In this document: piece by piece, positions 1-64,000 of the stretch | How positions within the stretch are numbered: the first letter of the stretch is position 1 | Layout of the letters: every line of letters starts with the position of its first letter | Assembly: GCA_965645245.1 (NCBI GenBank) | Contig: OZ287070.1 | Coordinates: 2,852,001-2,916,000, forward strand | Length of the DNA: 64,000 nucleotides | Origin: Massalongia carnosa | Lineage: Eukaryota | Reading direction: 5' to 3' | Program-made: the position numbers and the translations under genes | Notes under the pieces: model-generated | Told to the model about the DNA's origin: nothing | Database searches by the model: none | The model's input: the letters and a program-made list of their open reading frames with translations, nothing else

Positions 1-141
1 TAGAACCCGCACATTTCGCAAAAACCTCCGAAAATATAATTCCGCGTTGACGTTCACCTCCGTAACTACAAACCTGATCGCTGACTTCCTCGCAATGGTC
101 GTGGACCAATGTGTTTTCAAATTCACGGAGAATTGTATTAC

Positions 142-1172
142 TGTAATGGGCTACGAGACCAGTAAGCTTATCACGAGCGACACTGATCTCGAAAGGGGAA
201 ATGCTCAGCGTGAGAGGAGGAAGATAGCTACTACGTGCTAGTCTCCGAGAGTATACGTGATCCAAAGAACTAATGGATGTGGAAGTGCTTAGACCAAGAG
301 ATCTCGTCCGAGACCCAAACGTAGGTTGTTCATAGAATAAAGACTAATTGCTAACGAATACTACAAGATTCGTTCTGATATTTATCCTACTCACCCCAAG
401 GCCTATAGCCTTGGGAGCCTTGGAACCTTAGGAGCCTTGCAAGCCTTGGGAGTCTTGCGAGCATTACAGCCTTGCAATCCACATCCGACTTTATCGCATT
501 ACATCCAACCATCCCTCAGGATCCATCCACGAACTCGGCGTTCGCTGGATCATCTAGTCAGCCTCGAGCAGCCTTCTAGATCTTCCCTTGCAAGGTAGAA
601 CAATTCTACCCCCGGCTAGATCCCTCACTACATGCCTCAGGCTATGTAGCTTCATTTCGCCGTCACCACCACCTAGTGATGGAAGGTTACCTCCGACTGA
701 ATACCTCGCTACACTGCGGACCTGCCTCTAGACACAAGGTCTAGACAACGAGGTCATGTAGGTTCATTCAGCCGACATCACTACCAACGTAGTAATAAAG
801 GTTGAAGCTGAAGTTTACACCAGGGAGCCTAGCTCAAGCTGCGTCCAGCGAGCCGTGCCTCCTGCTACCTCTCCTGATCCATCAAGAGATCCAGTAGCTC
901 CGAGTAGGCCAGTAGATCCCATATAGAGTTCCTTGGCGTCTCCACAGGAGTCCGCCTTACACTCCATGGCAATCTACCACCACGGCCTCGACAGGTGTTT
1001 GATCTGTAAGTAGTCAAGAACGTGATAACAATAACTCCGAAGTTTCGGGGCAAGATGGCAGTGTGTCAGCCTCGACGGCTTATGCGACTTCGTACTACGG
1101 CATGGTCCACGCTAGTTAATCCCGCAACCGCCATAGGCGATCACGTATCCCTCTAGCGCCATCCGTATTACA
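142..1172. mobile_element. Long solo LTR (1031 bp) inserted in the Helitron
   Basis: TGTAAT...ATTACA termini; TSD ATTAC at 137-141 and 1173-1177; the Helitron reading frame resumes after it. Confidence 0.85.
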
Positions 1173-1762
1173 ATTACCTGCAAGGTTCTTTGCATCCCGT
1201 TGACGATTCTCCTCGCTTTGCTCAACTGTTTTTTTACGATCCCGACGAAGCAACCGCGATTCGTACTCGACAACATACAGAATTAGATCCCGACATTGTA
1301 CGACGTTTAACAGAGATGTTGCACAATATGAATCCCTTTATCAGGCATTACAAAACCGCCAGCGAGGCTTTGCGGGAGAATGCGGCCACAACCGATGATC
1401 GTCGTGTTACGGATCCTACGGCCTTATGGAATCGATACGCAAATGATATCTGTGACGATTTACCGCATCGATTACGATCAATGACTGATGTTTCTAACGA
1501 TTTAATGAGTCCGCATTTAGATTACGGGCTTTATTTGTTAAACGGAGTTCTTTCAGATTTGGGAAAACGATTAGAGGATTATAATATGCCGCTGTTTACA
1601 AACGATTGGGGTCGGAGTACTGGAAATCCGTTGATCGCAAATGAAATTGTGACGAAGCGAGAAGTGAATAGATTTCTACCATTGCGCCACCTGTCCTCCC
1701 GACCAAAACGCACAATACTTAGTCCGCAGACCAAGCTCTATTCTACTATAACTGGGACTCCT

Positions 1763-4700
1763 TGTCAAACCTGAATGTGGTCGATTCTCATCGCCGATCC
1801 TCGACCCCCTGTCGCGGCAGATGCCGCTAAGCTACGCCATTTCTTCCACACCTTTACCCCTCAATTTGCCGGGGTTGATATCGTTGCTGCCATGACCCCT
1901 TTTCCTTTCTATATAAGTAGCTAGATGTGGGCATTTCCCACATACAGAATACAGCCTTTTTCATCCTTCCTGAATTCATGTGAAAGGTTGACAGTTATGA
2001 GCCCGGGTTAGCTGAATTTTTCGCTGCCTCCGTCTTAACTTTAGTTATTGGTAAGCTGATTTATCGCTGCCTTCATCGACCCCGAAATATCCTAGGCAGG
2101 CTGAGTATCGCCGCCGGAATTATCGTATCTCTCATGGAGCATCGCAGAGTTGATTTATTCCTCGTGCTTCTGTTTTCCTTTGCCTTTTTGGTCGTTTCCC
2201 TGTTTTTCCCATCTGTCTCCATCTTTGGTCGGTTATCCCAAATGGAAGACTACTCGTCGGGATCGTCTCGGAAACTCATCGTCTCGGCTCTGACGCCTAG
2301 GACCTACAATTCCTGGTTGTCGGAAATCAAGGGTATCGCAGTACGATCTCAGGTATGGGAGTACGTCGATCCGGAAGGATCAGAATCGGAACCTACCATT
2401 CCCAAATTTCCCAAATTCAGTGATTACGTCAAAGTCGTCCCGGTTAATACGCCTGGCACTGACTCTACCAATACCCCTACGCCTGCTATTGTCGCTTCTC
2501 AAGGTTCTTCTCAAGGGACAGTTCTCGGCGATTTAAATGGTCCGCCGGTCCTGATTCCCGAACCATGTTCTCGGTATGCCGATCTCTCGGAATCACAGAA
2601 GGAGTCGTACAATGCAGATGAACGGTCACATCGAGGGCTTCAGGCAGATGCCAGGGCCGCAGCCATGGGAATTGAGAAGGTTCATACGGTCATCCTAGAG
2701 TCGGCTAAAGATTATGTCGCCAGGAATGTCAGATCATCCTCGGTTCGAGAAATTCTTCAGTCCCTGGCCCATAAGTTCAAAAAGAGTCCGGACGAAGTTC
2801 AAAGGCAGATCGATCGCCAATACGACGAGTTGAGAAATTCTCACCCGGTGAAAGGGAAGATCGAATCTTGGATCTGCCAATGGGAAACGCTGAGGGAAGA
2901 AATCGTTGCTTTGAAAGTTGAACCCATCTATAGTGAGTATATCTACACTCAGCACTTTCTGAAAGCCGCTCGGATATGGGCACCATTCTTTTGCGACACC
3001 TGGATCAAGATACGAAATGTATCAGGTCGTCCCCTTAAATTCTTCGAGGCCGCCAATGAGTATCGGACCGAGATAGAAGAAAATGCAATCAGCACTGGTC
3101 GTCGTCAGCAGCTCTCGGCGAATTCCGCTTCTCTACAAGGACAGTCTTCCGATCGGGGAAATTCCACTTCTGACGATAGCAAGTACAGCAATAACGAATG
3201 CCTTTGCGGCGAAACTCACTCCTGGAAAAGATGCCCTTATTTGACAGTCGAGTCTAGAATCTCGGGATGGAAATTCAATAAGGAGATACGCGACCACATC
3301 CGACAGAAAATCGGGTCCAATTCCAAGCTTTATTGGTATGTCAAACGCGCCGCTACATCCGACATTCTCAACGGCATCTCCGAGCCTGATGAACCTTTGA
3401 AACCTCGATATCGAGGAAGAGGTGGAGGTCGAGGGGGTCGCGGAGATGGAGGTCGTGGCCGAGGCAATGGCAATGCTCCCGCCGAGCTCCCTGTTGTCGA
3501 GAATGCTCCAGTCTCTTTTGGAAATACTATCTCGGATCGCGACAATCTGCTTCATCTCAGCGTCTCCTACGACTCGGGATGCTCCAATCATCTGACCTGG
3601 GACAAATCCCGTTTTATTGACGAAATCATCCCGGCATACGAGTGGGTCTCGACTCCCGACGGAGATCTCCTTATTGAAGGTTTTGGGACAATGTTGGTGA
3701 ATGGGACACTAAAAGGGAAGAATCAGCCTCTGCATTTTCGACACACAGCATACGTTCCCGACTCATCGGTGACTTTGATTTCGGTCAGCAAGCTGAAAAA
3801 GGATGGATTTCTGTGGAACATGCATACGGACACGGTCGAGAAGAAGGGTATTTCAATCTTCGAATTGGAAGAGCATTTCGGTCTCTACACTGCCGAGTAT
3901 CGTCCCGTTGGCCACGCTGGTGCTTTCGCAAATTTCGTCGGTTCCCGAGTCTCGGCAGATGCCATCCCAAAAGGCACGCCATGGAAATTTCATCTCCGCC
4001 TAGGACATTGCCAACCGGAAGTCATTAACCAGTTGTCGAATCAGAAGATGATTGAGATTTCAAGAGGTAACAGTGGTCAAGATGCTCCAAAGACAGTGAA
4101 ATGTGAGACGTGCGCATTGTCAAAAATGCATACACTAGTATCAAGGGTCTCGGCTACTAAAGCCACTAAACCATTCCAGCGTCTTCATTTTGACCTCATT
4201 ATTTTGAAAAGGACTGCTTTCGATGGGACCACCTGCGTCGCTCATTTTCAGGATGATTTCACCTCGTTTCATTGGGTCTTCCCCCTGCAAGATCATAAGC
4301 AGGAGACACTACTTAGGATTGTCAAGCATGTCATAAATCGGTGCGATCGACTCGGAGCCGAATTCGGTCTTTTCGTTCAGACCTTTCGAATGGATCAGGA
4401 AACGTCGGTTGGAGACGTCATTCAGGACTTCGTCAAGGAACAGGGAATCGCGTTTGAATGGTCCGCAAAGCATACTAAGGAGCAGAATGGGTCGGCTGAG
4501 AGGGCAGGAAGCCTTTTGACTCAGAAGGCTAGATGCATTCGCATCGGCGCCGATTTGCCAGAAGATCTGTATCCCGAGTGCTATCTCGCTGCTGGACACT
4601 TGCTAAATAGGACGCCGACAAAAGGACTAGATTAGAAATCGCCTCACATCTCCCTGCACCGAGCCCTGAAGAAGCCATACAATTCCGAAATTGGTCATCT

Positions 4701-7591
4701 CAAGGTCTTTGGGTGCAAGGCATATCCCCTTTTGAAAGGTAAAGATGCCCCGCCAAAAAGTGAGAAACTAGCCCCTCGAGCATTTGTTGGCTATCTGGTT
4801 GGATACGATTCTACAAACATTTATCGAGTCTGGAATCCCGAGACCTGGTCGGTCAGCGGATATAGAGATGTTATCTTTGATGAGGATCAAACCTTCTCCA
4901 CATACGTCAAAAAGGATCTGATTCCCGAAGAGAAGGTGGCCGAGTTTGTAGAGCTGGAAGTTTTCGATGCTGCTCCCTACATTGTTGATTTGGCAGAAAA
5001 TGAGGAGCAATGGCTGGCGACATCTGTGCGCAATCGGTCATTTGCTGATCCTTCTTCGTCGGTTGAAAATTCGTCCGCACTGGATGTGCCCGCGTCGTTG
5101 ACTGCGAAAGACGTCCCTATCATGCCGAGACATTCACCGAGTCAGCAGCATCTTCCGACTCCCGAGAGCACTCCGCCTCCATCGACTTCAGCACCTGCAC
5201 CTACATCTTCTTCGTCAACATCTCGCGACAAACGGGTGGTAAAAGACAGTCTTCCGAGTAACATAGATCTACCGACTGATCTGCCAGAAACCGGCCGGAC
5301 GCCTCTCGGCATTGCCGAATCTTTTGGCACCGGTCCCAGTAGGAATATCGGATCTGCCAAATTGGATGTCAGCAATATCGTCGAAGGAAAACGAGTCAGA
5401 AAACCGAAGCAGAAATTCGCAAATCTCGCAGCACCTCTCGGCATCAGACCACTCGGCATCGCTTCGGAACCACTAGGGAATACAAACTCGGGATTGGATG
5501 ACGGGATGAAGGAAGTTTATTTGGCATTTGCAGTGACCACTAGGTCGACCAGATTGCATAGGGACAGCCTGCCGCTGTCGCCGAAGCAGTGGCGAGGTAT
5601 GCTTCGACATCCCCATGCAGAAGGATTTCGCAAAGCAGCCGAATTTGAATATCAGACTCTTCTCAGAATGGACACCTTCGTCGTCATTCCCAAAACTTCC
5701 AATCAGAAGCCGCTTCCACTAATGTGGGTCTTTACATACAAATTCGACCCGGATGGCTTTCTAGTAAAATACAAGGCACGCATGGTAGTCCGAGGGGATT
5801 TGGAAGAAGTCTCGGCGGAAGATGTATACGCCTCTACGCTGGCAATTAAGATCTTCAGGTGCCTCATGGCCCTGACGTCTGCTTTCGGACTCAGGACAAG
5901 GCAGTTTGACGCGATCAATGCCTTCCTAAATGCCAAAGCCGATAGGGTCATCCACGTGTACATGCCAGATGGTTTCGTCATCGAGGGGAAATGCTTGCTC
6001 CTGGTCCGGGCTTTGTACGGGCTTCGAAAATCGCCTCTACTATGGCTACGAGAATTTTCCAAAGCACTCACCTCATTGGACATGCAGCAGATCCCTGGCG
6101 AGCCCTGCCTTTTTACCGACTACTCTGGCATCATCCTCTTTTTCTATGTGGATGACATAGTCATCATCTTTCCGGAAAGTAGAGCTGCAGACGTAGATCT
6201 GCTGATTCAGAAGTTGAATGCTCGATTTGAATTACGCGACATGGGCCAATTGAGCTTCTTTCTCGGTGTACGGATTGTTCGAAATGCTGGCGACATTTAT
6301 CTTTGTCAAGACTCCTACATGGACAAGTTGGCAATTGAATACGAGATAGACACGTCTAAATCTCCGTCATCCCCGCTACCGTCAGACTTCATCGCATTCA
6401 CCTCTGCCTCGGCAGCTAGCCCAGACTCGGACTCGCCTCGGTCAGTCGACCAATCCCTGAGGCAGGAATATCGTAAAAAGGTAGGATCGATCTGCTATCC
6501 CGCGAATATCACTCGGCCGGACGTTGCCAAAGCTGCCTCCAAATTGGCAGAGCATCTCACCTGTCCCGGTCTGGAGCATCTAGACGCGGCAAATCACTGC
6601 CTGCAATATCTACACGCGACTAAGTATCTGGCGATAAAATACTCACCCTCGGGAGGTGGCGAGCTTACCGTGCAGTCTCCGGATGATGATCAGCTCTCGG
6701 CAAAGCATGTCTTCGAAAACACTGCCGATGCCAGCTTTGCAAATAGTCCCGAGCGACGCAGCTACGAGGGTTTCACATTCAAGCTGTATGGCGGCATGAT
6801 CGACTGGGCTGCCAGGAAGCAGGCGACCGTCTCAACTTCGACGACAGAGGCAGAATTGCTTGCCCTTCTCCATGCCGGCAAGGCATGCATCTGGTGGATT
6901 AATTTCTTTGGCAAGCTGGGATTCGACTACGACCATTCGGTCAAAATCTACAATGATAACATGCAGACCATCCGCATTCTGACGTCGGAACAGCCCAAAG
7001 TTACCACCAAACTTCTGCATGTAGACATCGCTCAGTTGTGGTTGAGACAGAGCGTTCAATTTGGTCATCTCAATGTGGGTTATCTACAGACCAACCGGAT
7101 GACGGCAGATGGTCTCACCAAGCCCTTGCCTCCGCAAAAGCATCGTTCCTTTCTGGAAATGCTAGGCCTTATTGATATCAAGTGTCTGATTTAGGAATGG
7201 GGCAGGCGGGAGTGAACCGGGCGGAATTCCTCTCGGCGGGCAGAAATTTCTTTTCACTGGCATCTCATTTTGATTTTGCAAGAATTGCACCTTTTTCTCG
7301 AATGGGAATTGCTTCATGTTTTCTTCTTTTGGTCAGGATGCTTCGCATCCTGGGGGGGTGTGTCAAACCTGAATGTGGTCGATTCTCATCGCCGATCCTC
7401 GACCCCCTGTCGCGGCAGATGCCACTAAGCTACGCCATTTCTTCCACACCTTTACCCCTCAATTTGCCGGGGTTGATATCGTTGCTGCCATGACCCCTTT
7501 TCCTTTCTATATAAGTAGCTAGATGTGGGCATTTCCCACATACAGAATACAGCCTTTTTCATCCTTCCTGAATTCATGTGAAAGGTTGACA
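1763..7591 (+). mobile_element. Ty1/Copia LTR retrotransposon (Copia-1), full length
   Basis: 231-bp LTRs at 1763-1993 and 7361-7591 (1 mismatch seen), TG...CA; TSD CTCCT; PBS GTTATGAGCCC at 1994; G-rich PPT at 7352-7360. Confidence 0.97.
2134..7194 (+). pseudogene. gag-pol: Copia-1 Gag-Pol polyprotein with one in-frame stop (4633-4635)
   Basis: ORFs 2134-4635 and 4732-7194 are in the same frame. Domain order is gag knuckle (CLCGETHSWKRC), PR (YDSGCSNH), IN (HLRLGH..CETC; DDE), RT (YVDD), RNase H. GLD*KSP is probably TGG>TAG. Confidence 0.95.
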
Positions 7592-7825
7592 CTCCTGTTA
7601 TGTTCGCTGTAGGTCCTGCCGTCCGCACTACGCATGGTCGAACCGTTACAGAAATGACTTATGATTTCAACGAAGAAACAACGTTACGAAATGAACGATA
7701 TACTCAATTGAATGCGGATCAGAATTACTGTTTTGATACCATTGTTGCGAGAGTTAGAGATTATCCTAGACCGGCGCATTTTTTTGTTCACGGACCGGCA
7801 GGAACAGGTAAGACTTTTTTATATA

Positions 7826-8076
7826 TGTCACGATTCTACACGGCACGACCTCGGCACTCGGCACCGCCTAGGGCAATCGTAGATGGAACACGCAGGCGCT
7901 TTCGATTTCGTTCCCGCAGCTGCTAGAAGGTTCCATGACGACTATACCACATGGGTACTAGCGCAGTAGAGGATATATAGGGGCAGGTTCTGGTTGTCGA
8001 TTGTCTTTTTCCTTCTTCATCTTTATTGTATTCGTTTCTAGTGTCCCTATGACTAGTCTCTAGGTAGATCATAACA
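7826..8076 (+). mobile_element. Solo LTR (251 bp), related to the Gypsy-4 LTR
   Basis: TGTCAC...ATAACA termini; TSD ATATA at 7821-7825 and 8077-8081; the last ~65 bp are nearly the reverse complement of 52675-52740. Confidence 0.9.
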
Positions 8077-8505
8077 ATATAAGACTCTTTGCAATCATTT
8101 TCGGGTGGAGAATAAATCGTTCTTTGCGTTGCGTCTACCAGCATTGCGGCTTTACTTCTTCCTAGCGGACAGACTTCACATTCCCGTTTTAAAATTCCTT
8201 TGATTTTAAATGAGGACAGCATGTGTAATATCATCTGCAATAGGTATTTACACGGTCTTTTGCAACGCACAGCATTAATCATTTGAGATGAGGTGACGAT
8301 GCAACACAAATAATGCTTGATGCCGTACATCGCACTTTTACGGACCTTTTAGGCAATGACGATCTTATCGAAGGTATTCCGATTGTTTTAGGCGGAGATT
8401 TCGCTCAAATCTTGCCCGTTGTTCCCCGTGGAAATCGGGAAGCTATCGTTTCGGCGAATATTCAAAAGACCTTTCTGTGGCCGCGATTTCAAAAACAGTT
8501 TTTGC

Positions 8506-8691
8506 TGTAGCAGGGGTGGTAATAAGTCACCTAAGCCACTGAGCCAAAAGGCTACTATGGTAGTTCTCCTATGGAGACACTACCGCTTATTACACTACAT
8601 ATAGGTGCCCCGCGCCCGGTACGTCACCGTACCTCCTTAGGCGCTCATGTATTGCGCCCGCTGGCTAGCAGTACTGAGTACCGCTGTAACA
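8506..8691. mobile_element. Solo LTR (186 bp)
   Basis: TGTAGCAG...CTGTAACA termini; TSD TTTGC at 8501-8505 and 8692-8696. Confidence 0.85.
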
Positions 8692-8934
8692 TTTGCGTTA
8701 AAACATTCGAATTCGTAACGAAGTCGCCAATGAGGCGTTTGCGGACTGGATCGGGAAAATGTCCTATGTGTCATGGAGTGACTGGGCACCTGCCAGTTAG
8801 TTCATTGAACCAACCTTAGCTGCTTGAACGAAGCACTAGCCGGCTAGCCGATCCGAAAGGAACTAAGCTTAATCCGGTTTAGTCAGGTCAAAGGTAAGTG
8901 TTCCGGCTGAAGGTATGTGTTCGGACTGTCAATA

Positions 8935-10869
8935 ATCGTGCCAAAACACTAAACCCCAACCGAGTCAGGGTCTAGTGCCCGACGCTCTACTGACGCATAC
9001 AGTCTACTGACGCACTTTTCCCATTTTCACTACCATTTTCACCACGTCTTTCATCTACCACCACCATGCCTAACTCATATTCTAATAAGGAGGATCAAAT
9101 TGTCGATGCTATAAACGCGTGGAACACGGGTGAATTTCGAAGTATACGCGCAGTAGCCATTGATTTCGATGTCGACATTCGTACGCTTCAAAGACGACTT
9201 GCTGGAGGGGGTTCGCGCATCGTTCGATCTGGCCCCAACAAGGCCTTATCTGATGAACAAGAATTGGCCCTTTGTGAATATATTGTGATGCTCGATCAAG
9301 CCGAACAATCAGCCAGGTTTTCAATGGTTTGGGGGGCTGCTAATTATCTACTTCGAGAAGCTCATTTAGACGCCTCCATTCCCCCCCCTTACGTCAGCGA
9401 GGCCTGGACCAAACGTTTCCTCAATCGTCATCCTCAATTTTTCAAGCGAAAACAAAAACCTCTGGCCGCTGAGCGAAAACACGCGCACAATGCAAAGGAC
9501 ATGCTCGAGTATTTTGAAGCATATCGAACTGCGCGAAAGACGCGGGGAATAGCGGACGAGGACGTTTGGAACATGGATGAAACGGGCTTTCGAATTGGCT
9601 GTGGCAGGGCTCATTGGGTTATATCAACTCACTCCAGAAAGCCCTTGCTATTGACAGATCCAGATAATAGAGAATATGTTACCTCGTGTGAGTGTATTAG
9701 TGCTGGGGGGCGAAACATTCCCCCCATGGTGATTATCGCGGGGGCTTTGATTCTCGAAAAGTGGACACAACAAAACGATCTGAATGACGATGTCTTGTTG
9801 ACTACTAGTCCTACCGGCTATTCCAATGATGATTTGGCTATTGATTGGTTGAAACATTTCGATAAACACAGTCGAAAGGGTCAGGTAGGGGCCTGGCGTA
9901 TGTTGATCATGGACGGGTATGGATCTCATATGACATATGAGTTTTTTACATATGCCAAACGAAATCACATTGAATTGTTTCGTTTGCTTCCTCATTCAAC
10001 ACATCTCACTCAGCCATTGGATGTAGGATGTTTTCAGCCGTTCAAACATTATCATTCCGAAGGCATTGACGAAATGGTGCGACTCGGAGGGGCAGATTTC
10101 GACAAACTGGATTTTTTGTCCATTTTTCAGCGCATGCGAAATCAAACATTCACCTCATCTACCATATTATCGTCATTCAGAAACACGGGTCTGGTGCCTT
10201 ATTACCCCAATGTGGTAATTCGAAAGCTGGAGGCAATTCAAACTCGGAGACCTGCTACCCCGCCCACACCTTTGTCAGCCCCTCTGCTCGCCAGAACGCC
10301 CCGTACGACTAAAGAGGTGGTTGAATATGGCTTACACCTTCGAATGAGTTTGAAGAAATACAACGTGCTGGACAATGAATGGGATTGTCATGTGAATCGA
10401 TTTGTGAAGGGCTCTATTTCCAATGCGCATGCACGTCAGATTATTGAGCGGGACCTTCGAGCCAGTCAACAACAGTCCATCGCGAAGGCGGCCCGTAGAA
10501 AATTGGATGGAAAGGTCGCCCAGAAAGGAGGGGTCATAACTGTAGGAGATGTACGGGCCAAAACCTCGAAACATTGTCAGAACGAGGTGGAAAAGACCAG
10601 ACTGGCCTATGAACGTGCTACACTAGCTGCTGAAAAGAAGCAGATTGTCCTGGACAAAAGGTATAAAAGAATCGCCAGATCGATGCCCAGACAAGCGAAG
10701 CTATTTTACCAGCGTCATAATCAATCAGTTTCTGCATAACCGTTGTTGTCCTTGATTTGTAGCAGAAATGGTAGTGAAAATGGGAAAAGTGCGTCAGTAG
10801 ACTGTATGCGTCAGTAGACCGTCGGGCACTAGACCCTGACTCGGTTGGGGTTTAGTGTTTTGGCACGAT
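8935..10869 (+). mobile_element. Fot1/pogo-like DNA transposon (pogo-1)
   Basis: 104-bp TIRs (8935-9038 and 10766-10869, 1 mismatch); TA TSD; the empty site TCAA-TA-GTGTC is visible in the 3' LTR. Confidence 0.96.
9066..10739 (+). CDS. pogo/Fot1 transposase (HTH/CENP-B-like plus DDE_1, DD35D), intact
   Basis: 557-aa ORF with NMDETGF, IMDGYGSH and QPLDVG; 35 residues between the 2nd and 3rd D. Confidence 0.95.
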   Translation: MPNSYSNKEDQIVDAINAWNTGEFRSIRAVAIDFDVDIRTLQRRLAGGGSRIVRSGPNKALSDEQELALCEYIVMLDQAEQSARFSMVWGAANYLLREAHLDASIPPPYVSEAWTKRFLNRHPQFFKRKQKPLAAERKHAHNAKDMLEYFEAYRTARKTRGIADEDVWNMDETGFRIGCGRAHWVISTHSRKPLLLTDPDNREYVTSCECISAGGRNIPPMVIIAGALILEKWTQQNDLNDDVLLTTSPTGYSNDDLAIDWLKHFDKHSRKGQVGAWRMLIMDGYGSHMTYEFFTYAKRNHIELFRLLPHSTHLTQPLDVGCFQPFKHYHSEGIDEMVRLGGADFDKLDFLSIFQRMRNQTFTSSTILSSFRNTGLVPYYPNVVIRKLEAIQTRRPATPPTPLSAPLLARTPRTTKEVVEYGLHLRMSLKKYNVLDNEWDCHVNRFVKGSISNAHARQIIERDLRASQQQSIAKAARRKLDGKVAQKGGVITVGDVRAKTSKHCQNEVEKTRLAYERATLAAEKKQIVLDKRYKRIARSMPRQAKLFYQRHNQSVSA

Positions 10870-11116
10870 TAGTGTCATAGCGATAGTTTCATGCCAGGGA
10901 CTTGGGAAATTGGATCAACGGCTGGATTGGGACTGGTTCCGTTCGCCAGAGTCTTATACTCGCCCACGTTGGATTTTCTGTTTCTTTTCTCCTTGTCGAA
11001 CGTCTTGTCCACCTAGCTAGACAATCAAGTAATACGTTTGCACCATCTGAATTTCTACCTGACCTCGCACCGTGACACTACGTTCGACCAGCCTATTCAC
11101 CTGGTGCATCATCATC

Positions 11117-14100
11117 ATGTCTATCAACCTCGACCCCCCCACCGCCGTTTCCAATGCCAACGAACTGAGCAGTGCCGTGCAGCAACACCCACAAGCATGG
11201 CTCGATTTCCTTCTTCGCATCACCAACTTCGCGTCCAACGCTCAGGAAATCATCACCACCTTAGAGACCGACAAAGCAACCGCACTATCTTCCCTTGAAC
11301 AGGCTAACGTCACTCTGACCGAGAATTCAATCACCATGGCCGCCGGACAGGCTGTTCTAGACGAACTCCGCACCAACCTTGCCGATGCATCCTCGCAGTC
11401 TAAATCACACCGCTCCACTAAGCATCCAGACCCCTCTCTCTTTGGTGGCGACAAAGCAGAACTTCGAGGATGGATGACACAACTCCGGATCAAGCTAAAC
11501 ATCAACAAGGACCATTATCCCACCGAGCAAAGCAAGCTGGCTTATGCGCTAAGCCGCTTGAAGGAAAAAGCTTTGGAACAAATGCAGCCGTACCTAGAAA
11601 GAGATGGAAACATTGCCCTTGTCGATATGAACGCGTTCTATACCAAACTGCAATTGGCCTTCGGTGATGCTGATAGAAAAGCAACAGCACAAAGAGAACT
11701 GCGACAGGTTCGACAAAAGAATAAAGAGTTCTACTTATATCTATCCGACTATCAGCGCCTCGTTCCCGACACAGGCTTCGACGATGAAGCCAAACGATCG
11801 ATTCTTCTGGACGGTCTCAGCGATGAGTTAAAATCCGCTCTAATCACGGTAGACCTACCCGCTTCCCTGGATGACACTATACAAGTCCTCCAGAAAATCG
11901 ATAACCGATTCCGCTCCGTTCAAGCATCGCTTCGCAAACCATTCACGTATGGCGGCACTTTCCGTTCTTCCTCCGCTCCGTCTACTCCGACCACCAAGAC
12001 CTCTTCCAGTCCTATCACCCCCGCTCCTCGACCCGCTCCCACCCCCTCTGCAGACTCAGACGTCATGGACCTGTCAACCTCTAGGCGTCGGGGTCCCATC
12101 ACACCGGCGGAACGATCGCGCCGCATGAACGAGGGACTATGCATGTACTGTGGAGGATCCGGACATTTCGCCAACGCTTGTCCGGTCTCCAAAGGAAAAT
12201 CTAGAATGAAGACATTTGAACTAAGCTCGGGAACTCCGAGGAGGAGAAAAAGTTCAGTCTTCGGTCTAAGTCGCGGCCGAAGACAATTATCGAAAGGAGC
12301 TATTTCAATTTCGGCATTTTCCTTGTCCAAAGAGCCTCTGTCTGAAGAAAACCTAGATGGTAGGCATTTGGTTGTGTCTCTTGTTGTCTCCATAGGAACA
12401 ATCAGAATCAAGACTTATGCATTGATTGATTGTGGAGCATCTGGATTTGCCTTTGTTGATTCTTCGTTCGCGCCACTACCATCGCATACCCCTCGCCCCC
12501 ATGAAGAAACTCGTATTCTTGAACTCGCAGACGGTCGTCCCGTATCGTCTGGAAAACTTACCCACCTTGCTCGTCTGAACCTTGACATCGCCTCCCACTC
12601 CCGAACCCGCCAACCTTCTCGTTACCAGTCTCGTCATTATCCTATCGTTCTCGGCATTAAATGGCTACAAGTCCACGACGTCAGCATACGATGGGCCATG
12701 AACTCTCTCACTTTCAACTCACCTTACTGCCGTCAGCACTGTCTTGACAACTCCGAGTCAAATACGGTGATAGGCATAACCAACGTTCCTGAACTTCGCG
12801 CGGAAAAGCCCCTCGTCGTTGAAAGTATCGCTAGTCCCGACACGACTGCGCCAATCATCGCTCATAACACTAGTCCCGAGGCGGTTAGATTTAACAGGCC
12901 CGGCCGGTAAATCTGCGCGTCAACTCTAATGCGGTCGCGTCCGCCGCCCCTTCGCCTATCTTGTCTTCGACCTTACCCGTTCCGTCCCCGCTCGTTCCGC
13001 CGCCGACCAATCAGAGTCCACCATTGAGCATATGTATGATAGGGGCCGCCCCCTTTACCCGTCTAGCAAAGAAAAAAGAGTGTGAACTCTTTACCGTGAA
13101 CATGAGAGATATCGAGCGTGCCTTGAACCCTAAACCGGAAATTGACCCTGCTACAGTGTTGCCACAGGAATATCATGAATTTCTTGATGTATTTTCGAAG
13201 AAAGAAGCTGATAAACTTCCTGAGCGACGTAGCTATGATCATAAAATTCCATTGATGGAAGGAAAGGAACCCACGTATGGCCCGTTATACGGCATGAGTC
13301 GAGACGAACTGTTAGTTCTACAGAAGTATCTCACGGAAAACCTGAAGAAAGGTTTTATTCGATCCAGTTCTTCCCCCGCTGCGTCCCCGGTGTTGTTCGT
13401 TAGGAAACCAGGCGGAGGCCTGCGTTTTTGTGTTGATTACAGAGCATTAAATGCGATAACGATCAAGAACAGATACCCCCTACCTTTGATCAGAGAAACC
13501 TTGGACCGCTTGAGTAAGGCAGTTGTCTTTACTAAGTTGGATATTGTCGCGGCTTTCAACCGTCTCCGTGTAACTCATGGAGAGGAATGGAAAACTGCCT
13601 TTCGAACACGTTATGGATTATTCGAATATCTCGTCATGCCATTTGGGCTCTGTGGAGCGCCATCCTCGTTTCAGGAGTACATTAATGATGTGCTTCGTGA
13701 ATATCTAGACATCTTCTGCACCGCGTACATCGATGACATATTGATTTACAGCAATTCCATGAGCGAACACAAGGGTCATGTGAGAAAAGTACTAACGGCC
13801 TTACGGAAGGCCGGACTACAACTCGACATCTCAAAGTGTGAATTCCATGTCACGGAGACCATTTATTTAGGGTTGATAATATCCAAAGATGGTATAAGAA
13901 TGGACCCTAAGAAAATTGAGACAATTCAGAATTGGAACACCCCCGAGAATCTAAAAGACGTGCAGGCTTTCATAGGATTCGCGAATTTCTATCGTCGATT
14001 TGTCAAGGGTTTCTCTCGCATAGCCGGACCATTGACTGCTATGTCAAAAAAGAAGACATCATTCGTATGGACCGCTGACTGCGCCAGGGCCTTCGAGGAT

Positions 14101-16188
14101 CTGAAGGCTATGTTCACCAGTGACGTTGTTCTGCTGCATTTTGACCCCGATAAGGAAAGCGTGGTTGAAACTGACTCTTCTGATTATGTCAATGCCGGAG
14201 TTCTCTCACAGTATGATGACAATGGAGTCCTTCGCCCCGTAGCCTTTTTCTCGCGACGTTTGTCACCGGCGGAGTGCAATTACGAGATTTATGATAAAGA
14301 ACTACTAGCCATAATACGTGCATTCGAGGAATGGAGACCAGAACTCCAAGGAGCCGCATACCCGGTTAAAGTAATCACCGATCATAAAAACCTGGAGTAT
14401 TTCACCACCACCAAGCAGCTAAGCAGACGACAGGCCCGCTGGGCAGAATATCTTTCACGTTTCGACTTCAAAATCACGTATAGACCCGGCAAATTAGGTG
14501 GAAAACCTGATGCTTTGACTAGAAGATCAGGAGGTCTTCCTAAGGAAGGGGACGTGAGACTGGAACATCAGAATCAGGTGGTATTAAAACCGCATAATTT
14601 TGAACTTCATGCTAACAACGTGCCTCGTGTGACTGACGTGTCCGACTCTGAACCTGACATCGTCATTGAACCATCGAACCTTGCTCCCGCCTCCGACTCG
14701 GAAGACAAATCTATAGACGAACTCATTGATCTAGGATATGAACATGACCCTATGCCTAACAAAATCCTGACACTTCTCCGAAACGGTACTCGACACAGCA
14801 AGGACATCACCCTAGCCGAATGTGAAGACAGGAATGGAAGACTATACTACAAGGAAAGGCTATATGTCCCTGATTGGCATGAATTAAAAATGAGACTATG
14901 CAAGGAATATCACGACAGTCCAGTCGCCGGTCATCCAGGCAGATCTAAAACATTTAGTCTAATGGCGCGAGACTACTACTGGCCCCGATAGCATCAGTTC
15001 ATTGCCCGCTATGTTCAGCACTGTCACACATGCTCTCGCAGTAAATCTACTCATCATGCTAAGTACGGAGTGTTGAAACCTTTGCCTGTTCCTCAACAAC
15101 GATGGAAGGACATATCCATGGATTTCGTCACTGGCCTACCCGAAAGTAGTGATAAAAACGCCGTACTAAGCGTTGTTTGTCGACTAACCAAGATGAAGCA
15201 TTTTATTCCATGCAGAGAAACCACTGACGCTAAGGCCTTGGCTAGGCTATACGTGGAACATGTCTGGAAACTTCATGGCCTACCTGACTCCATTGTATCG
15301 GACCGAGGCCAGTTCATCGCTGACTTCTGGAAAGCACTATGTGAACGACTAAAGATCAACAGTCGGCTATCCACATCGTTTCACCCGGAGACCGACGGTC
15401 AAACGGAACGATATAACGCGGTCATGGAACAATACCTCAGAAGCTATGTATCCTATCAACAAGATGACTGGACCGACTGGTTGCCCATGGCTGAGTTCGC
15501 TAGCAATAACTCCGACTCCGAAACAACGTCCGTCAGCCCGTTCCTTGCTAACTATGGTTTCCACCCCCGTCTTGGTTTTGAACCTGTTCATCGCGACTCC
15601 CCCAATGCGCAGGTCATTAGCGCCGACGAATTCGCCTCCAAAATGCAAAGTATCAGTGAACACCTCGGCGACGAAATGCGCCTAGCTCAAGCGCGTTATG
15701 AAGCATCTGCTAATGCAAACAGGACCCCGGCTCCCATGTTTCATGTCGGTGACGAGGTATGGTTGGACGCTAGGCATATAAAGACCAAACGGCCATCACG
15801 AAAGTTGGATTGGAAAAAGCTTGGAAGGTTCACTATAAAGAAGGTTGTTAGCAAGTACGCATACGAGTTAGACCTTCCCGCCTCTATGAAAGTTCATCCT
15901 GTGTTCCATGTCTCTCTTCTAGAGCCTGTCTCTCAACACCCCCACGTCGGCCACATACCCGCTCCTTCTCCCCCTGTCGAAGTTGAAGGTGAAACAGAGT
16001 GGGAAGTCGAAGAAATTTTGGACTCCCGTTTCTTTCGAAGACGATTACAATACCTGATCAAATGGACTGGTTGGGACGCCCCCGACTGGACTGAAGCTAA
16101 GGACGTCACCCACTGCTCAGACCTATTGGAAGACTTTCATCGATTGAGGCCTACCAAGCCTGGTGGTCCTCGCGGAGCTCAGACCTAA
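11117..16188 (+). pseudogene. gag-pol: Gypsy-1 Gag-Pol (gag, PR, RT, RH, IN, chromodomain), disrupted
   Basis: CMYCGGSGHFANAC knuckle, [29 protein letters not shown] and DDE, HPVFHVSLL, chromodomain EWEVEEILDSR..YLIKWTG. Frameshift near 12.9 kb and a stop at 14989. Confidence 0.94.
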
Positions 16189-18362
16189 AAGGGGAGCTGG
16201 TGTCATGGAGTGACTGGGCACCTACCAGTTAGTTCATTGAACCAACCTTAGCTGCTTGAACGAAGCACTAGCCGGCTAGCCGATCCGAAAGGAACTAAGC
16301 TTAATCCGGTTTAGTCAGGGCAAAGGTAAGTGTTCCGGCTGAAGGTAAGTGTTCGGACTGTCAATAGTGTCATAGCGATAGTTTCATGCCAGGGACTTGG
16401 AAAATTGGATCAACGGCTGGATTGGGACTGGTTCCGTTCGCCAGATTCTTATACTCGCCCACGTTGGATTTTCTGTTTCTTTTCTCCTTGTCGAACGTCT
16501 TGTCCACCTAGCTAGACAATCAAGTAATACGTTTGCACCATCTGAATTTCTACCTGACCTCGCACCGTGACACTATGCTCCTGCTTTTTACGGTCGTGTT
16601 CAGCTTCCGGAACAAGTCAATCAATTGAACAACTTAGACAGTTTTGTGGACACCGTTTTTCCTTCGGATCGCATGCGGCAAGCTCATCTGGATGCGGATT
16701 CTTTCGCAAGTCGAGCAATTTTGACTTTGCGAAACGATATCGTCGCGGAGTTAAACCGTGCAGTAATGAATAAATTGCAGGGCTATTCGCACACCTTGAA
16801 CTCAGTTGATCAAATAGAGAACGATACGGCGCAGGAACGAGGAGACTTTCTTCCTCCCGAGTTTTTACAACCCTTGCAAATATCGTCTTTACCACCTTCA
16901 CAATTGCAACTGAAACTTGGAGCCCCAAACATTTTGTTGCGGAATTTGTATCCCAAACTTGGTCTCTGTAACGGCACCCAATTACGTCTTACTCACATTT
17001 CGCGGATCTGTCTAGAGGGAAAGATTTTGGGAGGAGAATTCAACGGTGAAACGCGATTAATTCCCCGGATTCTTCTTAATACCACGAAAGGCGAGTTGCC
17101 CTGGATCATAAGTCGCAAACAATTTCCGATACGACTGTGCTTTGCTATGACTGGTAACAAGTCGCAAGGTCAATCAATGGACACGGTAGGAGTCGATTTG
17201 CGAGCTCCTCCTTTTACTTATGGTCAGTTATATGTTGCATTATCTCGAGTTACGGATTTGTCTCGATTGTGTGTGTTGTTTCCGGAAAGAAATAACGAAA
17301 AACGGATAACTTTGTATATCCGGAAGTAATTCTGCGATCGCAACATGATATGATAACTTATGTTCCTCCGAATCCAGCTGTAAGTTTATGATAATATACG
17401 GTATGATGTCACTTAGAAATTGTACTCAATTGCAAAATAGACAGCAACTTTATTGTGCTATCAAAAATTTACCGTCCAGGTAATCAAGTGTGACAGCTTG
17501 CGAATATTAAATTAAATAGATAATACTGTAGTTTTGACTTTACAACCTTTTATAAATTGTACCGATCGTAAAAACTCGAAATCGATTCCAAAATCTCAGT
17601 TCTGAGATGGCACGGTCTCGTTGTTACTGTACTGTACTTACGTCGCGCAAACGAGGTTGAGTTAAAAACCCGTCGAGATTAGAACCTTCAATCCCACAAT
17701 CGGACAGTCTCATCCCGGGGGAGCCTAGCGCGCCCATCGCGATGAGTCATCCATTCGGGACCCCACCGCAAACCCCCCACCACGATTTCTTTCGTGATGA
17801 TCTTTCCCGCAATGCTTTAGCACGTCCTCGTGGGGATCGCACCCTGTCATGAAATCGAACCAACCCGATCCAGAATCAATCCCGCAGATGAATCTGACTA
17901 AGCTCCCGTTCCTCTATTCAGCTTAGTCAGAATCTCATTAACTAAATCGAGTTTAGACCCCTCTCAACGGCTTCAGGTCAAAGCTGTACCATCACCATCA
18001 AAGCGTACCAACGACAGGAGAACCTCATCTCCACCTTTTATCGTGAAACACCTCGTCAAACCTTCGTGCCGTACGTCTCCTAATAGGGGGAGATGAATAC
18101 TGATCGAATCTTCATGCAAAGGGGTTCGAGACAAATATAAAAGGAAGGACAAGTTAATTAGATAGTTGACTCCTTGTCCGACGTCTTGTATAGCAATCCA
18201 TCACCTAGCTATAGCCTTATTAATAAAGATATCTTGATCACCCAATCCAATTCCTAGGAACATTAGTTCAATCCCCTGCCCAGTCCTTGACATTACGTCG
18301 GACCTACATCGAAAGGTGCCTTTCATAGCACTAGCCCCTGTCCCCCCTCATATTCCACCATC

Positions 18363-19556
18363 ATGTCTTCGTCTTCAGAAGAGATGACCGTCCCCCAAAA
18401 TCCTCTCATCGACGAGAACGTGAAGTTGTTTCAAAACCAGTTCCAAACCAATCCTGAAGCATTCGTCGCGGAAATACGACGACTTCAAGACGAGGTGGCC
18501 CGGTTGCAGGCCGCCCCAGCTCCTGACCCCCCTATACCCACTCCAGCATCAACCTCGTCTCCCTCGTCCGTTCCGGCAATGGACCCTCAGATAGCTGCCC
18601 TCCTGCAGCTCCTTTTGACCCGGAATTCCGAGTCCAAAACCGATCTTCGTTCCGAAAAACTTCCCGACATCTCCGAGTACGATGGAGATGAAGCCAAGTT
18701 GGACTCCTGGGAACAGAGCCTGATTCAACGGATGCACGTTAATCATGATCGATACTCCACCGATGCCTCCAAGATTGCATACGCGGAGAATCGGCTCACC
18801 ATCGGGAAACGAGCTCACAACCTTATGAATGCGTATCGAGTGGATGGCATTTGTAGACTCACCACCTTCTCCGAATGGCGTTCTGCTCTTCGCCTAGCCT
18901 GCGGCAACCCCTTCGAACAAGAGGATGCCCGTAAGTACCTTCGAGAAACCGTCAAGCAGGGCTCTCTGAGTTTCGAAGAGTACAACACTCTCTTCTCTCG
19001 GAAAAAAGACCGATCCAGAATGGAAGACGCTTCGTTGATTGATGCCATGAAGGCAAACATCAACTACTCCGTTCAAACCGCGGCCGTCCACTACCGAGTC
19101 CCCGGCACCAATCTGGAGCCAATCACCTTCGACGAGCACGTCGCAATGTGGTTAAGCACGGACCGGAAAATCCGTCAGATCCGTCATCTGGCACCCAAGG
19201 CCACGACTCCGGCCACATCAGCTCCCGCCAATCGAAGAAACGGCACCAACCTTCCTGCTGCCCCTTTCCCCCGCACTGTCGTCACGGGCACGGTCACCCC
19301 ATTGATCCCAACCCCCGCCTTCCCCCCAGCTGGAGACCCCATGGACCTAAGTCAGGCCATGGCGGCTGTCAAAGGTCAGTCGTTGAAAACCGAGGGAGTA
19401 AGGAAGATCTGCGAGAATTGGAACCTGTGCTTCTATTGCAAATTGCAACACCTCGGGTCGGCCTCCGACTGTCCAAATAAGCCTACCAAACGCCTTCGCA
19501 ACATGGAAGTCGTCTCGACCCTCACTCCCGAGACTGACGACTCGGGAAACGTCTAG
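18363..19556 (+). CDS. gag: Gypsy-2 Gag
   Basis: 397-aa ORF immediately after the 5' LTR; C-terminal [15 protein letters not shown] knuckle; ends at a GGGAAAC slippery site. Confidence 0.9.
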
Positions 19557-22220
19557 ACTCTGCGCATCGTCGCGCGCAGAGCCCTATTTTAATTTCTTCT
19601 TGTCTGTTAGCCAACTCGTTTTCTCCCCCCCTTCAATCAAACACTCGTTTTTCCGCAGCCTCCGCTTTGGAGCTGTTTGAAACCGAAGAAGCGTTTCGAG
19701 ATAGCCACCTAGTGGTATCATGTATCTTACGTATAGGTAGACCTCGAATTCAAGCTCTCAATCTGATTGATTGTGGTGCATCTGGCTATGCATTCATTGA
19801 CAAGAAGTTTGCGCAAACTCACCAAATCCCCCTTCATCCCCTCAAATACGCCCGACGCCTTGAAGGCTTCGAAGGTCAGCCGGCTCTGACTGGAAATATC
19901 ACTCATGTGGCCGAGGTAATCATGGACTTAAACGGACATGTAGAAAGATTATTCCTTTTCGTAACAGGACTGAAAACCTACCCCATCGTCCTGGGACACC
20001 CGTGGTTGCGACGACATCAAGCTCTCGCTGATTTCGAGTCCAACTCTCTCTCCCTGTCTTCCTCTTTCTGCCTGGCTCATTGTAGCCCTCATCCAGTCAA
20101 GGTGAAGGCCTACACGGGCGAGAAATTCCTATCTCCTGCGGAAAGTCAGGAAGTATGGGAATCGGAAAACTACTCGTCCAATAGTCAAATCCTGTCCGAA
20201 AAACCTGTCCTGTCCGATAAAACCACGCCGCGCGATAGTAAGACAACTTCTCTCGAAAATCAGGACATCAGTCGTATCGAAAAAGCGATTGAACAGGGCG
20301 ACTCACCGAAAATCCGATATCGAAGTCCCTCTTCGTATCGCACCTCCACTCAGCGACATGCTGCCCAGCAGAATCGCAATCCTCCTGTTTTGGACGTCTG
20401 TGAAATCGGCGCCCTCAACTTCAACTATCTCGGACGAAAAAAGAGTCACGAGATGTTTGCTCTCTCCTTGAAAGAAATCGATCACTTTCTCGGCCTGACT
20501 CAACCTGAACCTAAGCCTGAACCCAAACCCGAATCTCGCCTTCGTCAAGAGACTGACTGGGCACACTCGAAACCAACCTACCAACCCAACCCCCGGTCCA
20601 GCCCTAGTGAAAAGAAATATCACTTAGCCCTGTTCCGTATGAACCAGGCTCTGACACAGTTATGTTCAGTGACCGAACCCGAACCTCAACCCTTGACACT
20701 GCAATCATCAGTGACCGCCGAAGAACTGAACGCTTATCGTGAGCGAAAGAACGTCGACCCAGCCCCCCTTCTACCCAAACAGTATCACGACTTTCTGGAT
20801 GTCTTCTCCAAAAAAGAATCGGACGTCCTGCCCGAACACCGACCCTACGACCATGCCATAAAGCTAAAAGAAGGCTCTCCAATCCCGAATCAAGCTCTTT
20901 ATGGCATGAGTCGAACCGAAATCGAAGAACTCCGACGCTACCTTGATGAGAACCTGTCGAAAGGCTTCATCCGAGCTAGTAAATCCCCCGCTGCCTCCCC
21001 AGTCATGTTCGTAAAGAAGCCAGGAGGAGGACTTCGCTTCTGTGTCGACTATCGAGGCCTCAATGCCATCACGATTAAGAATCGGTATCCGCTTCCCCTG
21101 ATCACCGAAACCCTGAATCGCCTGAGTCGGGCTAAGATATTCACCAAGCTGGACATTATTTCAGCGTTCAATCGGCTCCGCATCAAGGAAGGAGATGAAG
21201 AACTCACCACATTCAGAACCCGTTTTGGCCTCTTCGAATCCCTGGTCCTACCATTCGGCCTCTGTAACGGCCCCGCCTCCTTTCAACACTTCATCAATGA
21301 TACTCTTCGAGAGTATCTCGACGACTTTTGCACGGCCTATCTAGATGACATTCTCATCTACAGCGAAATTGAAGGCGAGCATGAAATCCACGTCAAACGT
21401 ATCCTCATCAAGCTGAGAGAAGCCGGGCTGCAAGTAGACATCACCAAATGCAAATTTCATGTCACAGAAGTTGCCTATCTCGGACTAATTGTAACCACCG
21501 AGGGAATCAAAATGGACCCCGCTAAAATCGAAACAGTAACTCATTGGCCAATACCGATCAATATGAAAGATGTACAAAGCTTTCTGGGATTTGCTAACTT
21601 CTATAGACGATTCGTATACGGCTTTAGTAAGATAGCTGGCCCACTGACGAATCTAACCAAAAAGGAGGTCAGCTTTCAATGGACTGACAAATGTCAACAG
21701 GCATTCGAAACTCTAAAAAAGCTTTCACCTCGGAACTAATACTGATGCATTTCGATCCCGATCGTCCTATCATCGTGGAAACCGATGCTTCGGACTACGT
21801 CTCTGGTTGTCAGGGCATAGAAGGAATAAGGGCTAAGCTAACTAAGCGGGGCTTAGTTCTACGGCTAGGCTTAGTCATATGGAAAGCAGTTGGTATGCGT
21901 TACGCGGCTGGTATCTACTGCCGAGAGTATAGTACGAGCGATCGAGATATACGAGGATGCTCGTACGATTAGTGAGCGGATGGTACGATACAGTCAGCAC
22001 AGTGTCTACGATACAGTCAGCACAGTGTCCACGATGCAGTCAGCAGAGTGTTTAGCCGGCTTATCCGGTAGGAGTAATGGGCGGTCAAGATAGTTACAGT
22101 ATCAAGGGCCCAGAGGGTCAAGGGCTTCGGTCCGGGTATATAAGGAGGCTGCTCGAGGGAGATGCAATCTTCAACGATTAGTCTTCCGCTTTACCTACAT
22201 ACTTCTTTTAGTATATTAGT

Positions 22221-25200
22221 TATTGGAATTTGCCGAGATACCTGAATATTTGCGACCGAGGTTCTTTTGCCTCCTGCTTACTAATTTCCAGATTAGGCAA
22301 TCATATGCTATATGCGAAAAGCTTCAGATATCGGCACGACTTCGGCAACTACGAGGAGGCAAAAGTATGCAGCAAGAATGCTACATTTCGGAGGCAATTC
22401 AGCTGTTCATGATCACTGAGTGTCTCGGTGTCTCCGGTCAGCAACGAGGTGTATTTTGCCCAGCTGAAAAGGTTCAAAGGAAGCAGGTTCATGCATTTGA
22501 TATAGGCCGAGATGGAGGCCCTCAAGCAGTATAAAGAGACGATGATTCCTCATGTAATTTAGCTATTCAGTCGTTCAGAATTCAGTTCAGCAGATAGCTA
22601 AATTTGGAGTATCTTCACTGGAAATACGGAGTACCTGCATCACGTTTGCCAAGCACTTCTCTTTGCCTATCCTTGAAAGCCCTAGACCCTCTTCTCCTGC
22701 ATCCCGCTGCCGTATGCCTGGTTGATTTTTTGTTCAACAGGTTATGAGCCCGGATAGCACTCTATTCAAATCCAGGAGTATTTATCACTAGATCTTTTAT
22801 CTTAGGGGATATAGCCCGTGTGCTTGTTTGAACTCCTAGCTATCCATTTCGGCACTCGAATAGGACGACTCCTTCACCACCAAAATGTCTGCCTCAGAAG
22901 ACAGCCAAGATACCGGAGGTGCCATGAGGGCATCCACCACCCCGGAGGCTAGCAAGGCCTCCTCATCAAAGGACAAGGGCCTAGCGGCTATGACAGCCAT
23001 TGATGGGGGATATAAAAGGGGTGCCGGTGTGAAAGGTGAAGTAAAACTGCCAAAACTTACTAGCGACAACTACAGGCTGTGGTCCCACCTTTTGAAGGTG
23101 CACTTAATTGCCAAAGGGCTCTGGAAAGTAGTCAGTGGAGAGATACTCGAACCACCAGGAAGCATGCCTTTGGATAGAGACTCGTGGATCTTTGATGATG
23201 CCACAGCAATCACCATCCTCATGGGAGCCATGGATGAAAGGCAGCAGAAGCATGTGCAACTGCAGCAATCTGCCAAAGGGGTATGGGATGCCCAAAAGGA
23301 AATTCACGGCAAAGACTCTAGGACACGCTTGGTCCCCATGCTCCGCCGATTTCATACGTATAAGGCCAAGGCAGAGGAAGGAGTGGATGAGACTGCAGCA
23401 GAGCTAGAAGATATGAGGGATATCATCGCAAACATCAACCCAGAGGTGAAGCCATCCGATATCATGATGGCCCTAGTCCTAATGGATTCGGTGGATCACG
23501 AGCGGTATAATGCGGTGAAATTGCAATTAAACGACTTGGAAAACCTCACGTTTCGGAAGGTGATTGAAAAATATAAGGAAATCGAGCAGATGGCCAGAGA
23601 TAACGCGGGGACCCCCTATGAAATCGCTAATAAGGTCTCCGCCAAGCCCTATAAGTTTAAGGGGAAATGTTACCACTGCAAGAAACCTGGTCACGTGAAA
23701 AGCAAGTGTTTTGAATGGCTTGCCAGTGACGAAGGCAAGGCCTACAATGAAGATACCGCCAGCACGGCCCAATCAAAGGGCAAGAAAGCCAAGGACGGAG
23801 GTAAGGGAGAGGAAAAGTTAAGGGATGGCAGACGTGGCAAGGGCCGAGGAGGTCACCTTGCACGCAAAGCATCCGGCACAAGGGACAGCGACAGTGAGGA
23901 TAGCGACGACGAGTCAGTGTACGGTCGCATGGCCATTGACCACGTGGACCAGAGCGACCATGAGGATTACACCGACTACGTCAACAATGGGGCGCGCTAT
24001 CGCACTTCCCAGAAGTGCTCCTCCCCTAAGAGTTTTGCTAGAGTGGCAAAACTCACTTCCAAAGTAATACCCCCGAATGAGTGGATTATTGACTCAGGGG
24101 CCAGTCGCCATATGACGGCCAATCGGAAGCTATTCACAAACTTTACACTGCAGGTAAGTTGGGTGACGATAGCTAATGGGGTAAAGATTAAATCACCTGG
24201 TAAAGGTGATGTGGCTGTGGAGCTGGAGGATAAGAAGTTCAAACTCACAGAAGTGTTATACGTACCTGAGCTGGATGCGAATTTGTTGTCAATTTCGGCA
24301 TTACAAGCTAGAGGAATGATTGTGAGGTTTGGATTGAGTTGCGTCGAAATTTTGAGGAGAGGTACCTACCTCGCCACCGGGTTTTTGTGGGAAAAACGTA
24401 CCTGCTCCGATCCGCAGGAAGCGGAGTGGCCCTGATAGCCACTGAGGATCCCGAGGAAGAAATCCCTATTACTTCTGATCCAAATATCAGCGAAAGATCG
24501 TCCGGAAATCAGAATTTGCCAAGAATGCCAGAAAATGCAAAAGACAACAAAAAAGCAATTAGCACTCGGTCCCAATTAGAAAGAGACCGATACCTACTAT
24601 GGCATGGCCGCATGGGGCACGTGGGAGCATACAGACTCACTGTCCTCCATGAAGCCACTAATGGAGTGGGAGCCAAGTTACATGACCATGAGAAGGAATG
24701 CAAATGCATCACATGTACTCAGACGAAAATGACTCGAATAATCAACCGAAACCCACCAGAACGGGCTACCCGCCGTCTGGAACGAGTCTATTCAGACTTT
24801 TGGGGTCCATATCGGGTGCCCAATAACCAGGGGACCAAGTATTTTGTGTCCTTCACCGACGAAGCCACCGGCTACTCGGATGTTTACCTCGGGGCCAGGA
24901 GCGAGCTAGAAAAGCTCTTTCGGATGTTCAAAAATCGTGCCGAGATCGAGACAGGGGAGCGAATCAGGACCTTGCGATGTGATAACGCTTTAGAGTATGA
25001 AAAACTGGCTAGAACGATATTGCCGGAAGGAATAGTGGTGGAGTTTACCACGGCCTATACCCCTGAGCAGAATGGGGTTGCAGAAAGACTCAATAGAACG
25101 CTGATGCAGATGGTATCAGCGATGCAGATGTGGTCTGGGTTGCCTAGGTCATTTTGGGGGGACGCAGTACTGACTGCCAATTATCTGAAGAATCGACTTC

Positions 25201-28194
25201 CGTCGAAGCGGTTTGATATGAAGACCCCATATGAGATGTGGCACCAGAAGAAGCCAGAGGTAGGCCATATAAGGACCTATGGATGCCTCGTACACGTGCA
25301 CGTTCCTAGCGAAACTCGTGCGAAGATGGATAAGGTATCCCATCAGGGAATTCTCGTTGGATTCCGGTCATCAAGACAGTATAAGGTGCATAATCCTGAT
25401 ACGAAAACAGTGGGAGTACATACCTCAGTGAAGTTTTTCGAGGATTGGCCAGGAGGCCCTTTACTGAACGCACCAGTGGAACCGGGTGAGTGGGAGTTAG
25501 ATGTTGCAGATTCGGACTACGAACCGGATGAGGAACAAGGAGTTCCTACGCACAAACTTACCAACCCTGAGACAGCCTTAGAGTTTCAGGGAACATCAAA
25601 CCTAGAAAATGACGACGCAATAGTTCTAGGCGATAATGTTCCCGGAGAAAGTATTGAGGGTGCAGAGAATCCCTCACTGAATGAAGGCGATATTCCCGGA
25701 AATCGCGAAACTCCGGGAAATCAAGAAGAAGGAAACGAGACCTCGGAAACTGAAATCCGAGCGCCAGAATTCAAAGGTCTGCCGACTACTGGGCGAAATT
25801 CGCCAGAGCCAGCACAGAATTCAAAAAGGGGGCAGAAAGCCACGCTCCCACCGAAAAATCAACAGCTTGTTTCCGCAGCATCTTCCCGGTCAAGACGCAC
25901 GAAAAAGCCGTATGACTCCAAGGCATTTGATAAGTCAAAAGCACCAATGGCTATCGTTTATATAGCTCGATTGCCTGAACCGGCTACCTATAAGGAAGCC
26001 ATGACTGGACCAAATCGCCGTGAATGGAGGGGGGCAACGGAAGAAGAGCTGGAAGCGCTGCGGTGGAAACGCACGTTTATCATCGTGCCGAGGCCGAAAA
26101 ACCGTGAGCTAATAACTTCGAAATGGGTGTTCAAAATCAAATACACATCCGCCGCAGTTATTGAGCGGTTCAAGGCCAGAATTTGTGCTAGAGGTTTCAG
26201 TCAGAAATATGGCATTGATTACGAAGAGACATTTGCACCCACCTTAAGGTTCGAATCTCTGAGAATGTTAATGGCAATTACTGCGTTACTGAACCTGGAA
26301 GCACATCAAATGGACGTTTCAAATGCCTATTTAGAAGGTGAGTTGGAAGAAGAAATCTACATGGAAATACCAGAGGGAATGGATGTTCCGAACGGAAAAA
26401 ATAAGGCCCTTCTACTGCAAAAAGGTCTTTATGGTCTCAAGCAATCCGGCCGAATCTGGAGCAGAAAGTTCAGAAGGTATCTGAGATCCATTGGATTCGA
26501 ACCAATCTCAGCCGACAATTGTGTGTTCATAAACCTCCAAGCCGGCGTCATTATCTCAGTATACGTCGATGATCTTCTCATCTTTGCCGCCAAAATATCC
26601 CGCATCAATGCAGTCAAGGCACAGCTAAAACGGGAGTATAAGATGAAAGATTTGGGAGAGGTGGACCATATCCTGGGAATGCGAGTGCGGAGGAACCGAA
26701 AATCTAGAAATCTAACACTAGATCAGTCAGTATACATCAACAACTTCATTTCGAAATATGGGATGGAAAATGCACACCCAGTTTCAACTCCTATTGATGG
26801 ATATGCAGCACTGACTGCCGCCACCCCCACGGAACCCAGGACCGACCAACTGGAGTATCAGAAAAGGATAGGAAGTCTAATGTATGCCATGACAAGTACC
26901 AGACCTGACATAGCCTTTGCAATTGGCAAGTTAAGTCAATTCAGTCACGATCCAGGTGTAAAGCATCGAGTTGCGCTGGATAGAGTAATTAGGTATTTGA
27001 AAGGCACTGCAAGCTTAGGCCTAGTCTATGGCCCTAGCCCGAAAGGCAACACCCCCATAGGGTACGCGGATGCGGCTTATGCCGATTCCTCGGAAAATCG
27101 AAAATCCACACATGGCATGACTTTGCTTCTTGCAAATTCAGCATGCATCTGGACCAGCAAGAAACAACGCACTGTTTCTACCTCAACCACTGAAGCCGAA
27201 TACGTTTCGCAATGCCAGGCTTCAAAACAGCTCGTTTGGGCAGGTCGCTGGCTACAGCAACTTGGGATTAGAGAGAGAGGAGCCATCGAACTTCGGTGTG
27301 ATAATCAAGGGGCCATTGCACTCGTCAGAAACCCCGAAAACCACTCACGTACGAAGCACATCGATGTGCAATATCACTACATTCGCGAGGTAGTGGAGGA
27401 TGGACTTATCCAAATCAGCTATGTTCCCACCAACGAGATGGCAGCTGATATTCTAACAAAGCCTTTGACCAAGGCGGCTTTTGAACGCGGACGTGCTCTA
27501 CTAGGTATGAAGGAAACCTAGAGAGTTAGCGATAGTTTATCGCAACCACATCGGCCCACGAGGGCCCATGGCCTACCTGAGCATCGTGTTCAGATGGGCA
27601 GAACGCGGAGGATTTCTTTTAATTCGTTTTTGGGCATGCGAGGGTATGAAGCCATTCAGATACTCGGAGTGGGAGTATTGGAATTTGCCGAGATACCTGA
27701 ATATTTGCGACCGAGGTTCTTTTGCCTCCTGCTTACTAATTTCCAGATTAGGCAATCATATGCTATATGCGAAAAGCTTCAGATATCGGCACGACTTCGG
27801 CAACTACGAGGAGGCAAAAGTATTCAGCAAGAATGCTACATTTCGGAGGCAATTCAGCTGTTCATGATCACTGAGTGTCTCGGTGTCTCCGGTCAGCAAC
27901 GAGGTGTATTTTGCCCAGCTGAAAAGGTTCAAAGGAAGCAGGTTCATGCATTTGATATAGGCCGAGATGGAGGCCCTCAAGCAGTATAAAGAGACGATGA
28001 TTCCTCATGTAATTTAGCTATTCAGTCGTTCAGAATTCAGTTCAGCAGATAGCTAAATTTGGAGTATCTTCACTGGAAATACGGAGTACCTGCATCACGT
28101 TTGCCAAGCACTTCTCTTTGCCTATCCTTGAAAGCCCTAGACCCTCTTCTCCTGCATCCCGCTGCCGTATGCCTGGTTGATTTTTTGTTCAACA
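22221..28194 (+). mobile_element. Ty1/Copia LTR retrotransposon (Copia-2), full length
   Basis: 519-bp LTRs at 22221-22739 and 27676-28194 (1 mismatch seen); TSD TTAGT; PBS GGTTATGAGCCC at 22740; PPT GGAGTGGGAG. Confidence 0.97.
22885..27521 (+). pseudogene. gag-pol: Copia-2 Gag-Pol with one frameshift near 24385
   Basis: CYHCKKPGHVKSKC, WIIDSGASRH, WHGRMGH..CITC, IN DDE, YVDD, RNase H YADA/EAE/DN. Confidence 0.95.
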
Positions 28195-30448
28195 TTAGTA
28201 TAGCAAATCATTAGTGTCTTCACATTGTCACATATCCCTAGGCCTGGTGTCTGATAATCGCCAGGTCTGACTCTTACACTGGTGGTATCCTTTCTCAGTA
28301 TGACAACGAGAACGTGCTTCGCCCCATCGCATACTTCTCCAAGAAACACAACCCGGCCGAATGCAATTATGAGATCTATGACAAGGAACTCATAGCCATC
28401 GTCCGATGCTTCGAAGAATGGAGACCGGAATTGGAAGGTTCTGCTCACCCCATCAGCGTTATTTCAGATCATAAGAATTTGGAATACTTCGCTTCAACCA
28501 AACAACTCAGTCGTCGTCAAGCTCGCTGGTCCGAATTCTTATCCCGATTTGACTTTAATATAGTCTATCGACCCGGAAAAGCTGGTGGAAAACCAGATGC
28601 ACTGACTCGTCGCTCAGGAGACCTCCCTAAAGAGGGGGATGAAACTGATGAAATACATAAACATCAGCATCAAACCATCCTGAAAACTCATAACCTGGAC
28701 GACGAAGTGGCGAAAAGTTTCTTATCCACGATTATCCTAGCCCCCGCGTTCATCGAACAGGATCCCGAGTCCGTTGAACATGATCACGAGTTCATTGAAC
28801 CTGAACCACAGCTGGATCAGCCTGCCGACCAAACTAATCCTGGCCAAGACCCGACCGACGTCCTAACTCAGCTGTTATGGGAACAAGCTCTGGAACAGGA
28901 TCAATTCTCTCTGAAAGTTCTAGACATGCTTCGCAATAATGTCAGATATCATAACGGCATTCAGCTAGCCGAATGTGAAGATAAAGAAGGGATTCTTTAT
29001 TTTCGAAACCGTCGATACGTACCCAATTCGGATCGGCTCCGTCTCCGTCTCATTCAACAGGCACACGACAGCGTAGCAGGTGGCCATCCCGGTCGTTCCA
29101 AATGCTACGAACTAATGAATCGATCATACTGGTGGCCCAGTATGCATCAAACCGTCAAACGATTCATTCGTAACTGTCACACCTGTAGACGATCCAAACC
29201 ATCCCGCCAACATACCAAGGATGGCTACGCCCTCTGTACCCACCCGAACGTCGATGGCGTGACGTTTCCATGGACTACGTAGGTCCGCTGCCTCCGAGCA
29301 CCTTCATGGGTATAACCTATCGTTATATCCTCGTCTTCATCGATCGCCTTTCCAAGATGCGACAGCGTCCCCACCACCTCCATGGAGGTAGAAGAGGCTG
29401 CTAACTCCTTTTACCAAAATGTATGGAAATTACAAGGTCTCCCAGACGCCTTGATTTCGGATCGAGGCACCCAATTCACCTCCGATTTCTGGGACATCAT
29501 GTGTAAACGGCTTAGAATTGATGCTAGGCTATCAGCCAGTTTTCATCCCGAGACAGATGGCCAAACCGAGAGGGCTAATGCAACCATGGAGCAATATCTT
29601 CGGGCATACGTCAATTACATGCAAGATGACTGGGCCCAGTACTTACCCGGTGCCGAATTCTCCAGCAATAACACCGACTCCTCCAGCATTCTCGCCTCTC
29701 CCTTCCTGGCTAATTATGGACAATACCCTAGGGTAGGATTCGAACCCGAAGAGCCCCTTCCGCAAGACCTGACCGCCCAGGGAATCGCTAACCTGATCGC
29801 CGCCAATCGATTCGTAGACAAGATGCGAGACGTAGACACTCACCTACGAGAAGAGATGTTGATCGCGCAGGCCTCATACGAATCTTCCGCCAATGAGAAC
29901 CGCCGTCCCTGTCCTCGTTATCTTGTAGGAGACATGGTATGGCTGAACACCCGAAATATCCAGACAGCCCGTCCGGCAGCCAAACTGGACGATCGAAATG
30001 TCGGTCCTTACCGAGTCTGTAAGGTGTTCGCCAACCCTCTTGTTGTTCAACTGGAACTCCCCGACACGGTTAAAATTCATCCGGTCTTTCATGTAAATCT
30101 GCTACAACACGACGCAGACGACCCCCTCCCAGGACAAATTCCCGAGCTTCGCGACCCAATAATAGCCGAAGATGGACAGCGAGAATGGTATGTCAACAGC
30201 ATTCTGAACTCGAAACTGGACAGACGTTATCAACCTCCGCTTCTCAAGTATTTCGTCAACTGGGAAGGACATACCCCCACCTGGGAGCCATTTCACCTAC
30301 TAACCAACTGTCAACAAGCTCTGGACGAATTCCACGAAGCCTATCCTGGTGCATCCGGCCCACATCTCACCCCCTGTTCCATTCCTCGATGTCGCTGTCA
30401 TGAATAAAACTGCTTCGCAGGAGCTCAGCTCTTGAAAGGGGAGCTACT

Positions 30449-31775
30449 CACGCGGGGGACAAAAAAAAACTACACCAAAATTTAACCGGGCTCAACTCCC
30501 CACCAAAACACAAGCAATTTACATACGATTTTGATGGGATAATTATCATTATTATGAATTCTAAACATATCGAGACTCCTACCAAAGCTAAAATTCAGGG
30601 AGCCGTTGAATTTTGCGAAAAGCAAGGCATTTCTTATCACAAAGAGGATGTTTTTCGCACATTTGATGTGGAACGTACGAGGGGCTATGCATACCTGCGT
30701 GAAGGAGCCTCATCACGCCGTCATCATAATAATTCCGATGTTTCTGAAGCTCGTGGGCGTCACAAAATTGTTACGCCTAAATTGATTAGAGAAATGGAAC
30801 GGCTATTGGAAGAAGAAGGTATGGAGGCGCGCGCTCTTACATGGGAGCAATTGGGCTTCGAAGTAGGCCTAGACTGCAGTGGCAAAACCATTCAACGAAT
30901 CATGGGCACCATGGATTATCACAAATGCATTGCGTGCAGAAAGGGATGGGTGAACGAGAAGACAAGAAAGCTTCGTATGAAGTGGTCAGATGCTATGCTT
31001 TCTAGATATCCAAATGCAGAAGACTGGAAACAAGTTCGATTTAGTGACGAAGTGCACTTTGGATGGGGACCTCAGGGCAAATTACGCATCATACGAAGAT
31101 TAGGTGAACGTTATTGTCATGATTGTATTCAAGAAGCAGATGAACCAGACGAGGCCGTCAAGAAGAGACATCACTGTTGGGCTGCTGCAGGTCATGACTT
31201 CAAGTCAGATATCTACTTTTACAGAGTTCCTGGAAACTCCAATGGAAAGATGAGTCAACGAGTCTATATCGACTCTATATTGGAGCCTATTGTGAAGCCC
31301 TGGATTGAAGCAAAACACGATTTCGTCTTAGAAGAAGACGGTGATTCTGGACATGGACCAGGCAAATCAAACATTGTACGCACTTGGAAGCAGAACAACG
31401 ATCTGAAGCACTATTTCAACTGTCCATGTTCACCTGATTTGGCCCCCATAGAAAATTGCTGGCAGGCCCCGAAGCAATATTTAAAAAAATATCCTCATTG
31501 GGATGATGATACGACCAAGGGGCTAATTTATGAGGGGTGGGCGAACGTTTCCCAGGCATTTATCAATGAACGGGTGTCTACTATGCCAGATAGATTGAGA
31601 GCTGTTTTGGATGGTGAGGGTAAAATGACTGGTTATTGAATAGATTGAATGAATTGGATGACTGGTTGTTGAAATGGTGATTATCCCATCAAAATTGTAT
31701 GGAAATTGCTTGTGTTTTGGTGGGGGGTTGAACCCGGTTAAATTTTGGTGTAGTTTTTTTTTTGTCCCCCGCGTG
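30449..31775 (+). mobile_element. Tc1/IS630-superfamily DD37E DNA transposon at the PPT/3' LTR junction of Gypsy-2
   Basis: About 102-bp imperfect TIRs CACGCGGGGGAC.../...GTCCCCCGCGTG, flanked on both sides by CTACT. Confidence 0.93.
30554..31639 (+). CDS. Tc1-like transposase (DD37E), intact
   Basis: 361 aa; FSDEVHF, EEDGDSGH, SPDLAPIENCW; 37 residues between the 2nd D and E. Confidence 0.93.
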   Translation: MNSKHIETPTKAKIQGAVEFCEKQGISYHKEDVFRTFDVERTRGYAYLREGASSRRHHNNSDVSEARGRHKIVTPKLIREMERLLEEEGMEARALTWEQLGFEVGLDCSGKTIQRIMGTMDYHKCIACRKGWVNEKTRKLRMKWSDAMLSRYPNAEDWKQVRFSDEVHFGWGPQGKLRIIRRLGERYCHDCIQEADEPDEAVKKRHHCWAAAGHDFKSDIYFYRVPGNSNGKMSQRVYIDSILEPIVKPWIEAKHDFVLEEDGDSGHGPGKSNIVRTWKQNNDLKHYFNCPCSPDLAPIENCWQAPKQYLKKYPHWDDDTTKGLIYEGWANVSQAFINERVSTMPDRLRAVLDGEGKMTGY

Positions 31776-32731
31776 CTACTGTCATGAAATCGAACCAACC
31801 CGATCCAGAATCAATCCCGCAGATGAATCTGACTAAGCTCCCGTTCCTCTATTCAGCTTAGTCAGAATCTCAATAACTAAATCGAGTTTAGACCCCTCTC
31901 AACGGCTTCAGGTCAAAGCTGTACCATCACCATCAAAGCGTATCAACGACAGGAGAACCTCATCTCCACCTTTTATCGTCAAACACCTCGTCAAACCTTC
32001 GTGCCGTACGTCTCCTAATAGGGGGAGATGAACACTGATCGAATCTTCATGCAAAGGGGTTCGAGACAAATATAAAAGAAAGGACAAGTTAATTAGATAG
32101 TTGACTCCGTGTCCGACGTCTTGTATAGCAATCCATCACCTAGCTATAGCCTTATTAATAAAGACATCTTGATCACCCAATCCAATTCCTAGGAACATTA
32201 GTTCAATCCCCTGCCCAGTCCTTGACACACCCTGATACAAGCGACCGAAATTTTGCATGGCATGGGTGAGATGGTGATAACTTTCTGTTCGTGAAAATCG
32301 AGCCGAAAGCGCATGATTGTCGTTGAAAACGAGCTCGTAGTCCTCGCATTTTCCCTCTCAAGTGAAGTCACGATTTTTCCCGCTAAAGGATCCAGAGGTT
32401 TTTTTTTGAGACTGTCAACTTTTGATCTTGAAGCTGACTTCACATTTGCCTGTAGCGCCCGCAATTTACGAGCACGGACGACTTCACAACGAAAACTGAC
32501 AGTCTCGACGAAAAAACTGACAGTCTCAACGAATTTTTTACGAAACTCGTTTAAAACGAGCCAAAAATTACTCGCAGCAGCAAATTACTCCACCCAAAAC
32601 TTTTCTTACTCGCATACCCCTATTTTCTTACTCCTATAACCCCCATTTTCTTTCGATACTGAATAACCTCATAAGTCAATGCATATATCTGGTCAATCAA
32701 CTGCGACGTTTTCATATTCAGAATTGCAGTA

Positions 32732-34560
32732 TTATACATGAAAAATGCTGACGAATCGTCTATTACAACAGGAATAATTCAATATCAATACTCTGTACAT
32801 CATCTCCATTCTCTCCAACCCTTTTTCTATCCGGGTCACCTTAACTATCTTCTGTATCTTCTTTCTATACCTTCCTCTCCTCTTCACTGGAGACGCAGGC
32901 GGAGACTCCGTCCTTGCTCTCTTCAACGCTCTAGCCGTCGGTCCCTCCTCATTTGCCCACACCCGACCCTTTCCCGTTAGTTTTCTGACTCTTCTGGTCC
33001 TCGTCAGAGACTCAGACGAAGCCTCGATCGAGTCATTGACAACAGCGCTTGATGAACCAGACGAAGCCTCGACGGGATTTCGATGTGGATGATTCGACAT
33101 CCGGCATGCCGGATCATGCCGCCTCCAATAGCCGGCACCTCGCGACGATCGCAGTGGGTTGTCAGGATATTCTTTCGTCGGATCACATCTAGCCCAGGCC
33201 TCAAGACGATCTCCATAATTATGAGACCATGACGGACGCTTAAATAAGCTATCCTGAGGATAATCGGGAGGCTCGGGTATATCATACTCCTTAGTAGCAT
33301 CAAAGTATTGCTCTCTGGTAAGACGAGGACCAATGCCGGTGTCGAGAGCAAGACAACTTCTTTTCTTTCGCATCTCGTTGGCTGCATCTTCTGGATATCT
33401 CTCTTTATGCTTCAAATGCTTTGCCAACTGAGCAGAAAACATACCACTGAAGCCCCCACTTTTCTCAATGTAGTGGGTTAATTAGGCAACATCAGGATCC
33501 TTAGAAACAGCCCACTGAGCCTTCAATTCATGATCATCCTCGCTGGCGTCATCTTCAAACGGCAAATCCTCTTCTAAATCTACATTCAATGAGTTGATAA
33601 TTTTTCGGATAAAATAGATATTGGAGTTGACCTTCCTTCTGACAAAGAAGTGCTCTTGTACAATCGTATTTTCAGCAACACCCACATCTTCATCCCCTCT
33701 TTCTCATTAGCACTTATATTTCTAATTCCTCCATACTTATTCCCATTCTCATTCCCATTATCATTCCCATTATCATTCCCATTACCACTCCTACCTCCAC
33801 CCCTTCCATTCCAATTCATACCCATATTCCAATGCCCAAACCGCTCCGCTTGATCATTTACATTGGAAGCAAAAACCGTCGCATTCTCACCAGAAAAACT
33901 AGAAGAATCAGAAAGCCCAAGGCTTTCTAGATTAACATGATAATCAGAAAAGCCAGCGAAACTACTCTCCGTGTCATTATCTATGGTGCTATTCGCTGTG
34001 GAGCTGTCATCCAAATCCTCGTTGTTATCATTGTCTCGGCATCTCCCTTGAGGCGGAATTTCCTGATCACATCTGCGTCGATTGTGATCCGTACTTCTGC
34101 AGAAAGAATAGCGTTTCATGCAAAGATTTTTCTTCTTTTTCTCCCGCCTCTTCTTTTTGAGACGACCAGATTTTCGACGAATCAGAGGAGCAGGACAATC
34201 GGAGGAATAATGAAGATCTTCTATGCAAATAGGAGGCATAAACGTCCCGTACGTGCCACGATACGTTTCCATCCTATATATATCACCTAGATGCACCTCT
34301 GACTCCAAATTATACTCCTGACCTAGAATTGCATGACGACAAGGTAACTTCTTGTCCTGAAATTCCAAACACGTGCAGGTACGTTCTGCAAGATTGACTA
34401 TATGAGAGGCTCCGTTGAATGCTTGAATCATGAGCACTTCACGAGAAGATGTGACAGCTGTATACTTTCCAGCCTCTTTTGCCTCATCACCAAGATGCTT
34501 CAACGCGTAATCCGTGACTCTTGATGTCTGGTAAGTTTGTACAGAGCATTATGGGAGTTA
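32732..34560 (-). pseudogene. Mutator-like (MULE) transposase, C-terminal remnant (MULE-A)
   Basis: SWIM finger CTCLEFQDKKLPCRH, degenerate knuckle RYSFCRSTDHNRRRC, acidic/Asn-Gly tract; the DDE core is absent. Confidence 0.8.
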
Positions 34561-34566
34561 GATTTT

Positions 34567-37500
34567 TCGGCAAATTTCTGAGATGACCCCCAAATAACCC
34601 CCAGGGAATATGGGGGGGTATTTGGGGGTCAATTACCGTAACATACACGTAATTTTGCTTCTGGCGCTATCACGATGACCCCCAAGAACTGTAATTAATT
34701 GAAGGGGGTCATTTGGGGGTCATTTGGGGGTTAGATTTCGAAATCGGTCTTAAGGTAATATTACGACCGCACGATTAAATGGCAAGCACGAGGAAAAGTC
34801 CGTTGAACATCAGCTATCCGATAAAAGCCTTGCCACTCCACGAAAGAAGACACGATTACGGCGATAAAAACGAGCGAATAGATATCTGTAGCTTGATGAT
34901 CGTGCGATATCGGGGGGTCAATCATTGGTGGAGTGACTGAACCTACCAATTACAGCTCTATAACTTTCTGCTTTCAGTGTTATAGGCCAATGAAATTCCA
35001 TAGAATGCTTAAAAAAGGCATTTGAACTACGTGGCACTCGGGCTATCTAGCATTAACTCTGGACTTATATGTGCATATCTTCGTTCATCTTTTCTGCATA
35101 CTTATGTCTCGATCAATCTCACTTTGGCCGAATCATCCTTCAGCCGGATCATCAACGATGTCACTTTATATCGGTCAAGGGTAGGACGATAAATATGAGA
35201 CAAGGCAGGCGATCACTAATTGGCTCGCAAGCAAGGGCGAGTCATGGCGTGTTGAGAAGGCCGAGAAGAATCGATATCTAGTTAAGTGCGATCATTGTGA
35301 CTTTCGAATCAGAGCCAGCTTGTCCAATAAAACTGGGAGAAGTAATAATTAAATGTATAAGAGCTAAGACAAAGAAATACTGACATTAGATCTCAGGGAA
35401 ACTCACTAAAATGATCCCTCATACCTGTGCAATATCGAACCACTCTGGCCATTCAGGTGGCAATGCTGTTCAGTCTCCTGTCTCTCAATCTGGTCACAAC
35501 GAAGATGAAGTTGATAAAGAGAATGATAATGACTCTAATGACAATAATAGCGACAACAATCATGACAGCAAGAGCGACAATATGAGCGTTCATACTGACA
35601 TAAGTGACTGGGATGGATTCAGTGATCGTTCTTTTGTTTTTAGGTCTCGCAGATTCTCGGCTCAAAACGATGAAGATATTGCGACCGAGAGTGACAAGAG
35701 TTTTACATCTCATCGCGACAAATGTATTACACTCGAGAGTGAGATGGATTCCTCATCTCGATCTCAATCGTCGTCAATTGTAACAGACTCATCAGAAGAG
35801 ACTAAGGAAGAGCAGAAAAACTATGCTCGTTGGGCTATTGGATGGCTAGATATGGACGAGGCACAGTTACAACAATTTCAAAGGTTTGATATGAATCAGA
35901 CGTTTGCTGGAACACTACAGCAACATAGAAATTACAAACGTCGCTTTCCAGAGGCGGCCGAAGAAGAAGCTCGCAAAAAACGAATACTTTATGCTAACCA
36001 GGCACGTACTCACCATATGATTAATTCATGGCTAATAATTGAAAGCAGGGTCGAAGATATCTGACAGAGCGACAGTATCAACTTATCGTTCCCCATTTTG
36101 AGCCCATAGCTCCAGCTCCATCGTCGCATTCTTCAGTTATTGGAAAATTTTTCACCCGCCCATTATGGACGTATCCACAAAGACGATGTCCTCTTCCTCT
36201 ACGCATTCCTTTAGGAGAGTCAACACCACTTTCAGAAGGGGAGAGAACACCAGTGGGCTGTGATTCTGATGACTTTCCGTACGAGAAAGACGATGCATTA
36301 CCGGAAGAGAGAGTGGAAGTCGAGAATACATTAGCGGATGAGCGACAAGAAGCTGAGGATATACTGGCGGAGGAGCAAAATTGGAGCATGCTAGAGAAAG
36401 ATAAAAAACGTGACCGGGCACTGATCTCACCTCGTAAATCTAGATCTGGACGGATATTGAAACCTACTGTGAGAGCGCAAGAAGCTTTACACACAAAACA
36501 TGCCAACTTAGCGAAGGCAGCTTTAGAAAGCTCTAGAGAAGTATCATTGACTGACTTAATAAACAAGTCACCTCCTCGAAAACGACAAAGGCGAGGGACA
36601 AAGTCGAGTCAATAGATGAATCTAGAGATTATCCTTACAGAGAGAAAGGATAAGCAATCGTGTTTTCTGTCATGAAGTGACAGGGCATCTGCCGGCTAGC
36701 TACGTTCCATGTACCACTTCTTCGGAAGCGAACTTTTTGATGAAGGAATGACATATCGAAACATGACAGTCTGGGGATGGAAAATTAGAACATGACATTA
36801 TATTTTGATGTTTTCCGTATATTTTTGTATAGATATCTAGTCGCTTTTCCTCGTGCTTGCCATTTAATCGTGCAGTCGCAATATATACTTCAAGATCGAT
36901 TTCGTTATATGTGTAAAAGTCTTCGGCACACCCCACCAAAACCAAAATTCCCTTTTACAGGACATTTGTTCCACCTATTCCCTACCCCCCAAACAACCGT
37001 TGGAAACCTCCAAAATTGCATTGATAATCGATTGATATATGCTCTATTTGCTACCCGAATTTGGAGGTGTTGATACTTTGTATGCCACCCCTCCGCAGCA
37101 ATAAGTGCTGCCATCCTGCGGGGCATGCTTGCAATCAGTCCATCTATTACCTCCTCACGAATGTTCCCCCATGCCTCCTGCAGAATGCTAAACAGCTTGG
37201 ATTCTGCCTCGTCGCCCTTGCCTCTAGCGAATTGATGTCGGGATAAACTTTGTAGGCCTCTTTCTTGAGAAGGGCCCAAAGATTTTCGATGGGATTTAAG
37301 TCGGGGCTGTAAGATGGCCAGTCCATTACCTCTATCCCCCATTCCTTAAATCACGCCTTTGTTTTATTCGCTCCATGAATGGGGACATTATCCTGCATGA
37401 AAAAAAGACCGGGCGTCCATATTCCTAGCAAGTTGGACTCCAAAACCTGTATGTAGGACTTTGCTGAGTAACCTTGCTTATTAGAATCCCAATCCCGCTT

Positions 37501-38386
37501 AAAAAGATGAAGATCCGACCTTTCCGATCCCCAAAATGCCTCTCATATCATAATACTAAGACCTTCCTGAAGCTTATCACGATCCCATTTCTGATCAGGA
37601 GTTCCAAAAGAGCAGTCACGGCCTTTGCCCGAAACCCTTCGCACAGAAGACTCATCTGACCAGATCACAGTTTTCCACTGTTCCACCGTCCAGTCCTCGT
37701 GTTTTCGTGCCCAATTCAGTCGGAGTTTTGCTAGAGCTGGAGTCAATTTAGGCCGCCTCAAGGCCATCCAATGAGCTATCCCATTGTTCTTGAGCACCTT
37801 GTTGAACGTCTGCCTACAGATCTTCAACCCCAAGGCTGTTTTGACCTGATTCCAACTTGTTTTTGGGTTGATTCGAACATACCGCAGCACGGATCTGACC
37901 GCTCGAGGGGTAACAACAGGGGGCCGGCCGCATCGGGGTCTGTTTTCTCCAGACGGAACTGTTTGTTCTCTCTGCAAAAACCTCTGAATAGTGGTGCGGG
38001 AGACGTTTAATTGATGATGAATTTCAGTGGGTGTTAAACCCGCCCGGGCGAGGCCTGATAAGTGACCTTTTGTAAACGTAGATAACTCCCTTCGGGGTCT
38101 TATTAGCAGAGATGGGGGTCAATGGGCTTCGTTTGGGCATGGTGATTGTGGGTTGAAAAGGATGAGTTTGGAGGAGACGCGATTTTTCGCGAAAATTACG
38201 CGAAATGACGAATACTTAATCATACCTACTTGTAACCCCTAAATGACTCCCTTCAATTAATTACAGTTCTTGGGGGTCATCGTGCCAGCGCTAGAAGCGA
38301 AATTACGTGTATGTTACGGTAATTGACCCCCAAATAACCCCAGACAATATGGGGGTTATTTGGGAGTCAATTCAGTAATTTGCCGA
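34567..38386 (+). mobile_element. Internally deleted Mutator-like element (MULE-B) with ~230-bp TIRs; right TIR split by a Tc1 element
   Basis: 34567-34800 is the inverted repeat of 36843-36904 plus 38232-38386. Inside are a MuDR-type N-terminal Zn domain (KCDHCDFRIRA...PHTC, about 35160-35430) joined to a C-terminus homologous to MULE-A. No TSD found. Confidence 0.8.
36909..38232 (-). mobile_element. Decayed Tc1-like DD34E transposon (transposase pseudogene about 37073-38140)
   Basis: [37 protein letters not shown] (D34E), GWHTKY; stops and frameshifts; degenerate ends, so boundaries are approximate. Confidence 0.85.
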
Positions 38387-38474
38387 TCTTAGTAATTTGA
38401 CCGTTGATTTAAATATATCACCTCTTTTATTACAAGCTTGTTGAAAACAAGCAATCTATTTATGAGCGCGTGAG

Positions 38475-39600
38475 TTATGATGATGTATTTATACTCCGAT
38501 GTCACTTGCCGTAGGCCGGCCCATACGGGCAAAGCTATCTAAGTTATATTATATGGAAACCCTTTTTAAGGTGTAAAAACTATATCCCTTGATACCTGTC
38601 TGATGCGACACCGGGTCGATGCCGGACGGGAGACGCAGAGCGAGAAGCGTGTGAGGGCTGTGACGCCTTGTGAGATGAGAAGGAAAAGAGAAGTGAGACT
38701 ACTGTTGATTGTACAACAGTGTGGATGCCAGTGTGAATTGAGTCAGTAGAACTGTTTTCATTAGCCAAGCAGTTAATATCTTCAGAGTTTTTGAAGTTTC
38801 GGTCAGCTGTTGATAGTTTTTCGTGCCAGCGGCGCGAAACATCTGTTCTCTGTTGTCAATAAGTCTGCAGAACATAATTACGTGTTCTGGAGTTTATCTA
38901 TGCCAGCCACATGGGCAGGCCTGTGAGGTGACGGCGGGGACCCGTCGCTGGTAGAGGAAGTCAGCAAAACTGATCTTACCGGTGCGAACCTATGTTGTCA
39001 CGGCGCTTTCTGCCTTTTCCAGCAGCGTGTGTATTTTTAGTCTTTTTTTGCTCAAGGGACTGATTGAGCTATGGAGGGTTTGATGACACGATTTTGATAT
39101 ACGTACCACGGGTCGTCCCAGACTTTCAGCTGTCGTATTTTCAGTATCTGCAGTTGCTTTAGACGAGCCGACGCTGCTACAGAGACTTCACGGAGATGTG
39201 CCTAGGAGGGTTCGGACCATGGTAGGTCTGCTTTAGGTGAGGTGGTTAAACGATTTTTGCGTCGATCAGCAGGTTTTTGGCCCAGGTATGCTTCAACTCG
39301 CCCGGGGGGTTATTGAATGCGTTTACGGCCTACCTTGCCTCGGAGTTTGTTTACTATTCTGCTGCATGCGGAAGAAATAATTTTCGATTGACCTCCGGCT
39401 CTGAGACGATGTCTGGCCTGTGCCTGTATCGTGTCGAGATTTGCATCTATGGGTGCTATGTATGTCTCTACTTCAAGAACTGAAGTGGGAGTAGCTTTAA
39501 AGGTGCCAGCTATAGTGCGGAGAAAGTTGTTTTGTATAATGCTAGTTGACGTTTTTGACTTTATGGGAATGTGCCATACGGTTGACCTGTATTTCATGAC
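38475..39600 (-). mobile_element. 5'-truncated non-LTR retrotransposon (Tad1-like LINE), 3' remnant
   Basis: Post-RT motif QNNFLRTIAGTFKATPTSVLEVET, then VRTGKISFADFLY and a CCHC knuckle CPCGWHR*TPEHVIMFC; CAT-repeat-like tail near 38480. Confidence 0.8.
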
Positions 39601-39727
39601 CCGCATTTGAATTATCATTTATTACATTATACATTACGATTGACACGATTTGCTTTAATCATCATGTAAAATGTTGCATTACACGATGCGATAACAGGGT
39701 TGATATCTCGTTTATAACGAGCTCGAT

Positions 39728-41470
39728 TTAATTATCCTGCTCCAGATCTTCATCCCAATGTTGAGGCTTGCCCGTCAATTTGCGATATTGCTTCGCAATA
39801 TCACCCGGTTTAGTCAAAACATATTGCTTACCCGTCTTCTTATAAGAGAAGTTCCTGATAAACTCCTCGTTAGGAAAAAGCTCTTTGGCTATCATTGCAT
39901 CTCGCGCGTTGATGCTTTTTCGTCTTTTACGAATGACTTTTAACAACTCTGTTTGACTCATACGTTCCATATTTCCCGTCTTTTTCGCACGTCGCATATG
40001 TGCATTCCAAAAATCCTCTTTATTTGCGTAATTGCGTCGATTCTGCATGATTGTCATGGAATTACCTCGCACCCTCCCACGTTTCCTGATCGGGTTAGTA
40101 TTTAACAGGCTCTCTTGCCGTGAAACCTGCCCTGCATGTTGAATAGAACCGTGGCCCGTTATTCCGAACTATCCTGAAACCTCGCCCCATGTGTTCAGAC
40201 GTTCTTCCGCTGCCTTCAGTGCACTCCCAAACTCCTATATCCCGAATCCAATCTCAACGTCTCCACTATCCAAGCCTACGACTGGGATTGCCCAGCAGAG
40301 AGAGATTGCTTCGGCATGGAGAAAGGCGGAACAGGTCAAAGCGATCATGGTTAGGAAATTAGAACAGGAACAGAGATGAGGGCAAGTCAAGAATGGGGAG
40401 TTGGAAGCCATGGCTATAAAACCTATGTGGTTTCTCAGGTGTTTGGAGCTCTTCGTCGGACGTCTTGTATACTATCCCTAGACCTAGCTTTCTAAATAGT
40501 AACTCTTGTATATCTCCCTATCTGGACCTTGTCCGTGACAATGATACACTTTATTTCGTTTCAAAAGTATTCTTTAATAAAGTACTCGTCAATAAACATA
40601 CCTTCCAATTGCTATAATGTCAGTTGATAAGAGTCCATGTTTCTGACGTATGACCTTTGTATAACGTTCCCCAATAACGTACAGGTACGCTGACACCTCT
40701 CACATACACTTGCGCGGATGTTTCATCCTCCCAATCGTTAAACAACGCGCTCATATTTTCAGCACATTTGACATGCGGAGGAGCAGGCAAATTATTAATC
40801 GCGAAGGTCACTTGGCCGTGTGGCATGACAATCGTTGTTGTTTTCTTTTTCTTCGTTTGTGATGAGATCGCTGCATCTGCTGTTTGAGAATTTGCTCGTT
40901 TAGAACGAGACAAGGGTGCTAATGTTCCCGATTTGCCAGCTGTTGCTTCCTGCACAATTCTTTGAATTGTTTCTTCTAAGTTATCTGTAGCTTTATCTGA
41001 TGGACTAATGTAATGATGATGATGATAAGTGATCAATTGTTGTTTGCTCGTACTAGATAATAGAGTTTCTATACGAGAAAAGACTGGTCGAGATTCATTT
41101 CTTGAAACGAGCTCTTTGGAAATAAACGGATCACTATCATTGAGAACGAATGTGATAAAAGGTCGAGAAGGAGATAAAGCAGTATTAGAATTTGTCACAG
41201 AATCTGATATAGTGGTTGCATTCAGTCCAGCGGTAGTGGCTAATCTATGTAAGTAATTGTCTTCGATTAAGTCTAGCTCGTTATAACATACCGATCAGAC
41301 GAGCATCTTCCTTTTGTTCAATCATTGTTTTTTCACCCGCAAGATAATATCTAGGAGCAAATGCTACCATTGCTTCTCTTTGCTCAGAAGTACGAAAATC
41401 GTCCTCAGCGCGATCGTTACTAATAAGACATTTTCTAACAGCGTCTTGCACGAGGAGATTTCCTCGACCT
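39728..41470 (-). pseudogene. Spliced gene of unknown function (gene A), divergent from the YR-like gene; interrupted by a solo LTR
   Basis: ORF pieces 40620-41198 and 39728-40046 (DWED..GVSVPVRYWGTLY..W; FW..; FSYKKTGKQYVL..IAKQYR); GTATGT donors near 41291 and 40601; a stop at 40620. Confidence 0.6.
40052..40540 (+). mobile_element. Solo LTR (489 bp)
   Basis: TGTCATGG...CCGTGACA termini; TSD ATGAT at 40047-40051 and 40541-40545; TATAAAA near 40415. Confidence 0.9.
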
Positions 41471-42033
41471 GGAAATTATTTCTTGATTTTAAGAGGCATA
41501 TTTCGATTGAAAAGAGTAAGTTCACGACGAGTTTTAATATAACAAACGTTATCAAATAAATAAGTTGACGAAAAAAATTAACAATCATGTCGTTGGCTTA
41601 AAACAAATGTTTGCTTGCAAGAACAAGCGTTGTTTCTTAGTGTCAAATATTTTCACATTTCTTATGTTACACGTCGAGCTCGTTTCTTCCTTGTTTATTT
41701 ATCACGTTTTGATTATCAATTATTTTTAAATTTCGAGACCCTCAATATGAACTCGTCACAGCAAGAGGATTTTGTGTTGTCTTCTGATTTTCAGTCTATA
41801 ATTGATGCACAACTAGATGAATTAGATCAAGACGAAATAAACGAAGATTTTCAAGAACAAAGCTCAACAACAGCTGCGGAAGAGGATTTAGATTCTGAAA
41901 ACCATATCGATTTACCTTTAGATATGCTACGCAAAGCTTCTGAGGGTGCTCATGCCAAAAGTACACTGGCGGGATACAAAGGGTATTATTCTTTATGAAT
42001 ATGCTCTTTAATAAAGAGCACGTTTAAACTATA

Positions 42034-44597
42034 ATCGTCGGCTCGCTTACCTCCGGGATCCGACCTGAAAAAATGTCGACCGCATTTTAGTCGGGGAAAG
42101 CGGTTGCATCCCGGAAAGCGGTTGCATCCCCCCAAATTCAAATTTCTTCATCTTTTTAATCATTGACCAACAACCACATTGATTAAAAATCAGCCGATAC
42201 CGTACATAGCTTGAAAATCATCGCCGTCATCATCACCGTCGTCAAAATCATTGCCCTTGACTCCCCTGACCCCCTGACCCTCGTGATTCTCCGCTTACTC
42301 CGCATACCCCGCATACCCCGCATTCTAACAATCATTCGCATCTCCTGGTTGAAAAGATGCTTCCGAATCGAATTCTTTCAATGATTCTTCCAAATCGAAA
42401 GATACGAAATCCTCTCGTAGCCATGTTTCTCCTTCTGGAAGATCTGGAAGGATTGAATTATCTCCATGACCAGTGCTATCTACGATAAACGTGACATCTT
42501 CCTCATTGACATTGGCACGCGGATTCTTTCTAATTTCCTTCTTCGCTTCCTCAGCTATCCATACCTCATTCGTGGCCTTCCATAATGCCTCGGGGTCAGG
42601 AATCTTCTCATACATCTTAATTGGAATGGGACCGAGCATTTTCTGCATTTCTTTCAGCTGTTTAACTCGATCTCTTTCTGCTTTTCGAGCAGCCAATCCC
42701 TTGACATGCATTTCGTCTCTTTCTATTCGCCATAGCTTCATGAAGCTATTATTCGCTCGTTTCTCCTCAGCCTCTTGATCCTGTTGTAGTCTGATGGCTA
42801 TAGCCTGCTTTGCATCTTCCGCTGTGATTCCCAATCTTCCGGTTTCTGGTCTCAGACGTTTACGAGACATTCGTCTGTTATTTAACTGACTTCTTCTTGA
42901 TTCTCGATGCATTTCCAGCTCCATGCCATCGATAATTGCATTCGAAACAACTTCATTTGTATTGTCTACAAATGAGTCCCATTCCTCAGCCCGAGCGGGA
43001 TCACTCCATTGCATGGATTTTCTGATTTTCGGTCCCCATTGACTCAAACCATACTCAATGTCAGCTACTTTTGTCGGTTGGATTTGACGAGGTAGGGGTA
43101 GAGGTAATGAGGGCTCATTATTCAGACTGTTTAATGAATCATTGGGATCATTGGGATTGAAATTTTTCAGCTGACGAATGCATGCCTTTGGATCAATCGG
43201 CCACATTCCCGACTTTTCAAATGCATGCCGAATCGTAGAAGTCTTGAATGTATGATTTCTGATTTTAGTCAAGTCCTGTATAAATTGAGACAGAGAATAC
43301 TCGACAAATGACGACGCAACGACTTCCTCAATAGCTTTGCAATGCCAATGCTTATAAGGCTGAAATACGCCCACATCCAATGGTTGCATGCAATGAGTTA
43401 AATGCGGTATAAAGGGAAAGGGTCGAATGCGATTCTCATTGGCCAAAAGTGAAAATTCAGGGGTTGTATGACTGCCATGATTATCCATCAGCAATAATTG
43501 CCATTCCGCATCAGGTCCTGCATTTGTATGTTTGATAAGATGCTTCAAATATTCAATTGCTATCTTATCAGATGTAAAACCACTGTTCGAGGGCACGACA
43601 TACGTGCCCTCGGGCACACCTTCTAAAAACCATGTGGCCATGATGTCATGACCCTGTACGATGATCATTAGAGGGGGGGGATAGTCGCCGGCAGCATTGA
43701 TAGTCTCAATAACTGTCGCAGATATGCGATTTTCCGGGCTGACGGCGTAGAATTGTTTGATTTCCTCAGGAACAATAATTTCCTGACCCCTCATGCATCC
43801 AACCCGAAAACCAGCTTCATCAAAGTTCAAAATGTTCCGACTTTTTCGAATTTTCAACTCTTTTAACACCTCTCTATACCTTTCAAACCATTCTATCACA
43901 TCTGATTCTTGGGCAGCTTCATAACGAATCATTGCTAGTGGTTTTGTCTTTATTTTATGAAGTTTGTTACATTTCCACCAGCTCCGAAACCATCTTCTTG
44001 ACGGGCCTACCTCGAGGGGGTTATGGGCCTTTTTCAGACTTACAATAGCCTTGAAAACCATCTGTTGTGTAGGAATAATTCCATGCATCAATAAGGACTT
44101 AATAAAGCCAGTAATTGACCTTGCCTCATGCTCCCTCAGTATCTGATTTTGTCCTCCATTTTTCCTCCCTTCTGGTCGACGAATGGAAGACGTCAAAGTT
44201 TTGACGTTGATATTGTAGATTCTAGCTGCAGTCGTTTTACTTTCTTTGGGATGATTTGTCAGAAATTCCTTCGCCTTTTCCAATCTTTCCATGGGGTTGA
44301 GAGTGGAGACAAGGGAGGCGTCGTTATCCATGATACGAAAGGGGAGATTGGTTTGGGGGATTGATTCGAGAGGAAAGAATTTGAATTGATGATCAGTTGG
44401 GTCGGAGAAATAATTTTCAAGCTAAGTACGGTATCAGCTGATTTTTAATCAATGTGGTTGTTGGTCAATAATCAAAAAGGTGAAGAAATTTGAATTTGGG
44501 GGGATGCAACCGCTTTCCGGGATGCAACCGCTTTCCCCGACTAAAATGCGGTCGACATTTTTTCAAGTCGGATCCCGGAGGTAAGCGAGCCGACGAT
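42034..44597 (-). mobile_element. Fot1/pogo-like DNA transposon (pogo-2) inside intron 1 of the YR-like gene
   Basis: About 185-bp imperfect TIRs (42034-42218 and 44413-44597); TA TSD at 42032-42033 and 44598-44599. Confidence 0.95.
42325..44331 (-). CDS. pogo/Fot1 transposase (DD35D), intact
   Basis: 668 aa; NFDEAGF, LMDNHGSH, QPLDVG. Confidence 0.94.
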   Translation of the reverse strand: MDNDASLVSTLNPMERLEKAKEFLTNHPKESKTTAARIYNINVKTLTSSIRRPEGRKNGGQNQILREHEARSITGFIKSLLMHGIIPTQQMVFKAIVSLKKAHNPLEVGPSRRWFRSWWKCNKLHKIKTKPLAMIRYEAAQESDVIEWFERYREVLKELKIRKSRNILNFDEAGFRVGCMRGQEIIVPEEIKQFYAVSPENRISATVIETINAAGDYPPPLMIIVQGHDIMATWFLEGVPEGTYVVPSNSGFTSDKIAIEYLKHLIKHTNAGPDAEWQLLLMDNHGSHTTPEFSLLANENRIRPFPFIPHLTHCMQPLDVGVFQPYKHWHCKAIEEVVASSFVEYSLSQFIQDLTKIRNHTFKTSTIRHAFEKSGMWPIDPKACIRQLKNFNPNDPNDSLNSLNNEPSLPLPLPRQIQPTKVADIEYGLSQWGPKIRKSMQWSDPARAEEWDSFVDNTNEVVSNAIIDGMELEMHRESRRSQLNNRRMSRKRLRPETGRLGITAEDAKQAIAIRLQQDQEAEEKRANNSFMKLWRIERDEMHVKGLAARKAERDRVKQLKEMQKMLGPIPIKMYEKIPDPEALWKATNEVWIAEEAKKEIRKNPRANVNEEDVTFIVDSTGHGDNSILPDLPEGETWLREDFVSFDLEESLKEFDSEASFQPGDANDC

Positions 44598-44915
44598 TAG
44601 AGCATCTGTTAATAAATGAATATAGTCAATGGAAGATGTTTTCATCCTGGGTCAAGGATAATTTTTCTAAACATGAGATATCTGTGTTATATCCAGACAA
44701 AAATACTCCATATTTGATAGCTTATTGGACTTATCAAAATTGTAATACTCCTGAATCTGTTGAGTAAATGCATTATTCTTATATATTAATGAGCTCGTTT
44801 TTAATGAACCTGTTAGTAATAAAAACTCAATACTTGCTATTCCTCAAGATAAGTCATGGTCACATGCATATAAAATGCGCTCCGTATGCAATTAGAGGTA
44901 TGCACACAGCATAGA

Positions 44916-45309
44916 TGTCAAGGAATGGGCAGGGGATTGAACTAATGTTCCTAGGAATTGGATTGGGTGATCAAGATGTCTTTATTAATAAGGCTATAGC
45001 TAGGTGATGGATTGCTATACAAGACGTCGGACAAGGAGTCAACTATCTAATTAACTTGTCCTTCCTTTTATATTTGTCTCGAACCCCTTTGCATGAAGAT
45101 TCGATCAGTATTCATCTCCCCCTATTAGGAGACGTACGGCACGAAGGTTTGACGAGGTGTTTCACGATAAAAGGTGGAGATGAGGTTCTCCTGTCGTTGG
45201 TACGCTTTGATGGTGATGGTACAGCTTTGACCTGAAGCCGTTGAGAGGGGTCTAAACTCGATTTAGTTAATGAGATTCAGACTAAGCTGAATAGAGGAAC
45301 GGGAGCTTA
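44916..45309 (-). mobile_element. Truncated Gypsy-2-family LTR (inverted copy; first ~50 bp missing)
   Basis: Near-identical reverse complement of about 17899-18292; it stops at the AcademH-like TIR. Confidence 0.93.
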
Positions 45310-45924
45310 GTTGCCTCAGTACCTCAGACGTGCGTGGCTCTATGAGCCGGCTAAGCCCCTCCGGGTTAGCCTATTTTCGCTAAGCCCCTTCGGGTTAGCG
45401 TCGCTAATTCCCTTCGGGTTAGCGGCCCTTTAGCTGACTACGCATGCTACGGGCGGCACGTCTGAGCGCAAAACTCTGTATTTTTGTCAGATCCGGCTTA
45501 TTTTGGTGCGCGCTCATACAAATTTTTGGCTTAACCTCAAAAATCATCAAGAATCAAGTTGACGGCGGAATCAACAACGCGCAACGACATTTCATAAATT
45601 ATGTAATAATAGAAATGATGCTTTGATATACATTCTATCGATTAATCAATATTTTAATTACATATCGATGCAAAATTGAGTCGCAATATCGATCTCGCGA
45701 CGAGGACTCGACTTTGACTCGAAATTTCGACACCACCACAGCAGACTCAACGGGTCACTAGCTCCAGTTTTTCATTGTCGGCGCTTCTGATCATTAATCT
45801 GATCCTCCGAGCGTTGTTTTCGAAAGCCTAAAATCGTTGAATGTGATGAACTTGCTTGATGTGCGTTTTGCGGGCTAAGAATCCAACTCGCGAATCGTCG
45901 AATATCGCTCGCGAACACATCGAA

Positions 45925-48100
45925 ATGGACGATCCTATAGCGTCGATAACTCGCGAGCAGGTGACGACCGTGATTTTAAGTAAATTCGGCTTTTATCCAA
46001 AGAATGAGCAAGTTGACGCTATCATGACTTTAGCACAAGATCAAAAGGATCTGATTTTTATCGCCAAGACTGGATTTGGAAAGAGTATTGTCTTTCAAGC
46101 TATGCCATTAATGTTCTCTTGTCTTAAGATCGCTTTAATTATCATGCCTCTCAAGACCTTAGAAGCTCAACAGTGCAAGAAATTGAGCGTTATCGAGGGA
46201 TGCAAGCCTTTCGTGTTGGACGGTGATAGTAATAATTCTTCTAATTTAAAGTTAATTCGTGAAAACAATTATACGCATGGTGTGTATTCAAATTATGATT
46301 GAGATAAATATAAAAACTTACTCGTTAATATGAATAGTTTTTACTAGCCCAGAGATAGCGACGTCAAAGCTGTTTAATCAGGAGGTTCTGAGGCATCCAA
46401 GTTTCTTCTTGAATTTATGTCTTTTAGCTCTTGATGAGATGCATCTTGTATCCGAATGGCGAGATTTCCGGCCCGAATACTTCAATCTCGGTGTGCTTCG
46501 TACACGATTACCAGATGGTATTCCTTTTCTGGGTGCGTCTGCAACGCTGGATCCAAGAACCCTAGAGAGCGTTAAAGATCGCTGTGGCTTTGATAACGAA
46601 AGTACTGTTATTCAAACAGCGCTTGATCGTCCAGAGATATACATACAGACAAGCAGTCTACAGCGGCCTATGAACAGCATGATCGATCTTCAACATCTTT
46701 TACCAACACGGGCTGAGAGTCCTTTTGATATTCCGAAAACGATTATCTTCATGGATTCAATTTCATCTATCAAAAAGGCGTGTGCGCTAATGAAAGTATG
46801 GATGAATCAATTGTCCTATCCAATTGAGGCTGCTAGTTGGGTCGCGCCTTTCTTTTCCGACATGGCCACCCAAGACAAAGAAAGGATTGCGGCTCGCTTC
46901 GAAATGCCCTCGAATCAATGTAAATTTCCTCGAATCCTGATCGCAACGGATGCATACGGGCTTGGTATTGATAATCCAGACGTTATGAGAGTTACGCAAT
47001 GGCTGCTACCCTCGTCAATGGCGAAGCTATACCAACGTTTAGGTCGTGCTTTGCGTTGCAGTCGAGGACAGGCGCATTTTACTCTTTTGCATCCTTCTTG
47101 GTGCATGGGTCCAAGAAGCGGATCAAAAATGGACGAACAGGACGGATATGACGCGGGAATCGAGATTGAATCCAAGGCCAGTAAACGCCGCATCAATCAA
47201 AAGGATGCTGATCGGCGACGAGATATGCCACCGGGTCTTTGGGAGATAATCAATGTGCCTTCAGATGGTTGCGTTCGAGGTATTGGCTTGAATTTCTTCA
47301 ATGATAAAGTGTATCCAACGTCGGCCTATGTTAAGCCGCAACCTTGCTGTTCAATTTGCGATCCAAGTTTTCAGACATCAACAGCCGCCAATGAGATGTT
47401 AAATAGAACGGCCGAGCGTGACTCGTCTAGGCGGCCTTGGTTCACCCTTAAACTTCGAGAATGGAGGGAGGCCAAGGCGCAGGAAAAGTTCCCAAATTCA
47501 CATATGCGATACTTCCCATCATTGATAATGCCCGATGAGGTACTGAATTCTTTGACCACTTGGGCGGATCAGATTGTGGACGAGCCCACCATGCGGCGAT
47601 GGATTGGTAACACATGGACTGGTATTAGGCCCTACGGCGCCGAGCTTTTAGAAATTTTAAAGCGGGGTCAAGCAATGAGATTAGACGAGGGAGACATGTT
47701 CGAGGAATGGAAACGACACAACGACATAAAGAGAAAACGATTACCCAGCCTAACATGCAACTCCGCCAGTATTGAATTTGAGGAACGGAGGAAAAACTGG
47801 ATGATCAAACAAGGATATATGTCGAGAAAGGTTTTTAAAAAGCGAAATGCGGTCAAGAAGAAAGTCTCGAAGGAAAGCGAGAGCACGGAGCCATCGGGCG
47901 AGAATCCTGCGCCTAATCACAATATCTCCGATGCGGCGCTCGTTGTTGACAATGTTGATGCTCTTAAATCATCGATGAAGGCATCAAAGACCAAAAAAGC
48001 GCCTCGAGATCCTATGGAAGCGTTGTCGCTGAATGTACCCATGGCCCTTCCTCCGACACGATCTAGACAAGAAAGAAAGTGCCCCGTCCGCTACCTCTGA
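45925..48100 (+). CDS. RecQ-like SF2 helicase, about 705 aa (intron 46280-46337)
   Basis: AKTGFGKS, IMPLKTL, FTSPE (created by splicing), DEMH, SAT, ATDAYGLGID, QRLGRALR, a Cys cluster (CVR..CCSIC) and an HRDC-like LREWR segment. Confidence 0.9.
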
Positions 48101-48159
48101 CTCTGTAAAGCCGCGCGGCGCGGATTTACATGACTAGGCTATCTCGTGGTATCGATGAT

Positions 48160-50838
48160 TTAATCAAAAAACATACCGCCGGATATCTCGAGACGGGCCA
48201 TTGAAATGACAGGGCTGTCGGGGACCTGCTTTGTTTCATTGACAAAATCGGGCTCGGCTTCATACTTACCCTCAAGGTCGTCTGTTGAAATTTCTTTTGA
48301 AATTTCTTCGGAAAGATACTGCTGATTGTATTTTAATACATTTTCTCCAAGTTTCTTCAATCCCTCAACATAAAGATTAGCTGTTGGATTAGTTGAAAAT
48401 CGATCATAGCTTCTTTTACAGAGTGATTTATGCGCTAGTGCCGTAGCCATGCCCCACACATCCTCTGCGGCCGATTTTGCTGGATGCCTTGAAGAGTTGA
48501 CTCTTCCAAAGTAAAACTCAACGATTTCTTTGAGCTTCATAAGATATGGACCGTTGAGTGCCCAGTTCTCGAGCAAGGTGTCACTATACTTTGAAAAATA
48601 AGATCGCTCGTGCTGGAACGTCTTGAGGTTATTGTTTAGTATCTCTAAAAGCCGATCAGTCTCAAAACTCGATTCTTCGTCACCGCGTAAATTGACAAGA
48701 CTATTCATTAAAATACTTTCCTGTAGCCTTATGGTCGCTGCGGAAGAATCAATCGCATGAAGGGTGTATAGAAGAGCTTGCGCATATTTCGGGGTGCCAG
48801 CTACGCTTGCCTGAAAGATCACCGTTGCGTGGCGCAATGCGTGACGAAGTAGTCCAATATCCGCATATTTGATTGCGTATCGAAGTGTTAGATACGATTC
48901 AACGTGATCACAGAAGTTCTGATGATTCTGAAATTGTTGATCAAGCGTTGGAGGAAGCATATCTATTGACGTTGAGGGTAATTCCGCGTGAAGTTTGCGA
49001 GATATCCTGCCCAACATATTCATCCAGGTGCCATCCTGCCCGCAAGTCTGCGCTGTGAGCCACGAAATAGTTGCTTCGATTCGCTGCGGAGCATATCCAT
49101 CCTTTCGTAAAAACCTAATCCACGTCCCAACGATTCTAGCTTGATAGCTCTGAATGATCAGATCCTCTAAGGCCTGGAAATCGTTCGGCTGCACGACACG
49201 AGCGCGGCCCCACCGATCGGCGGCATATTGAAGAGTCGAAGGATCAACCGGCTGGGCCTCTCCCCAATGTATTTTATGAATAAGCTGCAGCATGTTAAAG
49301 CGAAGATGCCATAACCCTAATCCCGGTAAAATCCAGTCGAACCGATCGAAAGATTGCTCCGATATCCCACGACGTAATTCCTTGACAGATTGCATTCTCG
49401 ACCATGTCTTGAGGTCACCATAGATAAGCCGAATGACGCTCGCAAACGTCGAGTCATCCTCCTTGAACTTGAACTGTCGCACAAATATATCCTCCAATAT
49501 TTGAATATTATTAGATGTTGTGCTCTCATCCTTCATGACTGGTTTGATAGGAATGTAATTGGTCTTGTATTTTTTCATCTTATTCAGCACGGGCATTGCA
49601 GTCGACCAAGGAAGTTGAACGTCGCCGATCTCTGGGCCATATAGCGCTCGAATCGCTGACTCTAGATGATGAAGACGAATCTAGGTACGCGGTGCATTAG
49701 CGATTGAGCGCGGTATATACACCTCGTCCTGTATTGAACTCACCTGCATCTCGAGATCACCAGTCTCCAGCTTTCGCGCAATTCTTTCAGCTGATAAAAG
49801 ATGCGTGGCGGGGCGCCACATATCCTGCCTCAAAGCGCCGGCATCGAATCCTTGCCCCTGGAAAATTAGAGCGGTAGTGATTGATCTGACGTCTCTATTA
49901 TCCCCCGTGCGCTCTCCTCGTTTACCTTCTGCGAAGTCAAAGTTATCGTATGTCAAGATCATGTTTGAGCCTTGTCCTAGCATCTGAACCTTTCGTTCGG
50001 CCTCCTTAATCAAGGACAACATGCGCCGCTGCAGGGTAGTATATGACATCGTCAGGTCAAAATGACAGAGTGTATCTAGAACTCGCCGCCTCGCCCCACC
50101 TTGATAAATATAAAGGCCTAAGACGGACTGAATATTGGTCGCCTTATTTGGTCGCAATTTGTGACAAAGCATTGCCAATATAACGGTGTGCCGGCCGCTG
50201 GGAGAATCCAACGTCACATCGAGAGCTTCCTGCGGGCGAGCCTCGCGACAAACACTATCAATTAGCTCAAGCCATCGTGGCGCCAACTGCTTGGCGGCAG
50301 ATGCAGCAAGTTTAATAGCCTCCAAGGTCCCAAACTCGACTGTCGCAGAGGGCGGCTGGAAAGGGCCAAAGGCTGCGTGATCTGCCAAAGCTTTGATTTC
50401 TTCACGAAGCACATCCGCGGCCCAAACCCATCCTCTCTCGCGAAGGATAGTGGATATTCTACCAGGCCCAATGAGGCTTGAAAAGTCTTCTTGCCGCACA
50501 ATATCGACATAGACAAAATCGAAGAGCTGGCCTTGCGCCTTTCGCATACTATGACGGGCTCGATTCTTACAAAGTGTTGATAAAAAATCTTTTACCGACC
50601 AATTTAGAGAGCTCAGAAATTTAAGCACCTCAACCAGCTTGTCGTAATCTGATATGCGCCGGCGGTGGCGTTTCGCGCCTCCATTTTTTTCAGGTAAGGC
50701 AGGAGGGGAGGAGGAAGAGGGTGAGCTATCATTACTGCCTGACGGCGATGGGTGGGGCCGCTTGAGCGCACCGGCGGGAGTCAAGGGACTTGTCCGTAGG
50801 TCGGTAAGTGGCGAGGAGGGGCCCCCGACAAGAGCCAT
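48160..50838 (-). CDS. Academ-type DDE transposase, about 871 aa (intron 49681-49743)
   Basis: A GTGAGT..GCTAAT..TAG intron joins the two ORFs in frame. Motifs TYDNFDF, IYGDLKT, LGLWHLRFN and ETDRLLE are candidate D, D, H and E. Confidence 0.8.
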
Positions 50839-51309
50839 GGCTTTCGTCAGATAGCTTCAATCTAGATAAATCATACAATACCATTGATTGGCCGTCGTTA
50901 TTCATATCATCATGATCTTTGTAACTCAATGTAATCGCGCCACATGAAAATAATCAGTTCATCAACCTCAAAATTGAGCGAATGCGAACAATTTATCACT
51001 TAATCGACTTTCACATCGCTTTTCTTAGCCTGACAGTAGTTATAACACATGCTTATCGAGTCATCCATCTTGAGAGGTGCGTTTTTGGTATAAAATACAG
51101 TCTCTTGTAAACTAATACGACCCTAATCATTGTATTAAATCCATAAAAGGAATGGTTGCACTGCTAAAATTTTTATTACGCGGATCTGGCCGTAATTTTG
51201 AGTTTTGCGCTCAGACGTGCTATCGCACTGATGTTAGTCAGCAGCGACGCTAACCCGGAGGGGCTTAGCCGGCTCATTGAGCCACGCACGTCTGAGGTAC
51301 TGAGGCAAC

Positions 51310-51735
51310 CGGGTGACTGATAATCCGGATGCTTAGTCATGATAAGGCGGATAGCAATACTAAGCCATCAGCAATCAGCCTGTTAGGCAGCAACTGAAGC
51401 TATTCAGAAGCCTCGATCTCATGGGAGGCCTGGGACGCCTAGGAGACCTCAGCTGAAGGCAACAAGGCTATCTGCTAGACCTCAGCTGAAGGCAACAAGG
51501 TTATCTGCTAGACCTCAGCTGAAGGCAGCAAGGCTATCTCCTAGACCTCAGCTAAAGGCAACAAGGCAGACAGGTAACCAGACAAGTAGTTAGTAAATAG
51601 GACCCCAAGGGGTATATAGAAAGCTCGATTCCCATCTTCAGGGAATCAGCTTTTAGCTTTAGCACCTACCAATCTATTAGCAGTCACACTGAGCATTATA
51701 ACCCATAAGGACTAGTGTCTACTGTCCCTCTTATA
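51310..51735 (+). mobile_element. Truncated LTR-like fragment of a different family
   Basis: Internal tandem repeats and TATATA near 51613; it ends where the YR-like coding sequence resumes; no 5' TG end. Confidence 0.55.
51444..51567 (+). repeat. 33-bp tandem repeat, about 3.8 copies
   Basis: Unit AGACCTCAGCTGAAGGCAACAAGGCTATCTGCT. Confidence 0.92.
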
Positions 51736-52004
51736 GTCTCAAAGTTATGATACTTTGATAATCGTTCGTTATTTAATGAATTGGAACGACGTTCCTACAA
51801 GACGACGAGATTATTTCATGAATCTGGAAGCATAGATCGGAGTAAAATGTTCTTATTGTGGTCGAGCTTGCGATTGTGCATAAAGAACTCCTTAAATACT
51901 AGTTCATGAGCTCGAATAATGAACACCAGGAGGATGATTTCAATCTGTTCTATAATGATAAAAAGTTAAGTGCTCATTTAGATAAACTCTTTTCACCCGA
52001 AATC

Positions 52005-52674
52005 CTACTCCTCATCATCATCCTCCCCCCCTCCCTCCTCTTCACCCTCCTCCTCACTCCTCTCCTCCTCCTCACGTTCCTCCTCTCTCATCTCCTTATC
52101 CTCACTGAAAGGATCGGACAACACTTTCTCAAAAAGTGGATCATCACTTTCGCCCAGTTTAGTCAAAAGAGCGACAGCAGCATCCACCCTTTCGCCTCTA
52201 CTAGCAATCTAAATTCGATTAAAACGAGTTCGTTTATAATGAGCATGTTCGGATGATTTACTTTTCTATAAGACTATTTACCCAGTATGGCCTCAAAAAG
52301 ACGAACACAATGCTCTTGTCGACCTCTAAGAGTCAACTGCTCTTGCGCAACTTTCTATAAACATTAAATATTAGGTCGAGCTCATATATAACGAGTATAT
52401 ATTAACGATTTTACTTTGGTTTTGGCATTTGAAATGATTTGCATCTCGAACATTCATTGTTCGAGCATAGACGCACCATGAGCACATCCGCAAGGCAAGA
52501 GATCGACCTTGTCTAAGCCCAACGGAATATTCTCGCCCTTAGGCATCTCCTGCATTCGTTTTAAACGAGCTCATCCGTAACAACAATCATCATTTATAAC
52601 GAGCTCATACCTTTTGTGACCGATAATATCTATGACATCGGGCATAGCCCGGATTCTGTCTCCAGAATTTCGCC
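52005..52674 (-). pseudogene. 3' part of a multi-intron gene of unknown function with an acidic tail (gene C)
   Basis: Three short GT-AG introns (about 52553-52611, 52357-52414, 52210-52262); exons include KFWRQNPGYARCHRYY and LLPCGCAH; Glu/Asp tail; in-frame stops; cut by the Gypsy-4 LTR. Confidence 0.55.
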
Positions 52675-53067
52675 TGTTATGATCTACCTAGAGACTAGTC
52701 ATAGGGACACTAGAAACGAATACAATCAAGATGAAGAAGAAAAGATCAATTGAAAGACAAATCTCGCTCCTATATAGTCCAGCGGCCCCTAGCCCTCGAC
52801 CGACTCGTGGAAGGATCTAGAAGGTTCGAGTATTGACCAGCTATGGAAACCGTTAATGCCGCGATGAGTCTAGCGCGCACACGCGATCCCGTGATGTGAG
52901 GGATAAAACGAGTTCAATTTCAATAGCCTAGTTCTACACCAAAATCTTCAGACGAAGTCTAAAAGCTTTACTCGGGCGGAGTTCTATATAACCCATGAAA
53001 AGTTGGTTCCTCGGCACATTACCTAATCGATGCTAGTCTGATGTCAGGTGACCTCAGGACCCTGACA

Positions 53068-56000
53068 CTACCCCTCCTCTGAGACGGCGGCTCCGGACGT
53101 CGATGGTTGACTGTTATTCATGAATAGGACATCCTTTGGGGCGTTGGGTTTTCCTTTATTGTCTGTATGAAATTTTCTGATTTCTTCTTTGGCGCGAATG
53201 AAATCAGTCCATGGCTGCCAAGGTGGGTTTGCGTTCCAGTCATCCCATGAGCCGATATAGGTTGCTTTATACTGAGTGCCGTATTTCTTAGTTTCACGGC
53301 AGTCGACGATTTCGAGGACTTCATATTCTTCATGAGGACTGGATTCGGCGTCTTCTTGAATCAGTATCGGGGGACCCGGTTCAATAAGTTGACCGGGGAA
53401 TGGGTTCGTAGGAGTCAGATGAAGTTTCCATGGATGAAATATGGGTGTGAGCCCCACTCTTTTCAAGTTTTCGGGAATTTCCAATTCATAGGCCTTGTTA
53501 TCTATGTTTCGGATGATTTTCCATGGCCCCGCGTTTTTGGAACTCAGGGAGCGACTCTGCTTGTCGACGGAGAAATCTTTGGTGTTGACATATACCATGT
53601 CTCCTATCTTGTAGTCTGGATGTGGGGCCCGCGACTCATTGGCATATCTCATCTGATCATCCTGTGCCCAGGTTAGGTGCTCGATAAGCCATTTCGTCAT
53701 GGCTTCTTGTCGGGCGGTTATTTTGTCTGCCGACATCAGTTCCGCGCGTCCGGTGACATTTGAGTCAAAAGGCTGAGGCGGCTCCGAGCCACTACGAGGG
53801 TGATAACCGTGATCAGCGAAGAAGGGGGACATTCCGGTTGAAGCGTTCGTATGATTATTGACTGCAAATTCGGCATCTGGTAAGTAGTCCACCCAGTCGT
53901 CTTGAGCATGTCTGACGTATGCTCTCAGGTAGTTCTTCATAACCTTATTCGCATTTTCGGTTTGACCATCTGTTTCTGGATGATGCGCGGAGGACGGTTT
54001 CGATTTGACTCCTAATCGCTGACAAATTCGCTTCCACAGATGGGCTGTCAATTGCGTCCCGCGATCGTGGACGATGGAGTTTGGCAAGCCGTATGTTGAA
54101 AAGACCCGACGTTTGAGGACTTCTAGTACGTCCTTCGTGCCTATATCCACCATAGGTTCGTACAACCTACGTTTGGTCAATCTGTCCACGATAACCAAGA
54201 TATTTTCGTACGTCCGGCCCCGTCTGTGACATTTGGGCAGTTTGACTACAAAGTCCAGAGATAAGTCTGTCCATTTTCTTTGAGGTATGGGTAGTGGGGC
54301 TAATAGTCCCTGTTTCTGATCGTTGTACACCTTGGACCTTCGGCATGTAGAGCAGTTAGTAGCGTATCTTCGACAATCATCCTTCATGGACATCCAGAAA
54401 TAGTTCTCCAGCATTTTGGCATACATGCCTCGATACCCGGGGTGTCCTTGCATCGGGGGATTATGATGATCCGATAAAAGACGCAGCTTCAGCTTGTCGA
54501 AATTCGCAATGAAGAGGCGTGTTTTGTAGTATAGTCTTTCGTGACGGACTTCCAAGTCACCCATCGCCAGTCTCAGCCCGTTGCTTAGAATTTTATCGGG
54601 CAATTTCTTCAGATTTTCCAACTTAGCCTTCATGACTTCCTGAATCATTGCGTCTTCTTGATATGCCTCCGCTAAAAGATTTTCTAATAATTCATCAGGC
54701 TTTTCTGCATCCGAATCATCATTCGAATTGATTGTGAACTCCTCTACCGTCAAGTCCTCTACTTCCTCATCCCTGATTTGATCGGATGAGTCAGTAGTAA
54801 TGTTGTCTTCAACCCGTTCTCGATTGGCCATGGATCTGGTTGTCACGTACAGCTTCAGGTCCTGTTTCACTTCATCGTCCAGCTGATTTTCTTTTAGCAG
54901 CACCTGATATTGATATCTGGTGCGATCATCCTCCGCGTCCATCGGCAGATCTTGCTCTCTTCTGGTGAGGGCGTCCGGTTTGCCCCCTTGCTTGCCTGGT
55001 CTATACATAATGCGAAAATTATATTCCGCCAGCATCTCAGCCCAACGCACTTGACGGCGATTTAGTTGTTTCAAAGTCATGAAGGTCTCCAGATTCTTAT
55101 GATCTGAGTAGACCATTGTTGATTGCTCCACTCCCGCTAGCTCCGGTCTCCACATGACGAAACTTTCTACGATGGCTAGGAGTTCTTTATCGTAGATCTC
55201 ATAATTGCATTCGGCGGGGCTCATCTTCTTCGAGAAACAAGCCACGGGTTTCAGAACGCCTTCATGCATCTGAGAGAGTATCCCCGATACTACGAAGTCA
55301 GATGCGTCTGTCTCCACCCAGGTCTCTAGCCTTGGGTCGTAATGAGCAAGAATCGGCGCAGAGGTAAAAGAAATCTTCATGTCTTCGAAAGCTTGCTGAC
55401 ATTCAGTGGTCCACACGAAGTCTTGATACTTGGTGCGTCTCTTTCCGCCTTTCGTGACATATTGCTCTCCGCGGGTTAGCTCGGTCAGACACTTCACCTT
55501 TTCGGAGAATCGCTCAATGAAGCGACGATAGAAGTTAGCGAATCCAAGAAAGGACTGCACCTCTTTTACTGACGCGGGCGTCTTCCATTCTAGTCTGGCC
55601 GTCACCTTTTCTGGGTCCATTCTAACGCCATTCACCCCCACGAACATTCCGAGGTATTTGACTTCGGAGACAGAGAATTCACACTTGTCTATGTCCAGTT
55701 GAAGTCCTCTTTCTTTCAGACGACGAAGTACCTTCAGTACCTGCTCGATGTGCTCCGTTTCTGTTTCACTGAACACCAGTACGTCGTCCAGATAGGCGGT
55801 GACGAAATAATCTAAGTATTCTCGCAGGGAGTTATTGATATAGCTCTGAAATGTTGATGGAGCGTTGCATAGTCCGAAGGGCATCACAAGATATTCAAAT
55901 TGACCGTATCGAGTATTGAACGCCGTGAGCCACTCTTGTCCCTCTTTAATCCTCATCCTATTGAATGCATGAATGACGTCCAATTTAGTAAACCACTTTG

Positions 56001-57136
56001 CTTTGGCGAGTTTCGCCAATGTCTCGCTGATCAATGGAATGGGGTATCGACTTTTCTCCGTGATATTATTCAGATCTCGATAATCTACGCAAAAGCGAAG
56101 ACCCCCGCCTGGTTTCCTGACCAATAGTACCGGCGCGGCCGCCTTTGACGAGCTCGGACGAATAAACCCTTTTGCTAAGTGCTCATCTAGATATTTTCTT
56201 ACCGCGGTCAATTCCTGTTCGGACATGGGCCGATAATTCTTGATGAACGGGGGCTCGATCCCGGGCATCAAATTGATTTCGTGATCCTCTTTTCGATGAG
56301 CTGCCAACTCGTCTGCCTTAGCCCTCATGAAGACTTCAATCTCGCCATGATAGGCCTCGGGTACTCGTTTTTTCAATTCTTCCAGAGTATACTCGACTTT
56401 GTCTTTCATGAACTTCTCATGATCGTCGCTGGTGACTGCGTTGATACTTGAAGCAGTCAGAAGCTTCTTCTCGTACCTATCTAACTTCTTGTTGAGCTTT
56501 TCCCTCGGATAGAAACAGTAAGTCTGATGACCCGATCTTCGAAGAAGTTTCATAAATCGCTTCGGGGTGAGGGACTGAATATCGAAATTTTCAAAGGCCT
56601 CGTTCTTTGCTGAGGCAGTCGTTTCCTTCTCCAAGATTGTGGATTCAAATTTTGAGACTGAATGAGATCGAGGTGCGCATCCCTTACTGACGCACCGATT
56701 GGAGAACGTCATGGTGCGTTCAACCCAATCAATGTGAGGGTTATGCTCCTGCAGCCATCCATCACCGATGATCAAGGTATGATTACCTATGTCGGCCAGA
56801 TAGCAGAATAACTTTTCCTCATGATCTCCGATTCTGACGGGAACGATAACGGCCTTATCAATGATTTGATGGACTTTTCCATCCCCAAGTTCCAGTCTGA
56901 CCCTGTCTTTTTTTTAGTCTAATGGTCTCTAGTTTTCTTTTGCGCGCAAAGGATTCATGAAGAAATTGAGCTTCACTTCCGTTATCGATCATCAACTGAT
57001 TTTCATTAGAGGCTATACTACATCTAAATAAAAGATGCTTGCCCGGAACGAGATGATCGACAGAAAGAACAGATGCTCTAACAACCCTTAATGAAACTTC
57101 TCGACATTCCTGATGGCGACTATCATCAGGAATCAT
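53068..57136 (-). CDS. pol: Gypsy-3 Pol (PR, RT, RH, IN, chromodomain); one frameshift in an A-run near 56910
   Basis: MIDNGSE protease motif; 1235-aa ORF with YLDD, ETDASD, IN, GPWKI and EYEVLEIVD chromodomain. Confidence 0.92.
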
Positions 57137-58725
57137 TCTTTTTCCGAGTCCTCGGACTCGGATGTGTCTTCTCGAATGGCGACTCTACTGAGATTCACTG
57201 CTTGCCTAATGCAACAGGGGTCTCGGCCCCTATGCCATGATCCTCTGCACGACCAACATCGGCCCTGTCGTGACAGAGTCTCTCGTTCCCCGTCCTCCAA
57301 CTTGGGCGGGTGAAGCGTCCCCTCGTACCAAGCTCCTACCCATCCTTCCGGTTTGGTCGAGACCTGTCCGAATTTCGAGTTCGGGTTGGCGGAGATGGCG
57401 GAGTTGGTCGTAGTCGCTTTTGGTTTGACTGTGATCGAGGTACTGGAGGTGGCGGTCGTGGTTTTGTTTAAACCACAACCGACGGAAGAAGAAGGAGAAG
57501 TCGTCGTTTTCGCGGGCTTCTGAGATTCCGACTTCGCGTACTTCTGATTCATCTCCTTTCTTCCCTGTTCGATTTTCCTGGCTTCATGCAAGAGGGTTTC
57601 TAGACTGATGAAGTCCCGTCCCAATAGAGACAGCGCGATGTTTGGCCGCAGGGTGTCCTTGAACGTCTCAATTCTCTCATTCGCGGGGGTTTTTGCACGT
57701 TGCCAGAGTTTGAACATTCGATGATAGTATTCAGTCACCGTTTCATCTTTGTTCATGCTTATTTCTTTCAATTCCTTCTTCGCGTCCTTTGTCAAATATG
57801 CTATCCCGAGATAGCTCTCAATTTCCTTGAAGAACGTATTCAAAGAGAGAGTGGGACCGGCATCCACTACCCAGGTGTGTATGGCGTCGAAAATGGGATC
57901 CTTCATCTGCGATAAGGCGTAGTCGATTTTCAACTCCTCACTAGTGTACATTGGGGAGTCGGTTCTGATTTTTCTTTCCACCGTAAACGCCCATGCACTA
58001 TAGGCGTCTGAGTTGGAACCGTCGAGGGCCTCCTTCGGGTTGGTGCCTTTGGGTCGATAATTGCTTAAGGGGGCAGCGACGGCGGATTGATCTTCAGTTT
58101 GACCAGTCGATGAGGTCGACGTCTGAGTAGCTTCGCGAGCTAGACGTTTCATCTCTGATATTTCACGAATGAGGTCCGAGTTTTCCGCTTTGACCTTCTG
58201 AGTCTCCAATTTTTCAGCCGCGATATCCTCCTCAAATACTAGTCTCTCGTGATCCCAGCTCTTTATCATTCGGGTCCATTCTGCCTGTAGACCTTTTAGA
58301 TCTTTGTTTCTTTTTTTCAAGTCCTGATATTTCTCGATCAAGACCTCATGTTGTAGGAGCGTGCCGGCTAGAACAGTGTACCATATGTCGCCGTCTCCCT
58401 TTAGGACGAGGGCCCTTCTCAACTCTTCTCGATTGGCCACCTTGATGATCATAGCTGATTTCGACGGATTGCTTTCCGTCAGACTTCGATAAATGGCATA
58501 ATTGCTTATGTCGATTTTCGGTTCTGAGGTCGGGGCCTCGATCTTCGGTTCCCTGCCTTTGTCTTTGTTTGTCGGCAAAACAGTGTCATTTCCCACCTCT
58601 TCGTCGGCGGGTTCATATTCGCCTGGTATGCTCTGTGTCGATTTTCGCGACATGGAGCGAGCTCTAGTGTTGAAGGCCAGCCCCGAGGGAGCGACATCTC
58701 TGCTGGATGATTCTAATGAGTTCAT
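57133..58725 (-). CDS. gag: Gypsy-3 Gag
   Basis: 530 aa directly after the 5' LTR; CWSCRGSWHRGRDPCC knuckle. Confidence 0.9.
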   Translation of the reverse strand: MNSLESSSRDVAPSGLAFNTRARSMSRKSTQSIPGEYEPADEEVGNDTVLPTNKDKGREPKIEAPTSEPKIDISNYAIYRSLTESNPSKSAMIIKVANREELRRALVLKGDGDIWYTVLAGTLLQHEVLIEKYQDLKKRNKDLKGLQAEWTRMIKSWDHERLVFEEDIAAEKLETQKVKAENSDLIREISEMKRLAREATQTSTSSTGQTEDQSAVAAPLSNYRPKGTNPKEALDGSNSDAYSAWAFTVERKIRTDSPMYTSEELKIDYALSQMKDPIFDAIHTWVVDAGPTLSLNTFFKEIESYLGIAYLTKDAKKELKEISMNKDETVTEYYHRMFKLWQRAKTPANERIETFKDTLRPNIALSLLGRDFISLETLLHEARKIEQGRKEMNQKYAKSESQKPAKTTTSPSSSVGCGLNKTTTATSSTSITVKPKATTTNSAISANPNSKFGQVSTKPEGWVGAWYEGTLHPPKLEDGERETLSRQGRCWSCRGSWHRGRDPCCIRQAVNLSRVAIREDTSESEDSEKE

Positions 58726-59105
58726 GTTTTCTGATTAGCCTAATGATTCTGATTGTAGGTCTGAAGATTGTGTGAGGGATAAAACGAGTTCAATTTCAAT
58801 AGCCTAGTTCTACACCAAAATCTTCAGACGAAGTCTAAAAGCTTTACTCGGGCGGAGTTCTATATAACCCCTGAAAAGTCGGTTCCTCGGCACATTACCT
58901 AATCGATGCTAGTCTGATGTCAGGTGACCTCAGGACCCTGACACGTGACTTCGGCTTGTGGCTTGTTCCGCTCCGGTCTACCGAAGTAGTGCCGAGTAGA
59001 ACCGTGACACTACCCCACGCTTTAGATCGCGAGTCACTTGACCGCGATAATGTCCGCGTTATCTCCGCTTAATCTGAGACTAAGTGACCGATGCGATTAG
59101 TGCGA

Positions 59106-62100
59106 TCATCGCGGTTTATTTGGGTTTCGTTGATGGAAGTCCTCCACCACTTCTTTTGCATTTTCGAAACCTTCGGCATCATACCATGTCAGGTCCTCGT
59201 CAATTCCCTTCCATTTGACCTTGTATTGCACCTTTCGGTACCGCTTTCGTGAGTCCAGAATGTCATCAAGTTCCCATTCTTCGCTACCTTCTACGACTAT
59301 GGGTGGCGGTAGCTCGTTTATCTGACCTGGGAGTGGGTCGTCTGAGGCCTTTCGAAGCAAGCTGGTATGGAAGACATCGTGAATTTTCATTGATGGTGGC
59401 AATTCTAGTTGACAGGATGACCCTACTAACTTCTTGACTCGATAGGGTCCAATCATCTTATGGTCCAATTTCTTGGACGTTCGTTCTGTCTTGATATTTC
59501 GAGTAGATAACCATACCATGTCGCCTACTTCATATGAGACGTCTCTTCGGTGTCGGTCAGCTGCTGTTATTTGCTTTTCTTGGGCCTTTCCCATATTTTG
59601 TTTGACGAAATCCCAGATTTTCTTCATGTCCTCGGTAATCGCTCGGGCTTTTCCATTGGCTAGCCTTTCCCTTGTTGATTCTGACGACAGTTCGATTGGG
59701 TCGAAACTCATCCTTGGTTCATAACCTTTCGTGGCCATGAATGGTGACAGTCCGGTAGTGGCCGATGGTGCGCTGTTTGCGGCAAATTCCGCCATTGGAA
59801 GAAGGTCCGCCCAGTCGTCCTGATTATAGTTCACGAAACTCCGAAGGTGACGTTCCATTTCCTGATTCGCGATTTCACTTTGTCCATCTGTTTCTGGATG
59901 ATAGGCTGTGGACAATTTCGCTGTGATTCCAAGGATTTTACACCAGGCTTTCCAAACTGTTGATGTGAATTGGGGGCCCCGGTCCGATACTATGCTGCTT
60001 GGGAGTCCATGATAGCGCCATACGTTGTCCACTAGGAGTTTTGCTGTGGCCTCGGACGTAGTTCCTTCTTCATCACATGTGCATGGGATATAGTGTCTCT
60101 CTTTGGACAGTCGGTCTACTACCATCAGGATGGCGTCATTTCCATTGCTCTTCGGGAGGCCGGTAACGTAGTCTAGGGTGATGTCCATCCATGGTCTTTC
60201 TGGTAAGGGTAGCGGTTTCAGCAGTCCATTATACTTGTCCCTTGGGGCCTTGGCTCGTCGACACACATGGCAATTTCGCACATAGCGGCGTATGTCTTGT
60301 TCATGCCTGGCCAATAGTAGTTCCGGCCGATTACATTCACCGTTCTGGCCATTCCGGGGTGCCCTACCGCCACTTGGTCGTGTATTTGCCGAATAACCTC
60401 TAGGATGGTCTCTTTCTTGTCCGGCACCCATAAGCCCTTTCGTTTGTATAGCAGTCCGTTCTTCTCGGTGCAGTTCTTTATGTCCGGTAGAGAGTCGTCA
60501 TCAGAGTTTCCTTCCTTTATCGCGTTTCGTATTCGGGTGCAGAGTTCGTCTTCGAGGTTTTCCTGTTTGATTCTTTCGTCGAGGGTCGGGAGTTCGGGGT
60601 CGGGTTCATCGTTCCGTGTCGTTTCTTCTGGTTCCGTCGCTTCTTCAATGGGCTGAAGTTCCAATCTTTCCGGGGGCAGTAGCGTCTGCAATTGGTGCTG
60701 CTGCCTTTCATCATCATCGTCGTGGGGCTTATCGTTTGGCCTTCGGGTTAGCGCGTCTGCTTTTTCATTTTTCTTTCCAGGCCGGTAGGTGATGACGAAA
60801 TTGAACTCCGAAAGGAACTCCGCCCATCGGGCTTGCCGTCTAGTTAGTTTCTTCGTGGTCATAAAATACTCCAGGCTACGATGGTCGGTGAAGATTTTCA
60901 CTGGTAACTCCGTGCTTTCGAGTTCCGGCTTCCATTGTTCAAAGCATCGAATGATTGCTAGCAGTTCCTTGTCATAGATTTCGTAGTTGCATTCCGCTGG
61001 GCTCATGTTCTTTGAAAAGAAGGCTACCGGGTGAAGTTCTCCGTCGTCTCCTATCTGGGACAACACACCTCCATTGACATGGTCCGAAGAGTCCGTTTCC
61101 AAGTAGCACTGCTTGTTCCGGTCGAAATGTATGAGGATTGGGGCTTCACCGATCCGTTTCTGTAACGTCCTGAAAGCCTTTTCACATGCTGGGGTTCACT
61201 CGAATATCCGTTCTTTCTTTGTAAGGGCGTTCAATGGTTTGGCAATTTTTGAAAAACCCCTGATGAATCGACGATAGAAATTGCAAAAACCAATGAACGA
61301 CCGAACTTCACGTAGGCAGGTGGGGGTTTCCCATTCCTGAATAGCTTTGATTTTGGCCGGGTCCATGCGAATGCCATCAACTCCTATGATCAGTCCCAGA
61401 TATTTCGTTTCCGTCACATGGAATTCACATTTGTCTACGTCAGCCTGAAGTCCGGCCTCTCGAAGATTTGTCAAAACGGCCCGCACATGTTCCCGATGCT
61501 CTTTCAGGTTCTTGCTATAAATCAGAATGTCATCCAGGTAAGCCGTGCAGAATTTGTCCAGATAATCGAACAACACATCATTGATGAAGTGCTGCCAGGT
61601 CGACGGTCCTCCGGAAAGTCCAAACGGTAATACCTTGTATTTATAAGCGCCAAAACGGGAGTTGAACGTGGTCAGGTCTTCAGATTCCATGGCCATTCGG
61701 AGCTTGTGGAACGCCTGTCGGATGTCAATTTTTGAAAAGATCTTAGCTTCCTTCAGCTGGGCCAGTGTTTCCTCGATCAGCGGGATTGGATAGCGGTCTT
61801 TCTTTGACAGCTGGTTCAGCCTTCTATAGTCGACACAAAAGCGAAGTCCTCCATTGGGCTTTCTGGCCAAAAGAATTGGGGACGAACAAGCTGCGTGGCT
61901 AGCCTCAATGAACCCTTTTCGGAGGTTCTCTTCCAGGTATTTCTTGACGAATTCCAGCTCTTTTTGGGACATGCTTCTGAGAGGGCTATGTCCGTGATCT
62001 TTTCCGCCTTCCAGAATGATTCGATGATCATAGGGGCGGTGAGGTGCCAGCGTGTCGGATGCAGCCTTTGAAAAGACATCCAGGAATTCATGGTAATCTG

Positions 62101-64000
62101 GGGGAACTACGGTCTTCGGGTCAGTAGGGGGACGGTCTTCTTTATTCAGCTGGTACTCGATGTCTTTCAATGAGATGGAAAATAATTCAACGTCCTTTTG
62201 TTTGGACAATAATCGGTACGCAGCGGCCCCTATCATCGCCATCTCTAGCGGCTTTTCCTCGGTAGTCGGTTTAACCTTGATTCCGGAGTCTGATAGTCCT
62301 TCTGATAGTCCCTTGTTCGACGTCGTCTTGGTTGAAATTGCCGGTTCTGGCCTGGTTTTTCCAGGTTCGTTTTGATTCATTCTGGTCAGGATTTTCATGG
62401 CTTTCTTCGGTTCAGCGGGTTCTTTTGTCGTCTTCGTTATCTTCTTTTCTGATGGTGGCTTCGATATACCCGAATGCGTGCAGTGTCCGGGCCAAAAGAC
62501 TATCTGGTCGGTGGCCATGTCTATGATCACCCCGTGCTTCCTCATCAATGGTTTTCCGAGAATCATCTTGTGTTGTCCGAGTTTGGTGATCAACAGGGGG
62601 GCGACCGTTTCCATATGGTCTTGCACGGTAAGAGTAGGATAGATGGCATGAGTAATGTCTTTACCTCTTTTACCATCGAACCCTTTCACCGGTTTCGGTC
62701 GTGTTAGTCTCTGAGGGGAAATCTGAAGCTTTTCGCAAACTTCACGCGCAGTCGTTTCATCAATGAATGCGTGTCCTGTTGCACCCGTGTCCAACAGTCC
62801 CATTACTTTTATTTCTTCGCTGTTACCTAGCCTACATTGTATGACTAGAGGTTCATCCGTAAACAAATCGCCTGGTAAACAGCTAGATGAAATCAACAAA
62901 GGTTCACCTCCATCCGCGCCTTCGGTGGAGGTCATTCTTTTCCCGAATTGGCTTCCTCAGCGATCTCCTGTATTCTCGCTGGCCGATTCTTCTTCTTTTC
63001 GCAGTCCCTAGATAAATGTCCCGTTTCCTTGCAAAAGAAACAACGACCTTCCCTTGTCAGTCGCTCCTTTTCCTCGTCTGACATGTAGTAAGTGGTCCTT
63101 GGTGTAGATGGGTTGGAGGTCGGGCGGGGCGGCACGTAGGTCTTGGTGGTGGCCGTCGTGGTTGTCCTTGTAGCGGAGGTGCTCGGGGTGCTCTGAGCCA
63201 TGCTAGCACGTTTCTCGGCGAACCGTTCCATGCTGGCCTTACTTCGGTCCGACTCCTTGAGGCTCTGGTAAAGGCGTTGACACTTCTGCGCGAATTCGTA
63301 TAGGTCGGTCGGTTCCAGGTCGCCGGTAGCCTATTGTCTGCTCATTTCCCAAGAGAGCTTATACTTCAATTCACCGATTAGCGTTTCCTCGTTATGGTCC
63401 AACTCAGCTGCTAGACGTTGGAACTCGGCCCAAAAGGTGTTGAAGTCCTTGCTTCCTTGTTTGAGCGATCGGAAATTGTTCATGGCGGTCCGCTTGCGGT
63501 TAGGGGCGCCGTATATGCGTTCTAATTGGTCGAACATTTCCTCGGCCGTCGTAAAGGGTCTGATGGCACCTTTCCGAAGTCGAGGTTCAAGGTGACCCAT
63601 AGCTTCGCCACCGACCCGGTTCTCCACGTATGCCTTCTTTAGGACTTCTGTCGGCATGTGGTCATCATTGGCCGCTAGTTTGCTCCGCATCTTCGTTAGC
63701 CAATGGTCAATGGAAATCTCTTTTCCATCGGTAAAGATGGGTGGGTCAGGGAGTTTCATGGACTTCTTCTTGTCCGTTCCATCGGTCACCTGGGTGCTGG
63801 GTGTGTGAGAAGGAGAGCGAGGGCGTGGTGGTTCTCGGGTTGGTTCCTTGGTGGCCTGACGCAGTGCCTCCCTGAGTTCCTCCTTCTGGTACTCCACAAT
63901 TCCCTCTAGCTGGTTTATCCTATCTCGAAAACATTCCATCTTTCCGACCGCGTTACCATGGCGGATGAGATTGTCGAGGTAGGTGGCCTTCAGATCCTGG
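59106..64000 (-). pseudogene. gag-pol: Gypsy-4 Gag-Pol, disrupted
   Basis: CFFCKETGHLSRDC, LLDTGAT, YLDD, IN, chromodomain EWELDDILDSR; stops at 63331 and 61196; frameshift near 60300. Confidence 0.93.

Follow-up and report, generated by a model that had tools for sequence, protein, structure and literature searches.

Introduction

Fungal Cryptons contain introns, and the CryptonF DNA transposons of fungi are reportedly the subject of a 2003 paper by Goodwin and co-workers. In CryptonF elements the tyrosine recombinase (YR) and a GCR1_C domain belong to the same protein, and the element carries 6-bp terminal direct repeats, as described by Kojima and Jurka (2011, PMC3212892). The same paper names Cbf2/Ndc10, Gcr1 and Hot1/Msn1 as host genes derived from Cryptons (PMC3212892). 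Starship captains are DUF3435 YRs encoded at the 5' end of a large cargo element. They include the Tangerine family of Lecanoromycetes, and most captains of this family lack the core-binding domain (PMC13486527).

In this work, a 64,000-nt stretch of Massalongia carnosa DNA (the window) was analysed, in which an earlier note, made from the sequence alone, had proposed a three-gene mobile element built around a split YR-like gene. The interval is an AT-rich piece of lichen-fungus DNA that was cut up by transposons and holds a dead gene copy without its middle. We read it as the dead copy of a lineage-restricted, low-copy locus, a decaying relic and not an active three-gene element; the locus is possibly Crypton-like, with a probability of roughly 0.4.

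Results

Transposons and the AT-rich remainder

The interval was found to consist of transposable elements (TEs) piled up on some 3.2 kb of low-copy, AT-rich DNA. The remainder of the 64-kb window consists of ordinary TEs. The following insertions were mapped:

40052-40540, minus strand: solo LTR that begins with TG, ends with CA and has a copy of the 5-bp duplication ATGAT at each side, within the last intron of gene A
42029-44602, minus strand: pogo element (Tc1/mariner type) with 193-nt terminal inverted repeats (TIRs), 96% complementary, and a DDE_1 transposase (E 1.6e-12), within intron 1 of the plus-strand gene
44915-45311, minus strand: LTR fragment that is missing the initial 53 nt and matches the LTR at 17897-18293, reversed in orientation, with 99.2% identity
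45311-51308, no strand assigned: 6.0-kb TIR element with 61-nt TIRs, a DEAD/Helicase_C ORF on the plus strand and a DUF6589 ORF on the minus strand
51309-51735, no strand assigned: piece of another multi-copy repeat, recognised by depth and by loose ends at 51308 and containing tandem repeats of 33 nt (51444-51566)

The first four agree with the TEs listed previously; the last had been taken for a second LTR fragment and is a piece of some multi-copy repeat, not necessarily an LTR. The solo LTR is absent from one contig each of the runs X1, X2 and X4, where 40048 is joined to 40550. The insertion in intron 1 shows the characteristics of a pogo or Tc1/mariner element, namely the DDE_1 transposase, long TIRs, a TA target and empty sites in relatives. 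TA is found at both ends, at most 1 nt from the empty site in run X5, and joints free of the element (42028/42031 to 44598) were present in 4/4 runs (X1, X2, X4 and X5). A tblastn search of its transposase against plasmids gave no match.

Subtraction of the repeats left 3,171 nt with a GC content of 0.31-0.41, in good agreement with the 3.2 kb of AT-rich, intron-bearing DNA estimated before. There was no RIP signature, and RIP was rejected as the source of the AT-richness on values of 0.65-0.78 for TpA/ApT and 1.18-1.67 for (CpA+TpG)/(ApC+GpT). The GC3 of the AT-rich genes was 0.28-0.30, compared with 0.40-0.53 in the adjacent TE genes. The remainder carries two divergent genes, of which gene A lies on the minus strand and the other, the plus gene, on the plus strand. 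This DNA was found in only a few closely related lichen-fungus assemblies.

The plus-strand gene and its missing middle

The plus gene is composed of the following parts:

41747-41982, plus strand: exon 1, ATG at 41747, an 83-aa ORF with an acidic N-terminus, ending ...AKSTLAGYKG
41983-44625, plus strand: intron 1, GT..AG, containing the pogo element
44626-44763, plus strand: exon 2, QWKMFSSWVKDNF...NTPESV
44764-44816, plus strand: intron 2, canonical GT..AG
44817-44883, plus strand: exon 3, ..NKNSILAIPQDKSWSHAYKMRS, followed by GTATGC
51737-51835, plus strand: C-terminal piece, SQSYDTLIIVRYLMNWNDVPTRRRDYFMNLEA, then TAG at 51833-51835

The ATG, exons 1-3 and the GT..AG introns are joined in phase as the earlier note had described. 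Two details of its C-terminus did not hold. The proposed four-Cys tail (CSYCGRACDCA) sits downstream of the in-frame TAG at 51833-51835, and the W placed ahead of SQSY is missing from the window, where the match to the intact contig begins at 51736. The exon-1 ORF has three relatives at at least 90% identity (P0008-P0010). Its full 83 aa are kept in 3/4 cluster members, with 3-4 residue changes relative to the window copy, and P0009 is a frameshifted version.

An uninterrupted locus is present in a related contig from a lichen metagenome run (X5, contig record 24, 4,810 nt), which carries the same locus without the pogo element. The contig aligns to 40541-42028, then to 44598-44912, where the match on the exon 3 side ends, and then to 51736-52674. 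Between 44912 and 51736 it holds 918 nt that match nowhere in 39000-53000. Since the contig spans both sides and contains this additional DNA, the N- and C-terminal pieces, which are collinear on it, form one locus and the window copy is deprived of its middle. Both the single split gene and the central deletion that had been supposed are thus confirmed. In the window the plus gene is dead: pogo lies in intron 1, and 6.8 kb of repeat DNA stands in place of about 0.9 kb of the middle.

The DNA of the window and of the X5 contig differs by about 4.5% over 40541-42028. Copy number was judged by distinct contigs per place, not by read depth. X5 yielded one contig at each listed place of the locus, at a depth of 348.5, similar to the low-copy contigs of that run. 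In X1, X2 and X4 several variant contigs per run were observed at the same places (up to 4 at 40965), and in X1 a frameshifted variant occurs together with intact ones.

Gene A

Gene A is a real minus-strand gene beside the plus gene, with these parts:

39731-40042, minus strand: last exon, NRRNYANKEDFWNAH...EDLEQDN, stop at 39728-39730, 3' splice site between atcatgcag and aat
40043-40601, minus strand: last intron, hosting the solo LTR
40602-41239, minus strand: main exon, a 224-aa ORF with an in-frame TGA at 40620-40622 in the window copy
41240-41291, minus strand: intron of 52 nt
41292-41370, minus strand: first coding exon, with the first in-frame ATG, the predicted start codon, at 41370

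Its 3' flank, about 130 nt of AT-rich DNA, extends as far as a LINE-like fragment that starts at about 39599. In the window the gene is dead, with a premature TGA and the solo LTR in its intron. The proteins P0002 and P0003 have KG at the N-stop of the window, and sequence variants were seen at 40622/40623 among metagenome contigs. The ORF is retained in 3/3 cluster members, and the last-exon ORF has a relative (P0012) at 96% identity. Between the window and X5 copies 19/192 residues differ and a 38-residue block (146-183) is unchanged; against a DNA difference of about 4.5%, this suggests little constraint outside that block.

A word-based protein search with the main exon returned only its own 90% cluster, and a scan of JGI metagenomes with the same exon gave 211 pattern matches, 0 of them confirmed. 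For the last exon, the ESM Atlas gave no usable match, and an AlphaFold2 model of its ORF from a 2-sequence alignment reached a pLDDT of 52, which is too low for a search by fold. The C-terminal part of gene A may bear a loose resemblance to GCR1_C, and no match to this family (PF12550) was obtained at E ≤ 10 in the main-exon ORF (P0002) or in the last exon.

Gene C and the borders of the locus

The third proposed gene corresponds to:

51990-52560, minus strand: 'gene C', three ORF pieces, MQEMPKGENIPLGLDKVDLLPCGCAH.. / KVAQEQLTLRGRQEHCVRLFEAIL / IASRGERVD... with an acidic tail

Enumeration of GT..AG introns gave no clean model linking the three pieces, only contrived ones, so that gene C is doubtful. 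The window and X5 show 0 gaps in 939 nt over this region, and therefore window-specific frameshifts relative to X5 do not account for the missing model. The limits that had been set at about 39599 and 52674 turned out to be TE insertion points and not the ends of a unit, and the X5 contig extends 851 nt past 52674. No terminal repeats of the AT-rich locus were found, and when all pieces were compared with the window by tBLASTn, no second copy emerged. Element termini, target duplications, copies in other contexts and signs of mobility were likewise not seen. A motif centred on GAGCTC recurs in non-coding DNA of each of the three genes, and 8 of the 18 GAGCTC sites in the window fall within the 3.17 kb.

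Homologue and profile searches

In a collection of 15 billion proteins, the ORFs of the locus formed clusters of 3, 4 and 2 near-identical sequences, every sequence being confined to a single contig, and related ORFs sit on contigs of 0.90, 1.63, 2.02 and 2.85 Mb. All queries were short exons of 25-78 residues, so the negative results that follow are weak. No YR, SAM-like, DUF3435 or GCR1_C family was found in Pfam with exons 1-3 and the C-terminal piece at E ≤ 1, nor in a second Pfam search at E ≤ 10. The PHROGs, which are rich in integrases, gave nothing relevant for the short exon queries, and phmmer against the PDB, with plus-gene exons 1 and 2 only, gave nothing below E 0.26. Word-based searches for longer proteins containing exon 2, or the C-terminal piece with its TAG read as X, returned none.

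Exhaustive all-against-all HMMER with exon 2 yielded only 2 matches, both taken as spurious: a bacterial Laminin_G/Big_9 repeat protein, and a protein that lacks a matched stretch and whose Pfam matches are all scattered and fragmentary. The top ESM Atlas score for exon 2 was 0.85, to the unrelated DUF6541. The parent protein collection lacks the 43-aa ORF of exon 2 (Met to stop), hence short exon ORFs are probably missing from the protein library. The 83-aa exon-1 ORF, which is in the collection, would be the better HMMER query.

Features compatible with a tyrosine recombinase

The plus gene contains, in order, S-T-x3-Y-x3-W-x2-F-x2-W, PYLIAYWTYQ and SWSHAYKMRS. This series has what we take to be the spacing of core-binding helices in eukaryotic YRs. 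In the C-terminal piece, the Tyr of ..IIVRYL.. is located 20 residues ahead of the stop and is a candidate catalytic residue. The W/H-to-Y spacing, usually 9 residues in YRs, deviates from this value at the C-end of the plus gene. By arithmetic, the 918 nt and their flanks offer coding room for a catalytic domain of about 290 residues, and it is in these 918 nt, missing from the window, that R and HxxR of the catalytic tetrad of YRs (R-H-R-Y, as R...HxxR...Y) are expected. The motif and the order of the pieces fit an N-terminal helical core-binding part and a near-terminal Tyr, and pairwise alignment to Cre of phage P1 did not stand out from shuffled sequences (z -0.2 for the N-part, 0.7 for the C-terminal piece). 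Based on the helix motif, the protein size and the Tyr 20 residues from the stop, the plus gene may tentatively be called Crypton-like, at somewhat less than even odds.

Discussion

According to the preferred reading, the intact plus gene would encode about 400-440 residues. An acidic N-terminus would be followed by a predicted four-helix domain of the core-binding type; the catalytic domain would come next, in the part missing here, and a Tyr would lie about 20 residues ahead of the stop. Such a gene would encode a simple tyrosine recombinase of the Crypton type or be derived from one that does. The middle was probably lost via deletion or ectopic recombination between repeats inserted in the gene; the flanks of the 6.0-kb TIR element are unlike each other and show no target duplication.

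The earlier note had proposed that gene A, the YR gene and gene C move as a unit and constitute an undescribed mobile element. This has become improbable, since gene C lacks a clean model, both borders are TE insertion sites, the intact contig continues for 851 nt past 52674, and neither terminal repeats, target duplications nor copies elsewhere were seen; the YR identity of the plus gene is, moreover, that of a candidate. More than one version per sample exists in X1, X2 and X4, as a mobile element would have, but a single thallus with several genotypes may account for these variants. Similarly, the four contigs of 0.90-2.85 Mb would point to dispersed copies if some of them share one assembly, but they may come from different assemblies. 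The GAGCTC-centred motif common to all three genes also speaks for a unit. An extension of this idea receives little credence from us: a 'split Crypton' family restricted to lichen fungi, small, intron-bearing and AT-rich, would join a Crypton-like YR gene to the divergent gene A, possibly its DNA-binding half, with the palindromic ACGAGCTCGT-type motif, recurring in every non-coding segment, as protein-binding or recombination sites.

A serious competitor, also short of an even chance, is an orphan host gene pair, young, fast-evolving and lineage-specific, in a TE-rich compartment; there would be no kinship with recombinases, the motif would be due to chance and the genes would never have moved. 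The limitation of homologues to near-identical copies with no family match, in clusters of 3, 4 and 2 sequences with a single contig for every sequence, the single X5 contig per listed place at low-copy depth, and the low constraint on gene A outside one block are all consistent with it. The helix motif, size and C-terminal Tyr are, however, YR-compatible and in the right order, and the variants within X1, X2 and X4, one of them frameshifted beside intact ones in X1, together with the GC3 difference from the neighbouring TE genes, also argue against such a pair. The single-copy appearance in X5 would likewise suit a YR-derived host gene, comparable to Cbf2/Ndc10 and Gcr1 (from CryptonF), immobile and wrecked by TEs here. 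The introns and the divergent partner gene agree with this origin, and domestication of CryptonF in fungi is documented (PMC3212892). It is nevertheless a long shot: a frameshifted P0009, the deletion in the window and the TGA of gene A are unexpected for a needed host gene, and orthologues outside the narrow group were not found.

The window offers an example of how a small, lineage-specific locus is destroyed through nested transposon insertions and deletions. The locus resembles CryptonF in its possible YR-only recombinase, modest size, fungal host, low copy number and lack of TIRs or LTRs of its own. It differs in that no GCR1_C was found in any locus ORF searched, the YR core is missing from the window, the neighbouring gene A lies on the opposite strand, and TE insertions are found at the two edges of the AT-rich DNA, where CryptonF would have 6-bp terminal direct repeats. 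DIRS and Ngaro YR retrotransposons presumably share the S-T-x3-Y-x3-W-x2-F-x2-W N-terminal helix pattern with the plus gene; unlike them, the AT-rich DNA has no RT/RNase H, gag or split direct repeats. In contrast to Starship captains, there is no DUF3435 match and no giant cargo element is visible. The core-binding-like part, which most Tangerine captains lack (PMC13486527), is the only part preserved here. Like the Crypton-derived host genes, the plus gene would be a single-locus gene with introns and a putative YR-like fold, possibly immobile; whereas Cbf2/Ndc10, Gcr1 and Hot1/Msn1 are conserved and essential, it occurs in only a few close relatives and is broken in several of them. If the intact gene is a tyrosine recombinase, it would represent a second, non-Starship YR lineage for lichen-forming fungi, with a two-gene layout that is unusual and a palindromic motif that stands out.

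Structure of the locus

After subtraction of the inserted elements, 3,171 nt of AT-rich DNA (GC 0.31-0.41) remained between 39600 and 52674, and no RIP signature was found in this remainder. GC3 was 0.28-0.30 in the exons of the plus-strand gene and in the main exon of gene A, its divergent minus-strand neighbour, as compared with 0.40-0.53 in the TE genes. The earlier note had dissected the interval into insertions, and this was borne out by the element map:

40052-40540: solo LTR bounded by TG..CA and flanked on each side by the duplicated ATGAT
42029-44602: pogo element with 193-nt TIRs and DDE_1
44915-45311: LTR fragment, 99.2% identical to 17897-18293 (reverse), first 53 nt of the LTR missing
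45311-51308: 6.0-kb TIR element (TIRs of 61 nt, 98%); ORFs with DEAD/Helicase_C and with DUF6589
51309-51735: 427-nt piece of another multi-copy repeat

The TIR element encodes a RecQ-like helicase on the plus strand and, on the minus strand, an ORF of about 897 aa split by one stop; the second half of this ORF matches DUF6589 (E 2.3e-62), which may be the transposase of the element. The flanks of the element do not match, the left one being the LTR fragment and the right one another repeat, and they show no target duplication. Within the repeat fragment at 51309-51735, a 33-nt unit is present in three and a half tandem copies (51444-51566; 93-96% alike). The supposed ends of the locus proved to be insertion points, since the AT-rich DNA gives way to a LINE-like fragment at its left edge, near 39599, and to LTR-like sequence (TGTTATG...) at its right edge, from 52675.

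The plus-strand gene was read as follows:

41747-41982, plus: exon 1, from the ATG
41983-44625, plus: intron 1, GTATTA...ATATAG (about 75-80 nt when the pogo is removed)
44626-44763, plus: exon 2
44764-44816, plus: intron 2 (53 nt)
from 44817, plus: exon 3, reading ...DKSWSHAYKMRS, then GTATGC

On re-reading, the spliced peptide given previously was matched exactly. The C-terminal piece is an ORF at 51737 that reads SQSYDTLIIVRYLMNWNDVPTRRRDYFMNLEA and then TAG. The four-Cys tail that had been ascribed to the protein is excluded from the ORF of the window copy, because CSYCGRACDCA stands downstream of this TAG; the stretch may be intronic or 3' UTR.

An intact copy of the plus-strand gene

Contigs of four sequencing runs were aligned to 39000-53000; the runs with the locus came from two coded organisms and from one run labelled 'lichen metagenome' (X5). 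A 4,810-nt X5 contig matched 40541-42028 and continued straight to 44598-44912, without the pogo. Past 44912 it carried 918 letters that have no place anywhere on 39000-53000, and the match then resumed at 51736-52674, followed by 851 nt more. Because this contig spans both pieces with 918 nt between them, exons 1-3 and the C-terminal piece belong to one locus and are collinear in it; about 0.9 kb is missing from the middle of the gene in the window copy, the central deletion that had been proposed. Pogo-free joints were present in the other three runs (X1, X2 and X4) as well as in X5, and an LTR-free joint (40048->40550) in X1, X2 and X4. The middle was probably lost by deletion or by ectopic recombination among the repeats inserted in the gene.

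Copies and their spread

Several distinct contigs covered the same places of the locus in X1, X2 and X4, and a single one covered each listed place in X5. A letter other than that of the window was found at 40622 in three contigs of X1 and four of X4; at 40965, the count was four contigs in each of these runs. Such multiplicity may reflect either paralogues or several genotypes within one sample. In exon 1, one X1 contig showed a 2-nt deletion at 41921, beside undeleted X1 versions. It fits the frameshifted, 64-aa ORF of an exon-1 relative on a 1.63-Mb contig (P0009), so that the plus-strand gene is broken in one or more other copies too.

The cluster of the exon-1 ORF had four members, three of them on Mb-sized contigs (0.90, 2.02 and 1.63 Mb) and one on the 4,810-nt Logan contig; the 2.02-Mb contig carries the relative P0008 together with P0003 of gene A. 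The last-exon ORF of gene A had one relative, on a 2.85-Mb contig. Every cluster sequence was found on one contig each, and the Mb-sized contigs could belong to one assembly or to several. Summed contig depth, which is not a copy number, was far higher on the TIR element than on the adjoining unique DNA in X1, X2 and X4, and was close to that of single contigs in X5. On the pogo it was very high in X1, X2 and X4, and X5 gave no cover over 42269-44136; by contig cover, the pogo family may have invaded or expanded in a lineage-specific manner.

Genes A and C

When the main exon of gene A was compared with a collection of 5.8 billion clusters, the sole match was P0002 (90% identity), which sits on a Logan contig of 4,810 nt, the length of the X5 contig. 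The main-exon cluster had three members: P0002, P0003 (2.02-Mb ENA contig) and P0004 (0.90-Mb contig), the last identical to the window ORF. The window ends in ...TLIN-stop, as against ...TLIKGHYSNWK in P0002 and P0003, where the reading continues to a GTATGT donor and the next exon (NRRNYANKEDF...) follows in phase beyond the intron in which the solo LTR sits. Because both relatives read through into this exon, gene A of the window carries a nonsense change. The TGA (40620-40622) is either private or confined to a minority: KG stands at this place in P0002 and P0003, and at 40622 the other letter was found in all X2 and X5 contigs that cover it and accounts for most of the X1 and X4 depth. 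Window and X5 differ in 19 of 192 residues of gene A and are the same at residues 146-183. No Pfam family, GCR1_C included, was matched by gene A at E<=10, and the AlphaFold2 model of its last-exon ORF (pLDDT 52) was too uncertain for use.

Gene C consists of three minus-strand ORF pieces, for which enumeration of GT..AG introns gave no clean model; as a gene it is unproven. Window and X5 align without gaps in this region. The acidic piece is overlapped in antisense by a leucine-rich ORF of 117 aa on the plus strand. The codons right after the TAG at 51833 would be linked to this ORF in phase by a possible plus-strand intron (GTAAAA...ATGAGCTCGAATAATGAACACCAG) whose end is at 51931 (within 51843-52256); either strand could code.

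A motif of the non-coding DNA

A partly palindromic motif centred on GAGCTC (ATGAGCTCGTT..TAATGAA / TTTATAACGAGCTCAT, also written ACGAGCTCGT / ATGAGCTCGTT) occurs in almost all introns, UTRs and spacers of the AT-rich DNA:

39707-39731, 41275, 41676, 44791, 51908, 52215-52233, 52378 and 52556-52608: GAGCTC motif sites

Eight of the 18 GAGCTC sites of the window fall within the AT-rich 3.17 kb, at about 16-fold the density found elsewhere; all except one of these eight are non-coding. Both introns of the plus-strand gene share ATTATTCTT.AT. The motif may be a repeat of the introner type, a protein-binding site or a trait that introns of this fungus have in general, and the window offers no other host gene for comparison.

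Surroundings

The 64-kb window is fungal and nearly all transposon DNA. Self-comparison made LTR pairs and nested insertions visible, and Pfam domains of Copia, Gypsy, pogo, Tc1, MULE-SWIM and Pif1 helicase were found among 28 further long ORFs outside the interval, none of which was an ordinary host gene by Pfam. The rest of the window (1-39600, 52675-64000) contains:

1763-1993 / 7361-7591: LTRs of a Copia element, nested
8994-10739: second pogo
52895-53068 / 58771-58944, and others: LTRs of Gypsy elements, nested
within 1-39600 and 52675-64000: Tc1-like elements, a SWIM/MULE-like ORF and a Pif1-helicase fragment

These elements mostly have long open frames, without RIP signature.

Identity of the plus-strand gene

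The pieces of the plus-strand gene were placed in no family by Pfam or PHROGs, by phmmer of exons 1 and 2 against the PDB, by the ESM Atlas with exon 2 or by pairwise comparison with Cre. Word-based protein searches gave no placement for exon 2 and the C-terminal piece, and exhaustive HMMER of exon 2 against 1.84 billion representatives returned two matches, both taken as spurious. These negatives are weak, since each query was one short exon, and ORFs of this kind from unannotated fungal assemblies are probably missing from the library: the parent collection does not contain the 43-aa Met-to-stop ORF of exon 2.

The N-terminal part shows the pattern S-T-x3-Y-x3-W-x2-F-x2-W, then a hydrophobic helix and an S-x-S...RS stretch, which we take to be a pattern of the core-binding domains of DIRS- and Crypton-type recombinases. 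The C-terminal piece has a Tyr 20 residues from the stop, and a Tyr at about this distance is a trait of simple tyrosine recombinases (YRs). The missing piece is long enough to accommodate a catalytic domain of about 290 residues. On these three features, a YR-like plus-strand gene is a tentative reading, to which we assign a probability of about 0.4-0.45. The earlier note's observation held in its essentials and has gained outside support; the mobile three-gene unit is unsupported, and the full claim of an undescribed YR element of three genes seems improbable. If the central piece of the intact copy is a recombinase, the locus would be of more than modest interest.

Comparison with known systems

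In a literature search of limited extent, no gene pair of this type was found described from lichen fungi. DIRS/Ngaro elements require RT/RNase H, and the AT-rich DNA differs from them in having none. CryptonF elements, according to PMC3212892, combine a YR and GCR1_C within one protein and are bounded by 6-bp terminal direct repeats, whereas no ORF of this locus gave a Pfam match to GCR1_C. Starship captains have DUF3435, to which the locus gave no match. According to PMC13486527, captains of the Lecanoromycetes-specific Tangerine family mostly lack the core-binding domain; here, in contrast, the part that has been kept is the core-binding-like one.

Follow-up and report, generated by a model that had tools for sequence, protein, structure and literature searches.

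A candidate recognition motif arrayed in the introns and other non-coding DNA of a broken three-gene mobile-element-like unit

Why does one short word recur in the introns and spacers of a single locus, and what, if anything, reads it? A first-pass annotation of this DNA noted that AACGAGCTC/GAGCTCGTT is concentrated around a gene that it called YR-like, and suggested a binding site for an element-encoded protein. Here, we analyzed the motif in the whole 64-kb stretch of DNA (the window) and find that it is probably a recognition site, which we put forward as a candidate.

Results

The locus is a single element, broken by insertion and deletion

The window contains transposon genes only and no host gene, and the locus that carries the motif is a small, broken, three-gene mobile-element-like unit among fungal transposon remnants. 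The first-pass annotation had used the motif to assign both sides of the locus to one ancestral element. This assignment holds, and it does so independently of the motif, as one 4,810-nt contig (public run X5) is collinear, in a single orientation, with 40541-42028, 44598-44912, and 51736-52674. The rearrangement supposed to separate the two sides did not survive as an inversion; what stands is a split copy, produced by nested insertion plus deletion.

Four events divide the window copy, namely a DDE transposon, a 501-bp repeat, a split LTR, and a loss of ~919 bp. The first is a pogo/Fot1-type DDE_1 transposon of 2.57 kb (42029..44597, minus strand) with terminal inverted repeats of ~193 bp, which is foreign to the element and inserted in gene 2 intron 1; its empty site is seen as the joint 42028->44598 in runs X1, X4, and X5. 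The 501-bp high-copy repeat (40049..40549), also foreign and of very high depth, sits within gene 1 intron 2 and is skipped in X1, X2, and X4 (joint 40048->40550, with 7 other letters between). At ~44913 the element is interrupted by the LTR, which is in turn split by a 6-kb TIR element, and the window lacks ~919 bp of gene 2 as well as the 5' part of gene 3. The left end of the element lies somewhere within 39598-39712 and the right end is truncated at 52674; the public contig extends 851 nt further, into sequence absent from the window. The evidence on the element comprises one decayed copy, the differences and coverage of a few close copies, and read-through peptides.

The motif is enriched far beyond chance

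All six exact copies claimed for the locus (39716, 41106, 41676, 44791, 52564, and 52598) were found, and so were the two outside it (18808 and 32328). Also confirmed were the four variants (41274/41275, 51908, 52223, and 52377/52378) and, at 39707, the palindrome CTCGTTTATAACGAG. In the window, 8 copies of AACGAGCTC/GAGCTCGTT were observed against a mean of 0.44 expected from 100 dinucleotide shuffles, and 0 of the 100 shuffles reached 8 copies. For the element we used a sequence of 3,184 bp (37.8% G+C) with the nested insertions taken out; it holds 6 exact copies, while across 2,000 first-order Markov shuffles the mean was 0.03 and no shuffle exceeded 2; the mean bears out the expectation of ~0.02 in the first-pass annotation. 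The motif is the element's commonest 9-mer, and 12 of the 2,000 shuffles had any 9-mer with at least 6 copies. The enrichment is real and far beyond chance, and within the window it is specific to the element. Elsewhere, the copy at 18808 falls within an LTR retrotransposon's gag ORF and was taken as chance. The sites at 32322 and 32546 adjoin a MULE/SWIM remnant, a region in which short-word BLAST found no similarity to the element beyond the motif.

The 9-mer is part of an array of hexamer half-sites

Inspection of the copies revealed that the 9-mer spans the junction of two hexamers, CTCGTT and AACGAG, which are spaced 15 bp from each other, with the array consensus ATGAGCTCGTTWTAAA and the fullest form CTCGTT-N3-AACGAG-CTCGTT. 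AACGAG/CTCGTT is the top hexamer of the element (13 copies, 4.1 per kb), compared with 45 copies (0.74 per kb) in the remaining 60.8 kb. The inverted pair CTCGTT-N3-AACGAG occurs three times in the window (39707, 40895, and 32546), where a 12-base specification would be expected ~0.004 times in 64 kb by our own estimate, and the everted pair AACGAG-CTCGTT likewise occurs. Same-strand spacing of 15 nt was counted seven times, every other spacing at most twice. Most sites are half-palindromic only, the left half usually being NATGAG instead of AACGAG, and tandem two-unit modules are present at 39707 and in three introns (I2, I3, and G2-i1, described below). This architecture is typical of multimer binding sites, for which the array is a candidate, and we count it in favor of a DNA-site reading.

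Sites in gene 1 and the divergent promoter

Intron prediction relied on GT..AG ends and on continuity of the reading frame. The only homologue-confirmed position is that of gene 1 intron 2. The nine runs listed for this DNA included none of RNA, and among the 15 joints listed, out of 56 (four runs, all contigs), none matches a predicted intron. The last exon of gene 1 (exon 3, 39728..40042, minus strand) was placed by tblastn and frame continuity, with residues 442-502 of P0020 aligning to 39943-39770 (E 5e-4). Beginning 3 nt beyond its stop codon (39728-39730, minus strand) is a composite site of three hexamers, CTCGTT-TAT-AACGAG-CTCGAT (39707..39730), which contains the exact copy 39716-39724 and has PWM scores of 21.6 on the minus strand and 19.4 on the plus strand. 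The 5' part of intron 2 (40550..40601, minus strand) begins GTATGT and carries a weak antisense variant, plus-strand CTCGTCAATAAA at 40585 (score 7.0, p 0.03). Exon 2 (40602..41239, minus strand) codes for a domain conserved in an uncharacterised fungal family and has an in-frame stop at 40620-40622, where other copies have C at 40622 and read K-G. Two motif spots lie in this exon, one a palindrome (CTCGTT-TAG-AACGAG, 40895-40909) and one an exact copy (41106-41114, codons K-E-L-V). Predicted intron 1 (41240..41291, minus strand, 52 nt), whose splicing restores the frame, has a variant readable on both strands (plus TAGCTCGTTATAAC; minus AACGAGCTAGACTTAATC; PWM 17.8 / 14.1; p 0.001), and the upstream exon (41292..41475, minus strand) has an uncertain 5' limit. 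In the divergent gene 1/gene 2 intergenic region, an exact copy on the plus strand (41676..41684, PWM 18.6) stands 63 nt upstream of the gene 2 ATG (41747).

Sites in genes 2 and 3

Gene 2, the YR-like gene of the first-pass annotation, is on the plus strand and opens with exon 1 (41747..41982), which has no family match. Its intron 1 (G2-i1; 5' part 41983..42028, resuming at 44598-44625) holds the variant GAGCACGTTTAAAC at 42016 (PWM 13.9, p 0.001). Exon 2 (44626..44763), supported by frame continuity, is followed by the 53-nt intron 2 (G2-i2, 44764..44816), in which the exact copy 44791-44799 lies in sense (p 0.001), directly followed by TTTAAT and with the 3' splice site 17 nt away, and then by exon 3 (44817..44872), with an uncertain 3' limit.

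Gene 3 is on the minus strand, and its first exon in the window (52611..52674) ends where the window copy stops. The two copies reported to share one intron do so, in the predicted 61-nt intron I1 (52550..52610): both (52564 and 52598) are in sense (p 0.001), one adjoining the 5' splice site and the other 14 nt from the 3' splice site. The next two introns each carry a pair of units at 15-nt spacing, ACTCGTTATATA / TGAGCTCGACCTAAT in I2 (52355..52414, 60 nt; PWM 15.8, p 0.003) and GCTCATTATAA / ACGAACTCGTTTTAAT in I3 (52209..52261, 53 nt; PWM 19.4, p 0.001). The last exon (52005..52208) encodes an acidic tail, and the region 3' of the gene (51736..52004) contains the plus-strand variant ATGAGCTCGAATAATG at 51908-51916 (PWM 14.1) and a weaker variant, GAGCTTGCG, at ~51863.

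Placement and orientation of the sites

The motif lies in non-coding DNA: 10 of the 11 strong loci (PWM of at least 13.8) fall in the non-coding ~35% of the element (~2e-4 by our own binomial estimate), and sites are ~4-fold denser in introns (~8 in ~430 nt) than in other non-coding DNA (~3 in ~700 nt). Among the predicted introns of the three genes, six of seven have a significant copy and the seventh a weak one, while the copies outside introns are at the gene 1 stop, in the divergent promoter, and at two exon spots. The sites are spread over the whole unit, at about every 150-400 bp. Most of those in the left two-thirds are oriented rightward, and the four rightmost leftward. Relative to the genes, 10 of the 12 sites with an orientation lie in sense, and the gene 1 intron sites are antisense or two-way (41271, 40585). 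In five introns (I1, I2, I3, G2-i2, and G2-i1), a branch-point-like TTAAT/CTAAT directly follows the motif, which lies 14-20 nt from the 3' splice site.

The occupation of all seven introns, the sense bias, and the position directly before TTAAT/CTAAT would each suit an RNA-level signal in the pre-mRNA, a branch-point-proximal splicing enhancer or silencer or an intron-retention handle that a factor would read as single-stranded RNA or as a small hairpin. Intron I1 could supply such a hairpin, as the fold between its two copies reaches -16.1 kcal/mol (z -2.8; 1 of 200 shuffles folded equally well), and on our own reading the AAUGAG variant would still pair with CUCGUU through a G-U wobble. However, I1 was the only one of the five introns folded with structure above shuffles; the four others and the gene 1 3' flank gave z of -1.4 to +0.8, and we rejected RNA hairpins as a general explanation. 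The sites in the gene 1 introns and those deduced for a relative (below) are antisense, and the promoter and post-stop copies have no splicing role. The word is not known to be read by any spliceosomal RNA or factor, nor is a complementarity known that would extend U2 or U6 pairing. Taking both sides together, we consider an RNA signal unlikely. An intronic C/D snoRNA was also considered for I1, which has ATGATGA, and rejected, since 61 nt is too short for one and no D box was seen.

The introns share a module but not their full length

Comparison of the seven element introns showed that 12 of the 21 pairs are similar above shuffles at z of at least 3, the similarity extending up to ~28 nt (z 7.5 for I3 versus G2-i1), whereas 0 of the 14 pairs with two control introns of a neighboring element reach z 3 (all z at most 2.4). 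This contrast counts in favor of a legacy of duplication, either through sister or introner-like introns or through repeated duplication of a 14-15-nt unit, with no present function. The recurring tandem two-unit modules (39707, I2, I3, and G2-i1) are in line with such an origin, the intron and sense-strand bias would suit an intron family as well, and fungal introner-like elements and internally symmetrical sister introns have been described (PMC4457414, PMC8469720). On the other hand, no similarity was found beyond the 14-28-nt module and the splice signals, and it is therefore not a whole-intron likeness. The introns are of ordinary length (47-81 nt), only one is structured, and the module is found outside introns too. 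It is also carried by an old intron, gene 1 intron 2, and apparently by that of a relative at 55-58% identity, where neutral intron sequence would be expected to be randomised; its presence there therefore counts against a legacy. We regard duplication without function as possible but rather doubtful.

The two control introns, the only non-element introns in the window, both belong to the neighboring helicase/DUF6589 element, and they bear on whether the word, or a CTCGTT..AAT half, is a host-wide feature of short introns, for instance an extended branch-site context. A faint resemblance is present in the helicase intron (CTCGTTAATATGAATAG, PWM p 0.06) and the DUF6589 intron (ATTGAGCGCGGTATATAC, PWM 12.4, shuffle p 0.005). 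This control-intron evidence is weak, since real sequence yields a PWM of at least 12 in ~1.6% of equal-size windows (our own estimate, from ~10 loci in 60.8 kb). Both introns lack the GAGCTCG core and are dissimilar to the element introns (z at most 2.4), and the motif also occurs in a promoter, a 3' flank, and exons. The chance of a host-wide feature appears slim.

Gene 1 intron 2 is old, and its module may be conserved

The gene 1 family comprises 28 matches among 1.84 billion representative proteins and has neither a Pfam match nor a solved fold. Homologues down to ~25% identity read W-K/R-V into gene 1 intron 2, which marks it as an old intron. The closest relative, P0001/P0029 (55-58% identical by tblastn), reads through the intron as V-R-F-N-R-A-H-M-N-R-T-H-H. 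In this peptide, N-R-A-H-M / N-R-T-H-H forms a 5-residue repeat and therefore a 15-nt tandem, and R-A-H is compatible with CGAGCTCAT, the deduced sites being antisense; RAH occurs 2 times in P0029 against 0.033 expected (Poisson P 5e-4). The module thus appears to be kept in gene 1 intron 2 of the relative, as read back into codons from the peptide rather than from DNA.

Among closer copies, the intact 90%-identical ones read N-E-L-V at the exon site, which would allow the full 12-mer palindrome. At the weak intron 2 variant, the T-S-T of the window is replaced by T-R-T in one close copy, so this weak site is not strictly kept. No motif-compatible peptides were found in homologues below ~35% identity. 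Metagenome scans gave 115 pattern matches when six aligned close homologues of gene 1 served as the query and 131 with P0005, with 0 confirmed loci in either case, and extended homologue searches returned none for the gene 1 ORF and none for gene 2 exon 2.

Profile and fold searches found no known DNA-binding fold or family for the conserved domain of gene 1. The best PDB profile match, a SATB1 fragment (E 0.24), is not credible, and the only matches of the whole-protein model (pLDDT 61) were to coiled coils, by way of its long helix. The domain model (pLDDT 83) had no clear match (best Z 3.5; Foldseek E at least 1.4). At 0.90, the ESM Atlas search gave unnamed ascomycete clusters only; GTPase clusters below 0.9 were treated as noise. 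Because the fold searches gave nothing clear, we claim neither DNA binding nor a new fold for gene 1.

Discussion

We infer that selection maintains the motif, that it is read at the level of DNA, and that its reader is a protein. As a whole, we tentatively favor a cis-element under selection in this lineage, with a multimeric protein recognizing it as double-stranded DNA, a reading deduced from sequence to which we give a little less than an even chance. The element would keep AACGAG/CTCGTT half-sites as a partly palindromic array with a 15-bp period, and the array would occupy any place that coding constraint permits, that is, the introns, the gene 1 3' flank, the divergent promoter, and two exon spots. 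The reader would be a dimeric or multimeric sequence-specific protein, either one of the three products of the element or a host factor. The DNA-site reading is favored by the enrichment, the half-site architecture, the placement in non-coding DNA, the probable conservation in relatives, and the occurrence of sites in both orientations and in non-transcript contexts, with copies in the promoter and in exons. A pure DNA-site model does not predict the density in introns, the sense bias, or the adjacency to branch-point-like sequences. The half-palindromic form of most sites and the negative searches for a DNA-binding fold and a recombinase also count against it.

A bolder version, which we think decidedly improbable, is a private "address code", in which a 15-bp-period array in every intron and flank is read by one of the element's own three proteins. 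Such an array might tag the DNA of the element, to guide recombinase synapsis or to tether an excised circle; alternatively, it might hold the element's own introns unspliced until a factor permits splicing. In both cases, introns would house the cis-sites of a mobile element.

If selection does keep the array, a mobile-element lineage would here be keeping its cis-recognition sites within the spliceosomal introns of its own genes, a layout not found in the accessible portions of the published Crypton, introner, and sister-intron descriptions, and an uncharacterised fungal protein family would gain a testable DNA or RNA target. If the motif instead proves common in host introns, it would suggest that an intron family is proliferating in a lichen-associated fungus or that the branch-site context there is unusual.

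Comparison with known systems

At ~4-5 kb, with several introns, no long terminal repeats seen, and a low copy number, the element resembles CryptonF as portrayed in the available text of PMC3212892. CryptonF differs in having one protein with YR and GCR1_C domains, where three separate genes are found here, and that text mentions 4-6-bp terminal direct repeats but not dispersed internal motifs (PMC3212892). In Pfam, the exon pieces of genes 1-3 gave no match to tyrosine-recombinase, integrase, DUF3435, or GCR1_C at E<=10; the part of gene 2 that would encode a catalytic domain is missing from the window. The gene 1 pieces and full-length P0020 and P0021 likewise gave no GCR1_C match at E<=10, in a search where HMMER filters drop weak matches. 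The T..Y..W..F..W spacing of the gene 2 N-terminus weakly recalls recombinase N-domains.

The PAC (Dot6/Tod6) promoter motif, which lies upstream of ribosome-biogenesis genes, was rejected: its GATGAG occurs in 1 of 8 element GAGCTC sites (52567), and the sites are intronic. The PAC core is reported as GATGAG in Saccharomyces relatives and Candida and GATAAG in Sordariomycetes (PMC3612091).

Short introns that share sequence past their splice signals and have internal symmetry recall introners and sister introns. Those families, however, have whole-length similarity and tens to hundreds of members in unrelated host genes, exceed regular introns in length, and fold stably (PMC4457414, PMC8469720, PMC12130899). 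Here, a 14-28-nt module is shared by 47-81-nt introns of one 4-5-kb unit, recurs in flanks, promoter, and exons, and has at least one old intron among its carriers. Whole-intron similarity, extra length, and stable structure, the marks of introners, do not describe this set.

The arm-type and accessory sites of lambda Int, bound by the recombinase or its helpers, lie within ~250 bp of the crossover site. As in our element, several copies of a short site are present, and in lambda these are separate from the crossover core and build the synaptic complex; the sites here are spread across kilobases, and no recombinase was found in the surviving parts of the element.

Also close in form are subterminal repeat motifs of DNA transposons that are bound by an element's own transposase, such as the AAACGG hexamers of Ac/Ds, the 12-bp TnpA motif of En/Spm, and the multiple end sites of Mu and Tn7. 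Unlike these systems, the present element has undefined ends and no DDE transposase of its own, and its sites run throughout the unit, mainly in spliceosomal introns, rather than in subterminal zones of 100-250 bp. Like subterminal repeats, they consist of a 6-14-bp word in many copies, in both orientations and often as inverted pairs, in the non-coding DNA of the element, and they have an end-site-like polarity, the left sites mostly pointing right and the right sites pointing left, as in such transposons.

Results

The motif forms a periodic array in the element

Eight exact copies of AACGAGCTC or its complement are present in the window (18808, 32328, 39716, 41106, 41676, 44791, 52564, and 52598), as the first-pass annotation had reported, together with the variants that it listed (41275, 51908, 52223, and 52377) and the palindrome at 39707. 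In 100 dinucleotide shuffles of the window, the mean was 0.44 copies and none reached 8. Six of the copies fall in 3,184 bp (37.8% G+C, nested insertions taken out) of the element, a broken three-gene unit resembling a mobile element, whose pieces lie at approximately 39707 to 44912 and 51736 to 52674. Markov shuffles of these pieces (n = 2,000) gave a mean of 0.03 motif copies and a maximum of 2, and any 9-mer reached at least six copies in 12 of the 2,000. The motif is the commonest 9-mer in the element, and its clustering is borne out as a whole.

The 9-mer joins CTCGTT to AACGAG, and AACGAG/CTCGTT is the commonest hexamer of the element, with 13 copies (4.1 per kb versus 0.74 per kb elsewhere). 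The hexamers form inverted pairs with a 3-nt spacer at 39707 and 40895 in the element and at 32546 outside it, as well as abutting everted pairs, and all eight GAGCTC sites in the element are flanked by CG on at least one side. Same-strand cores are spaced by 15 nt seven times, every other spacing occurring at most twice. Given this pairing and spacing, the 9-mer marks where one unit meets the next in an array with a 15-bp period, best preserved at 39707 to 39730. The consensus, oriented by the stronger side, is ATGAGCTCGTTWTAAA.

Sites were scored with a position matrix (PWM) built from ten sites. The best site beyond the element, TACGAGCTCGTTTTCAAC (PWM 19.4), and the perfect palindrome CTCGTTTAAAACGAG are 220 bp apart within 32320 to 32562, in non-coding sequence adjacent to a MULE remnant with a SWIM finger; apart from these sites, the region does not resemble the element. 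Ranking next among the classes of match outside the element is GAACTCGTTTTATCC (PWM 16.8), found in each 174-bp LTR of a Ty3-type element (52895 to 53068 and 58771 to 58944, 98.9% identical), where it is probably due to chance.

The element is collinear and decayed

The window is a fungal-type transposon nest. Its long ORFs match copia and Ty3 polyproteins, pogo-type DDE_1 and Tc1-type DDE_3 transposases, the SWIM-finger MULE remnant, and a Pif1-type (Helitron-like) fragment, with no ordinary host gene among them by Pfam. Its sequence occurs in seven public runs from four studies, one labelled as a lichen metagenome and none recorded as RNA. Contigs from four runs (X1, X2, X4, and X5) were aligned to 39000 to 53100. 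One 4,810-nt contig (X5, record 23) matches the window in three blocks, all in the same orientation: contig 287 to 1779 with window 40541 to 42028, 1784 to 2102 with 44598 to 44912, and 3021 to 3959 with 51736 to 52674. The two sides therefore belong to one collinear element, as the first-pass annotation held in assigning both to a single ancestral element, and the rearrangement that it placed between them consists of nested insertions plus a deletion, not of an inversion. The contig also carries DNA absent from the window, 919 nt between the second and third blocks and 851 nt after the third.

Four events have broken the window copy: a DDE_1 insertion, a 501-bp repeat, a split LTR, and a deletion. 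The 2.57-kb DDE_1 transposon (42029 to 44597; pogo/Fot1-type, inverted ends of about 193 bp, 96% identical) has an intact ORF of 698 codons and lies inside a 75- to 80-nt intron beside a motif copy, and its empty site was found in X1, X4, and X5. The high-copy 501-bp repeat (40049 to 40549) is skipped in contigs of X1, X2, and X4. The interrupting LTR copy (44915 to 45311; further copies at 17844 to 18292 and 31779 to 32227) is split by a 6-kb element (45310 to 51309) with 61-bp inverted ends, 98% identical, and convergent RecQ-like DEAD/Helicase_C and DUF6589 genes of one intron each. This 6-kb element is high-copy in the aligned runs, and an internally deleted form (joint 46030 to 48794) exists in X1 and X2. 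Between the LTR remnant and the right-hand piece of the motif-bearing element, a tandem unit of about 33 nt occupies 51444 to 51566 (self-match at offset 66, 95% identical). The window copy is decayed: gene 1 has an in-frame stop (40620 to 40622) where other copies have a sense codon, and gene 3 has one stop and one frame defect. In X1, X2, and X4, contigs pass directly from 39621 to 39712 and lack the 90 bp between, which end within the palindrome at 39707; the motif may mark the exact position of the element's left end or of an indel allele.

Gene 1 belongs to a small fungal family

Gene 1 (minus strand; exon 2 at 40602 to 41239) is the best supported of the three genes and a member of a very small, uncharacterised fungal family (homologues P0001 to P0032). 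An exhaustive HMMER search of 1.84 billion representatives with the 224-residue ORF returned 28 proteins, none with a Pfam family, the sole named one being a hypothetical protein of Cryoendolithus antarcticus. Its conserved domain of about 85 residues has a confident predicted fold (two beta-hairpins and three helices, pLDDT 83) with no clear match to solved folds in the PDB. The frame is continuous once introns 41240 to 41291 and 40601 to 40043 are removed. A phase-0 intron directly after a conserved W-K/R is kept throughout the family. Most homologue gene calls end a few residues past W-K/R-V, having run into the intron at this one conserved position. In tblastn, homologues can be followed across the stop codon of the window copy as far as about 40599, the ends of 28 of the 30 alignments falling at 40560 to 40674, and the C terminus of P0020 aligns to 39943 to 39770. 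Gene 2 on the plus strand and gene 3 on the minus strand were predicted solely from ORFs, GT..AG ends, and frame. No exon piece matched recombinase families, the part of gene 2 able to hold a catalytic domain being absent from the window, and the first-pass label of gene 2 as YR-like is therefore only putative.

Motif copies are placed in introns and flanks

Eleven strong PWM loci lie in the element, 10 of them in non-coding DNA, which makes up about 35% of it. In a leave-one-out PWM test over eight intron pieces (1,000 shuffles), six pieces had a site matched by at most 3 of the 1,000 shuffles. Gene 1 intron 2 gave a weak signal (p 0.03), and the 3' part of gene 2 intron 1 gave no significant one (p 0.31). 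A clear copy is thus present in six of the seven introns. Five introns have the motif in sense, directly 5' of TTAAT or CTAAT and 14 to 20 nt from the 3' splice site. Outside the introns, gene 1 has a copy 3 nt downstream of its stop, gene 2 has one 63 nt upstream of its start, and gene 3 has one about 90 nt downstream of its stop; two more spots with copies are in exons. Among the one-way copies, those between 40585 and 51908 face right, with the exon copy at 41106 as the exception, and the last four (52223 to 52598) face left. Binding sites in transposon arms are arranged likewise, and the pattern matches the sense orientation of genes 2 and 3 equally well.

Three observations count against action of the motif as double-stranded DNA: its density in introns is about four times that in other non-coding DNA, 10 of 12 sites are in sense, and the sites lie close to the branch-point region. 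These observations would be better explained by a signal acting in RNA or splicing, which we consider unlikely; copies are found in both orientations, and some lie outside transcripts. Kinship among the introns, or duplication of a unit, of which the motif would be a mark, would account for them better as well and is a somewhat less doubtful alternative. The introns of the element resemble one another in 12 of 21 pairs at z of at least 3, versus 0 of 14 pairs with the two introns of the neighbouring 6-kb element, a few coordinates in this comparison being off by some bases. That the motif is a host-wide intron feature seems improbable; the window's only two control introns show a faint resemblance.

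Discussion

We tentatively rank first the reading of the motif as a putative cis-element of this lineage, whose array a multimeric protein would read as double-stranded DNA, because of its half-site architecture, the use of both orientations, the presence of copies outside transcripts, the placement of sites wherever coding allows, and its inferred conservation. Conservation was viewed indirectly, through homologue gene calls reading into introns, with codons inferred; metagenome scans recovered no loci of relatives. The closest gene 1 relative (P0001/P0029, 55-58% identical by tblastn) continues past W-K with V-R-F-N-R-A-H-M-N-R-T-H-H, a tail with a 5-residue tandem that matches the 15-nt period. 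CGAGCTCAT encodes R-A-H, which occurs twice in P0029 versus 0.033 expected (Poisson 5e-4), the second time at the exon palindrome. At the exon site, intact 90%-identical copies encode N-E-L-V, a reading that fits the full 12-mer palindrome, and no motif-compatible peptides were found in more distant gene 1 homologues. The peptides of the close relatives suggest that an old intron may have kept the module over an evolutionary distance that would be expected to randomise neutral intron sequence.

DNA transposons carry repeated subterminal binding motifs, and recombinases use accessory sites. In its workings the array would be most like these, but the copies in the element sit inside introns and along the whole unit. 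For Cryptons, the part of the description consulted mentions only 4-6-bp terminal direct repeats (PMC3212892). As a rival likeness, the motif also resembles the introner-like elements of fungi and their symmetrical sister introns (PMC4457414, PMC8469720, PMC12130899); in contrast to them, the element has a module of only 14-28 nt, and this occurs outside introns too.

Follow-up and report, generated by a model that had tools for sequence, protein, structure and literature searches.

Results

Gene content and layout

The window analysed here, a stretch of 64,000 nucleotides of the Massalongia carnosa genome, contains a 6,000-bp segment which is enclosed by terminal inverted repeats (TIRs) and carries two convergent genes, one for a RecQ-like helicase on the plus strand and one for a transposase on the minus strand (Table 1). 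A preliminary description of this DNA had claimed an element of 6000 bp with 61-bp TIRs, and both figures were borne out. The helicase gene is made up of two stop-to-stop open reading frames (45850–46302 and 46334–48100); after splicing, it codes for 705 residues if translation starts at ATG 45925, and for 727 residues if it starts at the earlier in-frame ATG 45859. The transposase reading frames (49681–50856 and 48160–49680) give a spliced protein of 871 residues from ATG 50838. The stop codons of helicase (48098–48100) and transposase (48160–48162) face each other tail to tail.

The predicted introns, both of the GT..AG type, are supported by comparison with relatives. The spliced 871-aa protein is colinear across its junction with the 838-aa relative P0048 (residues 39–834 versus 35–808). 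In the helicase relative P0219 (62% identical), 19 additional residues sit precisely at helicase junction 118/119 and resemble an intron left unspliced; five other helicase relatives align directly through this junction. The two convergent genes with one short intron each and the 59 bp between their stop codons, as described previously, thus agree with our analysis. The same holds for the DExH motif (DEMH in the helicase), for the DN, GD, H and E motifs of the 871-aa protein, and for the absence of coding lesions: both genes are open and contain all catalytic and ATPase motifs.

Table 1. Coordinates of the element, its genes and its adjacent sequence within the window
Feature	Position	Strand	Remarks
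Incomplete LTR copy, outside the element	44915..45311	-	LTR of ~449 bp; abuts left TIR
Whole element	45310..51309	.	6,000 bp exactly, TIR to TIR
Left TIR, 61 nt	45310..45370	+	60/61 versus right arm
Left subterminal region	45323..45466	.	11-mers, palindromic units, single-strand folding
Helicase exon 1, 118 codons plus one base	45925..46279	+	RecQ motif 0, Walker A (AKTGFGKS); Pfam DEAD 2.1e-7
Helicase intron, 58 nt	46280..46337	+	GTGTGT...ATAG (GT..AG); insertion of P0219 at same site
Helicase exon 2, including TGA stop	46338..48100	+	DEMH, SAT, motif VI (QRLGRALR), Cys4 cluster, helical C-terminal region, then disordered tail
Inter-stop spacer, 59 bp	48101..48159	.	Contains small GC-rich hairpin (z -3.2)
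Transposase exon 2, including stop	48160..49680	-	DUF6589 2.3e-62; D454, H490, D707, E711
Candidate catalytic Glu, E711 (in DRLLE)	48643-48645	-	Profile match, conservation
Candidate second catalytic Asp, D454 (in GD)	49414-49416	-	Profile match, conservation
Transposase intron, 63 nt	49681..49743	-	GTGAGT...CTAG; in-frame stop at intron end
Transposase exon 1, 365 aa	49744..50838	-	Ser/Pro-rich start, basic KRHRRR stretch, helical N-terminal region, YDNFD block
Candidate first catalytic Asp, D298 (in YDNFD)	49945-49947	-	Profile match, conservation
Right subterminal region	51210..51296	.	11-mers, palindromic unit, single-strand folding
Right TIR, 61 nt	51249..51309	-	60/61 versus left arm

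Ends and flanks of the element

The TIR arms are 98% complementary, with one mismatch and 5,878 nt between them; a BLAST comparison of the element with the window recovered the pair at E=5e-24 and found no second copy of the element within the 64 kb. At the left end, the 11-mer CTCAGACGTGC occurs in two inverted copies (45323–45333, plus strand; 45456–45466, minus strand), between which a 21-nt palindromic unit is present three times (45350–45370, 45379–45399, 45403–45423). The right end likewise has two inverted copies of the 11-mer (51210–51220, plus; 51286–51296, minus), but only a single palindromic unit (51249–51269). All four exact occurrences of the 11-mer in the 64 kb are located in the element ends, and none of 100 shuffles reached this number. 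Folded as single-stranded DNA, positions 45320–45469 gave -41.9 kcal/mol (z -6.1) and positions 51205–51309 gave -27.3 kcal/mol (z -4.4), values which in both cases were equalled by none of 200 shuffles. The 11-mers and palindromic units are candidate binding sites of the transposase.

The preliminary description had expected a target-site duplication (TSD) of 9–10 bp, which is absent from this copy: CGGGAGCTTA and CGGGTGACTG are identical at 6/10 positions. A TSD of 3–4 bp was not found at the flanks either (CTTA versus CGGG, 0/4), nor was TTAA at the ends. The LTR truncated at the left TIR is also located at 17844–18292 and 31779–32227 of the window. Because the 53 bp missing from the truncated LTR were not found on the right side of the element, left and right flank do not make up a single target; the flanks have demonstrably been rearranged at one junction or more, unless two copies recombined to form the present one. 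As the flanks are rearranged, the lack of a TSD neither confirms nor refutes an assignment to AcademH. The element is nested among other mobile elements of this fungal genome, and 18 of the 23 long open reading frames in the window have transposon or retrotransposon domains.

The transposase

The 871-aa minus-strand protein is a transposase with a DUF6589 core, its sole Pfam match. All 57 matches to exon 2 carry PF20231. For exon 1, 373 relatives were found at E<=1e-3, and a similar N-terminal part is fused to DUF6589 in one chain in 10 of 12 long proteins checked. THAP, KDZ, hAT, MULE or other transposase Pfam domains were not detected at E<=0.1, and Pfam gave no XPG nuclease domain in either protein of the element.

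For a comparison with Academ, we used the profile RNase_H_Academ (44 sequences, 465 positions) from the supplement of PMC5751038 (Muszewska et al. 2017), of which 160 positions (1–40, 143–194, 220–245 and 424–465) were compared by eye and summed by hand without gap costs. Four blocks correspond: f-D-N-w-D (2–6) to Y297-D-N-F-D301, g-D (190–191; an earlier anchor had predicted 192) to G453-D454, g-f-f-H (220–223) to G487-L-W-H490, and D-e-a-l-E (450–454) to D707-R-L-L-E711. They fall in profile order, at the expected spacing and on the most conserved positions (D3, N4, D6, H223, D450, E454); one block lay within 1 position of its prior prediction, another within 4. Further agreements are G-K (17–18), T..Q (24–30) and Y-x-P (151–153). 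Over 39 aligned positions the emission values total 42.9 bits, a hand-made sum and not the result of a full hmmsearch. Among the positions compared, the conserved P9 of the profile is missing from the transposase, and the stretch from D298 to Y407 is about 42 residues shorter than in the profile. The similarity to RNase H-like Academ transposases, on which the preliminary description had made its reading depend, was thus found in these four blocks. The span of 414 residues from D298 to E711 fits the 465-position Academ profile and exceeds the full length of all others in the same supplement file (KDZ 339, Dada 304, Kolobok 273, Sola2 218, Zator 212, Sola3 131, Sola1 124).

In an alignment of 106 relatives, D298 and N299 are each conserved in 59/61 sequences, D454 in 53/60, D707 in 52/56 and E711 in 56/57. 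The centre of the protein is of the RNase H-like DDE type, with D298, D454 and E711 as candidate catalytic residues and a long helical insertion separating D454 from E711.

The fold was modelled for the 33%-identical relative P0048 in place of the window's own protein (pLDDT 87.3, pTM 0.82). In this model, the equivalent of D298 is located in strand 297–308, that of D454 just past strand 434–440, and that of E711 in helix 685–702. Each of the best 10 PDB matches was either a DDE transposase or RAG1 (P element, Hermes, RAG1, Transib), headed by the P element at 4.9e-3 (probability 0.99). These matches are weak (E 5e-3 to 4e-2, TM-scores 0.15–0.34), with none at E<=1e-3; the model supports a DDE transposase fold with a helical insertion domain for P0048, at weak resemblance. 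P element, hAT (Hermes) and Transib/RAG1 share an RNase H-like DDE core with a large helical insertion domain ahead of the catalytic Glu. However, the transposase has no sequence-level Pfam match to any of them, and those systems lack the helicase partner present here.

The helicase

The plus-strand gene encodes a RecQ-like SF2 helicase of 705 aa with all ATPase motifs intact and a RecQ-type cluster of four cysteines. Its best 37 PDB sequence matches are all RecQ-type (E 3.3e-16 to 1.7e-9), and all 18 PDB matches of exon 1 are WRN or BLM. A search with the structural model (pLDDT 82.8) listed 50 matches, all of them RecQ, BLM, WRN or RECQL5 (best 2.9e-14). With the cellular enzymes (E. coli RecQ, WRN, BLM, RECQ1, RECQ5) it has in common motif 0, Walker A, DExH, SAT and motif VI, as well as the cysteine cluster after the second RecA-like domain (C311, C336, C337 and C340, conserved to 90% or more among 58 relatives). 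In contrast to them, it is only 15–24% identical in structural alignment, shows no significant Pfam match to RecQ_Zn_bind, RQC or HRDC, contains a low-confidence insertion of about 60 residues ahead of the cysteines, ends in a helical region plus about 75 disordered residues matching no Pfam family, and is encoded within a transposon.

Relatives and linkage of the two genes

In relatives, a shared contig for transposase and helicase was deduced from equal contig size: between 57 transposase and 79 helicase matches, 11 contigs agree in size, against a chance expectation of about 0.46 (P ~3e-12). Both genes thus appear to lie on one contig in 11 more distant relatives. Five of these contigs are element-sized (5.5–6.3 kb), and the identities of transposase and helicase relatives to the window co-vary (Spearman 0.91). 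At 90% identity, the transposase clusters contain 72 member sequences and the helicase clusters 43. Near-identical protein copies exist elsewhere (3/478, 4/553 and 2/136 residues differ), as does a degraded copy, P0035, which matches over 179 aa at 96.6% and diverges afterwards. The nearest named relatives of both genes belong to the lichen-forming Lecanoromycetes (ascomycetes).

Discussion

Assignment to AcademH

The element is very probably a DNA transposon of the cut-and-paste type, autonomous in appearance and belonging to the AcademH lineage within the Academ superfamily. The earlier proposal of an AcademH element with a transposase and a RecQ-like helicase is supported by the profile blocks, the fold of the relative, the RecQ-like partner, the lack of XPG and the linkage in relatives; every testable part of it held except the TSD. 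With AcademH (Kojima 2020, Mob DNA 11:15, as cited in PMC10799480 and PMC10045372) the element has in common a DDE transposase containing DNxD, GD, H and DxxxE blocks, an SF2 RecQ-like helicase encoded by a gene of its own within the TIRs, a fungal host and an apparently low copy number. Its length of about 6 kb is similar to the mean of curated bivalve Academ elements (5,565 bp; PMC10294476). According to PMC10799480, AcademH ranges over animals and fungi, ascomycetes included (citing Kojima 2020), which agrees with the occurrence of DUF6589 clusters in Arthropoda, Basidiomycota and Mucoromycota. Two features differ: the 9–10 bp TSD, which defines AcademH insertions in passages citing Kojima 2020 (PMC10799480, PMC10045372), is not visible at this copy, and those passages do not name the Lecanoromycetes for AcademH. 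AcademX, which has a TSD of 3–4 bp and in which the Academ transposase forms a fusion with an XPG nuclease, shares the transposase profile family, whereas the present element has a helicase gene instead of XPG.

We consider it unlikely that this is a DDE-plus-helicase element of another or undescribed superfamily, either a sister of Academ or a KolobokH element sharing only short catalytic motifs. The Academ match does consist of four short blocks in one profile compared in part, Pfam names the core only DUF6589, our literature search found no link of DUF6589 or PF20231 to Academ, and the expected TSD is missing. However, the order of the blocks on the most conserved profile positions, their closeness to prior predictions, the additional agreements, the lack of other transposase Pfam matches and the taxonomic range of DUF6589 all favour Academ. 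KolobokH is listed alongside AcademH as a helicase-bearing lineage (PMC10799480), but the Asp-to-Glu span does not fit the Kolobok core and the ends are without TTAA.

That we are dealing with a true AcademH copy which can no longer move by itself, being rearranged or recombinant and owing its intact reading frames to youth only, is quite improbable. Both TIRs are complete, none of the four 11-mers deviates, the two genes remain open and keep every catalytic and ATPase motif, and a rearranged flank outside the TIRs does not put a cut-and-paste element out of action; these points outweigh the missing TSD, the LTR cut at the left end without its remainder on the right, the unequal numbers of 21-nt units and the existence of the degraded P0035. 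A host gene pair, in which a domesticated transposase would neighbour a cellular RecQ paralogue, is highly improbable: the TIRs and repeated subterminal motifs enclose the pair exactly, the neighbourhood is filled with transposons, the pair recurs in 11 diverged relatives (paired by equal contig size) on small, roughly element-sized contigs, the 90%-identity clusters have 72 (transposase) and 43 (helicase) members, and the resemblance of the helicase to cellular RecQ is distant (19–24% identity in fold alignments), without significant HRDC or RQC match. For such a pair speak the intactness of both genes, their introns, which host genes also have, and the frequency of AcademH-type helicase domains in candidate host-transposon fusions of fungi (PMC10799480).

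Proposed mechanism and significance

In this element, the transposase would bind the 11-mers and palindromic units that recur in the structured ends of about 150–190 bp, pair the ends, excise the element and link its 3' ends to a target cut in staggered fashion. As a co-inherited accessory, the helicase would work either at the element's ends or on a transposition intermediate; it might open or resolve the palindrome-rich ends, or process the gapped product. It is plausible that the present copy can be active; recent activity is likely, because the copy is structurally intact and the family has near-identical copies.

The element provides evidence for DUF6589 as the core of Academ transposases. 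It is a further member of the known but little studied AcademH type, and offers a clean test object for the role of the helicase.

Structure of the element

The element, which the preliminary description had annotated as AcademH-like, is exactly 6,000 bp long, as proposed there, and a BLAST search of the element against the window recovered its 61-nt terminal inverted repeats as a pair (E=5e-24). Its interior consists of four long stop-to-stop frames, which combine into two convergent genes, each with one short intron. Starting at ATG 45925, the helicase comprises 705 aa; an earlier in-frame ATG at position 45859 would extend it to 727 aa. The spliced transposase has 871 aa and the convergent stops are separated by 59 bp, so that the gene model of the preliminary description could be retained in all these respects. 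Its claim that coding lesions are absent was likewise borne out: both genes are open, the catalytic and ATPase motifs are all present, and the ends are complete.

Both introns are backed by alignments to relatives. The transposase intron ends with an in-frame TAG, and residues 39-834 of the spliced transposase align with residues 35-808 of the homologous protein P0048 (838 aa, Xanthocarpia lactea) at 33% identity, unbroken at the junction. Five of six other long relatives are colinear with the spliced protein; P0177, the remaining one, gives a two-part alignment whose second part begins about 170 residues later in P0177. On the helicase side, the relative P0219 (62% identical) has 19 additional residues precisely at junction 118/119, resembling an intron left unspliced at this position, and five other relatives align straight through this junction. 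The hairpin in the spacer between the two genes could serve the 3' ends of both transcripts.

Features of the putative AcademH element and its surroundings (window positions)
Feature	Position	Strand	Description
Terminal inverted repeats	45310-45370 / 51249-51309		60/61 identical (98% complementary), 5,878 nt between
Subterminal inverted block	45456-45495 / 51181-51220		40 nt, 83%
11-mer CTCAGACGTGC	45323, 45456, 51210, 51286	+, -, +, -	two opposed copies per end
Helicase frames	45850-46302 and 46334-48100	+	joined by 58-nt intron 46280-46337 (GTGTGT...ATAG)
Transposase frames	50838-49744 and 49680-48163	-	joined by 63-nt intron 49743-49681 (GTGAGT...CTAG)
Helicase stop codon	48098-48100	+	
Transposase stop codon	48160-48162	-	
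Spacer with hairpin	48101-48159		59 bp; hairpin GC-rich, core GCCGCGCGGCGCGG, -12.1 kcal/mol, z -3.2
Repeat pair 1	8768-8934 / 16200-16366		98.2%
Repeat pair 2	10870-11080 / 16365-16575		99.1%
Domains of gypsy framed by these pairs	11063-16188		gag (from 11063), RT, integrase, chromodomain (to 16188)
Pogo-like frame, same pairs	8994-10739		DDE_1
Gypsy-type retrotransposon	17844-32227		~449-bp LTRs 17844-18292 / 31779-32227, 98.4%
Copia-type element, nested in 17844-32227	22864-27521		gag, RVT_2
DDE_3 frame, nested in 17844-32227	30404-31639		
Pogo/Fot1-like DNA transposon	42029-44602		193-bp inverted ends 42029-42221 / 44410-44602, 95.9%
Frame of pogo/Fot1-like element	42325-44421	-	698 aa, DDE_1 1.6e-12
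Truncated third LTR copy	44915-45311		99.2% and 98.0% to 17844-18292 and 31779-32227
Stretch right of the element	51310-52894		sole other match in window: 104-bp piece at 8076-7974, 87.5%
Tandem repeat	51444-51567		33-bp unit, 3.8 copies, 93% match; one frame reads PQLKATRLSAR
Gypsy	52895-58944	-	174-bp direct repeats 52895-53068 / 58771-58944, 98.9%; open 1,281-aa pol frame (RT, RNase H, integrase)
Second gypsy	59106-62956		

The transposase and the Academ profile

Exon 2 of the transposase corresponds to the Pfam family DUF6589 (2.3e-62), and all 57 relatives found with it carry this domain (PF20231); those with names stem from the lichen fungi Teloschistes, Icmadophila and Xanthocarpia and, more distantly, from Fusarium. 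Exon 1 has no Pfam match; searching 1.84 billion representatives with it yielded 373 relatives at E<=1e-3. When 12 longer proteins were scanned, 10 proved to combine the N-terminal region with DUF6589 in a single chain. By sequence, a comparison of the transposase with PDB chains gave nothing beyond a chance match (E 0.39).

As a reference for Academ we used the RNase_H_Academ HMM (465 positions, 44 sequences) from the supplement of Muszewska et al. 2017 (PMC5751038), of which positions 1-40, 143-194, 220-245 and 424-465, 160 of the 465, were compared. The most conserved positions in this portion of the profile are D3, N4, D6, H223, D450 and E454. The profile blocks fDNwD, gD, gffH and DealE correspond to YDNFD (297-301), GD (453-454), GLWH (487-490) and DRLLE (707-711) of the transposase, and within the compared portion order and spacing agree. 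Further agreements concern G-K (profile positions 17-18), T..Q (24-30), Y-x-P (151-153), L229, I232 and K234. With Y407 anchored on profile position 151, the second aspartate was predicted at profile position 192 and found at 191, and the histidine was predicted at 227 and found at 223. Summed over 39 aligned positions, the printed emissions give 42.9 bits against the profile background, a value which ignores gaps and the other 305 positions and is an indication, not an E-value. Among 106 aligned relatives, the matched residues are 88-98% conserved (D298 in 59/61, N299 in 59/61, D454 in 53/60, D707 in 52/56, E711 in 56/57). At 414 aa, the distance from Asp to Glu is compatible with the Academ core of 465 positions and larger than any other profile in the same file (KDZ 339, Dada 304, Kolobok 273, Sola2 218, Zator 212, Sola3 131, Sola1 124). 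Judged by its sequence, the transposase matches the Academ RNase H-like DDE profile in its conserved blocks.

The fold was modelled on the full-length colinear relative P0048 in place of the window transposase (pLDDT 87.3, pTM 0.82). The equivalents of the three acidic residues are located in a strand (297-308), at the end of a strand (434-440), and in a helix (685-702), with a long helical insertion between the second and the third; in this respect the predicted structure is laid out like those of RNase H-like DDE enzymes. In a Foldseek search, no PDB structure matched the model at E<=1e-3. The top ten consist entirely of DDE transposases and RAG1, among them the P element (4.9e-3, probability 0.99), Hermes (8.3e-3), RAG1 (2e-2) and Transib (3.1e-2), with low TM-scores of 0.15-0.34. 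The modelled fold is consistent with an RNase H-like DDE core without being strong support for it. Profile blocks and fold both agree with the RNase H-like, Academ-type similarity that the preliminary description had presumed for the minus-strand protein.

The helicase

Pfam assigns DEAD to exon 1 (2.1e-7) and DEAD and Helicase_C to exon 2 (1.4e-4 and 2.8e-11) of the helicase. In a comparison with PDB sequences, the best 37 of 51 matches of exon 2 are all of RecQ type (3.3e-16 to 1.7e-9), headed by E. coli RecQ at 3.3e-16 and followed by WRN, RECQ5, RECQ1, BLM and, at 1.7e-9, RECQ4; DEAD-box proteins appear only from 1.6e-3 on. For exon 1, all 18 matches are WRN or BLM. The motifs are intact, namely Walker A AKTGFGKS (residue 47), DEMH (151), SAT (186) and QRLGRALR (351), and ahead of Walker A lies an FGF..P..Q stretch, which we take to be RecQ motif 0. 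Among 58 aligned relatives, C311, C336, C337 and C340 (exon-2 numbering) are conserved to at least 90%; from its position and from the RecQ motif, this cluster is presumably the RecQ zinc site. The Pfam family RecQ_Zn_bind gave no score on the helicase. The AlphaFold model of exon 2 (pLDDT 82.8, pTM 0.77) was matched by fold to RecQ family members in all 50 cases listed, best to the RecQ catalytic core 4tmu (2.9e-14). Given the SF2 motifs, motif 0, the DExH signature, the cysteine cluster and the modelled fold, the protein can be assigned to the RecQ family.

Canonical cellular RecQ enzymes possess the RQC winged-helix and HRDC domains, whereas the helicase of the element has no significant Pfam match to either. 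Its C-terminal 330 aa are predicted to be helical and then disordered, the disordered tail amounting to about 75 residues in the model. A divergent RQC-like part may nevertheless be present, because some fold alignments to RecQ cores reach approximately 450 columns.

Probable joint inheritance of the two genes

The helicase lies beside the transposase within the element; in relatives, co-location was judged from contigs of identical nucleotide size behind transposase and helicase matches. The 57 transposase and 79 helicase matches have 11 contig sizes in common (5535, 5611, 5685, 5918, 6339, 9456, 10167, 10605, 12760, 28673 and 95999), as compared to about 0.46 exact coincidences expected by chance from the density of near-misses (Poisson P ~3e-12). 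Over these 11 pairs, the identities of transposase and helicase to the window co-vary with a Spearman coefficient of 0.91. Five of the shared contigs measure 5.5-6.3 kb, close to the size of the element, which is what a repeat assembled alone would give. Because contig sizes are shared, we infer that the two genes have been passed on as a pair among relatives whose identity is as low as about 41% for the transposase and 31% for the helicase.

Element ends

All four occurrences of the 11-mer CTCAGACGTGC in the window fall inside the element; none of 100 shuffles reached four. A 21-nt palindromic unit is present three times at the left and once at the right end, and is absent elsewhere in the window. 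Folded as single-stranded DNA, each end adopts a branched structure that the 11-bp stem closes, with -41.9 kcal/mol (z -6.1) at the left and -27.3 kcal/mol (z -4.4) at the right end; in either case, none of 200 shuffles was as good. The 11-mers and the 21-nt units are candidate transposase-binding sites; speculatively, the structured ends might also be substrates of the helicase.

Flanks and genomic surroundings

The window forms a nest of transposons, with copia, gypsy, pogo/Tc1 or MULE-type domains in 18 of its 23 long ORFs. Long open frames are numerous among the retroelements and suggest that these were recently active and have undergone little repeat-induced point mutation. The arrangement at 8768-16575 suggests nested insertions. 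The pogo/Fot1-like transposon to the left of the element is apparently intact; directly to the right follows the 33-bp tandem repeat, and further on the two gypsy elements.

Adjoining the element on the left is the truncated third copy of the LTR, which breaks off at the element 53 bp before the LTR end. These 53 bp were not found to the right of the element, and an attempt to reconstruct the site before insertion with the help of the other two LTR copies failed on this account. The best local match to the missing part on the right side, GGA-GCTTAGTCA-GAT at 51327-51343, has 15/17 identical positions with two indels, and 7 of 500 shuffles reached this quality; it was too weak to justify moving the element boundary there, and homology is gone after five more bases. 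Between the immediate flanks CGGGAGCTTA and CGGGTGACTG, 6 of 10 bases are identical, and no repeat of 3-4 bp abuts the element ends. Since the missing 53 bp of the LTR do not lie on the right, the two flanks do not together make up a single target; this copy has either suffered a deletion after insertion or is a recombinant of two copies. For AcademH, a target-site duplication of 9-10 bp is given in a passage of PMC10045372. As they do not represent one split target, the flanks neither confirm nor refute a duplication of this length.

Copy number and age

A BLAST search with the element detected no second copy within the 64-kb window. Proteins nearly identical to those of the window exist elsewhere, differing in 3 of 478, 4 of 553 and 2 of 136 residues, and they belong to 90% clusters with 72 (transposase) and 43 (helicase) members, whose representatives lie on different megabase contigs. 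One ORF agrees over 179 aa at 96.6% before diverging and in this resembles a damaged copy. Together, these sequences point to a multi-copy family of young age, although the same picture could arise from several assemblies of one species.

Classification and significance

Among the alternatives to AcademH, the AcademX lineage is distinguished by an XPG nuclease fused to the transposase, whereas neither protein of the element contains one: the four exon translations gave no Pfam match to XPG at E<=0.1. Kolobok and KolobokH were compared by their features and rejected, as the flanks are not TTAA, a THAP match is missing, and the 414-aa span exceeds the Kolobok profile. KDZ/Plavaka, hAT, MULE, CACTA, PIF, piggyBac and Tc1-mariner were discarded because DUF6589 is the only Pfam match of the transposase at E<=0.1. 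The AcademH reading of the preliminary description is supported. According to Kojima 2020, as cited in a passage of PMC10799480, low-copy AcademH elements have already been reported from Basidiomycota, Ascomycota and Mucoromycota; the data support the element as a new member of this published lineage. Equating DUF6589 with the core of the Academ transposase may be a step not yet published: in the literature searched we found no link of DUF6589 or PF20231 to Academ, although one may exist in bioRxiv supplements or Repbase reports.

We know of no AcademH element whose mechanism, including the role of the helicase, has been established. Judging from the anatomy of the element and from related enzymes, the transposase would bind the repeated end motifs and cleave by DDE chemistry, and the helicase would act on structured ends or intermediates. 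A comprehensive reading, which we regard as possible but rather short of probable, is that DUF6589 is the catalytic core of Academ, that the family is a currently active AcademH of lichen-forming ascomycetes whose two genes co-diverged as a unit, and that its RecQ-like helicase has its natural substrate in the palindrome-rich, cruciform-prone ends of the element itself.

The preliminary description had warned that the helicase could pass as a host RecQ gene, and the JGI label of its relatives, "superfamily II DNA helicase RecQ", illustrates this risk. According to a passage in PMC10799480, such helicases feed lists of supposed host-transposon fusions. The element is an annotation warning for host RecQ calls. 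In rust fungi, a passage in a preprint (bioRxiv 10.1101/2025.10.24.684071) speculates that DUF6589 proteins may be virulence factors or epigenetic regulators; our results suggest that the proteins treated there are Academ transposases, a transposase origin being the simpler reading.

The analysis ties the uncharacterised Pfam family DUF6589 to a transposase. With open genes, all motifs, complete ends and two short introns, the element is a ready template for transposition assays with and without the helicase. If the comprehensive reading is true, the helicase would have a testable role, namely opening or resolving structured ends for synapsis and cutting by the transposase, and the many fungal and animal "DUF6589 domain-containing proteins" would not be host factors but Academ transposases or remnants of them.
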